Shown here piece after piece: positions 1 through 64,000 of a stretch of 64,000 nucleotides of DNA. This DNA comes from Candidatus Paceibacter sp. (lineage in GTDB: Bacteria; Patescibacteriota; Patescibacteriia; Magasanikbacterales; UBA922). Under the pieces are notes generated by a model. It was given only the letters and a program-made list of their open reading frames with translations, was not told where the DNA came from and made no database searches. How positions within the stretch are numbered: position 1 is the stretch's first letter; every line of letters begins with the position of its first letter. A program made the translations under genes and the position numbers. The stretch spans positions 1,054-65,053 of the forward strand of contig DYFM01000007.1 in the NCBI GenBank assembly GCA_020725175.1, written 5' to 3'.

Positions 1-1
1 A

Positions 2-349
2 GATGATGCTGGGGTGTTTATGTATCGCTTTATCAGCAAACTCCGCATCGATGGTCAGGTGGAGCTCGTCCTTTTCAAGCAACGGCAAGATAATCGTAAA
101 GAAATTCTTGATGAACTCACTTTTCCGGAGGTTGAATTTTTGGGTATGGTACAGGAGATTCGTCAAAGTATTTGGCAACGTTATCCAGATGCTAGGATTG
201 AAGTCATGGATATGAATGACATTCCGGCGGATAAAGTCCATACAGTAAAAAATACGTTCTTCGGGCATGTTCGTCTGTATGTTTATTGGTTTTTGAGTCG
301 GGTTTCTTTGCTGTTGAGGCGTGTTTGGCGGTGGTTTCGTATAGATTGA
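2..349 (+). CDS. C-terminal fragment of a hypothetical protein. The reading frame is open to the window start, so the gene begins upstream.
   Basis: ORF frame has no stop between position 2 and 349. No recognisable motif. Confidence 0.3.
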   Translation, partial: DDAGVFMYRFISKLRIDGQVELVLFKQRQDNRKEILDELTFPEVEFLGMVQEIRQSIWQRYPDARIEVMDMNDIPADKVHTVKNTFFGHVRLYVYWFLSRVSLLLRRVWRWFRID

Positions 350-401
350 TCTTAGGTTGGAATGAATTCTCGGAAATTCAAAAAAATATAGTATACTTTT
401 T

Positions 402-998
402 ATGTCAAATTCAAAAGACACCGTGGAAAGACCTTACGGTCAAAAGAAATATACGCGAGACATAGGAAATTCTCCCGAACAGATCCATGGATTACTTTTT
501 GAAGTTTCAGTTGAACTCAGTAAAACTATTCCTGAAAAAGCATTGTGCGATAGAACGATAGGAGAGTTATTTGCCTTTAAGGAATATTTGCCACTAGTAC
601 AGCGGGGTGTGCCGGATGTGCGTGTTTTGGTTCCAGATGAAAAATTTTCACCACAGGAGAGAAGACTTTTGATGGATATTAGACGTGCTCGAGGGCATAA
701 TGAGGCTACACTGACCGGAGAGAGTGATATCTGTGAGCGTGAACATCAATTGCGGGAAAAAGAAGTTTCTCTCCGACAACAGCACCTGGTTGAACTAACA
801 AAATTATACCAAGCTCATTATGGGTTGAGTAATTTTGAGGCTCAACAGTGGATTCGCCGTCAGCCGTACACTATTTTTACTTTGAGAGGTTTGCCGGTGT
901 TTACGTTTATGATTTCTGCTGGAAGAGGTCCATTTGAAACTGATATATTGCAGTTGGAGGCTCGGGTACGAGAGAAGAGTAGGGAGTTTGGGGTGTGA
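402..998 (+). CDS. Hypothetical protein
   Basis: 198-aa ORF with ATG start. No recognised motif. Lies immediately upstream of the fic/hsd cluster. Confidence 0.4.
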   Translation: MSNSKDTVERPYGQKKYTRDIGNSPEQIHGLLFEVSVELSKTIPEKALCDRTIGELFAFKEYLPLVQRGVPDVRVLVPDEKFSPQERRLLMDIRRARGHNEATLTGESDICEREHQLREKEVSLRQQHLVELTKLYQAHYGLSNFEAQQWIRRQPYTIFTLRGLPVFTFMISAGRGPFETDILQLEARVREKSREFGV

Positions 999-1108
999 AC
1001 TATTTTATATATTGTTAAAAGAATAGCTTAATACTGTCTAAAATTAGTGTTTTTGTTCTTTTTCTCTTCTTTATACACAGAATATGCTATTGACATATTC
1101 TAATTTAA

Positions 1109-2281
1109 ATGGTTTACTTTGAATATAAATTGTTATATTCAAATATGAAATCCTCTGAATTTGTGGCTGGAAGCTATAAACAGCAGTACCAGTATAAGAG
1201 TTTTTTGCCCACACTCATCAACAAGCCATTTATTTGGAAAGATCAGCGCATTGATCTATTGTTGTCTGAGGCTATGCGGTATCTTGGTGAACTCAATGCC
1301 TACTCACAGTTGATACCTGATGTGGATTTTTTTATCAAAATGCATGTGGCAAAAGAAGCAAATGTTTCAAGTAAAATAGAAGGCACCAAGACGGAACTGG
1401 ATGAAGCATTTATGAAAGAAGAAGAAATTGATCCCGAACGACGTGATGATTGGGAAGAGGTTCAGCAATATGTCAAGGCAATCAATTATTCCGTTGCTGA
1501 GCTTGCACATCTCCCCTTATCAATACGTCTCATAAAAAACGCACATAATATTCTTCTGTCCGGTGTACGAGGATATAGTAAGCAACCTGGTGAAATTCGC
1601 ACTAGTCAAAATTGGATCGGCGGAGCGTCTTTGCAAGATGCGTATTATATTCCACCGCATTATAATGATCTTCCCGATCTTCTCACAGATTTGGAAAAAT
1701 TTTGGCATAATCAAGAACTGCAAATTCCAGCTCTCATAAAAATTGCCTTGGGTCATTATCAGTTTGAGACGATCCATCCATTTTTGGATGGGAATGGTCG
1801 TATTGGTCGTCTGATAATTACTTTGCATCTCGTATCTCTTGGTTTTCTCAAAAAACCATGCTTGTATTTGTCCGACTATTTTGAAAAAAACCGAAGAGAT
1901 TATTATGATGCGCTTGACAGACCACGACAAAATAATGATATTGAGCATTGGATCCGTTTCTTTTTGAACGGAGTTTTGGAGACCGCGAAACAAGGGACAG
2001 AGACCTTTGAAAAGATTATTGATCTGCGACAAGAGTACGAACAAGCGATTGATGGTGGTGTTGGTTTGCGACGACAAAAGAATGCAAAACGGTTGTTACT
2101 TGAATTGTTTTCAGATCCGGTAGTTACTGTAAAAGATATTGAGGAGAAACTATCGTGTAGCTTCCAGACTGCTAGTGTCCTTGCGGCTGATCTTGAACAG
2201 ATTGGATTGTTTTCAGAAAAAACCGGGTATTCTCGGAATCGTATTTTTGTATTGCATAAGTATCTTGATCTCTTTAAATAA
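1109..2281 (+). CDS. fic: Fic family protein (AMPylator-type Fido domain)
   Basis: Canonical Fic motif [12 protein letters not shown] (HxFx[DE]GNGRxxR). An upstream SSKIEG matches the inhibitory [ST]xxxE[GN] helix motif. Stop lies 7 nt before the hsdM start. Confidence 0.85.
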
Positions 2282-2287
2282 TAATAT

Positions 2288-4303
2288 ATGACAAACTTTA
2301 GCGAAAAAACCTCCCTGATTTGGTCAATTGCAGATTTGCTTCGTGGTGGATGGAAACAACATGAGTATCAAGATGTAATACTTCCATTGGTTGTACTCAA
2401 ACGGCTTGATGATGTACTCAAAGACACAAAACAAGATGTGTTATCTCGATACAATTCTCTGCAAGGACAAGTTGATGTGGATCCAATCCTCAAAAAAACA
2501 AGTAAGGTTGGTTTTTATAACATTTCTGAATACGATTTTGATAAGCTTCTCGACGCACCAAATGATGTAGCAAAAAATCTCCGTCACTACATGAATAGCT
2601 TTAGTAGAAATGTTGAAGAGATCATTGAAAAATTTGATTTTGAAAATCAGCTCTCACGTCTTGAAGGTGGGAATCTTCTTTATCTCATTATCAAAGAACT
2701 CAACAAAGTAAACTTGCATCCAAGTGCAGTAAGCAATCACGAGATGGGTTACATTTTTGAAGAGCTTATCCGAAAGTTTGCAGAAATGAGCAACGAGACT
2801 GCGGGAGAGCACTACACGCCCCGTGAAGTAATACAAATGATGGTGGAGGTATTGTTTACTCCTGATAAAAACAAGCTGAAGCAAGAACATATCATCAAAA
2901 CGGTATACGACCCATGTTGCGGTACGGGAGGTATGTTGACGGTTTCAAAAGATCATATCATCAACACTATCAATAAAGACGCGAGCATTTACCTCTACGG
3001 TCAAGAGCTCAACTCCACTACTTACGCCATATGCAACGCAGATATGCTGATCAAGGGTGAAGACCCCGACAAAATAAAAGGTGGAGAAAAAGACCACTCT
3101 GTGGCAAGTACACTTTCAAATGATCAATTTGAAGGGCAAGCATTCGATTACCTCCTCACGAATCCTCCGTTCGGAGTCGAATGGAAAAAAGACAAAGAAG
3201 CCGTAGAACGCGAAGCCGAGCGTGGCTTTGCCGGACGTTTTGGTGCCGGACTGCCGAGAATTTCCGATGGGCAACTCTTGTTTTTACAACATCTCATCTC
3301 AAAAATGAAAAATCCGATTGATGGAGGTAGTCGTCTTGGTATTGTCATGAATGGTTCTCCCCTCTTTACCGGCAATGCTGGTGGTGGTGAAAGTGAAATC
3401 CGCCGGTGGGTGCTTGAAAACGACATGCTCGAGGCTATTATCGCGCTCCCTGATCAACTCTTTTACAACACCGGCATTTATACTTATGTTTGGCTACTGT
3501 CAAACAACAAATCAAAAGAACGAGAAGGAAAGGTACAACTCATCGACGCACGCACATTCTACAAAAAAATGCGCAAATCACTCGGCAACAAGCGCCATGA
3601 AATTTCTGATGAAGACAAAAACAAGATTCTCAAACTCTACGAAGCGTTTGAAGAAAATGAACACTGCAAAATCTTTCCAACAGAGCACTTTGGTTACCGA
3701 CAAATTACTATCGACAGACCGCTTCGACTTAATTTTCAAGTTTCTCCTGAACGCATTGAAGCGCTCAAGCTTGAATCACAATTCACCAAACTCACAGAAA
3801 GTAAAAACGCCAAGAAAATTGAAGAAGGACAAGCGTTGCAACAATCTATCCTCGTTACACTCACTACGTTTGACAGTACGCTGTACAAAAATCGTGACGC
3901 GTTCATGAAAGTTTTTGATGAGAAGTTCAAAGCAATCAAGCTGTCCGTACCGCTCAAAAAAGCAATATTGAACGCGCTTTCTGAACAAGACGAGACGGCT
4001 GACATCTGCACCGACAGCAAAGGCAATCCAGAGGCAGATAGCAATTTGCGTGATACAGAAAATGTCCCACTTGGTGAAGACATCTATAAATACTTTGATC
4101 GTGAAGTGAAACCGTATGTGTCAGATGCATGGATTGATGAAAAGAAAAAAGATGCGAAAGATGGCAAGGTTGGTATTGTCGGGTATGAAATTCCACTGAC
4201 GCGATATTTTTATACATATGAACCACCACGAGCGCTCGAGGAGATTGAAAGTGAGATTGAAGAGGTGGAGAATGAGTTGCTTACCCTGTTAAAAAGTCTA
4301 TAA
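2288..4303 (+). CDS. hsdM: Type I restriction-modification system DNA methyltransferase subunit HsdM
   Basis: N6-adenine methyltransferase motif I (DPCCGTGGML) and motif IV (LLTNPPFG). 671 aa is typical of HsdM. Followed directly by hsdS. Confidence 0.9.
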   Translation: MTNFSEKTSLIWSIADLLRGGWKQHEYQDVILPLVVLKRLDDVLKDTKQDVLSRYNSLQGQVDVDPILKKTSKVGFYNISEYDFDKLLDAPNDVAKNLRHYMNSFSRNVEEIIEKFDFENQLSRLEGGNLLYLIIKELNKVNLHPSAVSNHEMGYIFEELIRKFAEMSNETAGEHYTPREVIQMMVEVLFTPDKNKLKQEHIIKTVYDPCCGTGGMLTVSKDHIINTINKDASIYLYGQELNSTTYAICNADMLIKGEDPDKIKGGEKDHSVASTLSNDQFEGQAFDYLLTNPPFGVEWKKDKEAVEREAERGFAGRFGAGLPRISDGQLLFLQHLISKMKNPIDGGSRLGIVMNGSPLFTGNAGGGESEIRRWVLENDMLEAIIALPDQLFYNTGIYTYVWLLSNNKSKEREGKVQLIDARTFYKKMRKSLGNKRHEISDEDKNKILKLYEAFEENEHCKIFPTEHFGYRQITIDRPLRLNFQVSPERIEALKLESQFTKLTESKNAKKIEEGQALQQSILVTLTTFDSTLYKNRDAFMKVFDEKFKAIKLSVPLKKAILNALSEQDETADICTDSKGNPEADSNLRDTENVPLGEDIYKYFDREVKPYVSDAWIDEKKKDAKDGKVGIVGYEIPLTRYFYTYEPPRALEEIESEIEEVENELLTLLKSL

Positions 4304-4307
4304 GCAT

Positions 4308-5570
4308 ATGAGTTTGAAATTAACCAAAACCTACACCCCCTACGACCGCTATACCGATAGTGGTGTTGCTTGGCTTGGGCAGGTGCCAGAGGGGTGGGAG
4401 GTTTTAAAGTTGAAATCAGTAGTTAACATTTTAAATGGTGCAACTCCAAAAAGTGACAGCCTCGAATATTGGGATGGGGATATCAATTGGGTTACTCCTG
4501 TAGATTTAAGTAAGCTGAAATCAAAATATATAACTGATACTCTTAGAAAGATCACAAAACAAGGATATTTATCCTGTGGAACAAAGATAATTCCGCAAGG
4601 TAATATTATAATGTCTTGCAGGGCCCCAATTGGTTTATTGGCAATAAACAGTGTAGACAGTACCACAAACCAAGGCTGTAAGGGGCTTGTGATAAGAAAA
4701 AAAACTAATACAGAATATTTGTACTATTTACTTTCTTCACTAATTCCAGTTATTCAGTTTCATGGCAATGGAAGTACTTTTTCAGAGATAAAAAATAATG
4801 ATCTAGGATCAATTGTTATTTCGCTTCCACCCCTCCCTACCCAACAACGCATCGCCACCTATCTCGATGAAAAGACTGAAAAAATTGACAGGATTATTGA
4901 TAGTAAAAAAAGGTTGGTGGAGTTATTGGAGGAGAAGAGAAAGAGTGTGATTAGTGAGGCGGTGGAAAGTGTTAGTGATGTGAAACGGGAGAAGTTGAAG
5001 TTTGTGTGTTCTATAAATATAGAAACGTTACCAGAAACTACTTATCCTGATTTATCTATTAATTACATTGATATAGGAAATGTAAATAATAAAGGTAAAA
5101 TTATAGATAAAGAGATTGTCAACTTTTCAGATGCTCCTTCTCGTGCGAGACGTATTGTACAAAATGATGATGTTATTATCGCTACGGTACGTACATACCT
5201 AAAAGCAATAGCATATTTTGAAAATCCAGAAGATAATACTATCGTATCTACAGGTTTTGCTGTACTTACTCCCACAAAGAAAGTGCTTGGAAAATATCTT
5301 TACTACAAAATACTATCAAAAAGATTTGTTGACTTGGTTGTAGCTCATTCTACTGGCGTTAGTTATCCAGCAATCAATCCTACGCAATTGGGAAATTTGT
5401 TTTTAGAATATCCGTCCATTGAAAGACAGAAACAAATTGTTGCTGAAACTGATAAAAAAATTCAGGAAATAGAAAAGGTAATCAAAAAAGTAAAACAATC
5501 AATCAAATTATTAACAGAATATAAATCTTCTCTGATCTCGCATGTGGTGACGGGGAGGGTGAGGGTGTAG
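4308..5570 (+). CDS. hsdS: Type I restriction-modification system specificity subunit HsdS
   Basis: 420 aa. Position between hsdM and hsdR. N-terminal W..LG..v..GW and central coiled-coil spacer (LDEKTEKIDRII..LLEEKRKS) are typical of S subunits with two target-recognition domains. Confidence 0.7.
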   Translation: MSLKLTKTYTPYDRYTDSGVAWLGQVPEGWEVLKLKSVVNILNGATPKSDSLEYWDGDINWVTPVDLSKLKSKYITDTLRKITKQGYLSCGTKIIPQGNIIMSCRAPIGLLAINSVDSTTNQGCKGLVIRKKTNTEYLYYLLSSLIPVIQFHGNGSTFSEIKNNDLGSIVISLPPLPTQQRIATYLDEKTEKIDRIIDSKKRLVELLEEKRKSVISEAVESVSDVKREKLKFVCSINIETLPETTYPDLSINYIDIGNVNNKGKIIDKEIVNFSDAPSRARRIVQNDDVIIATVRTYLKAIAYFENPEDNTIVSTGFAVLTPTKKVLGKYLYYKILSKRFVDLVVAHSTGVSYPAINPTQLGNLFLEYPSIERQKQIVAETDKKIQEIEKVIKKVKQSIKLLTEYKSSLISHVVTGRVRV

Positions 5571-5571
5571 T

Positions 5572-6654
5572 ATGAAATATATATTCATAGACAGCAATCA
5601 ATATAGACATCTTTTTTCTATAAATCAACAGTTCTCAGATGACCTTGTTGAACTTTTATGTAAATTGGCTAATAACGAGCAAATCCAAATTTTGATGCCA
5701 CAGCAAACAAAAGATGAAATTACAAGAAACCGCTGGTGTGATTGGCATTACTCAGAAATAAAAACTCTCGAATCTAAGATAAATGGCTACGAAAAAAAAC
5801 TGGAGGATCTGCAAAAAAATTATCAAGAGTTTGAGTCAGATTATAAAAAACTTAAAAAAGCTATCCAATCGAGAAAGTCAGCTTTTGAAAAGGAAAAGTC
5901 TAAATTAAAAACAAAATTTCTCAGTAAGAGAAGTAGGCAGAATCAAAATTTGAAAAAACTGTTTGAAGCATGCACACACATTCCTGAAAATGAATCACTT
6001 TATGAAAAGGCTCGTTTAAGATTTGATAAAGGTAACCCTCCGTATGACAGTAAAATTGGCGACTCACTCATATGGGAGTCTATTTTGGAACATATAAATA
6101 CTAACTCGACTAATAGACCGACCTTGCTTCTAATTGTGTCTAATGACAAAAAAGCATTTGGGGATGGCAGCATAGATCCGTGGCTAGAAGAAGAATTTAA
6201 GGACAAAACAAAAGGTAAAGACATTACGTTAGTACATAGGTTGTCTGATATACCTGAGTTTACAAAAGAAGAAAAAGATAAAATAGAACTTGAAGAGTTG
6301 GAGAGTATTAAAATGACTGCGGTTGAAGAATTTTGCAATAGTGAAAGTTTTGTATCTGCTGGTGATAATGCTAAACGTCTTTTAGATATACAAAATTTAC
6401 TAACGACCGATGATTTTAAGAAAATATTAGAAGCCAGTACAACAAATCATGAAATTTATCGTTCTTTTTTTACATCTACACCACTATACATGCTACTGTT
6501 TGATGAAACAGGATATCTAAGAAAAGAAATACAAGAAATTGAACAAAGTCTCTGGGAGAATTTCTGTGAAAAATTTGGTTTTCAAATTAGTGAGAGACCC
6601 ATAAAGTCTAAGATAGAAAATACGAACATAACAATTAATGATATACCATTTTAA
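5572..6654 (+). CDS. PIN-like domain protein with a coiled-coil insertion, embedded in the type I RM operon. Candidate latent RNase / abortive-infection effector.
   Basis: N-terminal YIFIDSN (PIN first acidic residue), later IGDSLIWESI and LLLIVSNDKKAF resembling the 3rd and 4th PIN acidic motifs, with a ~80-aa Lys/Glu-rich coiled coil between them. Starts 2 nt after the hsdS stop and ends 1 nt before the hsdR ATG. Confidence 0.5.
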   Translation: MKYIFIDSNQYRHLFSINQQFSDDLVELLCKLANNEQIQILMPQQTKDEITRNRWCDWHYSEIKTLESKINGYEKKLEDLQKNYQEFESDYKKLKKAIQSRKSAFEKEKSKLKTKFLSKRSRQNQNLKKLFEACTHIPENESLYEKARLRFDKGNPPYDSKIGDSLIWESILEHINTNSTNRPTLLLIVSNDKKAFGDGSIDPWLEEEFKDKTKGKDITLVHRLSDIPEFTKEEKDKIELEELESIKMTAVEEFCNSESFVSAGDNAKRLLDIQNLLTTDDFKKILEASTTNHEIYRSFFTSTPLYMLLFDETGYLRKEIQEIEQSLWENFCEKFGFQISERPIKSKIENTNITINDIPF

Positions 6655-6655
6655 T

Positions 6656-9634
6656 ATGCCAACAAACCTAAAAGAATCCGGCTTTGAAGAGTCAATCGAA
6701 CAATACCTCGCCGAACAAAACGGCTACCGTACCCGCAAACCTGCAGAGTACGACAAACAGCTCTGCATGGACACCGAGCTCATGCTTGAGTTTATTAAAT
6801 CTACCCAACCAAACGCTTGGGAAAAACTGGCAGAAAAACATGGCGATGCAGTAGATCAAAAAGTCCAGGCACGCATTGATGAAGAGATCAGCAGCCAAGG
6901 CGTGCTTGCGGTACTCCGAAACGGTGTCAAAGATCGTGGTATCAAACTCGACCTCGCCTACTTCCGCCCAGCTAGCAGCATGAACCCCGAAACACTCGAA
7001 CTGTACAATAGCAATATCCTCAGCGTCATGCGCCAAGTCAAATATAGTGAGGACAATGAAAACAGTATTGATATGGTGCTGTTCCTGAATGGCCTTCCTA
7101 TCTTTACGACTGAGCTCAAAAACCAGCTCACCGGACAAACAGTACAAAATGCGATTCGTCAGTATCGCAGCGATCGCGATGCAAAAGAAAAGCTCCTCAG
7201 CTTCAAACGATGCCTCGTGCATTTTGCGATTGATACCGACCTCGTCTACATGACGACGCGCCTTGCGGGCAATAGCACCTACTTCCTCCCCTTCAACCGC
7301 GGAGAACACGGATCCGCAGGAAACCCGACCAATCCGAATGGCTACAAGACCGCGTATATGTGGGAGCAGATCTGGAGCAAAGATACGGTGCTCGAGCTCA
7401 TTGGAAACTTCATCTGCCTGACCGTAGAAGAAAAAGTAAACGCAAAGGGTAAAAAGTACAAAGAAGAAAAACTCATCTTCCCTCGCTATCACCAGCTCGA
7501 TACCGTGCGTCGCATTGTTGCCGATGCAAAGGAAGTTGGGGCTGGGAAAAATTATCTTATTCAACACAGTGCCGGATCTGGAAAGTCTAATACTATTGCA
7601 TGGATTGCGCATCATTTATCAAGTTTGCATGATGCTGACGATAAAAAGGTGTTTGATAGTGTGATTGTTGTAACCGATCGGCGTGTCCTGGATAAAATGT
7701 TGCAAGACATTATTAAGCAATTTGAAAAAACAAGGGGTGTTGTTAAGGCCATTGATGAAAATTCGCAACAGCTAAAGATAGCCTTGGAGAGTGGAGAAAA
7801 AATTATTATTACCACCATTCACAAATTTGGAGTAATTGATGAGGTTGTTGGTAGTCTTCCGGGTAAAAACTTTGCCGTGATTATCGACGAGGCGCACTCT
7901 TCTCAAAGCGGTGAAGCATCAAAGAGTCTGCGAGATGTACTGATGATAGATAGCAAAGATGAAGAAAAACAACTTGAAGAAGCAATAAAAGAAGACAAAG
8001 AAACAGAAGAGTCGCCGGAAGAATTTATCTTGCGACAAATGAAGGCGCGCAAAGCGAAGACAGATAACATTAGCTTCTTTGCCTTTACTGCAACACCAAA
8101 ACAAAAAACACTCGAAGTATTTGGCACACAAAGTCCACTGGATGGAAAGTTCTATCCATTTTCGCTCTACTCCATGAAGCAGGCTATCGAAGAAAAGTTT
8201 ATTCTCGATGTGCTAAAAAATTATACACCATACAAGGTACACTTTGCCTTGCTCAAAAAAGTGGAAGACGATCCGGAGTTCAAGAAAAAGAAAGCGCAAC
8301 AGTTGTTACTCCAATATGTTGAACGCCACGAACATGCGATTGGGAAAAAAGTAGAAACCATGGTGGATCACTTTGATAAGTTCATTGCACAAAAATTAAA
8401 TGGAAAGGCAAAAGCCATGATTGTAACCAAATCTCGCCTGCATGCGGTGCGGTACAAACAAGCATTTGATAGTTATTTGAAAGAAAAAGGCCTTGAGTAC
8501 AAAGCAATGGTCGCTTTTTCTGGTACAGTAAAAGATGCAGGGGCAGAATACACTGAAGGGGGTATGAATGGTGTATCAGAAAAAAGTACGGCTGAAGAGT
8601 TTAAGAAAGATGCATATAAATTCATGATTGTAGCAGAGAAGTTTCAGACTGGTTTTGACCAGCCACTCCTCTCTGTGATGTATGTAGATAAAAAGTTGAG
8701 TGGTGTGAATGCAGTACAGACACTCAGCCGACTGAATAGAAGTGCATCAGGCAAAGAAGAAGTCTATGTACTTGACTTTGTAAATGATACGGATGATATT
8801 ATCAAAGCGTTTCAACCATACTATACGACGACGGTTTTATCGGAAGAAACTGATCCAAATGTTCTGCATAACTTGGAACGAGATGTACTGAAATTTAAGT
8901 TGTTTGGTTCTGATGAAGTGGATCACTTTGTTGAGGCATTTTTTAAAAATGCCAAGCCGGATAGCTTAAATAGTATGATAGATGGGTATGTCAATCGGTT
9001 TTTACAAACAACCGAAGAAGAGCAGAATGATTTTCGTGAGGTCTTGACTGATTATATTCGTAAGTATGCCTTTATTTCACAGATTATCGATTTTGAAGAT
9101 ACCGATCTTGAGAAGTTGTATGTATTTGGAAAGTATTTGAAAAGGAAGTTACCAATCAGAAAAGAGTCGCTACCAACAGAAGTTCTTGAAAGTGTAGATA
9201 TGGATTCTTATAAGTTGGTTAAAAAAGAGACCCAGGCACTGCTTCTTGAGGATGAAGATGGAACGATTGAACCGATCTCAAAAGGGTCTGCGGGAAATTT
9301 TGAAGATGAGTATGAGAATCTGTCGAGTATTATCAAAGATGTGAATGATAAATTTGGCACGGATTTTTCACAGGAAGATCGGGTTATATTGAATAGCTTG
9401 AGTCTGAGGTTGCTTGAAGATTCTTCTGTTGCTGGTGCAATTCAAAATAATACGCGAAGTGCAGCAAAAATTAAGTTTGATGATGTTTTCAATGATGAGC
9501 TGGTAAATATGGTCAATAATCATTTTGACTTATATAAGAAGTTGGATAAAAATAAAGATGCTAAAGAGTATGTGCGAAGTCGGATTTTTAACTTTTTGTT
9601 GCGGAAGGTGGGGAAGAAAGAAAAAGTTAAGTAG
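6656..9634 (+). CDS. hsdR: Type I restriction enzyme R subunit HsdR
   Basis: Walker A HSAGSGKSNTIAW, DEAH-box VIIDEAHSSQSG, SF2 helicase C-terminal motifs, ~990 aa. Start taken at the ATG 1 nt after the upstream stop; an in-frame alternative start exists at 6638. Confidence 0.9.
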   Translation: MPTNLKESGFEESIEQYLAEQNGYRTRKPAEYDKQLCMDTELMLEFIKSTQPNAWEKLAEKHGDAVDQKVQARIDEEISSQGVLAVLRNGVKDRGIKLDLAYFRPASSMNPETLELYNSNILSVMRQVKYSEDNENSIDMVLFLNGLPIFTTELKNQLTGQTVQNAIRQYRSDRDAKEKLLSFKRCLVHFAIDTDLVYMTTRLAGNSTYFLPFNRGEHGSAGNPTNPNGYKTAYMWEQIWSKDTVLELIGNFICLTVEEKVNAKGKKYKEEKLIFPRYHQLDTVRRIVADAKEVGAGKNYLIQHSAGSGKSNTIAWIAHHLSSLHDADDKKVFDSVIVVTDRRVLDKMLQDIIKQFEKTRGVVKAIDENSQQLKIALESGEKIIITTIHKFGVIDEVVGSLPGKNFAVIIDEAHSSQSGEASKSLRDVLMIDSKDEEKQLEEAIKEDKETEESPEEFILRQMKARKAKTDNISFFAFTATPKQKTLEVFGTQSPLDGKFYPFSLYSMKQAIEEKFILDVLKNYTPYKVHFALLKKVEDDPEFKKKKAQQLLLQYVERHEHAIGKKVETMVDHFDKFIAQKLNGKAKAMIVTKSRLHAVRYKQAFDSYLKEKGLEYKAMVAFSGTVKDAGAEYTEGGMNGVSEKSTAEEFKKDAYKFMIVAEKFQTGFDQPLLSVMYVDKKLSGVNAVQTLSRLNRSASGKEEVYVLDFVNDTDDIIKAFQPYYTTTVLSEETDPNVLHNLERDVLKFKLFGSDEVDHFVEAFFKNAKPDSLNSMIDGYVNRFLQTTEEEQNDFREVLTDYIRKYAFISQIIDFEDTDLEKLYVFGKYLKRKLPIRKESLPTEVLESVDMDSYKLVKKETQALLLEDEDGTIEPISKGSAGNFEDEYENLSSIIKDVNDKFGTDFSQEDRVILNSLSLRLLEDSSVAGAIQNNTRSAAKIKFDDVFNDELVNMVNNHFDLYKKLDKNKDAKEYVRSRIFNFLLRKVGKKEKVK

Positions 9635-9648
9635 GTAGGTAGACTTTT

Positions 9649-10386
9649 ATGAACACCTTTAAACAATCAGCAATTGAAATATTGAAAAAGACAGGAACGC
9701 CTTTGCATTATACCGAAATCACCCGGTTGGCTTTGGAATCAGGCATACTGGAAACCGAAGGCGCGACGCCGGAAGCAACGATGAGCGCCCAAATTGTAGT
9801 GGATATCAAGAACAAAGGCGAGGGCTCGAGTTTTGTGAGGACCGCGCCTGGAACTTTTGCGCTCAATCCAAACAAGAAAGAAATCAAAGAAACACCAAAA
9901 ATTATTGAAGCAGAAAAAGAGGAAGAAGAAAAAATTGTTATTGCCGGAGGATTTACCGGAAAAGCCGGTGAGCATCTTGTTTGCTCGGAACTTCTTTTTC
10001 GTGGTTTCAACGCCAGTATCATGAGTGTAGATGTGGGGATGGACATTGTGGCGGTCAAAGAAAATCAATTGTTTGGTATACAGGTCAAAACTTCAAATCT
10101 CAATCGTTTTGATACGTATGTTTTTGATATTCGCAAAGTATCTTTTGAACGCCACAGTAACGGAAATATTTATTACATTTTTGTTTTGCACGGCGAGAAG
10201 AAAAACAATTTTTTGATTTTGCCATTTCACGAAGTTGAAAAGAAGGTTCACGAAAAAGCAATTTTGGAGGTTGGATATGGCAAACGCTATCGGGTAAATA
10301 TAAAATTTAGAGATGAAAAGGTATATCTTGGAAATATGGAACACGAAATGGGCTATTTTCTGAATAATTGGGGTTTAATAAAATAA
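9649..10386 (+). CDS. HARE-HTH domain fused to a PD-(D/E)xK restriction-endonuclease-like domain (Mrr-like architecture)
   Basis: N-terminus AIEILKKTGTPLHYTEITRLALESG...FVRTAPGTFAL fits the HARE-HTH pattern. C-terminus GEHLVCSELL...VGMDIVAV...IQVKT fits the E...D...(E/Q)xK nuclease core. Confidence 0.6.
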   Translation: MNTFKQSAIEILKKTGTPLHYTEITRLALESGILETEGATPEATMSAQIVVDIKNKGEGSSFVRTAPGTFALNPNKKEIKETPKIIEAEKEEEEKIVIAGGFTGKAGEHLVCSELLFRGFNASIMSVDVGMDIVAVKENQLFGIQVKTSNLNRFDTYVFDIRKVSFERHSNGNIYYIFVLHGEKKNNFLILPFHEVEKKVHEKAILEVGYGKRYRVNIKFRDEKVYLGNMEHEMGYFLNNWGLIK

Positions 10387-10497
10387 TGTTCTCGTTTATA
10401 ATAAGTGAAAGAGTGCTTGGCTACTGTACCATTCGTTAAAATATTTATGTGTAATATTTTTTGGTCATCAAGCATTAAGAAACATTTAAAAGGCCGT

Positions 10498-10974
10498 ATG
10501 CCCCTCACCAACCCCCTCAAACTCACCATCACCATCCTCCTGTCCCTCTCCGCCGGGTTCATTGGTTCTTTTTTCACTGCTTCATCTGTTCGAAACTGGT
10601 ACACAACGATTGAAAAACCGGCCCTCAATCCACCAAGCTGGGTCTTTGGTCCGGTGTGGACGATATTGTTTATTCTCATGGGGGTTGCGGCCTATTTGGT
10701 GTGGAAAGAAGGGTTGGAAAAGAAACGAGTCAAGGTTGCGTTGGGGATATTTCTTGGGCAACTCGTTTTGAACACGCTTTGGTCCATTCTCTTTTTTGGT
10801 TTACAAAATCCAGGGACAGCACTTATTGAAATCATCATTCTTTGGCTTGCTATCGTAGTGACAATGGTGGCTTTTTATCGAGTCTCCAAACTGGCGGCGT
10901 GGCTTCTCGTTCCTTACATTCTCTGGGTGAGTTTTGCGAGTTATCTGAATTATATGATTTGGGTGTTGAATTAA
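10498..10974 (+). CDS. tspO: TspO/MBR family tryptophan-rich sensory protein
   Basis: Five TM helices; PPSWVFGPVWTILFILMG, LNTLWSILFF and WLLVPYILWVSFASYLN match TspO conserved blocks. Start set at the internal ATG giving ~158 aa. Confidence 0.8.
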   Translation: MPLTNPLKLTITILLSLSAGFIGSFFTASSVRNWYTTIEKPALNPPSWVFGPVWTILFILMGVAAYLVWKEGLEKKRVKVALGIFLGQLVLNTLWSILFFGLQNPGTALIEIIILWLAIVVTMVAFYRVSKLAAWLLVPYILWVSFASYLNYMIWVLN

Positions 10975-10980
10975 TTGCAT

Positions 10981-11718
10981 ATGAATTCGCCTGTTTATGA
11001 TTTAAACAAAATAAAGTTTAGTACCGACCCGGCAACGTATGAGCGAGCGGTGGGATTAATCCAAAATGGAAAGGTGCGAGATGTAAAAGAGAGCTTGAAT
11101 GGGTTTCAAGCAACTGTTATTGGTACTGAACCGTATCGTGTGGTGGTTGGATATCGACAGTATGAGGATGGGGATTGTACGTGTTATCTCGGGGAGCGAG
11201 GTGAGGTGTGTAAACATATGGTAGCGTTGGCTCTGTACGTGGTGCTTCAGGGTGCGCCCGTGTCCGCTGAAGACATGCGGCAATATACAAAAGCAGTTTG
11301 CAGTAAAAAGATTGGTGAACTATCTAACAAAGAATTACTTGATGTAAAACAACAGATTACCGTGGCGCTCAAATATATCAAACCTTATGATGGTCCGTCA
11401 CGTATTTGGTTCCGTTATCAATCATCGTTGTCAGAAGGGTGTGCACGTATAACAGCCCTCGCGTCAGAATTGCCGGTAAGTAAGCAGACAGCAAAAATAT
11501 TGGTTGATCTTCTTATCCGAATGGAACGAAAACTTATGAATGGTGTTGATGATTCCGACGGGACTGTGGGAAGTTGTATGGAAGAGTTGGTTTTGGTGTT
11601 GAATGATTTTGCTATACTGTCTTCGGAATGCATAGAATGTTTTGGGGTTTTTTGCGGAATGCAAACGTCTTTTGGTTGGGAAGAGTCGTTGGTCCGCCTT
11701 TATACTACTTCTAACTGA
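10981..11718 (+). CDS. SWIM zinc-finger domain protein
   Basis: CTCYLGERGEVCKHMVALALYV matches the SWIM CxCx(n)CxH signature. Confidence 0.5.
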   Translation: MNSPVYDLNKIKFSTDPATYERAVGLIQNGKVRDVKESLNGFQATVIGTEPYRVVVGYRQYEDGDCTCYLGERGEVCKHMVALALYVVLQGAPVSAEDMRQYTKAVCSKKIGELSNKELLDVKQQITVALKYIKPYDGPSRIWFRYQSSLSEGCARITALASELPVSKQTAKILVDLLIRMERKLMNGVDDSDGTVGSCMEELVLVLNDFAILSSECIECFGVFCGMQTSFGWEESLVRLYTTSN

Positions 11719-11742
11719 TATTATTTTTTTAGCCCGTTTTAT

Positions 11743-12480
11743 ATGAAGCAAAAGAAAACAAATGTAGCATCAAAAACAAGTAAAAGACAATCTAAAAAAA
11801 GTATTGATTTTTCAGCAGTAGACATGCCACAACTTATCGATTGGGCGCATGAGGGAACCAAAGATTCACTTGATAAACTGACTTCGTTTATCATAGAGAC
11901 AAACAATACGGAGCTACGAGAATTTGCCAATATCGCTTATGGGGAAGCGGAATATTTTTACTATAGCCCAAAAAATAAACAAGAAGAACGTGATCTTGAA
12001 TTGGCATTTTTAATTCATGAACGAGAAGAACATCTGATTAAATTGTTAGCAGAAGCTGATCGATTGAGTGTATTGATAAAAAAAGATAAGTTGGAACAAG
12101 AGATTTATGACAGTCTCATGAAAAAGCAAAACACCAAAAAGAAGGTAGAATGGCAATATCGATATATGGGTGATATACATGGTTGTCAGGCTCGTTTGCA
12201 GGAGGTGGAAGAGGACATAGAGTATGAGAGTGCTTGGCTCAAAGAAGCACTAGGTATGATGAAAACAAAGCGATACGAGAATCTACCTGAAAGTGTTTTT
12301 GAACATATGCGCCTCAGTGAAAGTGGCTCGTTTTGGATAGATGATATGGGTGGTTTTGCGGAGAATTGTTGTGACATCTCTTGTCCTCATTGCGGATCGC
12401 ATAATACGGTTGAGATAGATGATCAGGTTCATCCAGTTGGAAATTTTCATAAGTCAGAGATCGAAGATATACCGTTTTAA
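11743..12480 (+). CDS. Hypothetical protein with a C-terminal zinc ribbon (CPHCGSH)
   Basis: 245-aa ORF. Lys-rich N-terminus, CxxC...CPHC near the C-terminus. Confidence 0.4.
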   Translation: MKQKKTNVASKTSKRQSKKSIDFSAVDMPQLIDWAHEGTKDSLDKLTSFIIETNNTELREFANIAYGEAEYFYYSPKNKQEERDLELAFLIHEREEHLIKLLAEADRLSVLIKKDKLEQEIYDSLMKKQNTKKKVEWQYRYMGDIHGCQARLQEVEEDIEYESAWLKEALGMMKTKRYENLPESVFEHMRLSESGSFWIDDMGGFAENCCDISCPHCGSHNTVEIDDQVHPVGNFHKSEIEDIPF

Positions 12481-12484
12481 TCCG

Positions 12485-12612
12485 CCCACAGCCCCACCTC
12501 CACCTCCACCTCCACCTCCACCTTCACCCAAGGCGGATAAACAAGGCGGATAAACAAGACGGATAAACAAGACGGACAGGTAAGACGGACACGTGCGGCG
12601 GGGAAATTCATT
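12485..12612. repeat. Family A repeat copy 1: (CCTCCA)n microsatellite followed by ~5 tandem 13-bp direct repeats CAAGGCGGATAAA and a conserved tail GACAGGTAAGACGGACACGTGCGGCGGGGAAATTCATT
   Basis: Read directly from the sequence. A near-identical architecture occurs at 52664-52752. Confidence 0.8.
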
Positions 12613-12746
12613 AAAAAGTAGTTACTCATTAAAATATTGCATAAATTGGAAAGTATTGTAAAATACATAGTGACGATTGATGGGGTGAATTTGTTGTACA
12701 AATAAAAAAACTATGTCTTACAACTTTTATTCTTAACAAAAATTAT

Positions 12747-13133
12747 ATGAAAGGCTACATCACCAACATTGAACAAGCAACTATTGAAAACACCGATTAT
12801 CGTAGAGTTCTCTATACGAGTAAACATAGTCAGTTGGTTCTCATGAGTCTCAAACCGGGAGATGAGGTTGGAGAAGAGGTGCATGACTTGGATCAGTTTA
12901 TCCGCCTAGAGCAGGGGACAGCCAAAGTAACGCTCGATGGAGTGGAGCACACGTTACGTGCTGACGACGCAGTTGTTATTCCTGAAGGCACAAGACATAA
13001 TGTGGTCAATATCGGGGAAGATGAGTTGAAGCTCTATAGTGTGTACTCTCCTCCGGAACATAAAGATGGTATTGTTCAACCTACCAAAGCGGATGAATTT
13101 GATGAACACTGGGATGGGGTGACGAGTGAGTGA
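12747..13133 (+). CDS. Cupin domain protein
   Basis: Cupin_2-like motifs: GEEVHDLDQFIRLEQG and VVIPEGTRHNVVNIGEDEL. Confidence 0.65.
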   Translation: MKGYITNIEQATIENTDYRRVLYTSKHSQLVLMSLKPGDEVGEEVHDLDQFIRLEQGTAKVTLDGVEHTLRADDAVVIPEGTRHNVVNIGEDELKLYSVYSPPEHKDGIVQPTKADEFDEHWDGVTSE

Positions 13134-13270
13134 GGGTAGTATTTAGTGTGATAGTTGTAAGGAGTTAGTAGCTAGTAGCTAGTTGCTTGTAATTAGTGAA
13201 CGCAGTATGGCGGTAAGTATGTAATTACACATGCATGGGTAAATTATCTACCTCCTTTTTTCAGAGGTAA

Positions 13271-13755
13271 GTTCTAACAGTAGCACCGGAATTGATCGGT
13301 AAGGTGTTGGTTCGTCGTTTGCCGGATGGAACGTTGTCTCAATCTTTTATTACTGAAGTAGAAGCATACGATGGGGAACAAGATCTTGCGTGTCATGCGT
13401 CAAAAGGCAAAACACCTCGAACGGCAGTTATGTATGAACCGGGTGGAGTGTGGTATGTGTATTTGGTGTATGGTATGTATCATATGCTCAATATTGTGAC
13501 ACGAAGTGCCGGGTATCCGGCAGCAGTGCTGATTCGAGGCACTTCCGGTATTTCTGGTCCCGGAAGATTGACGAAACACCTTCAAATAGATCGAACGTTA
13601 ACTGGGATGAAAGCGAAGAAAACAGTGGACTGTGGATTGAGGATCATGGTATTGCAGTTCCATCGAATGAGATTATTCAGACGCTGAGAATTGGAGTTGA
13701 TTATGCTGGTCTGTGGGCGAAGAAAGAGTATCGGTTTGTGTGGTATAATAGTTGA
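13271..13755 (+). pseudogene. mpg: 3-methyladenine DNA glycosylase (Mpg/AAG family), N-terminally short and interrupted by a -1 frameshift near 13600
   Basis: Frame A: ELIGKVLVRR...[47 protein letters not shown]...[11 protein letters not shown]. Frame B continues with [16 protein letters not shown]...[21 protein letters not shown]. Together these match AAG-family blocks. No ATG start; a stop lies at 13268. Confidence 0.55.
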
Positions 13756-13780
13756 GAAATAGAGTTTTAACATTTTATAT

Positions 13781-16543
13781 ATGCCAAATGATGGGTTAGG
13801 TAAAAGAAGAAGAAGATTGGTTCGGGATATTGAAGAAGAAAGGCGCTCTTCCGATGAACCAACAACTAAGGGTGAATCTTCTCCAAAAGTACCACCAGCA
13901 GAGAATAGTGGTACTAAAGGTGCTCGTATAGAAAAAAGGCAAAGAACTGCCACTAAAGAGCTACCAGAAAAAAAAGTTGTGCCTTCTGTAAAAGAACAGC
14001 TTGAAGAAGGAGTGCTACGTCTTTCTGAAGTCTCTGGAGACGAGACACTTTATTCTCACCAGGAAGCTATCATGGTTGATGTCGTAGATTATCTTCGTGA
14101 AATAATTAAGAGAAAAAAGAAACCATCTTTGGACACAGAATCATTCCATTACGCACGAATTGTAGCCGCACCAAGAACAGGTAAAACGCGTATTGCCGCT
14201 GAAATAGTTCGTCGTACTGGAGTAAGAATTGTATACTTAGTTCCTGCTCTGAATTTAGTAGAACAAGCAATAAAAGAGTTTCGAGACCATTTAGGGACAC
14301 AGATAAACATTGCAGCTTATACAGGTAGAGATAAAAAAGATGTTTCGGGGGCTCATATTATCATTGGCACGTATCAAAAAGCACAAAAACAAGGAGAAAT
14401 AGGTAAAGATCTTCCCGAAGAATTTCACCAAGCAGGTATTGTTTTTCTTGATGAGGGGCATACATCGACTACCGAACAGCGAACAGAAATGCTACGAAAA
14501 GCGTTTTCTCCCGAAGCTGTTAAAATAGCTTTAACCGGCACACCCGACTATAGTGAAGAGCGACTACTTGAAAGGTATTATCCTGTTTTAATACATGAAC
14601 TTAGTATTCCAGAAGCGTATGAGTTAAATATGTACGCTCCTTTTCAATACAGTATTATCGAAATGGATCGAGATGCCTCGCATGTATCATCTGAGGGAGA
14701 GGATTTTAATTCAGAAGAACTAGGTGAAATATATACTCAAATTCCTGTACTAGAATTGGCATACCGTTTACGTAAGATAACCCAGACAATGGCTAATACT
14801 CCAGCTCTTATAACATGCGCCAGTGTAAAACAGGCTAATTTACTACAGCAGTACATGGAAGAAAAAGGTATTTTGTCTGAGCTCATTACTGGAACGATAG
14901 ATAAAAATCATAGAAAAAAAATTCTTGATAAATTTGATAGAGGTGAAGTTGATACTCTTATTACTGTTAAAGTTTTAACACAAGGATGGGATTCTCCGCG
15001 ATGTAAGTACCTTATTGATCTAGCACCAACTTTTTCACCTGTTTTGGCCCAACAAAAATATACACGACCACTCACTAAAACTGATAATAAACAGATAGCC
15101 ACTATTGTTACGGTTGTCCCAAAAAACCTTCCGGTTGAACCGATTTTTCCAGGAGAGGTTTTTTCATTAGAGGAAGATATTGTTTTGCCACCTGGAAGAA
15201 TCATGTCACCGGATAAAGAGATTCAGAAACCCCAAAACGAAGAATATCAATTACCTTCAATTGATAATCTTACGGTTCGATTAGTGGCTGATCTACAAGA
15301 TTTTCACTTTATGGCAAGAAAAGAATTGGTAGCTTCACCCCACACTTTACGATCAATTTTGGAGACCGGATTAAGGCAATTTTCCAGAAATGCTAAAGAA
15401 AAAAAACTCATGCTTATTGCACTATTAGCGAGTCGTTTCAATTTTAATAGAACGCACTTTTCTCACGAGTCATTTGTTGGTAGCGGTCGAGTTTTGTTGA
15501 GGAGATTGGGATTTAAGAGTACTGATGAAGGGTATACGCAGTTTTTGTATGCTTTTTTTCCTGAGGAAGCAGCTACAATTTTTCTTTTTAAAGATCAACT
15601 ACAAAACTATCGTTTTCTTTCTACTAATCGACTGATGCGATTATTAAGACAAGAAGAGAGTGTTAATTTGCGTTCTACTACAAGTGATTTGATGACTATT
15701 AATCGGGGATTACTGAGTGGTGATCAAAAAGTTAGAAATAATGCAGCAGCGGCAATGGAAATCCTTTCTCAGGGTGGTAACGAAACTCATTTGTATTCAA
15801 ATCGTGCAGAAAGTTTACTTGATCCAGAACATCCTGCTGAGGATTTGTTTGTTCAACATACGCTTCTTCCAACGGTAGTTAATGATTTGGGTGAAAGGGA
15901 TATGAAATATCTAAGAGAAAGGGTACTGTTAGGTAAAACATTAGATGAAACCGGAAAAGTACTGGATGTTTCACGTGAGAGAGTGAGACAGAGAGTTGCA
16001 ACTCTTCTGTCTAGAATGAAACATAGGTTAGAGTTGATGATGAAAGCATCTTCTGAGATAAAAAGTGATCAGGTTGAAAGTTTCCAACTGAAAAAAACAT
16101 GGTCCGAAAATTTTTTGTTTATAGGAAATTTTATGCTTGAAGCAGGTAGAGAATTGCATCATATTTTTAATGAACAGCTGCCTGATCATGAAGTTTTATT
16201 TTTCCATAATGAGTTTAGTAAGACTGTTAAAAATGTAATAATGTTTATGAATGAGATTGGTAGTTTATCACTTAAAATTGCCGAACTATATGAGAAAGAA
16301 AATATTTCTGATTATTATCAAGAATTAAGGGATAAACTATTTACTTTACAAAATTTGATGAGTGAAATGCAGAAACAAGAAGAGATATTACAAATAAAAG
16401 TGCAAAGTGTTATTCAGCAAAAAAACTATCCCTGGGTATTGGCTCTGCACGTAGAGATGCAGAAGTTTTTTTCTCAACAAAAAAAAATCAAAAATTTATT
16501 TCTGCAAGTTTGGTCTCGTTTATATGAAGCGCGTAACCTATAG
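13781..16543 (+). CDS. SF2 (DExH/ResIII-like) helicase fused to a C-terminal sigma-70 region-4-like HTH domain
   Basis: Walker A AAPRTGKTRIA, motif II FLDEGH, motif III LTGTPD, helicase-C block LITVKVLTQGWDSP. Near residue ~730, LGKTLDETGKVLDVSRERVRQRVATLLSRMK closely matches sigma-70 region 4.2 (TLEEIG..fgVTRERIRQIE..AL.KLR). Confidence 0.6.
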   Translation: MPNDGLGKRRRRLVRDIEEERRSSDEPTTKGESSPKVPPAENSGTKGARIEKRQRTATKELPEKKVVPSVKEQLEEGVLRLSEVSGDETLYSHQEAIMVDVVDYLREIIKRKKKPSLDTESFHYARIVAAPRTGKTRIAAEIVRRTGVRIVYLVPALNLVEQAIKEFRDHLGTQINIAAYTGRDKKDVSGAHIIIGTYQKAQKQGEIGKDLPEEFHQAGIVFLDEGHTSTTEQRTEMLRKAFSPEAVKIALTGTPDYSEERLLERYYPVLIHELSIPEAYELNMYAPFQYSIIEMDRDASHVSSEGEDFNSEELGEIYTQIPVLELAYRLRKITQTMANTPALITCASVKQANLLQQYMEEKGILSELITGTIDKNHRKKILDKFDRGEVDTLITVKVLTQGWDSPRCKYLIDLAPTFSPVLAQQKYTRPLTKTDNKQIATIVTVVPKNLPVEPIFPGEVFSLEEDIVLPPGRIMSPDKEIQKPQNEEYQLPSIDNLTVRLVADLQDFHFMARKELVASPHTLRSILETGLRQFSRNAKEKKLMLIALLASRFNFNRTHFSHESFVGSGRVLLRRLGFKSTDEGYTQFLYAFFPEEAATIFLFKDQLQNYRFLSTNRLMRLLRQEESVNLRSTTSDLMTINRGLLSGDQKVRNNAAAAMEILSQGGNETHLYSNRAESLLDPEHPAEDLFVQHTLLPTVVNDLGERDMKYLRERVLLGKTLDETGKVLDVSRERVRQRVATLLSRMKHRLELMMKASSEIKSDQVESFQLKKTWSENFLFIGNFMLEAGRELHHIFNEQLPDHEVLFFHNEFSKTVKNVIMFMNEIGSLSLKIAELYEKENISDYYQELRDKLFTLQNLMSEMQKQEEILQIKVQSVIQQKNYPWVLALHVEMQKFFSQQKKIKNLFLQVWSRLYEARNL

Positions 16544-16629
16544 TTATTCACATTTTTCTCGGTACTGAATAATTTTTGTGGTATACTTTGTAAGTCTAAA
16601 GCTCACTTTAGGCATATAACGTAAGATAT

Positions 16630-17268
16630 TTGATTTATTATTTAACAACCCATATGCAGGAGGCACAATCCAAATCATTTTTTCGGTCCAGCTTGTTTTA
16701 CTGGATTGTTTTGTTTCTCGTCGTCGTTCTCGTCGGCGGTTTTTTTTATTGGCAATATCAGAAAGAAGATCCGGTGCTGAAGAGTTTGAGCGCTGATTTG
16801 CAAGGTGATGTAGATAGTGTGGGAAATCCTTTGCCACCGGGGGTTGAGGTGATTGAGGAGGGGGGGAAGAAAAGGGTGAAAAATCATTTGGATGGTTATT
16901 CTTTGTTAACATCATTAAGTTCTAGTGTAGGTTATGAAAAAGGGGTTCTTACCATTAACGAAGAAATTAAAAAAAACGTAGAAATTGAAGGGGGTGCGGC
17001 TTTACCACAATATAAAATAGTTGTTTTATATGAAAAAAAGAATCTCGAGGATTGGGTTAAGGAATGGGTAGAAGAGCAAGAATATGGTTTGGAATATACT
17101 ATTACAAGTCAAACCTACCCTAATCTTGGTGAAGTATTTTTAATAACTGTCCCGAGTTTTGGATATTTAGAAAGACATTTGGTTTTTAGGATAGAAGATA
17201 AAATTTATTTTATTGATTACTTTCTAAAGGATCCTGAAGAGATAATCTCAGGCTTAACTTTTAATTAA
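16630..17268 (+). CDS. Hypothetical membrane-anchored protein
   Basis: N-terminal TM helix (LFYWIVLFLVVVLVGGFFYW) and soluble C-terminal domain. No recognised motif. Confidence 0.4.
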   Translation: MIYYLTTHMQEAQSKSFFRSSLFYWIVLFLVVVLVGGFFYWQYQKEDPVLKSLSADLQGDVDSVGNPLPPGVEVIEEGGKKRVKNHLDGYSLLTSLSSSVGYEKGVLTINEEIKKNVEIEGGAALPQYKIVVLYEKKNLEDWVKEWVEEQEYGLEYTITSQTYPNLGEVFLITVPSFGYLERHLVFRIEDKIYFIDYFLKDPEEIISGLTFN

Positions 17269-17274
17269 TCTATT

Positions 17275-20200
17275 ATGGGAGGGTATGTAAAAATCTTAAT
17301 AACTATTTTGTTTTTTTTGTTTCATCCTAGTTTTGTTTTTAGTGTAGAGTTAAAGCCATTTGATTATCCTTTATATCAGAAATTGGTACAAACTGTTCGC
17401 TTAGGAGGTAGTTGGAGCAAGTATTACGGTCACTTAGGTGAAGATTATGGTGCTGATCCAGGTGATACAGTATATGCTGTAGCAGATGGTGTTGTAGAGT
17501 TGGTGAAAAATTGGCCTTTGTGTGATAAATTTGAAAAAGTTAATGGTGAGTTAAAGAAAGTTGATAGTGCAAGAGGTTGGGGAGGTGTTGTCATCATAAA
17601 ACATGATTTAAAAGGGGAGGGCAATTTTTTTACGAAGGATCTATATCTTCCTAATTCTCCAGTAGAAGAAAATCCGGAGGTTGTTTTTAGTCAATATGGA
17701 CACTTAACAAACTTAACTGTTACGAATGGGCAGGTTGTTAAAAAAGGAGAAAAAATAGGAGAAATTGGAAAAATGTGTAAGTGGATACCACATCTACATA
17801 TTGAAATTAAAGATAAAAATGCTTTAGAGAACGAAATTTTAGACGGAGTTGGTAGTGGTTACTCTGGTAAACATGATCATGCCCCACATAGATACAAAAT
17901 TTTAGCTTTTATAGAAAAAAATTCTTACTTGAGTCTTTCGGATGATCCCCAACAAAAACCTGCTTCAAACAACCTGGCAAGTCCCATCATTCTTTCTCCA
18001 TTTACAAATCCACAATTCCTCTCCAACTTCTGGTCATCAAATAAGGAGACTGCCGTCTTTGCTGAGCAGTCTCCTTTTTTATTGGAAAATGTCATTGAGC
18101 AGATGAAGAAACCGAAACCAGATAATGATGTTCCGACAAAGGATGCTGGTGAGCCGAAGAATAATCTCGAAAAACCAAAAGAAGTCGTCGAGAACGGCAC
18201 ATATACCGCTACGCTGGTTGGTTCGCCAAAAGAAGTTCAGGTACTAAAAGGGACGAAGACGGTAGAATTGAAGCTCGAAGCAAAAAATAGCGGAACTGTA
18301 GCTTGGAAAAAGAAGGATATTTCGGTGAATGTCGTCGGAGGAAAAGCAAAAAATAGCAAGTACGTCACTGAAAGTTGGTTTACCAAATTGCGACCGGCTC
18401 TCCTTGATCAGGAACAGGTTTCTCCTGGTAGTATAGGAACATTTACGTTTGTCATTGCAATTCCTGAAGATGAAACTTCCATTACCTTACCGTTCATGAT
18501 TGTACGACAAGACGTACAAAACAATTTTTATCAAGTGGGAAATCAGCAATACATATTTCAAATTAAACAAGTGGACAGTTTACCCCTCGTTCAAAATGAA
18601 GAACCAGCTGGAACCGGTGGTCCAACAGATATCGACGATCCAAACTTTTTTGCCGACATATACAACGAAACAAAACAGGTAGTCAAAAAAACAGTTAAGA
18701 AAACTACGGACACAGTGAAAGACATCACCTATGATACTATTGATGTTATTAAAAACATACCACAATACTTTTCCGGTGGTGGGGGATCTTCTATAAATGA
18801 GGGTCAATACGAAGATGATAATTCTGTTGATACAGGAAATGAAAACAATAATGACATTGATATCGATGCTAACATTGAAAGTCCAACCAGCACTCCTAAA
18901 GAAGATGAACAGGTAGAAGAAACCGAAGACGAGCAAGTAGAAGAGCAAATTTCCATTCTTGAACCGGATCACACGCCGTACATTACCAACGCAAATCCAA
19001 TCATAATAGCAGGTGAACGAACGAGTGGGGTGGCAAGTGTTTCGTTGGTGGGAATGGACGCTGAGGTGGAATATCCTACAAGTACCGGTTGGCTTTTGCG
19101 GTTCAATCTATCGGAAGGTGAGCAGATGATTCAGGTGCAGGGGAAAAATGCCGCTGGAGCAGTGGTTGCGACTACAAGCGTTGGGTATGTATTTGACGTT
19201 ACGCCACCAGATACTCCTGGTGTAACAATTACCCAAACCGGAACAGATCCGACGTATGTTTCGGTGTCGTGGATTTCTTCGGATACGTTGAGTGGAATAA
19301 TGTCGTATGACGTAGAGCGAAAGTTGATGGGGAACGAAGCAAATGAGTGGGAACGTGTGCTTACAGATACGGCGGAAACAGAATATAATTTTGAAGCGTA
19401 TCTTGGTGATATATATGCGATTCGAGTTCGCGCACGGGATCGGGCGTACAATATTTCGGAGTGGAGTGGTGGAGAAGAAGGGGAGACGTATTATGTTGAT
19501 TATACAAAAGAACTAGTGATCAATGAAGTAAACTGGATGGGGACGATGAATAAGGCAACCGGTGGATGTCGAGATCATGAGTGGATTGAACTCTACAACC
19601 CAACAGAAAATCCGATCGACTTGACCGGTTGGACAGTGACGATTGAAAACAAATCCGGACAGATGAATACGCTTACACCGACCGGTTCTGTTTCTCCGCG
19701 GTCATATTACCTTTTGGCTCGAAAAGCATCAAGCCGTTCAGCTGTGATAGACCTTCCGATTGATCATGAATACCAGAATATTGTTTTGCCAAATGATGGC
19801 GCACGGTTAACGTTACGGAATAGCGTGGGTGAAATAGTCGACGAAGTGAATTTTGTTGACAAATGGCCGGCAGGTACACAAACTGGTGGACCAAGTAAAA
19901 ATTTCTATCGTTCCATGGAACGGGTGAGTTCGTATTTGCCGGGAAGTTTGACTGACAATTGGCGGACGAATCAACATATTCCGGTTCTTGGGAGAACAAA
20001 TAATTGTGGTGAATTATTTGGGTCACCGCGCCAACCAAACAACGGACACTGGTTGTTGCGTGCACCGGACTTTTATTATGCTGATGTGTTTGATGCTTCC
20101 GGTACGTTAACACTTTCAAACCGTTTCAGTCCATATGTATTGGACATTGGAACAATAATTCCGGCTGGAAAAACATTGGTGCTCGAGCCGGGGGTAGTGG

Positions 20201-21639
20201 TGCTTGGGAAGGGTAAAGAGAGTTATCTCGAAGTTTCAGGAACGCTGATGGTCAATGGAACAGCAGAGGCACCGGTTATCTTTACCTCAAGCCGAGATAG
20301 GGTAAACGCCGGATCGGTATACTGGGCAAACATCGGCGAACCGACAGCTGGAGATTGGTCGCGGATTCAAGTGGTAAAGGGTGGTATGGCAACAGTTAAT
20401 AACGCAAAATTTTATTACGGTGGGTATCCAGACTCAAAAACATTGACTGTTTTCAATAATCTCGAAGCAGCCAATGTCATTCGAAATATTGACAGTACGC
20501 TTACAATTACCAATAGTGTATTTTCAAACACCTATCTCCCAGTGACAGACCAATCTTATGGAGCAGTGGTTTGGACGGAAAGTACTCCGGGAAAAACAGC
20601 TGAAACACATATTACCGGCTCCACATTCATCAATGGACGGTATGGGTATAAACAAAAAGGAACAGGGGTGGTGAGTAGTATTAAGAATTCTTCATTTCAA
20701 CAGTTTGTAGGACCGGAAGGACCGATTGTATTGTGGAATGCCTGGAGTTTGTTGGGTCAAAACATACTGCAAAACAACAGGAGTAATGCAATTTCTTTGC
20801 GGAATATTTCTTTTGTATCAAGTACGACATTGACCGCTGAGCACCCGTACGTAGTTGACGGATTAACTGTGCAGCCGGGAGTAACAGTAACCGTTGATCC
20901 GGGTACGGAACTCAAGATGACCACCAACAGCGGTATTATCGTTGATGGAACATTTGAGGTTGGTGGGGTAGGTGGACAGCCGGTTATCATTCACGGATTG
21001 AATGGTGCTGCTTGGAATAGAATTGTCTTTAACAATTCTACATCTCGGATACAAAATACAACTATCTCCGGTGGAAATCATGGGGCACTCACATCACAAA
21101 AAGGCGGAATGATTTTATCTAATAATTCCGAACTTACGTTTGAAGACGTATCATTTTCTACCAGTAAGATGAGTGGAAATCTCATTGAAGGATATGGGTC
21201 AACTATTGCGGTTCGTGATAGTGTCCTTCGTTTTGATGAACTGCAAACCGATCCGAGCCACAAAACAGCTGGTATATATGTTGAAGGTGGAATGGTGACA
21301 GTGGAAAATACAACCTTTCAAAACATGGTGTATGGGGTGATGGCCAAGCTCGGGGCGGTGGTATCGTTTTTACGCATGGGTATTGAACATTTTATCAACA
21401 CCATTGCTAGTTGGTGGCCGCTTGAACTGTTTACCTTTGAACCAGAACCGGTGGTGGAAGAAGTGGTGGAAGAGTTACCAGAGCCGGTAGAAGTGCTTGA
21501 AGTAAATAAGGAATTGATTGAAGAAACGCCTGTGATTGTTGAAGAGATAGCTGAAGAAGTGGTGGTACCGGAAGAGAATGAATCGTTAGATGAGAATGAT
21601 ACAGGGGAGGAGGTTTTTAAAATTAGTGAAGGTATATAG
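17275..21639 (+). CDS. Giant secreted/surface protein: M23 peptidase domain + lamin-tail domain + right-handed beta-helix repeats + acidic C-terminal tail
   Basis: Signal peptide. M23/LytM-like YGHLGEDYGADPGDTVYAVADG...HLHIEIKD. LTD signature VINEVNWMG...HEWIELYNPTENPIDLTGW. Multiple G/N/T/S-rich beta-helix repeats. C-terminal EEVVEELPEPVEVLEV. Confidence 0.7.
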   Translation: MGGYVKILITILFFLFHPSFVFSVELKPFDYPLYQKLVQTVRLGGSWSKYYGHLGEDYGADPGDTVYAVADGVVELVKNWPLCDKFEKVNGELKKVDSARGWGGVVIIKHDLKGEGNFFTKDLYLPNSPVEENPEVVFSQYGHLTNLTVTNGQVVKKGEKIGEIGKMCKWIPHLHIEIKDKNALENEILDGVGSGYSGKHDHAPHRYKILAFIEKNSYLSLSDDPQQKPASNNLASPIILSPFTNPQFLSNFWSSNKETAVFAEQSPFLLENVIEQMKKPKPDNDVPTKDAGEPKNNLEKPKEVVENGTYTATLVGSPKEVQVLKGTKTVELKLEAKNSGTVAWKKKDISVNVVGGKAKNSKYVTESWFTKLRPALLDQEQVSPGSIGTFTFVIAIPEDETSITLPFMIVRQDVQNNFYQVGNQQYIFQIKQVDSLPLVQNEEPAGTGGPTDIDDPNFFADIYNETKQVVKKTVKKTTDTVKDITYDTIDVIKNIPQYFSGGGGSSINEGQYEDDNSVDTGNENNNDIDIDANIESPTSTPKEDEQVEETEDEQVEEQISILEPDHTPYITNANPIIIAGERTSGVASVSLVGMDAEVEYPTSTGWLLRFNLSEGEQMIQVQGKNAAGAVVATTSVGYVFDVTPPDTPGVTITQTGTDPTYVSVSWISSDTLSGIMSYDVERKLMGNEANEWERVLTDTAETEYNFEAYLGDIYAIRVRARDRAYNISEWSGGEEGETYYVDYTKELVINEVNWMGTMNKATGGCRDHEWIELYNPTENPIDLTGWTVTIENKSGQMNTLTPTGSVSPRSYYLLARKASSRSAVIDLPIDHEYQNIVLPNDGARLTLRNSVGEIVDEVNFVDKWPAGTQTGGPSKNFYRSMERVSSYLPGSLTDNWRTNQHIPVLGRTNNCGELFGSPRQPNNGHWLLRAPDFYYADVFDASGTLTLSNRFSPYVLDIGTIIPAGKTLVLEPGVVVLGKGKESYLEVSGTLMVNGTAEAPVIFTSSRDRVNAGSVYWANIGEPTAGDWSRIQVVKGGMATVNNAKFYYGGYPDSKTLTVFNNLEAANVIRNIDSTLTITNSVFSNTYLPVTDQSYGAVVWTESTPGKTAETHITGSTFINGRYGYKQKGTGVVSSIKNSSFQQFVGPEGPIVLWNAWSLLGQNILQNNRSNAISLRNISFVSSTTLTAEHPYVVDGLTVQPGVTVTVDPGTELKMTTNSGIIVDGTFEVGGVGGQPVIIHGLNGAAWNRIVFNNSTSRIQNTTISGGNHGALTSQKGGMILSNNSELTFEDVSFSTSKMSGNLIEGYGSTIAVRDSVLRFDELQTDPSHKTAGIYVEGGMVTVENTTFQNMVYGVMAKLGAVVSFLRMGIEHFINTIASWWPLELFTFEPEPVVEEVVEELPEPVEVLEVNKELIEETPVIVEEIAEEVVVPEENESLDENDTGEEVFKISEGI

Positions 21640-21642
21640 ACC

Positions 21643-22095
21643 TTCGGATGAAACGGATTTAACCGATTAAAGCTGATTTTTTATGCTGAAACATGAAGCG
21701 CTAACAAATGAAATAATTCGTTGTTATTATGATGTGTACAATGAGCTGGGGTTTGGATTTTTGGAAAAAGTATATGAGAATGCCTATGTTATTCGTTTGC
21801 AAGAAAAAGGAATACATGGAAAACGTCAGGTTCCAATAAAAGTTTTCTATCATGAGCACGATGTAGGGTTATACTATGCTGATATTGTAGTAGAAGACGT
21901 GATTATTATTGAGATGAAAGCGGCTGAAAATTTATGTTTAGAACATGAGTTACAATTAAAAAATTATCTTCGTGCAACAGATAAAGAAATAGGATTCTTG
22001 TTTAACTTTGGTATCAAACCGGAATTTCGACGTCAGTATTTCGAAAACCAATACAAAAGATCAGTTCAAACTAGTTAAATCCGTTTTATCCGAAG
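21643..22095 (+). mobile_element. MITE-like cassette with 20-bp terminal inverted repeats (CTTCGGATGAAACGGATTTA ... TAAATCCGTTTTATCCGAAG) carrying a single GxxExxY gene
   Basis: Left arm 21643-21662 and the reverse complement of right arm 22076-22095 match at 19/20 positions. Related cargo-less copies sit at 28265-28335, 44984-45063 and 53486-53560. Confidence 0.45.
21683..22078 (+). CDS. GxxExxY family protein (PD-(D/E)xK nuclease-like small protein)
   Basis: GFGFLEKVYENAY (GxxExxY), then DIVVEDVIIIEMK (D..E.K) and FLFNFG. 131 aa is typical of the TIGR04256-type family. Confidence 0.65.
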   Translation: MLKHEALTNEIIRCYYDVYNELGFGFLEKVYENAYVIRLQEKGIHGKRQVPIKVFYHEHDVGLYYADIVVEDVIIIEMKAAENLCLEHELQLKNYLRATDKEIGFLFNFGIKPEFRRQYFENQYKRSVQTS

Positions 22096-22164
22096 ATCTA
22101 TCAATTATGTAGTGCATACTGGCTTGTCGCCTGGAGTCCAATATGATATTATCAAGCATATTCT

Positions 22165-24331
22165 ATGCTCGATCTTCTCAAACACCACTTTGGCTACGAT
22201 ACCTTCCGCCCCATGCAGGAAGATATTATCAAGACAGTCCTGAACAAACAGGATTGTTTGGTTTTAATGCCGACCGGTGGAGGGAAATCGCTCTGTTATC
22301 AGCTTCCGGCACTAACGCTTGGCGGTATCACACTAGTCGTTTCTCCGCTTATCGCTCTTATGAAGGATCAGGTAGACGCACTGAGGACAAACGGCATAGC
22401 AGCGGCATATATCAATAGTAGTTTGTCATATGAAGAACACCGTCAGATTCAGGAGCAGGTAAAAAATAACCAGCTCAGCATTCTTTATATTGCTCCAGAA
22501 CGATTTGCGATTCCTTCTTTCCAACAGTGGTTGAAACATTTACCGATTCAACTCATTGCCATTGATGAGGCCCATTGTATCTCGGAATGGGGACATGATT
22601 TTCGCCCGGACTATCGAAATTTAAAAGTATTACGCTCGGAATTTCCCACTGTTCCGGTGATTGCTCTCACTGCTACAGCTACGAAACAAGTGCGTGAGGA
22701 TATAATAAATCAGCTATCTTTGCATGACGGAAAAATTTTTACCAGTGGCTTCAATCGACCAAACCTATCGTACATTGTTGAACCGAAAGGAGAAACGTTT
22801 TCTCGGCTCTGTTATTGGTTGAATAGATATAAAGGAGAGCCAACTATTATTTATGCCTTTTCTCGAAAAAACACCGAAGAGTTGGCGGCTGATCTGAATC
22901 GGGAAGGGTTTAATGCGCTGGCATATCATGCTGGTCTTGATCCTGAGACCAGACGGTATACCCAAGAACAATTTGTGCGGGACAAAGTTTCTATTATTGT
23001 CGCGACCATTGCTTTTGGTATGGGAATTGATAAGCCGGACGTGCGGTTGGTCATTCATGCTGATCTCCCAAAGTCAGTGGAAGGGTATTATCAAGAAACC
23101 GGACGTGCCGGACGTGATGGGTTGCCGAGTGACTGTGTTCTTTTTTACTCTCCGGGTGATATCCGTAAACATCGCTATTTTATTCAGCAAATCGAAGATG
23201 ATGCCGAGCGGCAGCGTGCCTCAGAAAAATTGTCTGACATTGTGACGTACTGTGAGCGGGGAGCCTGTCGAAGAACGTTTTTACTGGAATACTTTGGTGA
23301 TCAGTATCATGCCGATGAGTGTGGTAATTGTGATGCTTGTTTAACTCCGAAAGAAACATTTGACGCGACTGAAATAGCCCAAAAAATTATCTCAGCGATT
23401 CTAAAAAACCGGAGAAAAATATGGGGGTAGCTACATTGTTGAGGTGTTAAAAGGTTCTCGTATAAAAAGTGTACGTGAGCGAGGGCATCAAGATTTATCC
23501 GTATTTGGAATTGTCGGTCGAGAATATTCCAAGGAAGATTTGAAAGTACTTATTCGACAAATTGAACAAGCTGGATTAATCTTGAAACAAGATGGAGAAT
23601 ATCCTACATTGTACTTAACTCCGCAGGGGAGAGAATGGTTGATGCGACGTGATTCTTTAGAATTGGTCCGCCCGGCGAAAAGAAACGCTTCGACTGCTTC
23701 CGAACATGCTGAGCCGGTTGACGTTGATCATACTCTCTTTGAACGGTTACGCGATTTGCGTAAACAACTGGCTGATGAAGCTGGTGTTCCGCCGTTTGTA
23801 ATTTTTGGAAATCAGTCACTTATGGAAATGGCAACTTATTTTCCTACTGATCTCGATCAGTTTTCCAAGATTACTGGGGTAGGAGATCAAAAGTTGGTGC
23901 AGTTTGGTGAATCGTTTACTTCACATATTAAAACATATTGCATTGAAACCGGTAAACAGGCAAAGCCAATTCCTCGTCGAATAAAAACATCCACTGAACG
24001 GCGAACCATCAAAACCGATTCGACGTACCAGATTACTAAAAGTCTTATTGAACAAGGAAGAACTATTGGAGAGGTCGCCAAAGAACGACGAATGGCAGAA
24101 TCAACCGTTATGTCACATATTGAAAAACTGTTGCGTGCCGGAGAAACTGTATCGTTGAATCATATTGAGTTTAGGGCTGACCGCTTTCAAGTTATCAAAC
24201 AGGCATTTCAGCGAGCGGGAGACAGCAAACTCACACCGGTTAAGGAACTGCTCGGAGATGAATACTCTTATGACGAGTTGCGGTTAGCACGATTACTGAT
24301 AATTTCACATTCGAGTTTAGCTCATAGGTAA
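22165..24331 (+). CDS. recQ: ATP-dependent DNA helicase RecQ, interrupted by a +1 frameshift in an A6 run at ~23416-23421
   Basis: Helicase motifs LVLMPTGGGKSLCYQLPAL, DEAHCISEWGHDFRPDY, the zinc-binding cysteine cluster, the RQC block GSYIVEVLKGSR in the shifted frame, the HRDC block FSKITGVGDQKLVQFGESF and a C-terminal HTH. Removing one A gives the continuous ILKTGEKYGGSYIVEVLKG. Confidence 0.8.
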
Positions 24332-24459
24332 ACAAATTTTTATCTTCCGTACATACGGAAGATTTTTTTCTCGTAAAACATATGCTATACTATGAGCGTT
24401 AATTCTTATTTACCGCTTTGCAATAATACCGGCAAAGTCGTAATAGTGTGTGTTTCGAT

Positions 24460-24864
24460 ATGAAAACAGTTCTTTTGTCATACGGGTCAGCGCTACTATC
24501 TCTATTGATTATCGATGGAGTTTGGTTAGGAATCGTTGCCAAGCGTTTTTATGCTTCGTCAATAGGACACCTTATGGCTGCGACACCAAATTGGTACGCT
24601 GCCGGACTATTTTATCTTCTTTATACCGCCGGGTTGGTATATGTAGTCATTTTTCCAGCCATAGAGCAGTCTCATTCAGTGGGACGCGTATTTTTTATGG
24701 GCGCTGTAGTTGGAGCTTTGGCATACGGGACATATGATCTGACAAATTTGGCAACGCTCAAAGATTGGCCAATTGCCATGACGGTGATCGATATGCTATG
24801 GGGAGCTTTATTGACCGGGCTGGTGTCGTATGCTGCGGTGACGATAACACGTATTGTTTTGTAA
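24460..24864 (+). CDS. DUF2177-like small membrane protein
   Basis: Four TM segments; GVWLGIVAKRFY...YDLTNLATLKDWP pattern. Confidence 0.45.
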   Translation: MKTVLLSYGSALLSLLIIDGVWLGIVAKRFYASSIGHLMAATPNWYAAGLFYLLYTAGLVYVVIFPAIEQSHSVGRVFFMGAVVGALAYGTYDLTNLATLKDWPIAMTVIDMLWGALLTGLVSYAAVTITRIVL

Positions 24865-24865
24865 T

Positions 24866-25648
24866 ATGGAAATAAACATTTTTCAAACAATTGGAGTGAG
24901 TGCGCTGGCCATTTTTGGTTACATGACCGTATGGTTTTTCATTTCACTCCTACGGAAACGAAATGATAGTGCCGATGTTGCTTGGGGTATTGGGTTTGTG
25001 CTGGCGGCCATAGTCCCGCTTGTTTTTCATCAGCCGTTTAGTGATCGTGCATTATTGGTAACGGTCTTGGTTGCGATATGGGGAATTCGGCTGGCAAGTC
25101 ATATCTATTTTCGACAACGTGGAAAGCCGGAGGATTATCGATATCAAAAGTGGCGTGAAGAATGGGGGAAATGGTTTGTTGTTCGTTCATACGTTCAAGT
25201 ATATATATTGCAAGGTTTCTTGCTCCTTTTGATTGTTTCACCGGTTTTGGTGATAAACACGTATCAGGGGTTTCGTTTTTGGTGGCTTGATCTCTTTGGG
25301 GTGCTGGTTTGGTTGGTTGGATTTTTCTTTGAAGTGGTTGGTGATTGGCAGTTATCTCAGTTTTTAAAAGATCCAAACAATAAAGGGCACTTGATGCGAA
25401 ACGGATTGTGGCGGTATAGTCGTCACCCAAACTATTTTGGAGAAGTAACTCAATGGTGGGGAATATGGATCATTGCTCTGTCTGTTCCCTTTGGATGGTT
25501 GACCGTTATCGGACCGATAACAATTACCGTACTTATTTTGTTTGTTTCCGGTGTACCACTACTTGAGAAAAAAATGAAGGAACATCCGGAGTTTGAGGCA
25601 TATGCTCGGCAGACGAGTCGGTTTTTTCCATTACTTCCCAAAAAATAA
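24866..25648 (+). CDS. DUF1295 / steroid 5-alpha-reductase-like membrane protein
   Basis: GLWRYSRHPNYFGE is the signature of the DUF1295/ICMT-like fold. Multiple TM helices. Confidence 0.6.
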   Translation: MEINIFQTIGVSALAIFGYMTVWFFISLLRKRNDSADVAWGIGFVLAAIVPLVFHQPFSDRALLVTVLVAIWGIRLASHIYFRQRGKPEDYRYQKWREEWGKWFVVRSYVQVYILQGFLLLLIVSPVLVINTYQGFRFWWLDLFGVLVWLVGFFFEVVGDWQLSQFLKDPNNKGHLMRNGLWRYSRHPNYFGEVTQWWGIWIIALSVPFGWLTVIGPITITVLILFVSGVPLLEKKMKEHPEFEAYARQTSRFFPLLPKK

Positions 25649-25653
25649 AACAT

Positions 25654-26361
25654 ATGATCACAGCCATAAAACATGCAATTGTCAGTGCTGCTGACCCCAA
25701 ACGGGCGGAAGTGTATAGGTGGTTTTTTAAAACCGGAAAAGGACAGTATGGTGAAGGTGATCAGTTTCTAGGGATTGTTGTTCCAAAGTGTCGAAGTATC
25801 GCAAAGGAGTATCATAATCTTTCTTTCAAAGAAATACAGACATTGTTGCACTCATCAATTCATGAAGAACGATTGATTGCGTTATTGATACTGGTGTCCC
25901 AGTTTCAAAAAGGAAATGAAAAAACAAAAGAAAAAATATTTCGCTTTTACCTTCGTTCCACCAAGTGGATCAATAACTGGGATTTGGTAGATCTTTCGGC
26001 TGATAAAATTGTAGGGGCGTATTTGTTACCGTGCAAACAGGAGCGATCGGTGTTGACGGAACTGGCCCGTTCATCCTCTCTTTGGAAACGGCGAATTGCT
26101 ATTGTTTCCACGTTTGCGTTTATTCGGGAAAAACAATATACCGATACTATCAACATTGCCAAACTGTTGTTGCGCGATTCTCATGATTTGATTCATAAAG
26201 CCGTGGGCTGGATGCTCCGAGAAATGGGAAAGCGAGATATTGCAACCTTGGTACAGTTTCTTCAGCCGCGCTATAAAATAATGCCTCGTACCATGCTTCG
26301 ATATGCCATTGAAAAATTTCCCGAAGAAGCGAGAAAGGCGTATTTACGAGGGGAGGTTTGA
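25654..26361 (+). CDS. DNA alkylation repair enzyme (AlkD/AlkC-like HEAT-repeat glycosylase family)
   Basis: EVYRWFFKTGKGQYGEGDQFLGIVVP, WDLVDLSADKIVGAYL and the overall ~235-aa helical-repeat layout match the pfam DNA_alkylation family. Confidence 0.65.
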   Translation: MITAIKHAIVSAADPKRAEVYRWFFKTGKGQYGEGDQFLGIVVPKCRSIAKEYHNLSFKEIQTLLHSSIHEERLIALLILVSQFQKGNEKTKEKIFRFYLRSTKWINNWDLVDLSADKIVGAYLLPCKQERSVLTELARSSSLWKRRIAIVSTFAFIREKQYTDTINIAKLLLRDSHDLIHKAVGWMLREMGKRDIATLVQFLQPRYKIMPRTMLRYAIEKFPEEARKAYLRGEV

Positions 26362-26364
26362 GTT

Positions 26365-26455
26365 GGCAAGTCGGCAAGTTAACAAGTTGGTAAGTTAACA
26401 AGTTGGTAAGTTAACAAGTTGGTAAGTTAATAAGTTGGTCAGTTGGTAGGTGTGT
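26365..26455. repeat. Tandem repeat, ~16-bp unit AAGTTGGTAAGTTAAC x ~5
   Basis: GTTGGCAAGTCGGCAAGTTAACAAGTTGGTAAGTTAACAAGTTGGTAAGTTAACAAGTTGGTAAGTTAATAAGTTGGTCAGTTGG, read directly. Confidence 0.85.
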
Positions 26456-26524
26456 TGGTTATTTCGATGTGGGGTGACAAGTTTGCGCTCGAGTGTTTTT
26501 TAAGTGTTTAACTCACTTTTTGGT

Positions 26525-26995
26525 ATGAAAAAACAATACTTTTTATATTTACTTTCTTTGTTCCTTCTTTTGGGTTCTGTTATTGCATGGGTAACAAATG
26601 TTCAGGGGTTTCGGGTATTTTATGATTTAGAGGGAACAATTTTTAAGTTTCAGGATTGCGTTATTACCAATCCATTTCTTACGCCATGTTTTTGGGGTGC
26701 GACAGCTTTTGTCGTGTTGTTTGTCTGGTCACTATTTCTTCTTCGTAAGTCTAATCAGAACAAACAACAAAAACATCTTTCGCTTCTTTTACCGATATTG
26801 TTTGGTTGTATGCTCTTTGGTTGGGGAAATGTAGTCATAGAGGCGGTGCGATTTTACGGCAATCCTCCGGGTGTAATAACTGGTTGTGGCGGGAAGCCAC
26901 TTCTCAATCCATTTACCTCAAGCTGTTTTTTCGGCTCTATTTTATTTACTCTTTCTTTTTTTCTGGTGTTGTGGTTGAATAAAAAGAAGGGTTAA
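26525..26995 (+). CDS. Hypothetical multi-pass membrane protein
   Basis: Four predicted TM segments. No motif. Confidence 0.4.
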   Translation: MKKQYFLYLLSLFLLLGSVIAWVTNVQGFRVFYDLEGTIFKFQDCVITNPFLTPCFWGATAFVVLFVWSLFLLRKSNQNKQQKHLSLLLPILFGCMLFGWGNVVIEAVRFYGNPPGVITGCGGKPLLNPFTSSCFFGSILFTLSFFLVLWLNKKKG

Positions 26996-27011
26996 TGTAA
27001 CATCGATAATT

Positions 27012-27788
27012 ATGGACAGAAGAAAATTTTTGGAGATGCTTACACTTGGCATGTTTACTGTAGTGACAGGTGAAGCATGTACCTCTTCATTGAGGGGTAT
27101 GTCATATGAGGAATTAGACAATCTGCTACCAAGGCCAGAAGGTAGAGATGAAGACCCTCATGAATACACAAAACTGTTACAAGAAGGGGAATATGTGATC
27201 CCTGATGAGGTATTTGATATTTATTCTCAAACCATTGACCCAAGAATTAATGAATATAATCCTGCGCTTGGTGGATATATAGATAAAAACCGACTGAATT
27301 CACCAGAAAAAAGAAAAACCTTTCAACAAAGGATGAGGGGGATTGGAAAAACAGAGGAAGAAATTGAGAAATATTTTCGATTATTTGAGACAACCAATAT
27401 CATTTTGTTTCGAAAAAAAGTTTTGCAAAGTGAACGGTTTCCAGAATTACTTGATCATGAGCGGGTACATCAAATCATTACGAATCTTCCGGTTGAGGTA
27501 CAAAGACAAATGAGGGATGTGGCAAATAAAATGTTAGAAATGCGCGAGAATGGGGCGGAAGACAGAGAAGTTTTAAGAGAAAAAGGAAGGGATAAGATCG
27601 GGCGGGGCGGTCTGTTTCGTGCCAGTGTTGAAAGTAACTGGCAAGAATTTTATACGTATTTATTGCAAGGAAAATGGTCGGAAATCACCGTGAACGTTTT
27701 TAGGGATAATTTTCCGCAAGAATATGCAAGGGTACAGGAAATACAAAATGAGTTAATAGACAAAAAACAGCAGAAGAACTCAAAGTAA
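27012..27788 (+). CDS. Hypothetical protein with a twin-arginine-like N-terminal signal (MDRRKFLEML...)
   Basis: RRKFL followed by a hydrophobic stretch and AxA-like site (TGEA). No other motif. Confidence 0.4.
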   Translation: MDRRKFLEMLTLGMFTVVTGEACTSSLRGMSYEELDNLLPRPEGRDEDPHEYTKLLQEGEYVIPDEVFDIYSQTIDPRINEYNPALGGYIDKNRLNSPEKRKTFQQRMRGIGKTEEEIEKYFRLFETTNIILFRKKVLQSERFPELLDHERVHQIITNLPVEVQRQMRDVANKMLEMRENGAEDREVLREKGRDKIGRGGLFRASVESNWQEFYTYLLQGKWSEITVNVFRDNFPQEYARVQEIQNELIDKKQQKNSK

Positions 27789-27885
27789 GTTATGCTATTA
27801 CACACACTTTTACAAAGTAAACTCATACCAAAACGTATTTATCGACAGTAAACATACCAGCTTATAAACTTGCCAACTTAAACAT

Positions 27886-28248
27886 GTGAACAACCTTACT
27901 CCCGAAGAACAATTCATCATCGAACAAAAAGGCACTGAGCCGCCATTTTCCGGTGAATATGATAATCATTTTGCGGATGGTATGTATGTTTGTCGTAAAT
28001 GCAATACGCCACTGTATGACTCAAAAAGTAAATTTCATTCCGGTTGTGGCTGGCCGAGTTTTGATGAGGAAGTTCCGGGAGCGGTAAAGCGAGAGGTAGA
28101 TGCGGATGGAATTCGAACTGAGATTATCTGTGCCAATTGCGGAGGGCATCTTGGGCATGTATTTATTGGTGAGCAGTTTACCGAAAAAAATACTCGACAT
28201 TGTGTGAATTCATTGTCGATGAAGTTTATTCCGAGAAGTACCATTTAA
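27886..28248 (+). CDS. msrB: Peptide-methionine (R)-S-oxide reductase MsrB
   Basis: CGWPSF ... CANCGGHLGHVF with paired CxxC zinc ligands and the catalytic RHC. SelR domain, 120 aa. Confidence 0.85.
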   Translation: MNNLTPEEQFIIEQKGTEPPFSGEYDNHFADGMYVCRKCNTPLYDSKSKFHSGCGWPSFDEEVPGAVKREVDADGIRTEIICANCGGHLGHVFIGEQFTEKNTRHCVNSLSMKFIPRSTI

Positions 28249-28264
28249 TAGATCATGTTTGCCC

Positions 28265-28335
28265 GCTTTGAGTGAGGATTTATCGGATGGAACGGATCTA
28301 TACGGATCCGTACACATCCGTTTTATCTGTTTGAT
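28265..28335. repeat. Family B repeat, cargo-less copy (GGATTTATCGGATGGAACGGATC...GGATCCGTACACATCCGTTTTATC)
   Basis: Shares CGGATG.AACGGAT and ATCCGTTTTATC cores with the inverted-repeat arms of the 21643-22095 cassette. Lies between msrB and msrA. Confidence 0.5.
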
Positions 28336-28359
28336 CTGTGGTCCATTTACTTATAATAT

Positions 28360-28902
28360 ATGAATAAAGTAACTGATGTCATTACGTTCGGTGGTGGTTG
28401 TTTCTGGTGTACAGAGGCGGCTTTTTCTCGTATACGCGGAGTTGTGTCGGTTGTTCCTGGGTACGCTGGAGGAGATACGCCAGATCCGACATATGAGCAA
28501 GTATGCGCCGGGACTACCGGACATGCGGAAGTGGTGCGGGTGGAATATGATCCAAATCAAATTTCACTATCAGCACTTCTTGATGTCTTCTTTACTGTTC
28601 ATGATCCAACTACACTTGATCGTCAGGGAAATGACGTGGGTCCACAGTACCGATCAATTATTCTTTATTCTTCTGAAGATCAGCGACAAACAATTGAGCA
28701 ATACATTAAGAATTTAACAAAAGAACAGGTCTTTCCTCATCCAATTGTTACTGTTGTGAAGCCGTTGCAGGTATTTTATTTAGCAGAGTCGGAGCACGTG
28801 AGATATTTTGAGCGAAATCCGGAGAAATTGTATTGTCAGTTGGTTATATACCCAAAGTTACTCAAGCTCAAAGAACGGTATAAACAGTTATTGCAGGAAT
28901 AG
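28360..28902 (+). CDS. msrA: Peptide-methionine (S)-S-oxide reductase MsrA
   Basis: GGGCFWCTEAAF and GYAGG...PTYEQVCAGTTGHAEVV are MsrA signatures. Confidence 0.85.
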   Translation: MNKVTDVITFGGGCFWCTEAAFSRIRGVVSVVPGYAGGDTPDPTYEQVCAGTTGHAEVVRVEYDPNQISLSALLDVFFTVHDPTTLDRQGNDVGPQYRSIILYSSEDQRQTIEQYIKNLTKEQVFPHPIVTVVKPLQVFYLAESEHVRYFERNPEKLYCQLVIYPKLLKLKERYKQLLQE

Positions 28903-29002
28903 TTATCCACAGATAAAATAGCTTAATATAGAAGAAAAAAAGGATTTTTGCTATACTAATTGTATCAAAGGTCGACTTATTCATTTATAACGTTTTTATC
29001 GT

Positions 29003-29206
29003 ATGAAAATGAATTGGTTAAGTTGGCTCGCCTTCGTGCTCGTCGTGGTAGGCGCGCTCAACTGGGGACTCGTTGGAGTTTTCAAGTTTGACCTCGTAGC
29101 TGCTATTTTTGGCGACATGAGTGCCGTGTCTCGAGTGGTATATACCCTTGTCGGACTTGCTGCACTCTATATGTTGGCAATGGCTCCAAAAATGAACAAA
29201 GCATAA
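29003..29206 (+). CDS. DUF378 family small membrane protein
   Basis: LVVVGALNWGLVGVFKFDLVAAIFG matches the DUF378 (NWGL) signature. 67 aa. Confidence 0.6.
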   Translation: MKMNWLSWLAFVLVVVGALNWGLVGVFKFDLVAAIFGDMSAVSRVVYTLVGLAALYMLAMAPKMNKA

Positions 29207-29305
29207 ACACTGCTCAACAATTGTTTGGCAGTGTTTTTTAAGCACTGCCTAGAGAATTGTGGAGATTAATGATATATTGAGTTTCTTACATAGAGTATAG
29301 AGTTT

Positions 29306-29830
29306 ATGGATGTTTTATCGCACGGACTTTGGGGAGGTGTGAGTTTTTTTCTAAAAAGCGAAAAGCGATTTTGGTTGGCTTTTGGTTTTGGTATGGCGCC
29401 GGATATTTTTTCTTTCGGTATATTCATGGGATTGTCAATTCTCGGGCTGGTCTCCGGTCCGGATTGGTCAATGGTCCCGCCGGATATTACACTGATACCA
29501 AATTATGTACATGTTTTATATAGTATTACCCATAGCTTGTTTGTGTTTGTTTTTGCGTTTGGTTTGGTATGGTTCTGGCGAAAAAAACCACTATATGAAA
29601 TGCTAGCTTGGCCACTGCATATCTTTATGGATATCCCGACTCATTCAACGTCTTTTTTTGCAACGCCTTTTTTGTGGCCCATTTCATCTTATCGTCTGGA
29701 CGGTATTCCGTGGTCACATCCGATTATCCTTTTTGGAAATGCTTTTCTTTTGTTGACTATTTATGGTGGATTGCTTTATAGAAGAAAGAAGAAAATGATT
29801 ACCCGAAATACTAAGGATTTTGAAAGATAG
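29306..29830 (+). CDS. Hypothetical membrane protein (possibly a DUF457-like membrane-bound hydrolase)
   Basis: N-terminal MDVLSHGLWGG and several TM helices. Weak basis. Confidence 0.35.
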   Translation: MDVLSHGLWGGVSFFLKSEKRFWLAFGFGMAPDIFSFGIFMGLSILGLVSGPDWSMVPPDITLIPNYVHVLYSITHSLFVFVFAFGLVWFWRKKPLYEMLAWPLHIFMDIPTHSTSFFATPFLWPISSYRLDGIPWSHPIILFGNAFLLLTIYGGLLYRRKKKMITRNTKDFER

Positions 29831-29900
29831 ATAAACAATTCTTTTTTGCAAAAAGGTAAACGTATGTCTGAAGGGTTACTATTACCCGAAATTTATACTT

Positions 29901-30917
29901 ATGAAACGAAACACTATACAAATTTTTAGTATTTTGATTGCGATAATGGTTCTTTCTTTTTTATTTGTTCGTGGTGGATATTTTGATGAAGAAACCGGAC
30001 GATATTATCCGGTATTTGGTTTTGAAACACAGTCGCCGGAAGAGTGTTATTACGGTGAATCATATGATCCGGTAGAGCAACTATGTTATATTCGATGTTC
30101 TTCCTATGAAGAATGTGAAGCAATGGAAGCGGATATTATCAGGCGAGCTGAGGAGCTTTATGAAGCGGAACAAGGTTTATTGGAACTTGATGCTAGTGAA
30201 GAGGAGTTGACCGAGTTCGCACGCTATGTTGTTACGTCTGGTAATGTACAGCCGGTAGAAACCACTACTGATACGGCGGATCAGGTCCTTCATGATACGG
30301 AAAAACATCTTGAGCTCTGGCGTCTGTTTCAAACCTTGTTTCCAAAAGTGTACAGTAAGCAAGTTGCTGAGTTATTAATTGTGTCTGACGGGCGAGCCAA
30401 TACGTTGGCGGCTGTTGAGCCGGCTGACGAAGAAGGGGCATGGCGGCTCCTTATTGATATTGTTGACGCGTATCCGGACGGGGAGGTATTGGATCGAGAC
30501 GGGGTTATTTATTCGTTGATACACGAATTTGCGCATCTCGTAAGTCTTGATTTACAGCAAGTGGAATGGATATCTCCGGTCTGGCAAGGTCGTTATGACT
30601 GTGGTGGTCGATATGCCGCTGAAGATGTTTGTGCCAATGAACATTCGTATCTCAACACATTTTATCAGCGATTTTGGGTAAACACATTTCCGGCGTATGA
30701 TTTAGAAAATCCGGAAAGTCGCTATGCTTCGTATCCGGGTGAATTTGTTTCCGAATACGCGGCGACCAATCCGGAAGAAGATTTTGCGGAAAGTTTTACC
30801 GCCTTTGTTCTCACTGATCAACCAACCGGAGCGAGTGTAAGCGATAAAAAAATACTCTTTTTTTATGAGTATCCCGAATTAGTGCGCGTACGATTTGCGA
30901 TTTTACAACAGATATGA
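29901..30917 (+). CDS. Secreted putative zinc metallopeptidase (HExxH)
   Basis: Signal peptide and LIHEFAHLVSL (HExxH) motif. Confidence 0.45.
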   Translation: MKRNTIQIFSILIAIMVLSFLFVRGGYFDEETGRYYPVFGFETQSPEECYYGESYDPVEQLCYIRCSSYEECEAMEADIIRRAEELYEAEQGLLELDASEEELTEFARYVVTSGNVQPVETTTDTADQVLHDTEKHLELWRLFQTLFPKVYSKQVAELLIVSDGRANTLAAVEPADEEGAWRLLIDIVDAYPDGEVLDRDGVIYSLIHEFAHLVSLDLQQVEWISPVWQGRYDCGGRYAAEDVCANEHSYLNTFYQRFWVNTFPAYDLENPESRYASYPGEFVSEYAATNPEEDFAESFTAFVLTDQPTGASVSDKKILFFYEYPELVRVRFAILQQI

Positions 30918-30927
30918 TGTTTTTTGT

Positions 30928-31209
30928 TTACGCTTCCGGAGTTTTTTCTACCGCCAGAATGACATCGTTGAGAGCTGATAACGCCGCCTCATTTTCTTCC
31001 AAACCAAACTGTTGCAATCGTTCCAGTGCTTGTATTATCGCTTCCCACCTCTCTTGAAAATGTTCAGGTACGTTACGGTACAACCTCTCAGCATGTTCTT
31101 TGGCAGTCATGAGTTGACGAAAATAATCTTCATATTCTTTTTCAACAGTAAATTGATTTCTCATTTGATGGAGAACGGAAAGAATTTCTTGTTTTTCTGT
31201 GATTGCCAT
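30928..31209 (-). CDS. Hypothetical small helical protein
   Basis: 93-aa ORF with no competing ORF on the other strand. Confidence 0.35.
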   Translation of the reverse strand: MAITEKQEILSVLHQMRNQFTVEKEYEDYFRQLMTAKEHAERLYRNVPEHFQERWEAIIQALERLQQFGLEENEAALSALNDVILAVEKTPEA

Positions 31210-31384
31210 AAGACATATAACTCATTATTGTAAAGAATAGTTTCACGTAAAATGCTTAGTAAACAAGCCGGATAGATAACAGTATGGATTCATAAGGTAG
31301 TCAAAAAAGAGGTATCTATCCGACTTCGTATTTACATAATATGGTCATAAACCAAATCTGAAAAATGGTAACTTGGCACATCTC

Positions 31385-31615
31385 TTAATACATCATTTTT
31401 CTTCTGTTTTGAATTTTACGATATGTGCTAATGCCGGCAAGAATCGCACCGACTCCGGCTAACAAGGAAACGGTTTTTCTTTTTTTTGCCGGATCCATTT
31501 TTGCTACTCGCTTTTTGATATCTTGCAATTGTCCTATAATTTCATCGGACATATGGGAAATTTTTTCCCGTGTTTCTTTTTTCATTGTTGGTTTGGTGGT
31601 TGTGGCCATACTCAT
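31385..31615 (-). CDS. Hypothetical small tail-anchored membrane protein
   Basis: 76 aa with a C-terminal TM segment (LLAGVGAILAGISTY). Confidence 0.3.
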   Translation of the reverse strand: MSMATTTKPTMKKETREKISHMSDEIIGQLQDIKKRVAKMDPAKKRKTVSLLAGVGAILAGISTYRKIQNRRKMMY

Positions 31616-31948
31616 AAACGTTAGATAAAGTAAAAGTGTTCTGAAAGAAAACGGGCAGGTTCCTGTTTTCTTTTAGATTGTGTTTTGTGTAAAACACGTA
31701 CGTATATGTTTAGTATAAGAATCTTTTTTTCGATTTGTCAAATAGAGGAAAACACCGTCTTTTCTTTCTCATATTCATTTATTACTGAAAAAAAACTCAT
31801 TCCATGCGGAAGAGTGTTACTTTTTTGCTTGTGCTACGTATTATATATGGATACGGTTTTCCAACAGTGGTAGTTTGTATTTTTATGAATATATGCTTAT
31901 ACTAATAAGAGAAATGCCTTAGATAATTTTCGCTTTTTTCTGGTTTAT

Positions 31949-32170
31949 ATGAATGAACAGTTATTTTTATCAATATTTGAGCAGTGGTGGATTGTCTTCG
32001 TGTTGGTATTGATTTGGTCGATTATCTGGAAAGGAATGGCACTGTGGCATTCTGCTCGGCGTCAGCAGATTGGGTGGTTTATAGTATTTCTCTTAGTGAA
32101 TACAATTGGGATATTGGAAATAATGTACCTGTTCTATATAAAAATCACAAAACAAAGCAAAAAAGAATAA
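31949..32170 (+). CDS. Hypothetical small membrane protein
   Basis: 73 aa with two TM segments. Overlaps an alternative ORF at 31984-32220. Confidence 0.25.
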   Translation: MNEQLFLSIFEQWWIVFVLVLIWSIIWKGMALWHSARRQQIGWFIVFLLVNTIGILEIMYLFYIKITKQSKKE

Positions 32171-32230
32171 AGTCTAGCGTCACAAGACAGTCATTCTGTC
32201 GTTTTACTTGTATATTTTAACTTTTCTTTT

Positions 32231-33226
32231 ATGAAAAAGAACCCGCTATTTTACGTAGTATTTGCCGGGGTGCTCATATTAGTTATCCTAGGTATTTGGT
32301 TTTTTACTCGAAATACTGACGATTCAAACGGAACCACCGTATCTTCCTTTGAGGAGTGTGTCGCAGCCGGGTATTCAGTAATGGAATCATATCCTCGACA
32401 GTGTCGTACTCCGGATGGACGGTTATTTACCGAAGAGATTGATGTTCCTACCACCACTCCGAATGGTGACATACCAGATGGAGATGGGGCTGTACAGGCT
32501 CCGATTAGTATTTCCAAGCCTTCTTCCGGGAGTACTATCTCATCACCACTTTCGGTAAGTGGAGAAGCACGCGGCACCTGGTACTTTGAAGGATCATTTC
32601 CGGTTCGGGTGGTAGATGCCAACGGTACGGAGCTTGGGGTTGCTCCGGTTCAAGCCGAAGGAGAATGGATGACCGAAGCATTTGTGCCATTTTCTGGTAC
32701 GATTACTTTTTCCACGCCAACCACAAAAAACGGCTTTGTTGTGTTTGAAAAAGATAATCCGTCCGGATTACCAAGTCAGGGTGCGGAAGTGCGAGTGCCA
32801 GTAACCTTTGCAGTGGTTTCTGAGGAAAAGAAACCGATAAATGTGCAAGTGTATTTTTATAATTCAACCCTTCTTAATGATCAGCAAGATGAATGTACGA
32901 CTGTGTTTGCTGTTACAAGAACCATCCCATATACTCAGGCCGTTGCGCGAGCGGCATTGGAAGAGCTTCTCAAAGATGCGACACCGGAAGAGCGGAGTCA
33001 GGGATATGGATCAGCTATCAATACCGGAGTCAAGATTCAGAAGTTGACGATTGAAAATGGTACTGCGTATGTTGATTTCAATGAACGTATTCAGGAGCAG
33101 GTGGGAGGGTCATGTAAGGTATCCTTGATACGTCGACAAATCACAGAAACATTAAACCAGTTTCCAACTGTTGATGAGGTGGTGATTTCGGTAAATGGAA
33201 ATGTGGAAGAGGCCTTGCAACCATAA
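32231..33226 (+). CDS. GerMN domain protein (membrane-anchored)
   Basis: N-terminal TM helix. The C-terminal block TVFAVTRTIPYTQAVARAALEELLKD...VDEVVISVNGNVEE fits the GerMN domain pattern. Confidence 0.6.
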   Translation: MKKNPLFYVVFAGVLILVILGIWFFTRNTDDSNGTTVSSFEECVAAGYSVMESYPRQCRTPDGRLFTEEIDVPTTTPNGDIPDGDGAVQAPISISKPSSGSTISSPLSVSGEARGTWYFEGSFPVRVVDANGTELGVAPVQAEGEWMTEAFVPFSGTITFSTPTTKNGFVVFEKDNPSGLPSQGAEVRVPVTFAVVSEEKKPINVQVYFYNSTLLNDQQDECTTVFAVTRTIPYTQAVARAALEELLKDATPEERSQGYGSAINTGVKIQKLTIENGTAYVDFNERIQEQVGGSCKVSLIRRQITETLNQFPTVDEVVISVNGNVEEALQP

Positions 33227-33240
33227 TATTTTGAAGTGCT

Positions 33241-34164
33241 ATGTTTAAACTCATGAAATCGATTCTGTTTGTATTGATAATAGGAATAGTGGTTATTTTT
33301 TCGCATGAGTTTTTTACAACTGATCCGGAGAAAGAAAACACTCAGTCCGTGGCCTCAAATTTTGCGGTAGGAAGTATTTCCGAAAGTATCAAAGAATTGT
33401 TTCAAAAGGATATCGCTGAAAAAATACATCAAAATATTGTTCAGGTCGAACCTTTGAAACGGTTTTTGGACGATCAATCTTCCTCGTCGGGTGAATTGAC
33501 TATTGCCGGAACGGTGCAAGCAACCAATGCGGAACGGGTAAAGAGTGGGCTTTCACCGCTTGTCTACAACGCAAAACTAGAAGCTGCTGCTCAGGCTAAA
33601 GTCAATGACATGTTTACGCGACAATATTTTGCTCATGATGCGCCTACCGGGGAAGGACCGTCGGACTTGGCGACAGATGCCGGGTATGCATTTGTGATCG
33701 TGGGAGAAAATTTGGCCCTCGGGCATTTTGTGGACGATGTGGACTTGGTCACTGCTTGGATGAATAGTCCCGGACATCGGGAAAATATTATGAGTACATC
33801 ATATACCGAAATAGGTGTGGCGGTAGGAAAAGGAATGTACGAAGGGCAAGAAGTGTGGTTGGCAGTTCAAGAATTTGGCACACCATTATCTGCCTGTAAC
33901 GCGCCGGAAGATGGTACAAAAGCAGCACTTGATACGCAAAAAAAACAGCTAGACAACATGGATGCAGAATTGTCGAAGTTGAAAGCTGAAATTGAAGAAC
34001 AAAAAAACGCGTTGCCACCGGAAGAATACAATAAAAAAGTGAATATCTATAATGCAAAAGTGGCGGAGTACAATATTCTTCTTGAACGGTCAAAAAAAGC
34101 TATGGCGGCGTATAATGTTGAGGTGACGGCGTTTAATGAGTGTGTGGGAAAGTATACGAAATAA
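33241..34164 (+). CDS. CAP/SCP (cysteine-rich secretory protein, YkwD-like) domain protein with a C-terminal coiled coil
   Basis: NAERVKSGLSPL...AQAKVNDM...YFAHD...GENLA...WMNSPGHRENIM...YTEIGVAV matches CAP domain motifs. Confidence 0.7.
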   Translation: MFKLMKSILFVLIIGIVVIFSHEFFTTDPEKENTQSVASNFAVGSISESIKELFQKDIAEKIHQNIVQVEPLKRFLDDQSSSSGELTIAGTVQATNAERVKSGLSPLVYNAKLEAAAQAKVNDMFTRQYFAHDAPTGEGPSDLATDAGYAFVIVGENLALGHFVDDVDLVTAWMNSPGHRENIMSTSYTEIGVAVGKGMYEGQEVWLAVQEFGTPLSACNAPEDGTKAALDTQKKQLDNMDAELSKLKAEIEEQKNALPPEEYNKKVNIYNAKVAEYNILLERSKKAMAAYNVEVTAFNECVGKYTK

Positions 34165-34344
34165 AGGCTTCCAAGGCACTTGAGGCTTACGACGCTTACA
34201 AGGCTTTGCGTGTGATAGTTAAGTGATGAGTAACAGTTCGTCATGAGAGAAAACAAAATTTTTGTTATTGGAGAGTTTATATGTTTCATTTCTTAGAACG
34301 GGGCGGCAAGGTCAGGGGAGTTCCCTTGCCGTTCTCCTTGACGA

Positions 34345-34563
34345 TTATTTCTCTCCCACCTCCTTCTTTGACCACTCCGCTTGTGTTGACGAGAACTTGA
34401 TCGGATCACTAAAGCGAACCGTGCATGAGGGACACTCGAAGTAGTCCCAGAACATGTCACTGTCTTGTCCAATTGCAGACGGGCTGGGCTCACCTTTCAC
34501 AGTGTCTTTGTGTTGACAGTAACGGCAGGTGAACCCAGGCAGTTTTATTTTATCGTACCACAT
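34345..34563 (-). CDS. Small zinc-ribbon protein
   Basis: CRYC...CPSC pairs. 72 aa. Hairpin immediately downstream on the minus strand. Confidence 0.35.
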   Translation of the reverse strand: MWYDKIKLPGFTCRYCQHKDTVKGEPSPSAIGQDSDMFWDYFECPSCTVRFSDPIKFSSTQAEWSKKEVGEK

Positions 34564-34775
34564 TGTAGACCTCTTATTTCCCCTGCCTAAAAAATGAAAA
34601 CAGTAGAGAGTCTAGCAAAGAGAGAGATTGCAAGGTCCAATGTGGATACTTAAAAAATTGTTCTTAATAGTGCCATGTGCTATAGTGTAAACAAACTTTC
34701 TAGTTCATATGTTCGTATTGCCTTCGGAGGTTTGTACGTATAGAACATGCTTGTGTCTCTAACTGTCGTATCACT

Positions 34776-35654
34776 ATGCCAAAAGATAAATATTCTGCCG
34801 TCTGGGTATCACACACGTCAATTAGCGATTTTTTGAAGTGTCCTCGTGGCTATTATTTGAAAAATGTTTATAAAGATCCCAAAACCAATCACAAGATAAA
34901 ATTGATGAGTCCGCCGTTGGCTCTGGGGCAAAGTGTTCATGAGGTTTTGGAATCATTATCCAAGCTGAGAAAAGAAGAACGTTTTTCCGAACCGCTGCCA
35001 GTGAAATTTGATCGGGCGTGGGAGAAGGTGAGTGGGAAAAAGGGTGGTTTTTTTGATACTGACTCTGAATATCGCTATAAACAGCGTGGGCTAGAAATGT
35101 TGAAGCGTGTCTGGAATAATCCCGGACCGATTAAACGTTCGGCCGTCAAGATTCAACAAGATTTGCCATACTATTGGATTTCAGAGGAAGAAAATATTAT
35201 CTTGTGTGGAAAAGTGGATTGGTTGGAATATTTGGAAGCAACGGATAGTATTCATATTATTGACTTTAAAACCGGGAAAAATGAAGAGGAAGAAGGGTCG
35301 CTTCAGTTGCCAATTTATCATTTATTAGTTGCCAATACTCAGAAACGCCAAGTAACAAAGGCAAGTTATTGGTATCTCGATCATGATGATGAATTGACAG
35401 AAAAAACTCTTCCGTCACTCGAAGAAGCGCATGATCGAGTACTGGCGGTGGCTCAGCAAATGAAGTTGGCACGTCAGCTGGGTCGTTTTAAGTGTCCGGA
35501 GGGTGAACGAGGGTGTTTTCACTGTCTTCCGATGGAGGATGTTGTCAATGGAAAAGCGGAATTTGTTGGTCTTGATGATTATTCGGCCGATGTATATATT
35601 ATGGATCGGACGAAATTGGTTGAAGAAGAAATGGCGGATAGTATCATTTTGTAG
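34776..35654 (+). CDS. PD-(D/E)xK nuclease, RecB/Cas4-like, with a C-terminal cysteine cluster
   Basis: IIDFKTGK, QLPIYHLL and CPEGERGCFHC, as in the PDDEXK_1/Cas4 family. Confidence 0.55.
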   Translation: MPKDKYSAVWVSHTSISDFLKCPRGYYLKNVYKDPKTNHKIKLMSPPLALGQSVHEVLESLSKLRKEERFSEPLPVKFDRAWEKVSGKKGGFFDTDSEYRYKQRGLEMLKRVWNNPGPIKRSAVKIQQDLPYYWISEEENIILCGKVDWLEYLEATDSIHIIDFKTGKNEEEEGSLQLPIYHLLVANTQKRQVTKASYWYLDHDDELTEKTLPSLEEAHDRVLAVAQQMKLARQLGRFKCPEGERGCFHCLPMEDVVNGKAEFVGLDDYSADVYIMDRTKLVEEEMADSIIL

Positions 35655-35888
35655 TTCTTATGCACGCGAGGTGAAATCAGAGGGTAGAATGGTAAGTTTG
35701 TTACATACTACAAAAAACATTCATTTTTGAAATATTGATTGGTATATTATTGTAGATGGTGATCCATACAATAAAATACTCTTAGCCAAAATTTTTTCTC
35801 AATGTATAGAAAGTACGGTATGACTGTACTTTTTTATTTCTTGTGGCATACTACAAAGGAAGTTAGAACTTTTTAAACGAAACAGCCT

Positions 35889-36800
35889 ATGCGATCAACA
35901 CTGAAAGTATTTTCTGTTGGGGCCGTACTGGGAATACTGGCGGCAGTTACTATTTATTATGTTGTAGAACCAAAACCAGAGGTTCCGCCAACTGAAGAAG
36001 AACGTGCTCCGGCAGTACTCCCGGAAACTGACGCGGTGCCAACGAGTTCGCCGGTTACGGATTCTTCTCCCCAGCCACCAATAATGGTGCCAACAACAAG
36101 TCAACAGGTACTGCCAGATTCTGAGGAAAAAGATACGCCAACACCACCATTAGTACGGGAATCAGAGCCTCCCACTACAACGCCGATTAAAAAAACTCCC
36201 CAACAAACCACTTCCTTGGTTCAGCTGGACGTGCCATTTCTTTCGCAAGCACCATTTCGAGAATGGAAAGACCCACGACAACAGGATGGATGCGAAGAAG
36301 CTTCCGTGATCATGGTCATGGCGTGGGTAAACGGTGAGTCTGAAATATCAAAGGAAGCTGGGAAACAGAAAATTTTAGCAATTTCGCACTATACTGAAGA
36401 CACGTATGGTGAATATCGTGATACATCGATCAAAGATACGTTTGAATGGATATTGAGAGACTTCTATGCATATTCCGGTGAAGCGCACGTACTGGAAAAC
36501 GTTACCGCGGCAGATATCAAAGCAGAGCTATATGAGGGAAATCCGGTTATTATTCCGGCCAATGGGCAAACACTTAATAACCCCTATTTTACCCCACCCG
36601 GACCGGTAGTACATATGTTGGTTATTATCGGCTACGATCCAAAAACAGATGAGTTTATTACCAATGACCCGGGAATAGGTCGAGGAGCTGGATATCGCTA
36701 TCCGGTACAGACCATCATGAATTCCATTCGTGACTATGAGACCGGATATCATGTGCCAATTGATCATGTGGAGAAACGGGCGATAGTGGTGCGGAAGTAA
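35889..36800 (+). CDS. Secreted C39-like (papain-fold) peptidase domain protein with a Pro/Thr-rich linker
   Basis: N-terminal TM/signal, PT-rich low-complexity linker, and a C-terminal domain with a candidate catalytic Cys (DGCEEAS) and a downstream His. Confidence 0.4.
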   Translation: MRSTLKVFSVGAVLGILAAVTIYYVVEPKPEVPPTEEERAPAVLPETDAVPTSSPVTDSSPQPPIMVPTTSQQVLPDSEEKDTPTPPLVRESEPPTTTPIKKTPQQTTSLVQLDVPFLSQAPFREWKDPRQQDGCEEASVIMVMAWVNGESEISKEAGKQKILAISHYTEDTYGEYRDTSIKDTFEWILRDFYAYSGEAHVLENVTAADIKAELYEGNPVIIPANGQTLNNPYFTPPGPVVHMLVIIGYDPKTDEFITNDPGIGRGAGYRYPVQTIMNSIRDYETGYHVPIDHVEKRAIVVRK

Positions 36801-36890
36801 TATTGTTTTCATCAGCGGAAGAAACGGAAAACAAGCGGAGTAAAACGAAAAATATTTTCGTTACTTTCTGCTTGGTTTTCGTTTCCTCCG

Positions 36891-37457
36891 TTGACTCAAA
36901 AAAATACCATGTCTCCTCATCTCCCTTTCTCTTTTACGCTTAAAAAACACCCGCGCGCCAAACGACTTCGTATCGCTGTTTCTCGCGCGGGAAAAGTAAC
37001 GGTTACCATGCCGCGCCGAGTTTCAGAAAAAACGGCGTTGGCTTTTTTGGCGAAATCAAAACCATGGGTGGAGCAACAGTTGAAACGGATAGAAGAGCAA
37101 AAAAGCATATTACCAAAAATTCCCACTGGACATCGTTACGAGATGTACAAAGCTCGCGCAAAGAGACGGATTATGGAGCGAGTGCGAGTAATCAATCTTC
37201 AGTATCGGTTTACTTACCATAAGGTAACGATAAAAAATACTTCCACCCGATGGGGAAGTTGTTCGACAAAAGGAAATTTGAATTTCGCGTATCAGCTGTA
37301 TTTTCTACCGGAACATCTCATTGATTATGTGGTGGCACATGAACTGTGTCATTTGAAAGAAATGAATCACTCGACACGGTTTTGGAAATTGGTAGCGGAA
37401 GTTGTTCCGGATTATAAAGTGCGACGAGCCGAGATAAAAAAATATCATTTGTTGTAG
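36891..37457 (+). CDS. YgjP-like (DUF45 / M48-family) metal-dependent hydrolase
   Basis: VVAHELCHLKEMNHSTRFW is the WLM/DUF45 HExxH...H motif. 188 aa. Confidence 0.7.
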   Translation: MTQKNTMSPHLPFSFTLKKHPRAKRLRIAVSRAGKVTVTMPRRVSEKTALAFLAKSKPWVEQQLKRIEEQKSILPKIPTGHRYEMYKARAKRRIMERVRVINLQYRFTYHKVTIKNTSTRWGSCSTKGNLNFAYQLYFLPEHLIDYVVAHELCHLKEMNHSTRFWKLVAEVVPDYKVRRAEIKKYHLL

Positions 37458-37551
37458 CGTTGGGTCAGCAGAGTGAGCGGAATCCAGGTGGAAAACATTT
37501 CCGTTCAATTCTGCTTCATCTTTGTTTGTTCCGCTGAGTCAACCGATATTG

Positions 37552-37992
37552 TTATTTCATCTGAACTTCCTCCAATTCTCCGGTCAACGGCACATAAAAA
37601 AACCGAATTCTTCGTCCCGGGTAAGCTGCGGTTAAATGTTTCTTCAGTATTGGAAAGTACTCTTGGTGCTTCAGTTCATCATCAGCTCGATCAAGTCCTT
37701 TTGGAATCGTATTGTCAATTGTATACCCGTCACAATCTTGATGATCAACAAAAATGATCTCATGAGGATTATGGAGACGAATGGATAGTTCGAGTTGTTC
37801 TCCGGCGACAATTCCATCTTCTCGTTTTGCCGGACATACAAAATCTCTGGTCCCACCGGCGAGAGAAATGATATCGGAAAGATCGAGATAGTGATGTTTT
37901 TCAAGATAGGTATAAATTTTTTTTTGAAATCGAAAATCAACACACGTAATCACGCACGCCCGAGCTTTGACTTTTTTTGATACAGTATACAT
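37552..37992 (-). CDS. Hypothetical protein with a possible beta-carbonic-anhydrase-like C..D.R / H..C motif pair
   Basis: CVDFRF and VDHQDCDG resemble beta-CA zinc ligand motifs. Weak. Confidence 0.3.
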   Translation of the reverse strand: MYTVSKKVKARACVITCVDFRFQKKIYTYLEKHHYLDLSDIISLAGGTRDFVCPAKREDGIVAGEQLELSIRLHNPHEIIFVDHQDCDGYTIDNTIPKGLDRADDELKHQEYFPILKKHLTAAYPGRRIRFFYVPLTGELEEVQMK

Positions 37993-38101
37993 ATAACAAG
38001 AGTGTCAAGTATAGCAAAATACAAACAAAAATACTACTTGTATCGGTATTCTTGCTTTGTAGGCAATTTGTCAATTGACGAATTATCTATTGGTAGGTAT
38101 T

Positions 38102-38998
38102 ATGATGGTGTTTATGAAAAAAACTGAGTTTTTTCAACATATAACACAAGTGCGTCGATCTGTTTTGAACTGGTACCGGAAGAACCGGCGAGATTTACCA
38201 TGGCGACACACTCGTGATCCGTATTGTGTTTTAGTCAGTGAAATCATGCTGCAGCAGACGCAGGTGAGTCGGGTACTGATTAAATACCAAGAATTCTTGA
38301 CTACTTTTCCATCGGTACAAGATTTAGCGGACGCAAAACCCTCAGAAGTTATCAAAGTTTGGGCCGGTTTGGGGTACAATCGACGGGCACTGTATCTACA
38401 GAAAACAGCCAAAGCGGTTGTTGCAACATATCATGGTATGTTTCCCTCTGATCTACAGCAACTCAAACAGTTGCCGGGTATTGGAGACTATACTGCTCGA
38501 GCGATTCTTTCGTTCGCGTTTGGTAAATCACTTCCGATGATGGATACCAATCATCGTCGGTTTTATCAGCGAGTACTATTTGGCATGAATAGCAAAAAAG
38601 ATGCGGAACTTCTATTGGCGGCTGAACACGTGTTGCCAAGGAAACGGGCGTATGATTGGAATCAGGCACTTATGGATTTTGGGTCGTTGGTGTGTTTGAC
38701 TGGAGAACCACGGTGTGAGGACTGTCCGCTGCAACGATATTGTAAGGCATATCCAAGCGTGTTAAAAATCAAAAAAACCAAAAAACCGCATACCAAAAAA
38801 TCAATTCCTTTTCGCGAAACAGATCGATACATACGAGGAAGAATAATTGAACAATTGCGACAAGTGGATGTGTGTAGCTTGCTTGATTTGTTACAAATAT
38901 TTCAGGAGTTTAATGATGTACGGGTACGTCGGATCATTGAAGATTTGGCTCGAGAAGAGTTACTCGTAAAACGTGGAAATAGGATACAATTACCATGA
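38102..38998 (+). CDS. mutY: A/G-specific adenine DNA glycosylase (MutY-like HhH-GPD/[4Fe-4S] glycosylase, lacking a NUDIX-type C-terminal domain)
   Basis: WRHTRDPYCVLVSEIMLQQTQV, LPGIGDYTARAILSFAFG and the Fe-S cluster CLTGEPRCEDCPLQRYC. Confidence 0.75.
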   Translation: MMVFMKKTEFFQHITQVRRSVLNWYRKNRRDLPWRHTRDPYCVLVSEIMLQQTQVSRVLIKYQEFLTTFPSVQDLADAKPSEVIKVWAGLGYNRRALYLQKTAKAVVATYHGMFPSDLQQLKQLPGIGDYTARAILSFAFGKSLPMMDTNHRRFYQRVLFGMNSKKDAELLLAAEHVLPRKRAYDWNQALMDFGSLVCLTGEPRCEDCPLQRYCKAYPSVLKIKKTKKPHTKKSIPFRETDRYIRGRIIEQLRQVDVCSLLDLLQIFQEFNDVRVRRIIEDLAREELLVKRGNRIQLP

Positions 38999-39596
38999 TA
39001 TGCGAAAAGAGTTTTTACAAATTGCTAAAGAATTAGAGGAGCATGATCTTTGGTTTCGGGATGTGTTATCAAAAAAAACTACCATTCCAACAGAACAAGA
39101 AAGTTGGTCAGTGAGACGAGACGTAGCTCTTAAGCTGTATAAATTGGTACAAACGCATCGACCGAAACACATTCTTGAAGTAGGAACATCACTTGGGTTT
39201 TCGACCATATGGATCGCCGAAGCGACACGGGAATATGGTGGAATTGTGGATACGATTGAAGTGGAAGAATCAAAAGTAAAAAAAGCGAAGGAAACATTTT
39301 TGCGATTGGGATATGAGAACGTGTGTACACATCTTGGCGATTCACTACAGATTCTTTCTCGTTGGCAAAGACCGATTGACCTTCTGTTTCTCGACGCAAG
39401 AAAACGAGACTATGTGCATCAGTTACGCTTGGCTGAACAGCACTTTTCCAAGGGTGCAATTATCGTCGCTGATGACGTGACAGAATGGCGGCGGAAATTG
39501 GATGAATTTTTTGATTATTTGGATGGGAATGGTGCGTATAGATATGAGGTTTTGGGACTAGGACATGGATTGTTGGTTGGGAGGTTTTTGGGTTGA
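38973..39596 (+). CDS. Class I SAM-dependent O-methyltransferase (family 3 / TrmR-like)
   Basis: ILEVGTSLGFST (motif I), IDLLFLDARKRDY. Overlaps the mutY-like 3' end. Confidence 0.7.
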   Translation: MEIGYNYHDMRKEFLQIAKELEEHDLWFRDVLSKKTTIPTEQESWSVRRDVALKLYKLVQTHRPKHILEVGTSLGFSTIWIAEATREYGGIVDTIEVEESKVKKAKETFLRLGYENVCTHLGDSLQILSRWQRPIDLLFLDARKRDYVHQLRLAEQHFSKGAIIVADDVTEWRRKLDEFFDYLDGNGAYRYEVLGLGHGLLVGRFLG

Positions 39597-39683
39597 AAAG
39601 TGAGCTGTTTATGATATACTTAGGATGTGGTATCGATAAATCATCTGCTAGATGTTATCCGTAGCAGTGTTAATACTATTTTT

Positions 39684-40025
39684 ATGAAACTCCTCCTCCG
39701 CTGGTTCATCAGTGCTGCCACCCTCATGTTACTGGCTTTTTACTTGCCGGGAATTGGTGTGAGTGGTTGGTACGCGGCGTTTATTACCGCCCTCGTGTTG
39801 GGGTTGGTAAATGCCGTTATTCGCCCGGTTTTGGTGGTTTTGACCTTGCCGATAAATATTGTAACCTTGGGATTGTTTACGCTGGTGATCAATGGCTTAC
39901 TGTTTTGGTTTGTGGGGAGTGTGGTAGATGGATTTGAGGTTGCTGGTTTCTGGCCGGCATTTTGGGGTGCCCTTATCATGTCAATTGTGAGTTGGATGGT
40001 GGGGAGTTGGTTGAAAAAAGACTAG
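39684..40025 (+). CDS. Phage_holin_4_2 / DUF360 family membrane protein
   Basis: Four TM helices with GWYAAFITALVLGLVNAVIRPVL...GLFTLVINGLLFW, typical of the family. Confidence 0.5.
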   Translation: MKLLLRWFISAATLMLLAFYLPGIGVSGWYAAFITALVLGLVNAVIRPVLVVLTLPINIVTLGLFTLVINGLLFWFVGSVVDGFEVAGFWPAFWGALIMSIVSWMVGSWLKKD

Positions 40026-40333
40026 CTTCCGAATTTATGAATTACTCGAATATGGCGAATACCTGGAACATTCGTGGATTCGTAAATTTGTAGATTGCTG
40101 CCTGTCGGTAGGTACAGCGGATAAATGTTTATAGATTCGGAGTCAAAATTTGTAGTATGAAAAAATATTCTTCCAATCGAGCGCAAAAAGGAAAAACAGC
40201 TTATCGTACACCGAGTCGATTTAAGGTACAACAGTCGTTGTATCAAAAAATGGAAAGTGTGCAAACGGGAAAAAAGAAGCAATTATCTTATTATTCACAA
40301 AAGCAAAAACAATCGTAATATCTTTTATTATTT

Positions 40334-41026
40334 ATGGCACAACAATCAATAAAGATTTTATCAGTCGGAGGATCAATTATCATTCCCAAAACCGGTTTTG
40401 ATATTCCATTTTTAAAACAATTTCGTACATTAATTTTGTCGGAAATAAAAAAAGGTCAGAAGTTTATTATTACTATTGGAGGAGGGGCAACTTGTCGACA
40501 GTATCAAGAGGCCGCTCGACAGGTAAATCAACCAAACAACGAAGATTTGGATTGGATTGGTATTCACTCAACGATATTCAACGCGCAATTTGTGCGTTTT
40601 TTGTTTAAAGATGTTGCGCATAAAGATATTATCACTGATCCGACCAAAAAAATTAAAACTAACAAATCTTTGATTATCGCCGCTGGTTGGAAACCGGGGT
40701 GCTCGACTGATAATGATGCGGTATTGCTCGCCAAAACCTATGGCGCGAAAGAATTGTATAATCTTTCCAATATCGAACGAGTTTACGATAAAGATCCAAA
40801 TGTGTTTTCTGATGCTAAACCAATTGAGCAAATAGATTGGAAAACATTCCGAAAAGATATAGTAGGAAATGATTGGGATCCGGGAAAAAGCGCCCCATTT
40901 GATCCAATTGCTAGTAAAACTGCCGAAAAAATGAAGTTGCAGGTCAAAATTTTACAGGGGACAAATTTACCGGAAGTCCGAAAGGCTTTGGCTGGTAAAA
41001 AGTTTATTGGGACGATTATTGGTTAG
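40334..41026 (+). CDS. pyrH: Amino-acid-kinase-fold protein, most like archaeal-type UMP kinase
   Basis: ILSVGGSII, ITIGGGATCRQY, IAAGWKPGCSTDNDAVLLA. ~230 aa fits archaeal-type PyrH. Confidence 0.5.
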   Translation: MAQQSIKILSVGGSIIIPKTGFDIPFLKQFRTLILSEIKKGQKFIITIGGGATCRQYQEAARQVNQPNNEDLDWIGIHSTIFNAQFVRFLFKDVAHKDIITDPTKKIKTNKSLIIAAGWKPGCSTDNDAVLLAKTYGAKELYNLSNIERVYDKDPNVFSDAKPIEQIDWKTFRKDIVGNDWDPGKSAPFDPIASKTAEKMKLQVKILQGTNLPEVRKALAGKKFIGTIIG

Positions 41027-41040
41027 AAATGATACCATAT

Positions 41041-41110
41041 AGCTCAGGTCTTCAGGCCTGTGGTCTCATGGTAAGGTGAAAGTAAGTGTTCAGGCCTGAA
41101 GCCTTGAGCT
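41041..41110 (+). other. Long imperfect hairpin (20-bp arms AGCTCAGGTCTTCAGGCCTG / CAGGCCTGAAGCCTTGAGCT, 30-nt loop) downstream of the pyrH-like gene. Possible terminator or structured RNA element.
   Basis: Read directly. Confidence 0.35.
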
Positions 41111-41175
41111 GCGTGTTTCTTTATTACTTGATAATTTCATAGAACAGAGTTATAGTAACCCTATAACTCTTTTGT

Positions 41176-42279
41176 ATGTCGGAATCTCGATATCAGTTGT
41201 ATTCAAGTACCAAAGAGGCCTGGGAAGGTCTTTTTTCTGCTATCCAAAGTGCAAAAAAAAGCATCTATTGGGAGTTGTATATCTTTCTCGATGATGAGAT
41301 TGGAACGAAATTTTTTGATGTTCTTGAAGAAAAATCTCGAGCAGGTGTTGATGTGAAATTAATCGTAGATTCACTGGGAAGCTTTTGGATCCCGAGAAAG
41401 CGCGTGCAGTCGTTGAAAGAAAGTGGTGTTGATATTCACTTTTTTTATGATCGAACGAAGCGGATTCGTAGTTGGTGGAAAAGAATCTGGCACCGAACCC
41501 ATCGTAAGGTACTCATTGTTGATGAGCAGATAGGATTTATCGGTGGAGTAAATATAGATAAAAACATGGAAGACTGGCCGGACCTGCAAATTCGGATGGA
41601 AGGGCAGATAGTTCGTACGCTTCTTCGGTTTTTTGCCAAATCGTACATTATCTGCGGCGGACATCGAGAAAAAGTAGCACGGTTACTCAAGTACAAGTAT
41701 CGGGTAAAACATGCTGCCGACGGAGTGGAGTTAGTTTTTGATAAAGCCGGGAGTAGACGCTCAAAAGCCAGACAGCTCTACACCAATGCGCTGTTGAAAG
41801 CGAGAGAACGAGTGATTCTTTTTTCACCGTACTATGTGCCGGACAGAAAATTTTTGTATGCACTGTGGCAGGCGAGAAAACGAGGGGTACGGGTGGATTT
41901 TCTTATTCCGTTTCGGAGTGATTTACGGATTGTGACCTACGCAGCCTATGGTTTTTTTTCTCTCATGCAACGATATGGCGTACATATACACTTATCTGAT
42001 AAAATGATCCATGGAAAAGGGGTAGTGGTGGATGATGAATGGGCGATGATTGGGAGTAGTAATTTGGAATACACCAGCTTCAATGACAATTACGAGGCAA
42101 ATGTGAAGCTGTCTGATAAGCAGTTGGTGAAACAGCTCAAAGAAAAAATTAGCGAATGGTTTCGCTATACTCGTCCGTTTGATCAAGAGAAGTGGAAAAA
42201 AAGAAGTTGGCTCCATCGCGTAAAAGAAGTGGTAGCGATGTGGCTGTACCGTTTGTGGCACTGGCGAGCGAAAGAGTGA
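41176..42279 (+). CDS. Phospholipase D-like (cardiolipin synthase family) protein with two HKD motifs
   Basis: HRKVLIVDEQIGFIGGVN and HGKGVVVDDEWAMIGSSN. Confidence 0.75.
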   Translation: MSESRYQLYSSTKEAWEGLFSAIQSAKKSIYWELYIFLDDEIGTKFFDVLEEKSRAGVDVKLIVDSLGSFWIPRKRVQSLKESGVDIHFFYDRTKRIRSWWKRIWHRTHRKVLIVDEQIGFIGGVNIDKNMEDWPDLQIRMEGQIVRTLLRFFAKSYIICGGHREKVARLLKYKYRVKHAADGVELVFDKAGSRRSKARQLYTNALLKARERVILFSPYYVPDRKFLYALWQARKRGVRVDFLIPFRSDLRIVTYAAYGFFSLMQRYGVHIHLSDKMIHGKGVVVDDEWAMIGSSNLEYTSFNDNYEANVKLSDKQLVKQLKEKISEWFRYTRPFDQEKWKKRSWLHRVKEVVAMWLYRLWHWRAKE

Positions 42280-42305
42280 TGTGATGAACAGTGAACAGTG
42301 AAATT

Positions 42306-42722
42306 CTATTCAAGGTCTGGTAGGATGGAGAGGAAAAACTTTTTATCTTTTCGATGTGTCAAGAGGTCGGCAACATCTTCTTTTTTTACCCATCGAGCCT
42401 CAGGGTTATATGGATCGCGTGGTTGGAGCTCCATTTGGTTCGTCCGAAAGAGAAACATGGTAATTTTCTTTTTAGGGTGCTTCGTGTCATCGCCTCCGTC
42501 TAGTGCGGTTCCATATCGTTCATACTCACCCAGTTTTTTTATGAAATCCAGTTGTGAAACTCCTGTTTCTTCAAAAATTTCTCGTTTGGCTGCTTCGAGA
42601 CTTTCTTCACCCGGATCAATACCTCCTTTGGGGAGTGACCAGCTAGTTCTTTTTTGATTTACTACAAGTACCTCTTGTTTTTCATTGAGTACCACCCCTC
42701 CTGCTGTCAGTCTTAATTCCAT
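42306..42722 (-). CDS. NUDIX hydrolase
   Basis: Nudix box GGIDPGEESLEAAKREIFEETG. Confidence 0.7.
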   Translation of the reverse strand: MELRLTAGGVVLNEKQEVLVVNQKRTSWSLPKGGIDPGEESLEAAKREIFEETGVSQLDFIKKLGEYERYGTALDGGDDTKHPKKKITMFLFRTNQMELQPRDPYNPEARWVKKEDVADLLTHRKDKKFFLSILPDLE

Positions 42723-42727
42723 AGTTG

Positions 42728-43165
42728 TTACATTTTTTGAAGGGTAATCGTTCTTTCTTGTTCGGCGATGTGCTCAAAATATACGTTTATCACTTGTTTG
42801 TTTATAAGTAGCTCTTGTATTTTTTCCGGCCATTCAATGAAGCAAATCGTATCCTTTTTTCCTAGATAATCTTCAATCCCGATATCTATCAAATCTTCTT
42901 CGTTTTCTAATCGATATGTATCAACATGAATTATGTTTAGGATATCAGATTTAGGATTTTTGATTTCGTAAGCGTTCATGAGGGTGAAGGTGGGGCTGAC
43001 AACATCATCTGTTATACCAAATGCTTCTGCAATGCCTTTCACAAACGTTGTTTTTCCGGCCCCAAGATCGCCATGAAGTAATACAATATCTCCACCGGTT
43101 AATGTGGAAGCAAATTCCTGGGCAATTTTTTTGGTTTGTTCGGGGGAATTGGTGGTGTGGGGCAT
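42728..43165 (-). CDS. tsaE: tRNA threonylcarbamoyladenosine biosynthesis protein TsaE
   Basis: P-loop GDLGAGKTTFVKGIAEAFG and a 145-aa YjeE-like layout. Confidence 0.8.
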   Translation of the reverse strand: MPHTTNSPEQTKKIAQEFASTLTGGDIVLLHGDLGAGKTTFVKGIAEAFGITDDVVSPTFTLMNAYEIKNPKSDILNIIHVDTYRLENEEDLIDIGIEDYLGKKDTICFIEWPEKIQELLINKQVINVYFEHIAEQERTITLQKM

Positions 43166-43215
43166 ATTTTATGATATTCTACTCGGCTTTAGTCGAGGTT
43201 TGGTTGACCTTTAGG

Positions 43216-43611
43216 TCATAAACTTTTAACAGCCAGCTCCTTAAAGCCCGTTGAACTATCTTGTTGACGGGAAAAAATGAAAGAATCTATTTCACCGATG
43301 ACAATTTCCGCTGTTGTGTAAACAATGCAACCTCCTTTCATGTGACCACCAATTGTATTCCCTTTTTCATCAGATAACGAAACATGAAGATGACAACCCT
43401 CGGGCGAAAGTGTGCCAACGAGTGAGACTATTTCAAATTTTTGTTCAAAAGTCTTTGTGATATTTTCATCAGCCAGACGAAGTGTGGCTTTTGTAAGACT
43501 TCCGACGCAGGTGAGAATAACTCCAGCTTTAATACCATGTTCATTGACAAAGTGAACTATTGTTTCCTTCAAATCCTGCTCTGGCAAAAGACGGAAAGCG
43601 TGATACCTCAT
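43216..43611 (-). CDS. PPC (DUF296) domain protein
   Basis: GxxH pattern IGGHMKGGCIVYTTAEIVI and overall DUF296 size. Confidence 0.55.
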   Translation of the reverse strand: MRYHAFRLLPEQDLKETIVHFVNEHGIKAGVILTCVGSLTKATLRLADENITKTFEQKFEIVSLVGTLSPEGCHLHVSLSDEKGNTIGGHMKGGCIVYTTAEIVIGEIDSFIFSRQQDSSTGFKELAVKSL

Positions 43612-43671
43612 ATTTTTTGATTAATTTTGACCTAAAGGTCAGTGAACCTCGGCTAAAGCAGAGTAGAATGA

Positions 43672-44943
43672 TTATGATGGCAACAGAAATGAGCCACACA
43701 TTTCCTTCACCTCTGCATGAATTGTGTTCAACGTCGTATCATCACCAACACTCTGTAACGCTCGATCAATAAAACCGGCAATTGTTTTCATTTCAGATTC
43801 CTTCATTCCACGAGTTGTTAGTGCCGGAGTGCCAAGCCGAATTCCTGATGGGTCAAAGGGTTTTCTGGGATCATGAGGAACGGTATTTTTGTTTACTGTT
43901 ATACCGGCTTTTCCGAGTGCCAATTCAGCTTGGGTGCCAGTAATTTGTTTGTTGGTCAAATTTATCAGCATGAGATGTGTTTCTGTACCGCCGGTGACCA
44001 GGTTGTAGCCTTTTGTCATAAGTTCTTCTGCAAGTACTTTGGCATTGGTGACTACTTGCTCAGCATAAACTTTAAACTCTGGCTGCATAGCTTCTTTTAG
44101 AGCTACGGCAATAGCGGCTGTTTGGTGGTTGTGTGGACCACCTTGGATTCCAGGAATAATGGCTCGGTCTACCAGAGTCGGAATATTCTCTTTGGTGCGT
44201 TCTACTGACTGGAGTGGGGTAGATGGGTTACCATTGGCAAGAATAATCGCACCACGAGGCCCACGGAGTGTTTTGTGGGTCGTGGTAGTAACCACATCAG
44301 CAATACCAACCGGATTTGGATGAACTCCACCAGCCACTAGTCCGGCAACGTGGCTCATGTCAGCCAGTAAAAACGCACCAACTTCGTCGGCAATTTCTTT
44401 GTACTTTGCCCATTCATAAGTACGAGCATAGGCACTACCGCCGGCAACGATAAGTTTTGGCTTGTGTTCGAGAGCTAGTCGGCGCATTTCGTCGATATCA
44501 ATATAACCATCTTCTCGACAGCCATATTGAATACTGTTAAAAAAGGTTCCAGAAAAATTGACCTTGAGTCCGTGGGTCATGTGTCCGCCGTGGTACAGTT
44601 TGAGTCCCATAAGAGTATCTCCCGGATTCAGTAGTGCAACATATACTGCAATATTTGCTGGACAACCCGAATGTGGTTGAACATTGGCGTGCGTTGCACC
44701 AAAAAGCTGTTTGGCCCGATCGCGCGCCAGGTTTTCTACTACGTCAACATTTTCGCAACCGCCATAGTAACGCATGCCCGGATAACCTTCGGAATATTTA
44801 TCGGTTAGTCGTGAGCCAAGTGCTTCGAGTACTGCTTGGGACGTATGATTTTCGGAGGGGATCATTTCTAGTCCTTCGGATTGGCGAGTGATTTCTTTTT
44901 GGATGAGATTATATATTTCTGGATCTTTTTGTTGTAAATTCAT
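43672..44943 (-). CDS. glyA: Serine hydroxymethyltransferase
   Basis: PLP-lysine motif [23 protein letters not shown]-equivalent N-terminus, 423 aa. Confidence 0.95.
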
Positions 44944-44963
44944 ATGGGTAAAATAAAATAGAC

Positions 44964-45063
44964 CACGCCTGCCCGCCTTGGGAGGGGATTAAACGGATTG
45001 AACGAATCAAGACGGATCCGTTAGAATCCGTTTTATTCGTCTAATCCGAAGTCTATTTAAATT
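44964..45063. repeat. Composite repeat: family A core (CACGCCTGCCCGCCTTGGG) joined to a family B cargo-less element (GGATTAAACGGATTGAACG...AATCCGTTTTATTCGTCTAATCCGAAG)
   Basis: The first ~45 bp are the reverse complement of 53545-53586. The right end matches the right inverted repeat of the 21643-22095 cassette. Confidence 0.6.
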
Positions 45064-45113
45064 CTAAGGACTCGAAAATCATAAAGTATTTTTATATTCT
45101 TCAATAACCGCCT

Positions 45114-45491
45114 TCACATTCGGTGCTGAGTCTTCCGGTAAATTATCAATATCAAACCAATCCCATCCCATTCAACAATATTTGCACCCGGAGTCACTTC
45201 GCCAATTCTGTTCGCAAGGTAATGTATCAAAATTGCAATTTTGTCTGGTGTATCCGGTCTGTATACCAACATTGGTTTTAGTGGTCTCAAAATTTCTACC
45301 TCAAGTCCCATTTCTTCCATTACTTCGCGTTTGCAGGCTTCTTCAAGAGAAATATCAAACCGCTCAACCTCTCCACCAGGAAACAGCCAGGGTGTGATAC
45401 CGTTTGGTTTTTGTTCTTTGTTGAGTAGAACTTTATTATTCTCAACAATAACCGGTCCGGAGGCGATGATGGAGTTTGGGGGGAGGATCAT
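45114..45491 (-). CDS. NUDIX hydrolase
   Basis: Nudix box GGEVERFDISLEEACKREVMEEMG. Confidence 0.65.
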   Translation of the reverse strand: MILPPNSIIASGPVIVENNKVLLNKEQKPNGITPWLFPGGEVERFDISLEEACKREVMEEMGLEVEILRPLKPMLVYRPDTPDKIAILIHYLANRIGEVTPGANIVEWDGIGLILIIYRKTQHRM

Positions 45492-45510
45492 GTGTTGAAA
45501 GACAAAAGTT

Positions 45511-45568
45511 ATAAGTCTAAAGTTCTGCAATTGTTACGGCTGACTTATGACTTTAGACTTTAGACTCA
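45511..45568. promoter_or_regulatory. TTTAGACT direct repeats with a partner inverted copy (ATAAGTCTAAAG ... GACTTATGACTTTAGACTTTAGACT), 25 nt upstream of rarA
   Basis: Read directly. The same CTTTAGACTTTAGACT motif recurs at 59671-59708. Confidence 0.4.
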
Positions 45569-45592
45569 GTTTATTTACATCATTTCACACCC

Positions 45593-46882
45593 ATGATACC
45601 ATGGAACTATTCCTCTGACAAACAACTTATGAACAGTCTAAAATTAGCCAAAAATCACGTTCCTTTAGCCGATCGGATGCGACCGAGGAATTTTGCTGAA
45701 TTTGTGGGGCAAGAAGAGATCGTGGGAGAAGGAAAATTGCTGCGGCGTTTGATTGAGCAGGGTACATTGCGTTCTGTTATCTTTTGGGGGCCTCCTGGAA
45801 CAGGAAAGACAACTCTAGCCAATATTATTGCTCATGAAACTGAATCACAGTTTGTATCTTTGTCGGCGGTTACTGATGGCAAAAAAGACTTGTTGAGGGT
45901 TGTTAAAGATGCTGAAGAACTACTAAAAACAGGGGGTAAAAAAACTATCCTTTTTATTGACGAAATCCATCGCTGGAGCAAAGCTCAGCAAGATGCTCTA
46001 TTACCTTACGTGGAAAAGGGGATTGTGACGCTGGTTGGGGCGACGACTGAGAATCCATCGTTTGAAATCATTGGAGCGTTGTTGTCTCGTTCACAAGTGT
46101 TTATTTTAAAGCATTTGGATGAAAAACATCTTACACAATTAATTCAGAACGCACTCGAAGATAAAGAACGAGGGGTAAAGAAAGATAGTGATATCAATAT
46201 CGATATCAATACGGAGACTATTGAGTTGTTGGCTGGCCTGTCTGGTGGCGATGCTCGTCAGGCATTGAATGCGCTCGAGATTGCGGTGTTGTCAAAAGTG
46301 AATGTTCAGACAAAGAAGTCTATTTATATCGCTAAAGATGATATAAAAGAGGCATTACAAAGAACACATTTGGTGTTCGATAAAAAAGGGGAGGAATTTT
46401 ATAATCTTATTTCGGCATTGCACAAATCCATGCGGGGGTCTGATGCAAGTGCATCATTGTACTGGCTTGCTCGGATGTTGGAAGGTGGGGCAGATCCGCT
46501 ATATGTTGCTCGGCGGGTGCTTCGGTTTGCGAGTGAGGATATTGGTATGGCAAATAGTGAAGCAATGATTCAGGCCAACGCGGCGTATGATGCTTGTCAT
46601 AAACTTGGGATGCCGGAGTGTGCTGTTCATCTTGCACAAGCCGTGGTTTATTGTGCAAAATCAAAAAAATCAAATGTGCTATACACTGCGTATGGAAAAG
46701 CTGCTCGGGATGCCAAGGAAACTTCGCACTTAGGTGTTCCGTTGCATCTGCGAAATGCACCGACAAAATTTATGAAGGATATTGGATATGGAAAGGACTA
46801 TAAGTATAATCCGGATTTTAATGAGCCGGTGGAGCAGGATTATTTGCCGGAAGATTTAAAAGGTAAAGATTATTTGTCGTAG
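45593..46882 (+). CDS. rarA: Replication-associated recombination protein A (AAA+ ATPase RarA/MgsA)
   Basis: Walker A GPPGTGKTTLA, Walker B ILFIDEIHR, sensor/arginine-finger blocks, C-terminal MgsA helical domain. Confidence 0.85.
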   Translation: MIPWNYSSDKQLMNSLKLAKNHVPLADRMRPRNFAEFVGQEEIVGEGKLLRRLIEQGTLRSVIFWGPPGTGKTTLANIIAHETESQFVSLSAVTDGKKDLLRVVKDAEELLKTGGKKTILFIDEIHRWSKAQQDALLPYVEKGIVTLVGATTENPSFEIIGALLSRSQVFILKHLDEKHLTQLIQNALEDKERGVKKDSDINIDINTETIELLAGLSGGDARQALNALEIAVLSKVNVQTKKSIYIAKDDIKEALQRTHLVFDKKGEEFYNLISALHKSMRGSDASASLYWLARMLEGGADPLYVARRVLRFASEDIGMANSEAMIQANAAYDACHKLGMPECAVHLAQAVVYCAKSKKSNVLYTAYGKAARDAKETSHLGVPLHLRNAPTKFMKDIGYGKDYKYNPDFNEPVEQDYLPEDLKGKDYLS

Positions 46883-46883
46883 T

Positions 46884-47414
46884 ATGAAAAAGTTCCTCCT
46901 TCACGTCTGTTGCGGACCGTGCAGTATCATTATTCTACAAGAACTTCAAAAACAGTATGATCTCACTGTTCATTTTTATAATCCCAACATTCACCCTCGA
47001 GAAGAATACGATATTCGCCGAGATGAGTTGGTTGCATTATGTGAAGAAATGAAGATCCCGGTGGTTGAGGAAGAATACAATGTTGATGAATGGTTTAGGA
47101 GGACGAAGGGCTTGGAAGAAGAGTCTGAAGGTGGAAAGCGTTGTCGAGTTTGTTTTCACATGCGTCTTGATCGGGTGGCTCGGTATGCCAAGGAACATGA
47201 TTTTGATTTGTTTAGTACCAGCCTGACCATGGGGCGAAATAAAAAAGCGGAGGTCATCAATCCCCTTGGCATTGCTTTAGGAAAAGCACATGGGGTTGAA
47301 TTTTATGTTGAAAACTGGAAGAAAAAGGGGAGAATCGATCTGGCGACTGCTATTACGAAAGAACGAGGGATGTATCGGCAGGAGTATTGTGGTTGTGTGT
47401 ATTCAGATAAGTAG
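46884..47414 (+). CDS. queH: Epoxyqueuosine reductase QueH (DUF208)
   Basis: LLHVCCGPCS, CRVCFHMRL and C-terminal YCGCVYS cysteine motifs. Confidence 0.75.
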   Translation: MKKFLLHVCCGPCSIIILQELQKQYDLTVHFYNPNIHPREEYDIRRDELVALCEEMKIPVVEEEYNVDEWFRRTKGLEEESEGGKRCRVCFHMRLDRVARYAKEHDFDLFSTSLTMGRNKKAEVINPLGIALGKAHGVEFYVENWKKKGRIDLATAITKERGMYRQEYCGCVYSDK

Positions 47415-49095
47415 TACTACTCTTCTTCACCATATAACTCCCAACCTTCCGATACCCTAACTTCCGATAATACCCACGAACTCCCACTCCAGAAATAACG
47501 GCAACTTTCGAGAAGCCGTTTTTTTGCGCGATTTTTTCCGCTTCTGTCATAAGTTTTTTTCCATACCCTTTATGTTGAGTAGCCGTACTATCCTTGTCGC
47601 CTATTTTTACCAACTGACCATACACATGCAATTCCCGAATAAAGGCACAGTGTTTTATTTCAGGCATGAGTTTGAATAATTGTTTTCTTTGTTCTACCTG
47701 TTTGGGATCTTTGATAAGTGATAGGTTTGGAAGTCTCAATCGTAGGAAGCCATATACCGCAATTCGGTTTGGATCTTCAAGAGTAATAAAATACTCTATT
47801 CCGCCATCAGTTTCGTAGGTATCTACAAAAAGTTCTGGTTCAGTTTCTTGAGGAAGGTATTTTTCTTGTCTGGTAATTTCACGACAGCGCAAGCAAACAC
47901 ATTTTTTTCCTTGTTTTTTTAGTTCGTGCTCCAGAACCTCCCGTAAATTGGTCACGATATTGCCATCTTCAATTTCCGTAGCCGGAATATCTCTGATCAG
48001 ACGAGAGATACGGCAGTAGCGTGGTGTAGCCAGTTTCATTTCAAGTAGAGCATGAAACAACGCTTCATCGCCGTATGATTTATACCGTCCATCGAGAAAC
48101 CACTGATACAGCTCGGCTGATTTGATAACCGTGTTTGGGTATATCTTCACCATGTCCGGACGTAATCCAGGGTCTTCAAATAAAAATTTGTACATCTCCA
48201 CATCATGTTCTGGTGTTGTTCCGGGTAGATCGGGCATGAAATGTAGGTCAACTTTAAAACCAGCTTCACGGAGCAGCCAAATGGCATCTTTAAATTGCTG
48301 AACCGTGTGTCCTCGTTTTACAAGATCGAGAATTTGATCATCTGGGGCTTGAAGTCCTAGTTCTACCCTGGTACAACCTTGTCTACGCATATGGTAAATG
48401 GTTCGCGGTGAAATTGCGTCTGGTCTAGTTTCTAGTGTGATACCAATAATGCGATGCTTGGCTGATTCATTGTAGCGCTGTTCTATTTCCACTGCTTGCT
48501 GTAGTTCTTCTATTTGTTTATTATTCCAATGTGATTCTTTGGTGGGAGGAGTAGGTTTTCGACGGGAAAAATTATTACACGCCTTGAATGATTCAAGAAT
48601 GTACCAGTACTGGTATTTGAGTGGATAGGCGTTCCATGTACCACCTTTGGTGATGTACTCAATTTTGTCAGTGGGATGACCATTGGATTCAAGCATTTCG
48701 ATTCGTTTTTGCATCAGAAGATATGGATCAAAATCCAGCCGAAGAGAACGAGCTGCTGCTGGTTCAGAGGCTATATAACTTTTCGGCATGCGTGTTTCGG
48801 TTGGACAGTAGATACACTTACCTGGACAGGTATACGGTTTTAGAAGGGAAGTAATTACAGCTATACCCGAAGTGCTACGAACGCCGGCTTTTCGGAGAAA
48901 CATTTCCACAGCTTCGCTTTTTTTAACCCTTTTCATTTTCAGTAATTTCTGATAGGATTGCATGAGCTCTTTATTGGTTGGTTGAGAAATGCCGAGCTGA
49001 CTACAAAATTTGTTCTTCAACCGTTCAAAAGCAGCCCGATCCTTTGGATTGTGCTCTATAATAAGAGAAATTATTTGATCAAAATTACTGTTCAT
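47353..49095 (-). CDS. elp3: Elp3-like radical SAM + GNAT protein (tRNA wobble-uridine modification enzyme homolog)
   Basis: Radical SAM cluster CPGKCIYCP, radical-SAM core blocks and a C-terminal GNAT (QHKGYGKKLMTEAEKIA). 580 aa. The 3' end overlaps the queH 3' end by 62 nt (convergent). Confidence 0.8.
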   Translation of the reverse strand: MNSNFDQIISLIIEHNPKDRAAFERLKNKFCSQLGISQPTNKELMQSYQKLLKMKRVKKSEAVEMFLRKAGVRSTSGIAVITSLLKPYTCPGKCIYCPTETRMPKSYIASEPAAARSLRLDFDPYLLMQKRIEMLESNGHPTDKIEYITKGGTWNAYPLKYQYWYILESFKACNNFSRRKPTPPTKESHWNNKQIEELQQAVEIEQRYNESAKHRIIGITLETRPDAISPRTIYHMRRQGCTRVELGLQAPDDQILDLVKRGHTVQQFKDAIWLLREAGFKVDLHFMPDLPGTTPEHDVEMYKFLFEDPGLRPDMVKIYPNTVIKSAELYQWFLDGRYKSYGDEALFHALLEMKLATPRYCRISRLIRDIPATEIEDGNIVTNLREVLEHELKKQGKKCVCLRCREITRQEKYLPQETEPELFVDTYETDGGIEYFITLEDPNRIAVYGFLRLRLPNLSLIKDPKQVEQRKQLFKLMPEIKHCAFIRELHVYGQLVKIGDKDSTATQHKGYGKKLMTEAEKIAQKNGFSKVAVISGVGVRGYYRKLGYRKVGSYMVKKSSTTYLNTHNHNTPADTSLVLS

Positions 49096-49109
49096 ACTAG
49101 TACATATAA

Positions 49110-49245
49110 TCCAAATCTACACTTCTGAATCTACAAACATGTATCCGAATCTTCGAATTAACGAATCAACGAATCAACGAATGTTTACGGCATTTGTAAC
49201 ATTCGGAGATTTGTAGATTCGGATACAAATTCGTAAATTAGGATG
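49110..49245. promoter_or_regulatory. Family C palindromic motifs (GTATCCGAATCT...TTTGTAGATTCGGATAC plus GAATCAACGAAT tandem) in the divergent elp3 / methyltransferase intergenic region
   Basis: 49210-49226 TTTGTAGATTCGGATAC is the reverse complement of ATCTACAAA + GTATCCGAAT found at 49124-49152. The same motif appears at 52345-52368. Confidence 0.5.
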
Positions 49246-49250
49246 ATACT

Positions 49251-49943
49251 ATGATCTCCCCAAGACAAATTATTGAACAAAACAGAAAGGTGTATAATGC
49301 CATTGCTGCCCATTTTTCGCAAACTCGGGAGTTTGTTTGGGCTGACCTGAAACCGCTCGCGAAGTATACCAGAGATGGGGATACTGTACTAGATCTGGGA
49401 TGCGGGAATGGTCGATTATATCAAATTTTCGCAGATTTGCAAGTTCGGTACGTAGGAATCGATCAAAGTGAAGAACTGATTGCTCTTGCGAAGAAAAAAT
49501 TTCCAGAAGCGCGTTTTTTGGTGGGAAACATGCTTGATACGAGAGTTACCGAACAGTCGGTCGATGTGGTATATTGTATTGCCGCGTTTCAGCACATTCC
49601 GACAACAGAACTTCGTCTACAAGTACTTCGAGAAATTAAGCGGGTGTTAAAACCAGGAGGAACGCTCATTATGACCAATTGGAATTTATACAGTGACTGG
49701 GCACGTAAAAAGTATACGGGAGATGAACAAGGAGATTATTATATTCCTTGGAAAACCTCATTTGGAAAAAATCTCGGGACACGGTATTATCATGGTTTTT
49801 TGTTGGAAGAACTCTTGGATTTGACTGAACAGACAGGTTTTGAGATGTGTGAACAGTATTATGTAAAACGGGGAGAAGTGGCAAGTATTGGAAATGGGAA
49901 CAATATTATTTCTATTGCTAAGCCTGTGGAAAAGTCAGATTAG
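49251..49943 (+). CDS. Class I SAM-dependent methyltransferase
   Basis: VLDLGCGNGR motif I, VLKPGG motif. Confidence 0.65.
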   Translation: MISPRQIIEQNRKVYNAIAAHFSQTREFVWADLKPLAKYTRDGDTVLDLGCGNGRLYQIFADLQVRYVGIDQSEELIALAKKKFPEARFLVGNMLDTRVTEQSVDVVYCIAAFQHIPTTELRLQVLREIKRVLKPGGTLIMTNWNLYSDWARKKYTGDEQGDYYIPWKTSFGKNLGTRYYHGFLLEELLDLTEQTGFEMCEQYYVKRGEVASIGNGNNIISIAKPVEKSD

Positions 49944-50064
49944 ACGGATGTGTTTTCACGTGTTATGCTAAAAAAGGCGATATATATCAGCCTTTTTTAT
50001 TTTTCTTTTTACTGCACCTACATTACTGTTTATTACAGGTAAAACGATATTAGGTATCTTTCCT

Positions 50065-50637
50065 ATGTTTCTCGAGCTACTTGAAATGTATCGGTATCCA
50101 ATTTTATTTATTGGAATGTTGTTTGGCGGCGAAACGTTTTTTGTACCGGCCATCTTTTTATCATTTACCAACGTATTATCGTTGCCGGCGGTCATCGGGA
50201 TAGCACTTCTCGCAACAGTCATTTCTGATTCCGTTTGGTATTATATCGGTATGAAAATACCGGTTGACACAATGCAAACAAAAAAATGGTATCAAAAAAA
50301 TCGTGAAGCGTTTGAAAAAGGGGGAAAATTATTCGATCATCATGGTCCGGTGGTTATTGTCGCTTCAAAATTTGTCTATGGCACCCGTATTGCTGCCCAA
50401 GTGCTAGCCGGAATGAGACGAATGGGATATTGGCGCTATTTATTCGTTAATATATTAGCCATATTGCTTTTGCAAGCGGTGATTGTTCTCATGGCGTATG
50501 TTGTAAAAGGTAGTGTTGAGCAGGTGGCTGATATCTGGAGAGCAACGGAACTTGCCTTTCTGGTTTTTGTGATTATTCTTGTACTATTACATCTATGGGT
50601 AAAGAAATATGTCGACAAGAGATGGTTTCGGCAATAG
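50065..50637 (+). CDS. DedA/VTT-domain family membrane protein
   Basis: GGETFFVPAIF and multi-TM layout typical of DedA. Confidence 0.55.
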   Translation: MFLELLEMYRYPILFIGMLFGGETFFVPAIFLSFTNVLSLPAVIGIALLATVISDSVWYYIGMKIPVDTMQTKKWYQKNREAFEKGGKLFDHHGPVVIVASKFVYGTRIAAQVLAGMRRMGYWRYLFVNILAILLLQAVIVLMAYVVKGSVEQVADIWRATELAFLVFVIILVLLHLWVKKYVDKRWFRQ

Positions 50638-51371
50638 TGCCAGCCTGGAACGAGGCGGCATATATTGGCGCTGTATTATCGGTTCTCTGTTCTCATCCTC
50701 AGATAGATGAGGTGATTGTGGTAGATGATGGATCTACGGATGACACGGTAAGTCAAGCTCAGCGATTTCCGGTTCAACTTATTACATTGCAGAAAAATTA
50801 CGGAAAAGCAAAAGCTATGGATGTGGGAATACGAACTGCTAAGAATAATATTGTTTTGTTTTGTGACGCGGATATTACAGGGTTACATGATAAGATTGTT
50901 TCCACCATGATCAATCCGGTGTTAGAAGGAAGTGTTGATATGTATATAGCCTTAATAGATCAGTGGAGCTATAGACTCAATCAGTGGTTTCATATCTTTC
51001 CCTTGATAGGCGGTGAGCGTGTTCTTCGAAAATCTGTTTGGTTTGATGTACCGGATCCATACAAAAAGAATTTTCAAATTGAAATTGCTCTCAACTATTT
51101 TAGTAAAATTCACGGAAGACGAATGAGTTTTTCTTTGGAAACATTATCTCATGTACGAAAAGAAAAAAAATACGGATGGGTTGTTGGTTCCATCCGGCGA
51201 ATTGGTATGATGTATGATATCGTAGCGATTAGTGTTCGGCTATATGTATTGTATACACTGTATGAATATTTGCGATACAGTAGAACATTGTTTCAAGGAA
51301 GGTACAGTAAATACAAACTGTTGTTTAAGCGTGCAAAAACAAATATAGTCATCCCGTTTAAGGACCGGTAA
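50622..51371 (+). CDS. Family 2 glycosyltransferase
   Basis: VSAIVPAWNEA, VIVVDDGSTDDT and DAD motifs. Confidence 0.7.
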   Translation: MVSAIVPAWNEAAYIGAVLSVLCSHPQIDEVIVVDDGSTDDTVSQAQRFPVQLITLQKNYGKAKAMDVGIRTAKNNIVLFCDADITGLHDKIVSTMINPVLEGSVDMYIALIDQWSYRLNQWFHIFPLIGGERVLRKSVWFDVPDPYKKNFQIEIALNYFSKIHGRRMSFSLETLSHVRKEKKYGWVVGSIRRIGMMYDIVAISVRLYVLYTLYEYLRYSRTLFQGRYSKYKLLFKRAKTNIVIPFKDR

Positions 51372-52263
51372 TTAATGCAACGATGACACCTTCCCAAGAA
51401 TAGCCTTGTTGAACCGCTTTTTTTATTCCAGCTACCGACAGGGCACTGGTATATGAAATTGATAGTCCGGTCGTTTGTTTTACGAGTGTCTGAGCCGATT
51501 GTATTTCATCATTGGAAATAACCCAGCCACTACCATGCGTTTGCTCAATCGTTTGTATTACGGCTATTTTCCGGTGCGCGACATTGTCTACTATTGCTCC
51601 GGCTAGTGAGGTTTCCTCGGTGGTATAGTTTGGGTCAAAATGTTTGGCAATGGCATGACAAACTGTTGTCTGAACGATGTGAACTTGGATGTCTCTGTCT
51701 AATTCCTGAAACGTGTGAGCGAGTGCGAGAGCAGTGGTACCGGATGATGTAGGAATAAAAACTGCCGAGAGGTTGGGGAGTTTTGCAATCTCATTTCCTA
51801 GTTCTTTATATCCGATCAAGGCAAGATCATCGGTTGACTGTCGAAGGTTTACTACTCCTTCTTTTTTTTCTTCCAAAAAAGCTGCTTGTTTTGGTCGTTC
51901 GGTCTGAATAATGGTGATACTGGGATATTGTTTGGCTTTTTGGGTGAGATCTTGGTACTTATTAGGATCAATTCGACTGCCTATGTAAATCGTAAGTTGA
52001 ATAGGGGCCTTCGCATTATTTTGATAATATTTCTCTACAAACGTAGCGGCTGCCCTGGCGGCGTTTCCGGATGAGGAGATAACAAAGTGATGGATACCTT
52101 GTTTGATGTATTCTTTCATCATAAGAGGGATTGACCGTCCTTTGTGCGAACCATAAGGGTGTAAGTCTTCCCGCTTGAGGTATAGTTCTTTTATACCAAG
52201 TGCTTCGGCTAGCTTTGGATATGGTTGTTGGGGGGTCTTCATAATTTCACAATAATGTATCAT
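51358..52263 (-). CDS. PLP-dependent enzyme of the tryptophan-synthase-beta fold (threonine-synthase-like)
   Basis: PYGSHKGRS resembles the PLP-lysine block (PTGSFKDRG). Size is ~300 aa. Confidence 0.55.
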   Translation of the reverse strand: MIHYCEIMKTPQQPYPKLAEALGIKELYLKREDLHPYGSHKGRSIPLMMKEYIKQGIHHFVISSSGNAARAAATFVEKYYQNNAKAPIQLTIYIGSRIDPNKYQDLTQKAKQYPSITIIQTERPKQAAFLEEKKEGVVNLRQSTDDLALIGYKELGNEIAKLPNLSAVFIPTSSGTTALALAHTFQELDRDIQVHIVQTTVCHAIAKHFDPNYTTEETSLAGAIVDNVAHRKIAVIQTIEQTHGSGWVISNDEIQSAQTLVKQTTGLSISYTSALSVAGIKKAVQQGYSWEGVIVALITGP

Positions 52264-52380
52264 CCGAATTTACGAAGGTATTCGAGTCTACAAATCTACG
52301 AATATAACCAATACGCTATAGAATCTTCAGCCAATTCGTATTATTCGAAGATTTGTAGATTCGGATGTGCCTACTCTTGA
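52264..52380. promoter_or_regulatory. Family C palindromic motifs (CATCCGAATTTACGAAGG...GTCTACAAATCTACGAA...TTCGAAGATTTGTAGATTCGGATG) in a divergent promoter region
   Basis: Begins at the start codon of the minus-strand PLP-enzyme gene. Right arm 52345-52368. Confidence 0.5.
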
Positions 52381-52435
52381 TTTATCTTATATGTTCTGAT
52401 ATCCTACTACAATCGTATTCTTAAATCAAGAACGT

Positions 52436-52597
52436 ATGAAATTAGTATGTTTGGAATGTAAAAATGATATTGAGCTAAGAGAGGATCAAGCGAAGCCGGA
52501 GCAGGTGGTGGAATGTGCTATGTGTGGGATTACTTTGTTAATTACTGCGGTGGACAAAGAGGTTGTTGAAGCGGAAATTTTGGATGAAGGAAAGTAG
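52436..52597 (+). CDS. Small zinc-ribbon protein (53 aa) resembling the LysW amino-group carrier family
   Basis: MKLVCLECKNDIELREDQAKPEQVVECAMCGITLLITAVDKEVVEAEILDEGK has CxxC...CxxC spacing and an acidic C-terminus like LysW. Absent from the ORF track (<60 aa). Followed by a strong terminator. Confidence 0.4.
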   Translation: MKLVCLECKNDIELREDQAKPEQVVECAMCGITLLITAVDKEVVEAEILDEGK

Positions 52598-52623
52598 TTG
52601 AAGTTAGTTTGATAAATTCGAAT

Positions 52624-52661
52624 CGCATAGTCTGAATATGGCTATGCGTTTTTTTGTTTTT
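52624..52661 (+). terminator. Rho-independent terminator (CGCATAG-loop-CTATGCG followed by TTTTTTTGTTTTT)
   Basis: 7-bp GC-containing stem, 11-nt loop and a 12-nt T-rich tract, read directly. Confidence 0.7.
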
Positions 52662-52663
52662 GA

Positions 52664-52752
52664 GTCCACCCCCACCCCCACCCAAGGCGGGTAAACAAGG
52701 CGGGTAAACAAGGCAGACAGGTAAGGCGGGCACGTGCGGCAGGGAAATTCAT
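52664..52752. repeat. Family A repeat copy 2: (CCCCA)n followed by tandem 13-bp repeats CAAGGCGGGTAAA and the conserved tail GACAGGTAAGGCGGGCACGTGCGGCAGGGAAATTCATT
   Basis: Same architecture as 12485-12612, with consistent GGA to GGG substitutions in every unit. Confidence 0.8.
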
Positions 52753-52877
52753 TGTGTTGAGGACAGCGGAAGAAGCGGAATCTAAACGGAATTGAACTGA
52801 AAAAGTATTACAACATCTCCGCCTGATTTTTGCTTTTTCTGCTGATTCAACTATCAATCTACGTGAAGAATGTTTTA

Positions 52878-53483
52878 CTACTTTTTACATCGTTTCAGCT
52901 CGGAAAGTCTGGTTGGTTGAATTCCTTTTTGGGTATTTTCTTGGTTGGTGTAATATTCTGATGGTGAAAATGTATAACAACCAACTCTCAGCCAAGTTTG
53001 CCCGGCATCTTTTGTTTCATAGCGCACGAGAGCAGGTGGTTCTTTTTTGGGAAACTGTTCTTTGAGATCAATAAAAATCGATCCGGTTTCATCCGTATAC
53101 ATTCCCACCGGAATAAATGGCTTGGAGAGTTTTTTGGGAAGAGTTAGTTTGGAAGTGTCGAGAAATGGTTCCCATGATTTACCACGGGTAGTACTGAGAT
53201 ATACTGTGCTATTATTGTCTGTTGATGTAGAAAAAGCAAATAAAAACAAAGCTCGATTTAGTTCATAGGTTGAATCAACGTCTTGAGGTGGTACATTTTT
53301 TGGGTATAATCGCTCCGGAAAATTGACAAAATATTGAATTTGTTGTTTGAGTGGAGCGATGGTTTCAGGGGCGAGTGATTCTCGTTCTTTGGGGATTGGT
53401 TTTGTTGTTATTTTTGAGGATGATAAAGAACAGCCTGATATTAGGAGTAGGGATGTGATTAATATTACTAATTTTTTATGCAT
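52878..53483 (-). CDS. Hypothetical lipoprotein
   Basis: Signal peptide with lipobox LISGCS. Confidence 0.5.
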   Translation of the reverse strand: MHKKLVILITSLLLISGCSLSSSKITTKPIPKERESLAPETIAPLKQQIQYFVNFPERLYPKNVPPQDVDSTYELNRALFLFAFSTSTDNNSTVYLSTTRGKSWEPFLDTSKLTLPKKLSKPFIPVGMYTDETGSIFIDLKEQFPKKEPPALVRYETKDAGQTWLRVGCYTFSPSEYYTNQENTQKGIQPTRLSELKRCKK

Positions 53484-53485
53484 AT

Positions 53486-53588
53486 TGTTAATAGACCGCG
53501 GATTTAACGGATGAAACGAATTTTTACTGATCTGTTATTATCCGTTCAATCGGTTTAATCCCCACCCAAGGCGGGCAGGCGTGTTCCT
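53486..53588. repeat. Composite repeat: family B element (CGGATTTAACGGATGAAACGAAT...ATCCGTTCAATCGGTTTAATCC) joined to a family A core (CCACCCAAGGCGGGCAGGCGTG)
   Basis: 53545-53586 is the reverse complement of 44964-45005. Confidence 0.6.
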
Positions 53589-53603
53589 ATTATCTTTTAT
53601 ATG

Positions 53604-54167
53604 TTATTCAAAAAGCATTTTCTTAAATCCCTCAAACTTTTCCGGAAACAAAAACCGCATGCGCAGTAACTCAAACGCAAATTGTTTTTCTACAAAATCA
53701 TCGGATGCTGCAATATTAAGAAATTCATCAAACGTGAGTGCGAGAGGAACAATTTTTTCGCCGGAGTCTTGATTTGGCGCACTTACTTGTTGACAGTCTC
53801 TAGCAATATAGGTGTAGACGGTAAAATCCATTTTGTCAGATGGTTCGTACGTAGAAAAAAGCGTGAGAGATTGTGGAACAAAGCCGGTTTCTTCTTTGAG
53901 TTCACGAAGCGCGCATTCTTCTGGCGTTTCGTTTTCTTTATCTTGTCGGCCACCAAAAAATCCATAAAATTCTTTTGTTTTGACTCCAGATTGCTGCTCT
54001 TTTGCTATGATAATATTGTTTCCTTGTGTTGCTAGAACGCGAATGGAGTTTACGCGCTTCAACATTTCAAATGTTGCCGTCGAGCCGTCAAATAGTTCTT
54101 GCTCCCATTGGTAAGTATCATAAATGATTCCTTGAAAAACTCGTTTTGCATGGGGAGGGAGTTGCAT
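53604..54167 (-). CDS. NUDIX hydrolase
   Basis: Nudix box GGRQDKENETPEECALRELKEETG. Confidence 0.65.
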   Translation of the reverse strand: MQLPPHAKRVFQGIIYDTYQWEQELFDGSTATFEMLKRVNSIRVLATQGNNIIIAKEQQSGVKTKEFYGFFGGRQDKENETPEECALRELKEETGFVPQSLTLFSTYEPSDKMDFTVYTYIARDCQQVSAPNQDSGEKIVPLALTFDEFLNIAASDDFVEKQFAFELLRMRFLFPEKFEGFKKMLFE

Positions 54168-54168
54168 A

Positions 54169-54747
54169 TTATATCATTTTCTTTGGTAAAACAAGAATGT
54201 AAACAATGCTGAGTAGGCAGAGTGTTGCCATAACAAGAAACAATGTAGAAAAACCGGCGTTGGTGGCAATAAAACCGCCGATAAGGGCACCGACTGCCAG
54301 AGTAAAATAATTCATTGCTTCCCATGCCCCCCACTCTTTTCCTTCGCTGTGACCATCGAGATGTTTGGAGTATAATGCATCAAAAGCCGGAGAAGCAATC
54401 GCTTCACCAAGACCAATAAGTATCTGAACAAGTAGGAGTTGCCAGATAGAATCAACGAGCGTGTAGAGAAAAAATGATATACCGATAAACAGATACCCAA
54501 CCACCAGAATATATGCCGGTCGTTTTACCTGATCAACTGCTCGTCCGGTGAGTAGGACCGTAATTCCGGCGACAATAGCGAGTGTGGCTCCAGCAAGACT
54601 TGCATCTAGCAGACTTCCGCCTACTTGTTCTACAAACAGGGCATAAATTGGTCCAAGCATGGCAGCGGAAAGACGAACAAGCGCGTTTGTCAAAAGTAAC
54701 GTCTTGATGGCACGGTTGAAGTGCTTTTTTCGATGGAGGAGGAGCAT
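54169..54747 (-). CDS. MFS-like six-TM membrane protein (half-size; possibly a truncated transporter)
   Basis: Six hydrophobic segments. G..G....P motif between TM helices. Confidence 0.4.
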   Translation of the reverse strand: MLLLHRKKHFNRAIKTLLLTNALVRLSAAMLGPIYALFVEQVGGSLLDASLAGATLAIVAGITVLLTGRAVDQVKRPAYILVVGYLFIGISFFLYTLVDSIWQLLLVQILIGLGEAIASPAFDALYSKHLDGHSEGKEWGAWEAMNYFTLAVGALIGGFIATNAGFSTLFLVMATLCLLSIVYILVLPKKMI

Positions 54748-54849
54748 AAAACGAAAACGTATAAAACTTCTAAAACGTATAAAATAGTGAAAAGAGAAAT
54801 TTGAGAGTTATATCGATGCGAAAAATTGATTTGATCTTGGTATTGAACC

Positions 54850-56259
54850 TCATGACAAACTCGTCACCACGTCTTCAATCATTCCACGGAATCCGTGGGA
54901 ACCTAAGAACACAATCACATCACCAACTTCAGCGCGAGACAGAAGGTGGTCGATGAGCTGTTCATCGTTTTCAATATGTGTGACAGCCGGATGAGTTTTG
55001 GCAATGACTTCTGCCAGCTCCGGACCTTGTACTGGTTGTTCCGGATCTTTCACGTCGATTTTTACTTGAGTCAAACGCGGAATGATGACTTCAGTAGCGT
55101 CAACAAAGGCTTTGTCATAGCCCGGAAATGAGGCCGGCTTTCGATTGCCGGTGTTTGGTTCAAAAACAGCTAAGATTTTTCCCTTGTACACCGAGCGAAG
55201 CGTTGAGAGAATCGATTTTACTTTTTCCGGAGAATGCGCAATGTCGTCAATGACGGTAATGTCTCCGGTAAAGCGTTTTTCCAAGCGTCGTTTTGTGCCT
55301 CTGAATGTTTGGATTGCTTGAATAATTGTTTCGGGATCAATGCCGGCTTCATGTGCAAGCGCAAAACATCCGGTAATATTTTTTGCATTATATTCTCCAA
55401 GCAATGATGTTTCAATGTGGTGTGTTTGGTCAAGATGAAAAATATCAAATGATGATCCATGTTCATGTGTGGAAAAATCACGATATTCATATTCATTATC
55501 AAAACCCGAGCCATAGTGAATAATTGGGCACTTGGCGGCTTTTTCAATATCAATTCCAATTGGAGAATCTGAAGGGATGTCGTCTGAGAGAACGAGAAGA
55601 CCGTTTGTTGGAAGTGAGCCTACTAGGTCGATAAACGCCTGTTGATAGCTCTTCTCTGTTGGGTAGACATCGGCATGATCCCATTTGATGGCACTGAGGA
55701 GAAGGTGAGTGGGTTTGTAATGAAAAAATTTGGCTTTTGGGTCCCAGCGAGCGCTTTTGTATTCATCACCTTCTACGATTGATATGGTGGAGTCGGAAAG
55801 CGCTGCTGCCGGCAATCCATTTGCGCTGAGACCGCCAAACATATATGATGGGTCTTTTTTTGCTTGCGTAAAAATCCAACTGAGAAGCGTGGTGTTACTG
55901 GTTTTACCATAGGTTCCGGTACAGACGATGGATTGCTGTTTGATGAGGTATTGTTCTATGAGTTCGGGGTAGGAGACATACGGAAGTTTATTGACTTCTA
56001 CATACTTCCACTCTGGATTTGTTGACCCGGCCACGTTTCCGACTACCACTACATCGGGTGCGCCACCCTCAATCATTTTTTCCGGATGCCAGCCGGGGTA
56101 GTAGTTTATGCCGGCTTCTTTGAGGTGAGTAGAAATTGGTGGATAAAACCCAACATCACTGCCGGTGACTCGCCAGCCTTTTTTGTGGAAAGCTATAGCA
56201 AGCGCGCTCATAGCGACACCACAGATGCCGATGAAGTGGATGTGTTTTGGTGGAATCAT
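54850..56259 (-). CDS. murC: Mur ligase family protein, MurC/Mpl-like (UDP-N-acetylmuramate--amino acid/peptide ligase)
   Basis: N-terminus IHFIGICGVAMSALAIAF..GSDVGFYPPIST resembles Mpl/MurC. ATP-binding block CTGTYGKTSNTT. 469 aa. Confidence 0.6.
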   Translation of the reverse strand: MIPPKHIHFIGICGVAMSALAIAFHKKGWRVTGSDVGFYPPISTHLKEAGINYYPGWHPEKMIEGGAPDVVVVGNVAGSTNPEWKYVEVNKLPYVSYPELIEQYLIKQQSIVCTGTYGKTSNTTLLSWIFTQAKKDPSYMFGGLSANGLPAAALSDSTISIVEGDEYKSARWDPKAKFFHYKPTHLLLSAIKWDHADVYPTEKSYQQAFIDLVGSLPTNGLLVLSDDIPSDSPIGIDIEKAAKCPIIHYGSGFDNEYEYRDFSTHEHGSSFDIFHLDQTHHIETSLLGEYNAKNITGCFALAHEAGIDPETIIQAIQTFRGTKRRLEKRFTGDITVIDDIAHSPEKVKSILSTLRSVYKGKILAVFEPNTGNRKPASFPGYDKAFVDATEVIIPRLTQVKIDVKDPEQPVQGPELAEVIAKTHPAVTHIENDEQLIDHLLSRAEVGDVIVFLGSHGFRGMIEDVVTSLS

Positions 56260-56305
56260 ACATCTAAAATTCTAACTCCTAAATCTTAAATCTTCATTCA
56301 GAATA

Positions 56306-57427
56306 TTATTTGCTATTGCCATATTTTTTAATTGTGACTACTAAAAGTATTACACCCCTGAAAAACCATTCAATTGGCTTTAGAAAAAAATAGCAGATTA
56401 CGGCTCGAATCGGATGCTTGTTAATCTGACTAGCAATTTTTGGTCCAATGATGTCGTAGAGTCTGCGAAACTGAGTATGAGATCTCGGAAATGTATTTTT
56501 CCAAAGAAATTCAAAGGACTTCATATATAGGAGTTGGGTTGGAATTTTTTCATTGCTGTCTAGTAATTGCGTATGAGAAATATAACGTTGATTTGTACGA
56601 CAGGTGGCAGTAACAATAAAGCAGTCTGATTTTTGTTCAGGCAACGAATTGTACATATTCTCTGCCCAAATAATCGCGGCCAGAACAAATGGTGCGTGGA
56701 TAAGACTGTCTACTGTTAGTACTTTTTTTGTAGGTATTTCACTTTTGTTCAGCTTATTGGCACTATGTGCATACCAGGCAATAACAAGTCCGGGGGATAT
56801 CATTGCAGCTATCATGAAAATAGAACCATTGATAAGAGCGATTATTTCAATGATATTATTTCCGCTATATGACACATATGCGAAATTACTAAATATAAGA
56901 ATAAGAATTGTCGCAATAAAAATTAGGACGCCCAAAAAAATACTTACTTGAAGCCAGTTTATTCGAATTTTATCTTTTATACCAATTGTTTTATTATCTT
57001 GCCATCTAATTAATTGTCTTATGAAAAAGTATGGAAGAAGATTAAAGAGGCATACAAGAAAGATATACCAAACAGAGCCATTGTCAGGATTAGTTAGAAG
57101 GAAGAGAAGAGACATGCCTGCGGTAATGGCTCCAGCATAGAGGCCAAAGACACGAATTTTTTTGAATTTGTCTTCATGAATTACTACAACATTGGTAAAA
57201 AAGAAACTGATGGTTGCCCACAGCACAACAGGTATAAATACTAATTTCGTGTATAAAAGCAGAGAGAGCCAATTATAATCAGCAGCTTCTTTTGATTCTG
57301 GTGCTAAAGCTCCGGAAAAGCAAAAAACATAAACCGGTAATAATATCCCTGTGAAGAAAATAATAAATCTAACAGCAATTTTCTTTAGTAGTGGCTTGTT
57401 TGTACTTAATATGGGCATAATTTCCAT
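56306..57427 (-). CDS. Hypothetical polytopic membrane protein
   Basis: ~9 predicted TM segments. No motif. Confidence 0.4.
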   Translation of the reverse strand: MEIMPILSTNKPLLKKIAVRFIIFFTGILLPVYVFCFSGALAPESKEAADYNWLSLLLYTKLVFIPVVLWATISFFFTNVVVIHEDKFKKIRVFGLYAGAITAGMSLLFLLTNPDNGSVWYIFLVCLFNLLPYFFIRQLIRWQDNKTIGIKDKIRINWLQVSIFLGVLIFIATILILIFSNFAYVSYSGNNIIEIIALINGSIFMIAAMISPGLVIAWYAHSANKLNKSEIPTKKVLTVDSLIHAPFVLAAIIWAENMYNSLPEQKSDCFIVTATCRTNQRYISHTQLLDSNEKIPTQLLYMKSFEFLWKNTFPRSHTQFRRLYDIIGPKIASQINKHPIRAVICYFFLKPIEWFFRGVILLVVTIKKYGNSK

Positions 57428-57467
57428 TATTACGTTGACATAAAGTATGATTGAGGAATTACTGTCA

Positions 57468-58211
57468 TCACTTCTGTGGTGTTTTTTTATATATATCCCT
57501 CAATTTTTCAACATCACCACTCCACCTCTCCCCATCAAACCACTCCAACCCAACAAACTGCAACTTATACACATCACTCGGTCGTTGAAATGAACCAAGG
57601 TAAATGTATTTTTTACTATGCTCTTTTGCATAGATAATCGCCCGAAGCATCATGCCCATACCAAAATTGGAAACATTGACAGAGAGATCGTAGAATGGGT
57701 AACTGTAATGAATGAGTTCGTTTGTTTCGAGTGTTATACAATAACCAACAACACAACTCCCAATTTCCAATTTCAAATTTCCAATTTCATTATGTTCATT
57801 CACCGCATACACAAATAACCGATTAAAGTTACCCTCTTCCGAAGTCAACAATTCCCGAACTTTATTCGCACTAAACGTCCCATCGCCAAATTTCTCAGTA
57901 TAAAAATCTTTCGCCATTTTTCCGATTGACCAGTGATAATTATCATAAGGAAGGTTGGCTAGAGAAAATTGTATTTCATCGGTTTTGCGTAAAACTCTGC
58001 GATTTTCACTCGATAAATTAAATTTTGAGAGATCAATTCGCAAACTTCTCGTCTGGTTCATCAATCCTTTTTTGATACGAGTAAAAACATAGCCGTTGTG
58101 GTAGGCATGGTTAATTGTGTTGTCGGAAAAGTCGGAGATGGTTTGTTCGTTCCAGGATAAATAGCTCATAAGCAGAGTAAGCAGGTTAGGCAGAGTAAGC
58201 ACGTGTTTCAT
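57468..58211 (-). CDS. ATE/Bpt-family aminoacyl-tRNA--protein transferase-like protein
   Basis: C-terminal YIYLGSF...YKLQFVGLEWFDGERW resembles the conserved YLGY...YK..F.P.E block of arginyl/leucyl-tRNA protein transferases. 247 aa. Confidence 0.45.
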   Translation of the reverse strand: MKHVLTLPNLLTLLMSYLSWNEQTISDFSDNTINHAYHNGYVFTRIKKGLMNQTRSLRIDLSKFNLSSENRRVLRKTDEIQFSLANLPYDNYHWSIGKMAKDFYTEKFGDGTFSANKVRELLTSEEGNFNRLFVYAVNEHNEIGNLKLEIGSCVVGYCITLETNELIHYSYPFYDLSVNVSNFGMGMMLRAIIYAKEHSKKYIYLGSFQRPSDVYKLQFVGLEWFDGERWSGDVEKLRDIYKKTPQK

Positions 58212-58253
58212 TGCTTATTCTGCTTACTCTGCTTACAACCCTACTCTGCCAAA

Positions 58254-59387
58254 TTAGTAGAGTGCCACCCAAATACCGAGCATCACAACGGCCGCGTGCA
58301 TGATCCAAAAGCGCATCACAGTTTTTTCTTCACTCCAACCGCGGAGTTCAAAATGATGGTGTAATGGTGCCATGCGGAAAATTCTTCTTCCTAAAAAGGT
58401 TCTGCCAAACACTTGAATCAACACACTAGCGAGTTCAAGGTAAAAAATAAAACCAAGTAAAGGAAGAAGGAGCATGTTGTTCATCACGATCACGTTGATA
58501 GCGAGAAGTGCACCTAACCCAAGTGAGCCCACATCTCCCATTTGAAATCGGGCTGGTTTGACATTGAAATACGTATAGGTAATCAGTGCCCCTACGGTGG
58601 TTGCATTGAGAATGGTGATTTCGTGTAGTCCCTGCATCCAGCTGAGAAGTGTAAGTGCGGAAAACGTGATGATGAGAGAACCGCCGGCAAGCCCATCCAT
58701 ACCGTCGGCAATATTGACAGCGTTCGCGGTTGCCATGACAAACAGAATAATGAGTGGGATAATCCAAATGCCGATATTGATAAACCCATCAAATGGGATA
58801 TGGATTTCACGCCATGATTCACCGAGTTTAAAATAGATCCAGTAGGCCGTGAGTGCTCCGGCTGCGAATTGTGTGAGTAATCGCTCATGAACATGCAGTC
58901 CCTTCCCAGGATGAGATCCAAGCCAGAGGGAAGACCTTTGAAATGCCGCCCAAGGCAGCGTAATGGTCAGCCAGACTCTCGTCCACCAGCTTTTGTGGAC
59001 GCGAATAAGGCGAAGTACGTGGCTAAGATTACGAAGACGGCGTTTTTTACCGTAGACATTGTTCAGAATATCGTCAATACCGCCGAGGAGAGCCGCTAAA
59101 AGCATCACACCAATTGGGACCCAGGTAAACCGTCGTTCCCAGTTGAAAAGATAGGTAAGCACCGCGACTGTGAGGATAATGAGAAGTCCTCCCATGATTG
59201 GAACACCTCGTTTTTCTTTTCTTGCCCCCATGGCCAAGGTCGCGTCGTATTCTGAGCGGCGGGTAATGTTGAATTTGTATAGCAATTTGGTCAAGAGAGG
59301 TGCCCAAAGGAAGCTAAGAAGGCAAGAGAGGAGGGCAAATCCGATAGCATGACGGATGAGTTCTAGGGATTCTGGGGAGAGATTCAT
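58254..59387 (-). CDS. mraY: Phospho-N-acetylmuramoyl-pentapeptide transferase
   Basis: NAVNIADGMDGLAGG, DVGSLGLGAL and the ten-TM topology. Confidence 0.9.
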   Translation of the reverse strand: MNLSPESLELIRHAIGFALLSCLLSFLWAPLLTKLLYKFNITRRSEYDATLAMGARKEKRGVPIMGGLLIILTVAVLTYLFNWERRFTWVPIGVMLLAALLGGIDDILNNVYGKKRRLRNLSHVLRLIRVHKSWWTRVWLTITLPWAAFQRSSLWLGSHPGKGLHVHERLLTQFAAGALTAYWIYFKLGESWREIHIPFDGFINIGIWIIPLIILFVMATANAVNIADGMDGLAGGSLIITFSALTLLSWMQGLHEITILNATTVGALITYTYFNVKPARFQMGDVGSLGLGALLAINVIVMNNMLLLPLLGFIFYLELASVLIQVFGRTFLGRRIFRMAPLHHHFELRGWSEEKTVMRFWIMHAAVVMLGIWVALY

Positions 59388-59670
59388 ACGTGTGACAGGG
59401 ATGAAAATGAAAATGATTTATTAGAAATTGTTTTCAAGAAACCAATAAAGGGTGGTAGAAGAGAATTATTTCTCTCAATGTAGGTAAATTTGTTGAAATG
59501 TCATGTCGGATTCTGTAGACAAAGAAGCGCTAGTATATTACGCCAAAATAACGAAAAAATCAAGCAACAGGAGCGTATTTGTGAATATCCCCATACGTAC
59601 GTATCATGCCTTGACAAAAGTGAAAAAAATAGGTAGTATATGCGCACGTACTATTCAAGATTATTACCCA

Positions 59671-59708
59671 GAAATTTTAGACTTAAAACTTTAGACTTTA
59701 GACTTACC
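59671..59708. promoter_or_regulatory. Three TTTAGACT direct repeats ending 5 nt upstream of the rpmG start
   Basis: GAAATTTTAGACTTAAAACTTTAGACTTTAGACTTACC, the same motif as at 45551-45567. Confidence 0.4.
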
Positions 59709-59712
59709 CCGT

Positions 59713-59868
59713 ATGTCCCAAGATAACATGATCAAGCTCGAATGTACCGAGTGCAAAACGACCAATTACTTTTCAAAAAAGAACAAAAAGAAATTGAAAG
59801 ATCGATTGGAAGTAAAAAAGTTCTGTCGTACGTGTTCCAAGCATACATTGCACAAGGAAACAAAATAA
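59713..59868 (+). CDS. rpmG: 50S ribosomal protein L33
   Basis: [51 protein letters not shown] matches the L33 consensus (IKL.CTEC...NY...KNKK...RLELKK.C..C.KHT.HKE.K). Below the ORF-track length cutoff. Confidence 0.85.
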
Positions 59869-59960
59869 GCTACAATACACCCTGGATTATCCGGGGTTTT
59901 TCTTTGGCAATTGTCCTAACGCTTACATTGTCGCGTAGAGAGAGCGTGAACTTGTTTCTA

Positions 59961-60863
59961 ATGTATTTTCCTATGTCATTTTTTTCAAACATCATACAAA
60001 GTACCTACAATGTCGCATGGTTGCGTTCCCAAAAAGATGAACTCAAAAAAGCGTGGATTTATTTTTTTCCGTTTATTTTTTTGATAGCCATGCTCAATGT
60101 CTTGCCATTGTTGTGGATCGTTCCTAGTAGTATCTCTTCCGCATCTGCTTGGATACGTGACAATACGGAAGATTTTACCGTCCAGTTTTCCAGTGGTGAA
60201 CTCACTATTGAGGGGCTGGAGCAACCGTTTGAATATACTATAACTGATGAAAACGACACCACGACTCGTGTGTTTATTGATACCCGGGCTACCACAACGC
60301 CGTCTATAAAAGAGCGACTCAATCCAGAAACAGAAGAGGGGATACTTATTACACGAAATGCTATAGAACTATACGACTCATCACTTCAAACAACTGAGCG
60401 ACAAGAATTTTCCAGTATTCCTGACGCGACTATTACGAAAGAAGGGTTGTTGCAAGCAGCTGAGCGAATTACCGGCGGTCTGAAGTATTGGGTGTTTGCG
60501 TTTTTTGCGCTTGGGGTATATCTCATGTATTTGATTGCAAAATTACTGTACGTTCTTTTTTACTCCCTAATCTTTTTGTTGGTTAGTAAGTTGACAAAAC
60601 GAACTTGGGAGTTTCGACAAATATTTACCGTAAGTTTGTTTGCAGTAACACTGCCAAGTCTTGTTGCGTTGGTTTTGAAATATTTGGGAGTGTACATTCC
60701 GTATGTTCCAACACTGGCGTTTATATTGCTAGTTGGGATGATCTTGTTTCAACGTTTGAATTCTGATCCGTCTGCTACAATTGAAAAGAATGGTTTGGGG
60801 GAGAAAAATGATGATACAACCCCGACATCCATCGAAGATGGAAATAACGAAATAAAGAAATAG
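59961..60863 (+). CDS. Hypothetical membrane protein
   Basis: Start moved to the first ATG after the rpmG stop, in frame with ORF 59742-60863. Four or more TM segments. Confidence 0.4.
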   Translation: MYFPMSFFSNIIQSTYNVAWLRSQKDELKKAWIYFFPFIFLIAMLNVLPLLWIVPSSISSASAWIRDNTEDFTVQFSSGELTIEGLEQPFEYTITDENDTTTRVFIDTRATTTPSIKERLNPETEEGILITRNAIELYDSSLQTTERQEFSSIPDATITKEGLLQAAERITGGLKYWVFAFFALGVYLMYLIAKLLYVLFYSLIFLLVSKLTKRTWEFRQIFTVSLFAVTLPSLVALVLKYLGVYIPYVPTLAFILLVGMILFQRLNSDPSATIEKNGLGEKNDDTTPTSIEDGNNEIKK

Positions 60864-61008
60864 CGAAATCAGTCTCCGCTGCGCTACGCCTGACAAGTTG
60901 CGAAATAACGATACAGTGAAACAATTACATGTATTTGATCTTTTGGAAAAAATGATGAATACAAAAAACCGTCGGCTGAATGCTGACGGTTTTGTTTTTG
61001 TGTTATTT

Positions 61009-62559
61009 TTATTGTACTGGGAGTATGCGTACTTCAGGAAGTGGAGCTGGTTCAGTGGTGACAGTGTCATCGGTTTTTACATCATCCATGATGTAGACTG
61101 GACCATCTGGAATGTTTTTATGTTTTTCGAGAATATCTTTTACTAACGGTACTACGACGTGTGTGTTGAGATACGGTGCATCTTTTGGCGCATCAATGAT
61201 TGGGAAGAGGAGTGCTGGAATAAACAGTTCGTTGGTTCGCATTCCGTCATAGTCACTGTACTGAAGAAGTACTTGTGAAGGCGTGCCTACAGAAACTTCT
61301 TTTACTGTCTGCTCTGTTCGAAGGTATGGCATATATCCATAGAGTCCACCGCGTTGTACTACATTCAAAATTTCATCTGCACTTGTGACACCGGTATAGT
61401 CGGATTTTTCAAACCGTTGTGGTATGAGATTCCAGAGACCCATTGCTGTGTTGTTGCGAATGTTCACATTTACTCTCAGACCACTTGGTCGACCACTCGG
61501 ATCATATACGGTTTGTCCATCTACGGTAAATGGGAAGACAACAGTGAGTGCGTCCGGAAAATAGTATTCTGATTTATTTTCCATTTGTTCGTACCAGCGT
61601 TTCCAGTCATTTTCAACAATTGCTTGTCCGTAGTTTGAAGTATCGACTCCGTAGTCCCGAAGAAAATTAGTCGCGATTGCAATTACTTCTTCATCACTCG
61701 GCATATCGGAAAGCTGAATTCTAGGTAACTCAGGACAAATACCATTTTTACAGTTGTTTTGTTCTGCCCACCACCATTGGTTTGGGTTGACGGAAATCAT
61801 TGATTCTTCCATATTCACGTCAATCATGTAGCCTTTTTTATCTGTATCAGCAAGTTGAAAATTGGTGAGTTTGGTGGAGCCAAATTTTTTGAGGTCTATC
61901 ATGTCAGAACCAAGTCCGGCCAAGTATTGGCCAAGCTCTTGTTGTGTGGCAGTACCTTTGATGCGTTTGTAAACTGAGACGGTATCTGTAAGTCCACTTA
62001 TTTCTTCTCCTTTATAGATGTATTTGTACGTTACTTCCGGAGCAACGATCATTTTGCTTGAGGCAGCTGTTCCACCGCCACCAAAACCGGCGGCTTGGTC
62101 GGCTCTATCACCGCCCATTCCCTGAGGACTAGACGCTGCTTCAGATGAGCCAGCTGGAACGTTGAGCTCACCAAAAGCCTGTTTTTTTACCGCGGTTATG
62201 CTTGGTGCGGCAAATAACGCGGCGATAGAATCACTTGATCCTCGAAGTTCTTTTGGAGTGTTGGTCGAAAGGAGTGGTACAAGTACCAAGCTCATAATAA
62301 CCGCACCGCTGAGAAGTGCCGGTAATGAGCGGGTTGAAAAGAGCGAAGAAAAAAACGAGTTCTTAGACTGCTCGGCCTGTCTTTCCATAAGGAGTACTTT
62401 TAGTTTGGCAGCAAATTGTTCGTTGAATTCAGTATCCGGCTTATTGGCGATAAGCTCACGAAGAAGTTCTTTTAGTTTTGCTTCATGTTCTTGTAAGCTG
62501 GGATCAATGTTGTACAGTTCTTCAAGAAGAACGGTAAGGTCGGTTTGTTTGAGAGTCAT
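61009..62559 (-). CDS. Putative anti-sigma factor (single-pass membrane protein downstream of the ECF sigma gene)
   Basis: Cytoplasmic N-terminus, one TM helix (LPALLSGAVIMSLVLVPLL), large extracytoplasmic domain. Immediately follows the sigma gene on the same strand. Confidence 0.45.
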   Translation of the reverse strand: MTLKQTDLTVLLEELYNIDPSLQEHEAKLKELLRELIANKPDTEFNEQFAAKLKVLLMERQAEQSKNSFFSSLFSTRSLPALLSGAVIMSLVLVPLLSTNTPKELRGSSDSIAALFAAPSITAVKKQAFGELNVPAGSSEAASSPQGMGGDRADQAAGFGGGGTAASSKMIVAPEVTYKYIYKGEEISGLTDTVSVYKRIKGTATQQELGQYLAGLGSDMIDLKKFGSTKLTNFQLADTDKKGYMIDVNMEESMISVNPNQWWWAEQNNCKNGICPELPRIQLSDMPSDEEVIAIATNFLRDYGVDTSNYGQAIVENDWKRWYEQMENKSEYYFPDALTVVFPFTVDGQTVYDPSGRPSGLRVNVNIRNNTAMGLWNLIPQRFEKSDYTGVTSADEILNVVQRGGLYGYMPYLRTEQTVKEVSVGTPSQVLLQYSDYDGMRTNELFIPALLFPIIDAPKDAPYLNTHVVVPLVKDILEKHKNIPDGPVYIMDDVKTDDTVTTEPAPLPEVRILPVQ

Positions 62560-62620
62560 ATTGTTGATGTAAGTGGTGGGTAAATAAAATTGGAAAAATG
62601 TTTTTTGGTTACTTGTTATC

Positions 62621-63247
62621 TTATGAAGTAATTAAGAACCAAAGAAATAAAGTAAGCGGCATTACACGTCGTAGTTCTTTTATTCCTCGAGAAAATATCA
62701 TTTTACAGTTGGCTTCACTTTTATCCATGATAGCGGCAATTTCTTGGTAGCTCAGTTCTTGCCAGACGCGCATCATGATGATATCGCGCTGTTCAGGAGT
62801 GAGTTGATTGAGGTGTGATCGGACTTGCTCCAAGCGAAGCACTGCGTCGGTGGCGGTGTGCATATCACTATGATCAGTTAGGGTGCGTTCTATTGTCTCG
62901 TCGTTAATATTCACGCTATGATGTTTATTTTTTCGGAAGAAATCAATCATGGTGTTGCGAGCAATTTGGTAGAGCCAGGTGGTAAATGATGCTTTGTGCG
63001 GTTTGTATGTTTGAATTTTGTCCAGTGCTTTCATGAAGATTTCACTGGTGAGATCTTCCGCAGTTTGACGATGCATGGTTTTGTAATATACAAAATCATA
63101 TATTTTACGAACATGTTGATCATAGAGAACTCCAAAGGCGGTACTGTCACCCTTTTGAGACGCTATGACGAGTTGTGTTGTTTCCTCGGTGGAGGTTGTG
63201 GTCGACATACTCATATGAGAGTCAGGAGTAAGAATTCTTTCCTGCAA
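62621..63247 (-). CDS. ECF-type RNA polymerase sigma-70 family factor
   Basis: Region 2 (YDQHVRKIYDFVYYKT...DLTSEIFMKA) and region 4 (LTPEQRDIIMMRVWQELSYQEIAAIMDKSEANCKMIFSRGIKELR). Confidence 0.8.
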   Translation of the reverse strand: MQERILTPDSHMSMSTTTSTEETTQLVIASQKGDSTAFGVLYDQHVRKIYDFVYYKTMHRQTAEDLTSEIFMKALDKIQTYKPHKASFTTWLYQIARNTMIDFFRKNKHHSVNINDETIERTLTDHSDMHTATDAVLRLEQVRSHLNQLTPEQRDIIMMRVWQELSYQEIAAIMDKSEANCKMIFSRGIKELRRVMPLTLFLWFLITS

Positions 63248-63434
63248 TAATATACGATTTTGTTTGAAAAAGGTAACAAACAGCCGTAGTATAGGATAAT
63301 TTTGTTTGCTTGACTAGGGGGTATATTTCGATTTGACGATCTCGGGTCATGTTTATATAGTAACTATACGGATATATCTTCATAAAAGGTATGTTCGTCC
63401 TGTTGTACGGTATTGAATTCTTAATTATATTCTT

Positions 63435-63998
63435 ATGAACAAGCTACATTCTTTTTCATCGTCTTTATTACAACGGATCGGTATGGGTGTTGCTGCGATA
63501 GTATTGATTGGGGCGATCATCGGTGTTACCTCAATCGTTCGGGCACAGCAAGGTCAGAGTGTCAACGGTCAACAAGCTGGACAGTATAAGCATACATTCG
63601 AAACAAACCTTACCGGTCAAGCAGAGGTACCGGCGGTGCAAACAAACGCCCGTGGTTCCATGACACTTCAGGTTCCTCAAAATGAGGAAACACTCCGTTA
63701 CACGTTGCGAGTGCAAAATGTATCGCAAGTGACCGCGGCTCATCTGCACTGTGGAAAGCGAGATCAAAACGGTCCGGCTATTGTCACGCTGTATTCTACC
63801 TCCCGACCACAAAATGTTTCCGGTGTATTATCGGAGGGTACTATAAACGCGGATGATATTATGGCGGCTGGAGAAAACTGTGAGCCTCGAATCGACACCA
63901 TGGCACACTTGGTACAAGCTTTGCGTGAAGGTCGGATTTATGTTAATGTTCACAACCGCGCGCATCCAGATGGAGTCATTCGAGGGCAATTGACCTTT
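63435..63998 (+). CDS. CHRD domain protein, 5' partial (continues past the window end)
   Basis: Signal peptide plus CHRD-like LTGQAEVP...GSMTLQV...LRYTLRV...TAAHLHCG...GP and a second repeat start (HNRAHPDGVIRGQL). No stop before position 64000. Confidence 0.6.
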   Translation, partial: MNKLHSFSSSLLQRIGMGVAAIVLIGAIIGVTSIVRAQQGQSVNGQQAGQYKHTFETNLTGQAEVPAVQTNARGSMTLQVPQNEETLRYTLRVQNVSQVTAAHLHCGKRDQNGPAIVTLYSTSRPQNVSGVLSEGTINADDIMAAGENCEPRIDTMAHLVQALREGRIYVNVHNRAHPDGVIRGQLTF

Positions 63999-64000
63999 GG

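Follow-up and report, generated by a model that had tools for sequence, protein, structure and literature searches.

The window, that is, the whole 64-kb stretch of DNA that was analysed, contains a type I restriction-modification (RM) operon on the + strand, with a gene of the PIN_12 (DUF4935) family, encoding a predicted nuclease, placed between two of its core genes. At the head of the operon lies a SoFic-type Fic gene (1109..2281; Pfam Fic_N and Fic; PADLOC SoFic, 8.7e-117), followed by hsdM (2288..4303; Pfam HsdM_N and N6_Mtase) and hsdS (4308..5570; Pfam Methylase_S, two domains). The PIN_12 gene occupies positions 5572..6654 (360 codons plus the stop codon TAA at 6652-6654) and is followed by hsdR (6656..9634; Pfam HSDR_N, SWI2_SNF2, ResIII, and T1R_D3-like) and, 14 nt past hsdR, by a gene with HARE-HTH (3.8e-18) and PD-(D/E)XK-like (PDDEXK_5, 9.4e-4, below the cutoff) matches at 9649..10386. 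Thus, the location originally predicted for the gene, between the hsdS stop at 5570 and the hsdR ATG at 6656, was confirmed, and so were its neighbours by Pfam.

The stop codon of hsdS (TAG, 5568-5570) and the ATG of the PIN_12 gene (5572-5574) are separated by one base. Direct reading of this junction (5552..5574, + strand) identified an SD-like GGGGAGGG/GAGGG, with GAGGG at 5561-5565, within the 3' end of hsdS and ahead of the PIN_12 gene. The junction with hsdR (6652..6658, + strand) consists of TAA, one base, and ATG, and no SD-like sequence was found there upstream of hsdR. Therefore, translation of hsdR is probably coupled to that of the preceding gene. An in-frame ATG at 6638, which would make hsdR overlap the PIN_12 gene, is an alternative to the start at 6656, and both are used in public gene calls. 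We propose that the PIN_12 gene shares a transcript with the type I restriction genes, to which its translation is probably coupled as well. The scan for promoters and terminators yielded matches at chance level that were uninformative on the operon structure, and the Rfam and tRNA scans of the 64-kb window were empty.

The gene is unlikely to be a chance open reading frame, given its 1,083 nt at a GC content of 31.5% and its 50 full-length homologues with E values of 1e-55 to 1e-89; a minus-strand open reading frame inside it (6000-6338) was taken to be spurious. Its GC content is the lowest in the operon (31.5% vs. about 41%). With gaps of 1 nt to both hsdS and hsdR, no small, antitoxin-like (VapB-type) open reading frame was found beside it on the + strand.

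The encoded protein matched the Pfam family PF16289 (DUF4935, now PIN_12) with 52.8 bits (cutoff 32; E 8e-14), over residues 4-196 of the protein and the complete profile (1-172 of 172), and the same precomputed hit was present in 49 of the 50 homologues. The predicted structure contains the alpha/beta/alpha fold of PIN domains. The N-terminal part of the core (residues 1-56, positions 5572..5739, + strand), delimited from the alignments A1 and A3 and the secondary structure of the model, comprises a strand (2-6) directly followed by the invariant D7, the residues Q10, Y11, and H13, a second strand (38-43), and a helix (44-55) with the invariant E49; with a mean entropy of 0.94 bits it is the most conserved part of the protein. 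The C-terminal part of the core (residues 121-222, positions 5932..6237, + strand), delimited from the alignments and the model, contains a strand (135-137), the invariant R150, a GNPP loop (154-157), the motif G163-D164-x-L-I-W-E-S, another strand (185-189), and the invariant D192. The four acids D7, E49, D164, and D192 do not vary in any of the 51 sequences of A1 or of the 19 sequences of A3, which reach down to 29% identity, and appear to occupy the canonical strand-end and helix positions of an active site. The original prediction of a PIN fold with an intact acidic site, together with the guess that the family is DUF4935, was thus borne out by the Pfam match, the alignments, and the predicted structure.

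The two parts of the core are separated by a helical insert (positions 5740..5931, + strand), as had been expected, although its length is about 61-64 residues rather than about 80. According to the DSSP assignment of the model it consists of two helices (57-84 and 88-117), which presumably form an antiparallel coiled-coil hairpin. The insert is net basic (+7) and, with an entropy of 2.25 bits, the most variable structured part of the protein; coiled-coil noise hits covered it in Pfam, PADLOC, and NCBIfam. The matches to LmuB, DruC, JetC, SMC, and tape-measure proteins (PADLOC, NCBIfam, PHROGs) were dismissed as low-complexity helix or coiled-coil noise, and a Lamassu or SMC-like component could be ruled out because an ATPase domain is absent. 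A search of the PDB with the protein sequence gave no match, and a Foldseek comparison of the full model with the PDB gave nothing significant.

The PIN core extends to about residue 222, so that the remainder of the protein is a C-terminal domain of about 120 amino acids plus a tail, and not a domain of about 180 amino acids as initially supposed. The domain (residues 223-340, positions 6238..6591, + strand) is all-helical, cannot be assigned to a fold, and carries the conserved motifs SFxxAG (259-264) and N292-x-x-I-Y-x-S-F-F-T. It is followed by a disordered linker (residues 341-356) and the tip DIPF-COOH (residues 357-360), together at positions 6592..6651 on the + strand; the pLDDT of residues 341-360 is 43-59. 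The protein thus ends with NDIPF, and its variable acidic tail resembles the C-terminal tip of SSB, the SSB-Ct motif of which is given as DDDIPF (PMC5872125). Both have a disordered linker, acidic residues, and a terminal [ILVF]-P-F; however, the protein is not an SSB, as an OB fold is absent. Among the close homologues, 19 of the 51 end with DIPF and most of the others with xIPF, DDF, or DLDF. A terminal F is present in 49 of the 75 wider homologues and in 45 of 117 diverse representatives, and the endings DIPF, DLPF, DVPF, DFPF, DDF, and DFEF recur in the family. An ssb gene for comparison of the tails was found neither in the window nor in the 48 sequences of the loci. A search of the literature retrieved no report of a defence nuclease that mimics the SSB tail.

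PIN_12/DUF4935 (PF16289) has been placed in the VapC group of the PIN-like superfamily (Matelska et al. 2017, PMC5499597), with a 'long helical insert after S2' as a family trait. The same study describes the genes as 'usually monocistrons' or 'usually monocistronic', with function unknown, and lists Actinobacteria, Bacteroidetes, Firmicutes, and Proteobacteria as hosts. The protein encoded in the window shares with this family the length of about 350 amino acids, the N-terminal PIN domain, the insert after strand 2, the 4-5 conserved acids, and an uncharacterised C-terminal region, whereas its clade differs in being found mostly in CPR/Patescibacteria assemblies and in its incorporation into RM operons. 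Only 39 of the 1,846 clusters of the PIN_12 family reach E <= 1e-30 to the protein. On the basis of fold and active site, it is most probably a metal-dependent nuclease of the VapC structural group, and more specifically an RNase; cleavage of tRNA or rRNA would be a reasonable default expectation for a PIN domain of this group. However, VapC toxins have about 130 amino acids compared with 360 here, and they lack the core hairpin of about 61 amino acids, the extra helical domain, and the acidic tail. A VapBC toxin was ruled out, as no antitoxin gene accompanies the PIN_12 gene.

The close relatives of the protein stem mostly from assemblies of Patescibacteria (CPR). In this close clade, the gene was found within type I operons at 16 distinct loci (the window and 15 more), as well as at one locus after a Type ISP enzyme and at one beside a type II cluster. 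Altogether, 18 of the 20 informative loci of the clade are linked to RM genes, and the other two have short flanks without RM genes. An intermediate clade added three type I loci and two loci with the order PIN-Mod-Res (type III-like). The slot varies (S-PIN-R, M-PIN-S, or R-PIN-MS), and the partners range from several type I families and an HsdM-HsdS fusion to Type ISP and type III-like enzymes; insertion on the same strand between core genes thus recurs across many independent RM systems. These results support the view that the gene is not a standard component of type I systems, and the preferential occurrence of its homologues at type I RM loci, which the original prediction presupposed, proved to be a strong and repeated association. 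No relative from the close clade was detected in the viral contigs of IMG/VR.

More distant relatives are stand-alone genes in defence-like islands. In Bacteroidota they are single genes, one adjoining AbiC and HEPN and one in an array with AbiGi and a Zeta toxin, and a copy on a Xanthomonas plasmid lies next to ABC-3C and NERD genes. In addition, gp7 of the Escherichia phage (Punavirus) JL22 (ON018986.2) aligned with a probability of 99.4% in hhalign (E 2.5e-21, 265 aligned columns). In JL22 and in about 20 IncY plasmids, the homologue is flanked by mat and lxc, exactly where P1 has res-mod (EcoPI). Among 5,426 complete E. coli genomes, 30 carry this homologue, in all cases on a plasmid of 92-100 kb. 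JL22 gp7 has the same architecture as the protein in the window and the same conserved residues (D, E, GNPP, GD..W.E, and D), but it is only 24% identical, has a shorter insert, lacks the xPF tail, and is encoded by a single gene without an RM neighbour. With a homologue in place of EcoPI in P1-like phage-plasmids of E. coli, the family can be tested directly in a model host.

Several known systems are comparable with this arrangement. PrrC (EcoprrI, type IC) is the documented case of an RM-silenced nuclease that is freed by anti-restriction (PMC12707154), and the likeness includes a nuclease predicted to be latent, its placement in the hsdS-hsdR slot of a type I operon, and the absence of an antitoxin gene. 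In contrast, PrrC is composed of ABC-ATPase-like and anticodon-nuclease domains, a fold unrelated to PIN_12, and searches of Pfam, NCBIfam, and PADLOC for PrrC, RloC, or an ABC-ATPase domain in the PIN_12 protein gave no match apart from coiled-coil noise. Contrary to the initial assumption, PrrC is also no longer the only studied precedent. The TgvAB genes of V. cholerae VPI-2 are embedded in a type I system and act independently of it (PMC11411939), and a 'guilt-by-embedding' survey (Payne et al., bioRxiv 10.1101/2024.01.29.577857) lists HEC/PDC candidates in RM, BREX, DISARM, and Hma loci of RefSeq genomes. Like the PIN_12 gene, these are foreign genes inserted in the same orientation between the core genes of RM systems, and those tested are independent of the host system; their protein families differ from PIN_12. 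The text and the accessible supplements of Payne et al. do not mention PF16289 or DUF4935, and our literature search retrieved no report of PIN_12/DUF4935 in RM operons. PADLOC-DB v2.0.0 has no model that matches the PIN domain, which is not catalogued there as HEC/PDC. The PIN_12 family is absent from PADLOC v2 and from PHROGs, indicating that nobody has validated it. PcrIIC1, a PIN-fold pro-CRISPR accessory of type II-C Cas9, binds Cas9 and boosts its DNA binding and cleavage; it is a small protein consisting of a PIN domain only. PIN-like folds include DNA nucleases too, and PcrIIC1, the closest accessory precedent, partners a DNA-targeting enzyme.

How tightly the PIN_12 gene is bound to its RM system can be assessed from a locus (L042) that has the same order as the window (Fic-M-S-...-PIN-R). 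Between the two loci, Fic, HsdM, and HsdR are 58%, 60%, and 57% identical, respectively, but the PIN_12 proteins only 41%; the gene has thus been exchanged independently of the Fic-hsdM-hsdR backbone. Therefore, we read it as a self-contained effector and as a new candidate 'embedded' defence gene. We consider the chances slightly better than even that this PIN_12 nuclease is an accessory anti-phage effector co-transcribed with type I restriction. Its relatives occur repeatedly within restriction operons of ultra-small bacteria, which makes an extra anti-phage weapon probable; this defence role is judged from genomic association. In the mechanism that we envisage, the protein's own non-catalytic parts (the hairpin, the C-terminal domain, and the acidic tail), rather than an antitoxin or one particular RM complex, would keep the nuclease latent, a self-inhibition that we purely infer. 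Something that accompanies infection would act as the trigger, and the activated nuclease would degrade RNA (tRNA, rRNA, or mRNA) and halt the growth of the infected cell. It would thereby form a second line behind restriction, and embedding would ensure that the gene is expressed and inherited together with the RM genes, and not that the protein is under their obligatory physical control.

Gating by the restriction complex in the manner of PrrC is possible, but we consider it less likely. In a true analogue of PrrC, HsdM2S or HsdR would bind and silence the nuclease, phage anti-restriction would free it, and the cleavage of tRNA or rRNA would act as a suicide backup. The prrC-like slot between hsdS and hsdR with its 1-nt junctions, the almost exclusive linkage of the clade to RM systems, and the lack of an antitoxin gene fit this logic, which is documented for PrrC. 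The same is true for the assignment to the VapC group, which is typical of tRNA and rRNA cleavers (the same list has VapC entries for tRNA-fMet and 23S rRNA), and for the correlation between the pairwise identities of PIN and HsdM (Spearman 0.62). Indeed, the near-exclusive RM embedding of the close clade is as strong as that of PrrC and could reflect a functional dependence that is invisible to genomics. However, the partners are divergent, including type III-like enzymes, and the slot shifts, so that a conserved docking surface is unlikely. The divergence of PIN relative to the RM backbone, the relatives of the same architecture without an adjacent RM system, including those in the P1 res-mod slot, and the lack of any sequence relation to PrrC also argue against such an analogue, which we regard as unlikely although credible. 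On the genomic evidence, dependence on one cognate RM complex, as is characteristic of PrrC, was not found.

Another explanation, distinctly unlikely in our estimation, is that the proteins of the CPR clade guard ATP-dependent restriction enzymes in general, whether of type I, Type ISP, or type III. In this case, the acidic xPF tail would be the latch, either by plugging the protein's own nucleic-acid groove or by tethering it to an SSB-partner protein, and a phage attack on restriction or on the SSB network would lead to release, RNA cleavage, and abortive infection. If true, the trigger of this immune effector would follow a new logic, and the relative in P1-like phage-plasmids is tractable in E. 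coli.

The protein might instead assist restriction on DNA, by processing or degrading the DNA ends or single strands that restriction enzymes leave behind as they translocate, or by boosting these enzymes as PcrIIC1 does with Cas9, and its SSB-like tail would lead it to SSB-partner proteins at single-stranded DNA. Reduced genomes, in which degradation of the RecBCD type may be missing, would profit from such a helper. However, the stand-alone copies in Bacteroidota and the P1-like copies have no restriction enzyme to assist, the family is grouped with the VapC RNases (PMC5499597), and one close relative adjoins a type II cluster, so that we hold this explanation to be very unlikely.

Finally, the gene might have no part in defence and be an RNase cassette, either selfish and toxin-like or of a housekeeping kind, that gathers in an insertion-tolerant, hsdS-proximal part of RM operons. 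This would agree with the other inserts in CPR type I operons (RhuM, Bro-N, DUF4145, HTH-SocA, GIY-YIG, YgjP, and unknown ORFs), with the deviant GC content of the segment comprising the PIN_12 gene and hsdS, and with the monocistronic genes without known function in the literature (PMC5499597), but it is highly improbable in view of defence contexts of three independent kinds, spread over three phyla, of catalytic residues that are strictly conserved over 24-46% identity, and of the fact that a lone PIN toxin without an antitoxin cannot be an addiction module.

If the embedded PIN_12 nuclease, which we favour as a self-contained effector, indeed protects against phages, it would be a new, fold-distinct entry in the very short list of effectors that are genetically wired into restriction. 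The conserved tail, which gives a nuclease the likeness of an SSB tip, could show how effectors of this kind are restrained or recruited. Phage protection would also be the first function for a Pfam family of about 1,800 sequence clusters labelled 'function unknown', and it would imply that CPR bacteria, with their reduced genomes, fit a layered defence into one operon, consisting of SoFic, the type I RM system, PIN_12, and the HARE-HTH nuclease.

The PIN gene was confirmed at the position given in the original prediction, as an open reading frame at 5572-6654 (+) comprising 360 codons followed by TAA. The hsdS stop codon occupies 5568-5570 (+), the PIN ATG starts at 5572 (+), and its TAA ends at 6654, with the hsdR ATG at 6656 (+). 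An SD-like GAGGG motif is located within hsdS, six bases 5' of the PIN ATG, and an alternative in-frame ATG of hsdR at 6638 would create an overlapping start; both hsdR starts are used among public gene calls. Pfam assigned the surrounding genes, all on the + strand, as a SoFic-type Fic gene (1109-2281; PADLOC SoFic, 8.7e-117), hsdM (2288-4303), hsdS (4308-5570), hsdR (6656-9634) and a gene at 9649-10386, in which a HARE-HTH domain and a PD-(D/E)XK-like nuclease region are fused. The latter gene starts 14 nt past the hsdR stop and probably belongs to the operon as another accessory gene. At other loci, the position after hsdR is occupied by different nucleases, PDDEXK_1 (L041), DUF4357 and GIY-YIG (L042) or YgjP (L001, L004 and L006). 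An identical PIN protein is encoded in GCA_020724605.1 (contig DYGQ01000004.1), and its closest homologues were in assemblies of Patescibacteria/CPR (Parcubacteria, Chisholmbacteria, Staskawiczbacteria, Minisyncoccia and Paceibacterota).

Farther downstream, the window encodes a 920-aa protein (13781-16543, +) in which an SF2 helicase (ResIII and Helicase_C) is joined near residue 700 to a Sigma70 region 4 HTH, an unusual fusion. A 131-aa ORF with a TTG start (13292-13687, +) matches methylpurine-DNA glycosylase on profile positions 14-100 of 181 and may be truncated or frameshifted. A 1454-aa protein (17275-21639, +) combines an M23 peptidase with a lamin-tail domain.

The PIN protein matched Pfam PIN_12 (PF16289, formerly DUF4935) with 52.8 bits (cutoff 32). 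Because the match, residues 4-196, spans the entire profile, the helical insert is part of the family model. The structures listed for the protein were 1y82 (P. furiosus hypothetical protein with a PIN fold, 9.6), 1w8i (putative VapC ribonuclease AF_1683, 9.5), 5x3t_B (VapC26, 8.9) and 8wmm_G (PcrIIC1, 8.9). Four acidic residues do not vary among 51 close homologues, nor in a wider alignment reaching down to 29% identity. According to the alignment and the predicted structure, D7 follows strand 1, E49 lies in the helix after strand 2, D164 is at the N-terminus of the helix after strand 3, and D192 follows strand 4. Y11, R150, a GNPP loop and GDxLIWES are further invariants. In the predicted structure the PIN core is split by two long helices (57-84 and 88-117), which we read from the secondary-structure string as a putative antiparallel hairpin. 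These helices are net basic and form the most variable structured region (2.25 bits vs 0.94 in the N-terminal core).

A 2017 study placed PIN_12 among the PIN-like families, describing its function as unknown and its genes as "usually monocistrons" (PMC5499597). The embedding of defence genes in type I loci is established, as a dedicated survey describes (bioRxiv 10.1101/2024.01.29.577857); PF16289 and DUF4935 are mentioned neither in its text nor in the supplements covered here. The PADLOC v2.0.0 models gave no match to the PIN protein, and our literature search found no report of PIN_12/DUF4935 in RM operons. About 30 metagenomic loci, of which many were short, supplied the contexts of relatives; RM types were assigned by Pfam domains and tblastn, and distinct loci were counted after merging PIN proteins at least 95% identical. 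In the close clade (about 40-47% identity), 16 distinct loci have the gene inside type I operons. It immediately follows a Type ISP enzyme in one locus (L016) and adjoins a type II methylase/BsaWI cluster in another (L040); two loci with short flanks show no RM genes (L019 and L032), and one contig was of insufficient length to judge (L029). The slot varies, the arrangements being M-S-PIN-R, M-PIN-S, M-RhuM-(Bro-N)-DUF4145-PIN-S-R, R-PIN-(M-S fusion) and (M?)-GIY-YIG-PIN-S, and so do the C-terminal families of the partner HsdR (EcoR124_C, EcoEI_R_C and T1RH-like_C). In the intermediate clade (32-38%), three loci are of type I (L007, L009 and L043/44), in two (L027 and L028) PIN precedes a type III-like pair of a MerR-fused N6_N4 methylase and a ResIII helicase, and in two (L008 and L045) no RM gene neighbours PIN. 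The RM-linked clade makes up a small part of the family, with 39 of the 1846 PIN_12 clusters scoring E <= 1e-30.

Further ORFs of 150-340 aa, none of them assigned to a Pfam family, are embedded in the CPR type I operons beside PIN or in the hsdM-hsdS interval (L001:7049-7540, L002:11046-11888, L003:7567-8773, L006:11060-12004, L026:4717-5742, L041:6105-6761 and L042:7187-7993), and there are also RhuM, Bro-N, DUF4145, HTH-SocA/Panacea and GIY-YIG inserts. These operons look like insertion hubs.

Pairwise identities of PIN and HsdM are correlated (Spearman 0.62, 105 pairs), as would be expected from co-inheritance alone. Most informative is the comparison of the window with L042, both ordered Fic-M-S-...-PIN-R. 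Between the two loci, Fic is at 58% identity, HsdM at 60% and HsdR at 57%, HsdS is at 24%, and PIN, at 41%, is no nearer than the window PIN is to any other clade member. GC content is lowest in hsdS and PIN among the genes of each of the two operons; the window PIN is at 31.5% (GC3 25.8%), hsdM and hsdR at about 41%. The conserved backbone of the operon therefore encloses a variable cassette region in its middle. The Fic-hsdM junction, with Fic upstream at a spacing of 6 nt in the window, also occurs in L042, which makes Fic look like a constant component of this backbone.

In a mainly Bacteroidota clade (27-30% identity), the PIN_12 gene stands alone. One copy adjoins AbiC and HEPN genes, another lies within a unidirectional array with AbiGi, Zeta-toxin and DUF3800 genes, and a third adjoins dinB. 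The 15-kb locus L047 (Flavobacterium sp. contig DASVUR010000004.1) is a run of about 15 small genes that share one strand with a single exception, are spaced roughly 150-350 nt apart and mostly lack a Pfam match; the PIN_12 homologue, DUF3800, CAT, Zeta-toxin and AbiGi are among them, and the locus resembles a cassette array or a hypervariable island. A Xanthomonas plasmid copy adjoins ABC-3C, DUF2326 and NERD genes. At L010:8811-10402, an AAA_21 (AbiEii-like ABC) ATPase gene lies immediately upstream of an incomplete PIN_12-like gene where the contig ends, a pairing reminiscent of the survey candidate HEC-03.

By tblastn of plasmids and phages we identified a tractable E. coli homologue, 24% identical and annotated as DUF4935 or PIN domain protein. 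Its carriers are Punavirus JL22 and about 20 E. coli IncY plasmids 92-100 kb in size. Profile comparison gave 99.4% probability (E 2.5e-21) over 265 columns, spanning the PIN core with its insert and the greater part of the C-domain. The gene is present in 30 of 5426 complete E. coli genomes, every copy on such plasmids. In JL22 and plasmid pRHB28-C11_2 the order is cre, c8, ref, mat, PIN_12, lxc, ulx, darB; in phage P1 (AF234172) it is the same, but res-mod (EcoPI, type III RM) replaces PIN_12. Thus, a PIN_12 protein of the same architecture is the single-gene occupant of a slot otherwise housing a restriction system. With at least two states of the mat-lxc interval in P1 (L050) versus JL22 (L051) and L048, res-mod or a lone PIN_12, the comparison suggests a swappable defence slot of P1-like phage-plasmids.

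A guard of restriction resembling PrrC, the anticodon nuclease named as precedent in the original prediction, would be consistent with the slot and with the nearly exclusive linkage of the close clade to RM. However, partners and slots are diverse, PIN has been exchanged independently of the RM backbone, and stand-alone relatives exist, so that such a guard appears unlikely.

The PIN protein ends in DIPF, and an acidic residue, any residue, P or D and a terminal F recur in most of the 51 close homologues and, e.g. as EDLPF, in relatives at 30% identity. A C-terminal F is present in 49 of 75 wider homologues, most of them from a mainly Bacteroidota clade, and in 45 of 117 diverse cluster representatives. 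The C-terminal tip of SSB, DDDIPF (PMC5872125), has this pattern; the PIN protein is not itself an SSB. Only 2 of the 306 window ORFs of at least 50 aa have such a tail. The other, unrelated to PIN and about 1.3 kb downstream of the RM operon, encodes a 245-aa protein (11743-12480, +) with a C-terminal CPxCG-like zinc-ribbon motif, the end EDIPF and no Pfam family. Its six homologues (one source-named, Candidatus Uhrbacteria) have EEPPF (2) or DDV-type acidic tails, and a SWIM zinc-finger gene (10975-11718, +) lies just upstream. RecQ of E. coli is a classical binder of the SSB tail, which makes the RecQ-family helicase of the window (22165-23430, +; DEAD, Helicase_C, RecQ_Zn_bind) a candidate partner of the DIPF tails. 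The SSB-like tail, the PcrIIC1 precedent and the restriction to translocating enzymes would all suit a helper acting on DNA ends or ssDNA, but stand-alone copies do not fit such a role, which we consider improbable. A cassette unrelated to defence is the least credible reading, being hard to reconcile with three independent kinds of defence context.

On balance, we lean towards PIN_12 as an autonomous nuclease effector that is co-expressed with restriction; beyond the fold, the active-site conservation and the context, every step of this and the other readings is inferred. The latency of the nuclease would be imposed by its own hairpin, C-domain or tail, and RNA would be the most likely target, as for VapC-group enzymes. 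Such an effector would provide a second line of defence.

Follow-up and report, generated by a model that had tools for sequence, protein, structure and literature searches.

The cassette and its gene

The window, meaning the whole stretch of 64,000 nucleotides analysed here, carries between a Peptidase_M23/LTD gene and recQ (start at 22165) a single small gene enclosed by two inverted arms (Table 1). The data support a reading of this cassette as a discrete unit of foreign composition with inverted repeats at its two ends; its GC content is 0.33 against 0.405 in the window, which makes the insert AT-rich. A sequence-only reading had placed 20-nt arms with 19/20 complementarity here; the complementarity and the right arm (22076-22095) stand, but the left arm lies at 21642-21661 and not at 21643-21662. 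The single mismatch is a G opposite a T. Our repeat search showed that the inverted repeat is longer than 20 nt, with 47-nt arms that are 81% complementary and separated by 372 nt. No relevant Rfam match was found in the window (gathering threshold, rRNA included), in the cassette (E-value threshold) or in 16 related loci (gathering threshold), and a tRNA scan of the window returned none. Scanning for promoters and terminators revealed no enrichment in the cassette and no promoter belonging to the gene itself.

Table 1. Positions of the cassette, its parts and the gene-less hairpins in the window
Feature	Position	Strand	Basis
Whole cassette, 466 bp (left arm, GxxExxY gene, right arm)	21636-22101	+	Repeat pair, GC, RNA fold closing on the arms
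Left arm	21636-21682	+	Match to arm profile from other genomes at 21645-21681 (E 1.5e-5); family-consensus four-unit layout
Left-arm terminal box ATAGACCTTCGGAT	21636-21649	+	
TAG stop of upstream 1454-aa Peptidase_M23/LTD gene (ORF 17275-21639), inside the terminal box	21637-21639	+	ORF list; Pfam
Left-arm unit GAAACGGAT	21650-21658	+	
Left-arm unit TTAACCGAT	21659-21667	+	
Left-arm unit TAAAGCTGAT	21668-21677	+	
Left-arm T-run, abutting the ATG of the gene	21678-21682	+	
GxxExxY / PDDEXK_3 gene, 131 aa, predicted minimal PD-(D/E)XK nuclease	21683-22078	+	Pfam, NCBIfam, invariant columns, AF2, Foldseek
Right arm, reverse complement of the left arm	22055-22101	+	Profile match 22092-22056 on the minus strand (E 0.0016)
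Right-arm units, minus-strand reading: ATAGATCTTCGGAT, AAAACGGAT, TTAACTAGT (degenerate), TTGAACTGAT			
Gene-less hairpin, 4+4 units, centre TACGGATCCGTA	28267-28347		Profile matches 28277-28307 (+) and 28347-28306 (-)
Gene-less hairpin, termini AAATAGACCAC... and ...CCGAAGTCTATTT, resembling the cassette termini	44956-45058		Profile search
Gene-less hairpin, left terminus TAATAGACCGCGGAT	53489-53592		Best profile match of the window, 53490-53533 (E 1.3e-6)

That one intact gene of the GxxExxY type lies between the arms was confirmed. The only Pfam match of the 131-aa protein is PF13366, PDDEXK_3 (E 1.4e-37; 129 bits, cut-off 22), and the NCBIfam model TIGR04256, GxxExxY, matches as well (E 8.4e-35; 119.6 bits, cut-off 35). 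The family is large, occurs in many phyla and has no listed function; among the candidates scored, this query alone had more than 1,400 relatives. Residues G25-F-L-E28-K-V-Y31, D67, E77-x-K79 and Q91 are invariant in an alignment of 32 homologs. An AF2 model (pLDDT 92) predicts an aa-bbb-a-bb core (H5-22, H28-41, E46-56, E59-70, E74-79, H86-98, E103-108, E114-119), which is the restriction-endonuclease-like core fold, and Foldseek with this model retrieved Cas4, lambda-exonuclease-like proteins and Hjc (4ic1, E 3e-4; 3syy; 2wiz). The family profile gave no match in a PDB sequence search, and the PADLOC defence models matched the protein weakly and below significance (PDC-S02, E 0.003; Cas4, E 0.01). 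One orthologous gene pair (L032/L053) yielded a dN/dS of 0.08. By its invariant catalytic residues, the confident model and this ratio, the gene is functional and under purifying selection.

As the sequence-only reading had also stated, the right arm overlaps the stop codon of the gene (TAA, 22076-22078), and with it the last ~8 codons. Translation of this arm gives the "KK-SV" C-terminal tails that homologs conserve, and read-through of arms has produced spurious tails in database proteins, e.g. "IRLIRIIRV" and "TDDTDGTDD". For annotation this means that what appears as the C-terminal tail of the protein is a translated repeat.

Arms and gene-less hairpins across genomes

When aligned on an anchored profile, the arms show a terminal box and then four units, in which GAT recurs every 9 nt. 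The family consensus of the box is AATAGAAC, the window cassette has ATAGACC, and the unit consensus is ..ACNGAT. Phased arrays of such units numbered 104 in 448 kb against 1 in shuffles, running forward upstream and in reverse downstream of the gene. A box C/D-like reading of the GATGA motif was rejected, the motif being Watson-Crick paired in the arms. Distant homologs keep the layout with different units: a homolog at 36% identity has 9-nt units with a CGC core, and in Gemmatirosa, whose homolog is 37% identical, each arm is made of four 11-nt GTCCTTCTTCA units. Protein distance and arm distance are correlated (Mantel test, r = 0.48, p <= 5e-4), a correlation that could result from co-inheritance rather than from recognition.

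The bracket is a property of the family at large. Eighty GxxExxY loci were fetched, in a sample seeded on relatives of the window protein and on one terminus variant, and 72 of them were tested for complementarity between upstream and downstream flanks against the 95th percentile of displaced controls. About 74% exceeded that threshold, with scores of 29 within a locus, 19 across loci and 15 after shuffling. At least seven phyla are represented among the loci (Bacteroidota, Ignavibacteria, Patescibacteria, Planctomycetota, Desulfobacterota, Chloroflexota and Acidobacteriota), and the overall distribution of GxxExxY is sporadic and multi-phylum with patchy copy numbers. About a quarter of the loci have no clear bracket, and at some, such as L223 and L224, two arms stand in the same sense instead of inverted.

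The earlier reading would have been weakened had the arms not been repeated elsewhere. The exact 20-mer indeed has no further copy within the window, but the arm profile found related copies there, so that this objection fails. These are gene-less hairpins of two abutting arms, ~65-270 bp long and intergenic, which are far more numerous than the gene-bearing copies. The first hairpin of the window fills the spacer between ORFs 27886-28248 and 28360-28902, and the third occupies the whole gap from minus-strand ORF 52878-53483 to minus-strand ORF 53604-54167. The second and third hairpins share a 19-nt GC-rich insert, which lies in unit 1 of the left arm in the second and of the right arm in the third. 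Altogether ~74 kb of this genome (the window and locus L083) contain two gene-bearing cassettes and four hairpins, three of the latter in the window and one in L083, each set alongside its own cassette. The unusual GACC terminus is found in at least 5 of the 12 arms of these two sequences.

A motif scan of metagenomes gave a similar picture: 58 of 64 terminus pairs were shorter than 300 bp, and a GxxExxY ORF was present at only 5 of 120 loci. In Gemmatirosa, two megaplasmids carry at least 38 and 25 arm copies (at least 63), against only 2 GxxExxY genes, with the GxxExxY gene located between two whole hairpins, and none of these arm copies was found in plasmids of other organisms. A BLAST search with the Persicobacter arm for dispersed copies returned only itself, the units probably being too short for BLAST. 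Arms are present in phage-like contigs too; among annotated phages, a BLAST search with the phage-like hot-spot locus gave no match.

Placement of the elements is highly regular. The terminus lies 0-15 nt from the end of the upstream stop codon in 27 of 29 loci, and in 7 of 29 loci other than the window the terminal TAG coincides with that stop codon or has its end no more than 1 nt away from it. The upstream neighbour is co-oriented with the GxxExxY gene in 63/68 loci and the downstream neighbour in 50/60. Almost all hairpins (41/44) are intergenic, the flanking genes of 25 being co-directional in 17 cases, convergent in 7 and divergent in 1. The neighbours themselves differ widely, and cassettes occupy unrelated intercistronic spacers beside many different genes. 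An exact-protein look-up showed an identical context in every contig that carries the window protein; the next best relative of the window RecQ is 67% identical, and such RecQ relatives come from mixed phyla. An integron attC cassette was considered and rejected on the ground that the repeat brackets the ORF and does not follow it.

Mobility and competing explanations

Evidence on mobility comes from two related Flavobacterium genomes (L033 and L149), in which a sister cassette is present in one and cleanly absent from the other between orthologous flanking genes (70% and 84% aa identity). The empty locus has a spacer of 1 nt from stop codon to ATG; in the filled locus this spacer comprises both arms and the gene and measures 484 nt. 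With a single empty site and flanks at 70-84% identity, insertion and precise deletion both fit these sequences. A check for target-site duplications gave none (0/48 elements for k >= 4), and at k = 2 the rate was 12.5% against 5.8% expected. An all-against-all BLAST for near-identical copies with unrelated flanks returned only three weak cases, in a sampling that is uninformative on this point. Because such copies are so few, recent transposition is not demonstrated.

Calling the cassette a selfish or mobile insert is reasonable, since it is a discrete foreign unit with gene-less relatives in the same genome and a sister cassette in filled and empty states. The attribute "homing-type" finds no support, as the insertions lie in unrelated intercistronic spacers and share no conserved target gene. 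It was also premature to describe the insert as lacking its own transposase. A search for cargo adjoining the arms showed that the GxxExxY nuclease is the only recurrent one, and since the arms also vary with the protein lineage, it is the best candidate for the enzyme of the element. Other cargo comprised one HicB-like ORF and a single AbiJ-like gene bracketed by arms in one phage-like contig, and arms can thus surround other genes.

On balance we favor, with moderate confidence, the explanation that the window cassette is the gene-bearing member of a REPIN/RAYT-like family of palindromic repeats that is served by a minimal PD-(D/E)XK nuclease. The nuclease gene is held between inverted arms, the left one ending at the ATG and the right one encoding a disordered C-terminal tail and the stop codon, and the gene-less hairpins are the same two arms fused without the gene in intergenic spacers of the same genomes. 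As a multimer, the GxxExxY protein would bind the phased units and cut at or near the terminal box. By cutting, the protein would copy or move the cassette that encodes it and, acting in trans, also the gene-less hairpins, in parallel to a RAYT transposase that serves REPINs or an autonomous element that serves its MITEs. New copies would land without target-site duplication, a few bases past a stop codon and in the direction of transcription, and the promoterless gene would be expressed by read-through from the upstream gene. Recognition of the units, cleavage of the termini and the driving of spread are roles that we infer for the nuclease; the covariation of units with protein lineage may be taken as indirect support for binding and cleavage.

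Among the alternatives, a domesticated host system fares best, and we regard it as possible although unlikely. The hairpins would then have REP-like functions, for instance as stabilisers of mRNA 3' ends, as insulators between cistrons or as nucleoid-protein sites, and the host would use GxxExxY to bind or maintain them. The arms that bracket the gene would form an array of operators for its autoregulation and not the ends of a transposon. Strong purifying selection fits this, as does retention of the gene at an orthologous locus in two Draconibacterium species; taken together, the low dN/dS and this retention would also suit a protein domesticated by its host, as opposed to a selfish element that is still active. 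The location of hairpins at 3' ends of genes, away from divergent promoter regions, their apparent persistence at orthologous positions in flank-sharing metagenome contigs (L117, L131, L146 and L183) and the lack of target-site duplication are in line with it too. However, a pure binding protein would have no need of invariant nuclease catalytic residues, and the filled/empty polymorphism of a whole cassette, the AT-rich composition, the sporadic occurrence across phyla with patchy copy numbers and the arms in phage-like contigs all tell against domestication. The two explanations differ in emphasis more than in mechanism, because the boundary between "domesticated" and "mobile" is itself debated for REP/RAYT.

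Somewhat less probable is a cassette that acts at the RNA level in the manner of an rRNA intervening sequence. The arms would pair in the read-through transcript as a stem of ~40 bp, RNase III would excise the cassette from the operon mRNA and so limit harm to the flanking genes, and the repeat would be conserved for the sake of the stem. When the cassette region was folded as RNA, a closing stem of ~40 bp was indeed predicted (z = -4.07; 0/100 shuffles were as stable), and the strict co-orientation with flanking genes, the intercistronic placement, the promoterless gene and an architecture like that of ORF-bearing 23S intervening sequences (PMC4990558) are what such a cassette would display. 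The mismatches between arms nevertheless tell against it, G:T/T:G (73) being no more common than A:C/C:A (82; p = 0.52) beside 240 others. Since there is no G:U bias, conservation of the arms appears to act on the DNA and not on an RNA stem, and the same spectrum disfavors the transcript stem-loop that the sequence-only reading had kept as its fallback. What is conserved is a phased sequence motif with a terminal box, not pairing as such; moreover, the gene-less hairpins are practically loop-less (centre GGATCC) and also occur between convergent genes, and the window offers no rRNA context. Formation and cutting of an RNA stem may nonetheless occur as a side effect, which makes this alternative partly compatible with the nuclease-served repeat family.

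Finally, an isolated inverted repeat around an ordinary accessory gene at an ancient fixed locus is suggested by the uniqueness of the exact 20-mer in the window and by the single context of the protein, but it is refuted by a chance expectation of 0.00 for a second copy with up to 3 mismatches (100 shuffles), by the recurrence of the architecture at most homologous loci across phyla and by related arms four more times in sequence from this genome, and we give it practically no credence.

The link between nuclease and repeat provides the PF13366/TIGR04256 family with a concrete candidate substrate, namely its own arms. It would account for the hairpins that take up entire spacers between cistrons in small Patescibacteria-like genomes, as well as the dozens of copies per megabase that they reach in Gemmatirosa. 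If the nuclease mobilises or maintains the hairpins, this would be a second, independent invention of the REPIN/RAYT type with a different nuclease superfamily, and would bear on how non-autonomous repeats persist in compact bacterial genomes. A bolder proposal, which we put forward only tentatively, is that GxxExxY/PF13366 proteins serve as the enzymes of bacterial mobile DNA of a class not recognised before. It would consist of minimal elements of ~0.47 kb, whose ends of phased 9-11-bp units are read by a ~130-aa PD-(D/E)XK nuclease, and of their far more numerous gene-less hairpin derivatives, and would spread into the few bases after stop codons without target-site duplication. If true, their transposition chemistry would differ from that of the DDE, HUH, serine, tyrosine and Cas1 routes, and a large and widespread family would gain a function. 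Our searches of Rfam, the PDB and the searchable literature (GxxExxY, PF13366, arm sequences, Bacteroidetes REP/RAYT) returned no description of the association between GxxExxY and the arms.

Comparison with known systems

The fold and the catalytic E...D...ExK constellation are shared with Cas4, lambda-exonuclease-like enzymes and Hjc. Unlike Cas4, the GxxExxY protein has no Fe-S cluster cysteines, it is about half the size of Cas4 or lambda exonuclease, and it is found without CRISPR or recombination-gene context and with no solved structure among its sequence-level relatives. Homing endonuclease genes sit in introns, inteins or conserved target genes whose empty allele they cut, and the location of the cassettes in unrelated spacers differs from this.

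The ORF-bearing 23S intervening sequences of Leptospira and Coxiella are ~430 nt long, with a 28-bp terminal stem and one ORF of ~120 aa, and are excised by RNase III (PMC4990558). They share with our cassettes a length of ~430-760 nt, terminal inverted repeats able to pair as a long stem around one ORF of ~120-130 aa, co-orientation with the host transcript and a sporadic distribution (PMC4990558). Yet the cassette lies between protein-coding genes and not in a 23S rRNA helix (9, 25 or 45). The intervening-sequence ORFs that PMC4990558 describes are S23p four-helix-bundle proteins, as opposed to the PD-(D/E)XK alpha/beta nuclease found here, and with a window devoid of rRNA an occurrence of GxxExxY proteins in such sequences gains no support. 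The arms, moreover, have phased units and lack an RNA-type substitution bias, and GxxExxY is under purifying selection whereas the Coxiella S23p gene is reported to be decaying.

With pairs of autonomous transposons and MITEs, whose ends often carry repeated binding sites in subterminal position, the elements have in common terminal inverted repeats and internally deleted, non-autonomous derivatives that outnumber the coding copy. Multiple phased sites per end resemble the multi-site ends of Tn7 or Mu. In contrast to such pairs, there is no DDE, serine or tyrosine transposase, the single ORF of the cassette being a PD-(D/E)XK nuclease; target-site duplication is absent, the element measures only ~0.47 kb, and its placement is strictly oriented and adjacent to stop codons.

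The differences from REP/REPIN-RAYT systems (RAYT, REP-associated tyrosine transposase) concern enzyme, ends and hosts. A ~130-aa PD-(D/E)XK nuclease (PF13366) takes the place of the HUH/Y1 (IS200/IS605-type) transposase, and about four phased 9-11-bp units with a terminal box replace the 20-40-bp GC-rich REP stem with its GTAG or CGTC tag. In most loci one hairpin encloses the GxxExxY gene, which overlaps the right arm of that hairpin, and the hosts are Bacteroidota, Patescibacteria, Gemmatimonadota and others, whereas those of RAYTs are mainly Proteobacteria. Common to both systems is a nuclease gene of low copy number that has inverted copies of a short palindromic repeat on its two sides, a repeat which is otherwise dispersed as many gene-less intergenic copies in the same genome and is specific in sequence to the lineage. 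Both also combine purifying selection on the gene and possible persistence at an orthologous locus with placement 3' of genes and no target-site duplication, and in Gemmatirosa the gene stands between whole hairpins just as a RAYT stands between REPs (PMC3116915).

The repeat bracket of GxxExxY genes

The sequence-only reading of this locus as a mobile cassette was right in part: palindromic repeats and nuclease genes appear to be broadly associated, the cassette being one instance, and we found no earlier description of such a link. Both 20-mers then reported exist in the window, with 19 of their 20 positions complementary, and shuffles give an expectation of 0.00 for a second copy with no more than 3 mismatches. 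Of the two, the right one lies at 22076-22095 as claimed, and the left one at 21642-21661, one base leftward of the position claimed. The repeat is real, but its length was understated, the arms being 47 nt long and 81% complementary, and a single ORF does lie between them. Folded as RNA, the region closes in a stem of ∼40 bp (z = -4.07). The GC content of the cassette is 0.33 versus 0.405 for the window, in the whole of which we found no tRNA and no Rfam family, rRNA included. The left terminus takes in the TAG with which the upstream 1454-aa Peptidase_M23/LTD gene ends, and recQ starts 64 nt past the right terminus.

Positions of the cassette parts and gene-less hairpins in the window, and of arm-bounded inserts in three related phage-like contigs
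Feature	Position	Remark
Left arm	21636-21682	contains the upstream gene's TAG stop at its terminus
GxxExxY gene	21683-22078	131 aa; PF13366 and TIGR04256 matches far above cut-offs
Right arm	22055-22101	spans the stop codon and last ∼8 codons of the GxxExxY gene
Gene-less hairpin	28267-28347	profile search
Gene-less hairpin	44956-45058	profile search
Gene-less hairpin	53489-53592	profile search
Insert, L087	1078-2423	same site, between 149-aa and 178-aa genes
Insert, L092	264-807	same site
Insert, L100	6896-7836	same site

Sampling was seeded on relatives of the window protein and on a single variant of the terminus; 80 loci whose products are 50-61% identical to that protein were fetched from single-species genomes (Bacteroidota, Ignavibacteria, Patescibacteria, Planctomycetota, Desulfobacterota, Chloroflexota, Acidobacteriota and others). 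The arm bracket is visible by inspection in most of them, and in 74% of the 72 testable loci the complementarity between upstream and downstream regions exceeds the 95th percentile of displaced controls from the same locus. Median scores were 29 within a locus, 19 for upstream and downstream regions paired across loci and 15 for shuffles, which indicates a common motif plus a locus-specific likeness between the two arms. On a Fusobacteria plasmid (pZRK30-1, L223) and a Persicobacter plasmid (L224), arm-like arrays stand on both sides of the gene in the same sense, both of right-arm type; the upstream array may represent the right terminus of an element lying before it.

When aligned at their first GAT, the arms gave a profile with an outer box, (A)AATAGAAC or TGGAAC, then four units in which GAT recurs every 9 nt (GAACRCNGAT, GACRCNGAT, TnnACNGAT, TTAnnCNGAT) and, at the inner end, a T-run directly against the ATG; the right arm has the same layout in reverse complement. 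The left arm of the cassette, ATAGACCTTCGGAT / GAAACGGAT / TTAACCGAT / TAAAGCTGAT / TTTTT-ATG, agrees with this profile. Arrays of at least three units number 104 in 448 kb of loci versus 1 in shuffles, and run forward upstream and reverse downstream of the gene. The inner units of the right arm translate as the 'KK-SV...' tails of many homologs, residues that the structure model shows as a tail of low confidence. Odd C-terminal extensions in the database entries of three homologs (P0036, P0049 and P0067: 'TDDTDGTDD', 'SVHIRLIRIIRV' and 'NTDEIDWHGLDSCKSV') are translated ACGGAT/ATCCGT arm units, and thus reflect ORF calls running through the repeat.

Distant relatives keep the bracket layout and change the unit. 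The arms are of GAT type in a 42%-identical homolog, consist of CGC-core units of 9 nt in a 36%-identical one, and hold four 11-nt units each (GTCCTTCTTCA; repeat score 89.5) in that of Gemmatirosa kalamazoonensis (37% identity). Over 25 loci, protein and arm distances are correlated (Mantel r = 0.48, p <= 5e-4, uncorrected for shared ancestry).

Gene-less hairpins

A search of the window with an arm profile that included no sequence from its organism returned both cassette arms and three hairpins, that is, abutting arms without a gene. The refutation proposed with the sequence-only reading, that the arms are not repeated elsewhere, thus does not hold, as the profile, unlike the exact 20-mer, detects further arms. 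On L083, another contig of the metagenome bin to which the window belongs, the search found another hairpin and another gene-bearing cassette, whose arms match perfectly over 32 nt and whose product (P0022) is 64% identical to the window protein. At least 5 of the 12 arms of the window and L083 end in the unusual GACC, where the family has GAAC. At its right end (…CCGAAGTCTAT) the hairpin at 44956 closely resembles the cassette (…CCGAAGATCTAT), and the hairpins take up nearly all of the spacer between adjacent genes. An identical 19-nt GC-rich segment, GCCTGCCCGCCTTGGGWGG, interrupts unit 1 at one position, between GACCAC/GAACAC and GGAT, in two separate hairpins, in a left arm at 44967-44985 and in a right arm at 53562-53580; a degenerate copy (52660-52745) adjoins tandem AAGGCGGGTAAAC repeats at about 52680-52740. 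This segment may represent another small family of repeats, one targeting the arms.

The terminus seen most often, GAACRCGGATGACRCGGAT, was matched at no fewer than 120 loci in a motif scan of metagenome contigs. Among the matches listed, 64 left termini had a right terminus within 4 kb, at a distance below 150 bp in 47, of 150-300 bp in 11 and of 300-700 bp in only 6, and a GxxExxY ORF was present in only 5 of the 120 loci; gene-less copies therefore dominate. The short forms, again among the matches listed, consist of two arms joined head to head and measure 63-271 bp, with termini AAT(A/G)GAAC...GTTC(T/C)ATT; by mechanical ORF calls, 41 of 44 are intergenic, the flanking genes are co-directional in 17 cases, convergent in 7 and divergent in 1, and no recurrent cargo besides GxxExxY was seen at 87 termini lacking a short partner. 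Plasmid 1 of Gemmatirosa has no fewer than 38 copies of the arm region and its plasmid 2 has 25, and plasmids of other organisms have none; the dispersed copies are gene-less hairpins, about 1 per 13 kb, and GxxExxY genes are found on plasmid 1 alone, in just two places, the gene standing between two whole hairpins.

One set of related Bacteroidota phage-like contigs (L087, L092, L100) carries arm-bounded inserts of varying content at a single site. That of L087 encodes a 277-aa AbiJ_NTD4 protein bracketed by arms plus a further inverted module (GTGAGTGTAGCTGGTTCCCCTC…), while those of L092 and L100 hold tandem left arms without a long ORF. On a Deltaproteobacteria MAG contig (L017, 1365-3669), at least six nearly identical gene-less hairpins stand in tandem with a period of ∼170 bp; a GxxExxY gene lies between two of them, its 3' end continuing into the next hairpin. 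At L196 (1298-1568), two hairpins on opposite strands are apparently nested or overlapping, the arm of one within the other, which suggests insertion of hairpins into hairpins.

Insertion, placement and the conserved feature of the arms

All-against-all comparison yielded one clean filled/empty case, at moderate divergence. In Flavobacterium succinicans (L033) the 484-nt spacer between two genes consists of arms and a GxxExxY gene, whereas the orthologous genes (70% and 84% amino acid identity) of a related metagenome contig (L149) are 1 nt apart, which is evidence that the cassette can be a discrete insertion. No target-site duplication (k >= 4) was found in 48 elements. By mechanical ORF calls, the upstream neighbour shares the orientation of the cassette in 63 of 68 loci, and the downstream one does so in 50 of 60; in 27 of 29 loci the terminus lies 0-15 nt from the end of the upstream stop codon, and in seven, the window included, the terminal TAG is the stop codon (as in the window) or lies within 1 nt of its end. 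A promoter scan of the cassette gave no outstanding signal, so that expression of the gene by read-through would be the simplest reading.

The 1454-aa protein (17275-21639) combines Peptidase_M23 and a lamin-tail domain and takes its stop from the element's terminal box. With 21637-22100 taken out, its frame would gain 3 codons (…GI-SIM*), and the insertion may thus have slightly shortened the original C-terminus. A sigma-70-like site (22124-22152: TTGTCG, 17 nt, TATTAT, extended TG) lies between the cassette and the recQ start codon, so recQ may keep its own promoter in spite of the insertion. The closest RecQ to that of the window is only 67% identical. In the window recQ (22165-24331) is broken near 23408 into two ORFs, 22165-23430 and 23444-24331; the gene is intact (721 aa) in the otherwise identical JGI contig L001, and loss of register from L001 position 6726 indicates a 1-nt indel, which is a true frameshift or else a difference in assembly.

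Were the arms selected as a helix of the sense transcript, they should tolerate G:U pairs and avoid A:C pairs. Arm mismatches in the 48 loci with a clear repeat do not follow this expectation (73 G:T/T:G, 82 A:C/C:A, p = 0.52; 240 of other kinds), which argues against selection of the arms as a sense-RNA helix. What is conserved is the phased motif and the terminal box, a pattern that looks like DNA arrays of protein-binding sites. A stem can form in read-through RNA, and it appears not to be the selected feature.

The nuclease and comparison with known systems

E28 (in the GxxExxY helix), D67, E77, K79 and Q91 are invariant among 32 homologs, and a confident AlphaFold model (pLDDT 92, pTM 0.85) shows a minimal restriction-endonuclease-like core. 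The best structural neighbours, all of low identity, are Cas4 SSO0001, lambda-exonuclease-like enzymes, a Spirosoma protein of unknown function and the resolvase Hjc; sequence-detectable relatives include no solved structure. The window protein matched no known defence protein among defence-protein models and no PHROG family. For a Draconibacterium orthologous pair (two species, same locus), dN = 0.053 and dS = 0.646, a ratio of 0.08, which indicates that the gene is maintained by selection.

A 2012 survey of PD-(D/E)XK proteins entered PF13366 as 'Unknown'. In the openly searchable literature, the accessible text mentions GxxExxY in passing and does not describe the repeat association, the arm sequences do not occur, and work on REP/RAYT and Bacteroidota repeats makes no link to GxxExxY. 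No Rfam family matches the element.

The data fit a two-part system, in which a lineage-specific palindromic repeat is joined by a small nuclease gene that lies within the repeat or between copies of it. We infer that the GxxExxY nuclease would read the phased units and cut at the terminal box, because the physical coupling is tight (one arm abuts the ATG and the other overlaps the stop codon), the catalytic residues are invariant, unit sequence and period shift with protein lineage, and no other gene recurs. That the hairpins have been domesticated to the benefit of the host seems less probable to us, and this reading is not sharply separate from the main explanation, just as for REPs.

Set against known systems, the repeat and nuclease pair differs from classical IS/MITE elements in transposase and target-site duplication, and from the rRNA-IVS class in location and ORF family. 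The closest known arrangement is REPIN/RAYT, from which it is set apart by the defining enzyme, PD-(D/E)XK here and HUH/Y1 in RAYT, and by the structure of its arms.
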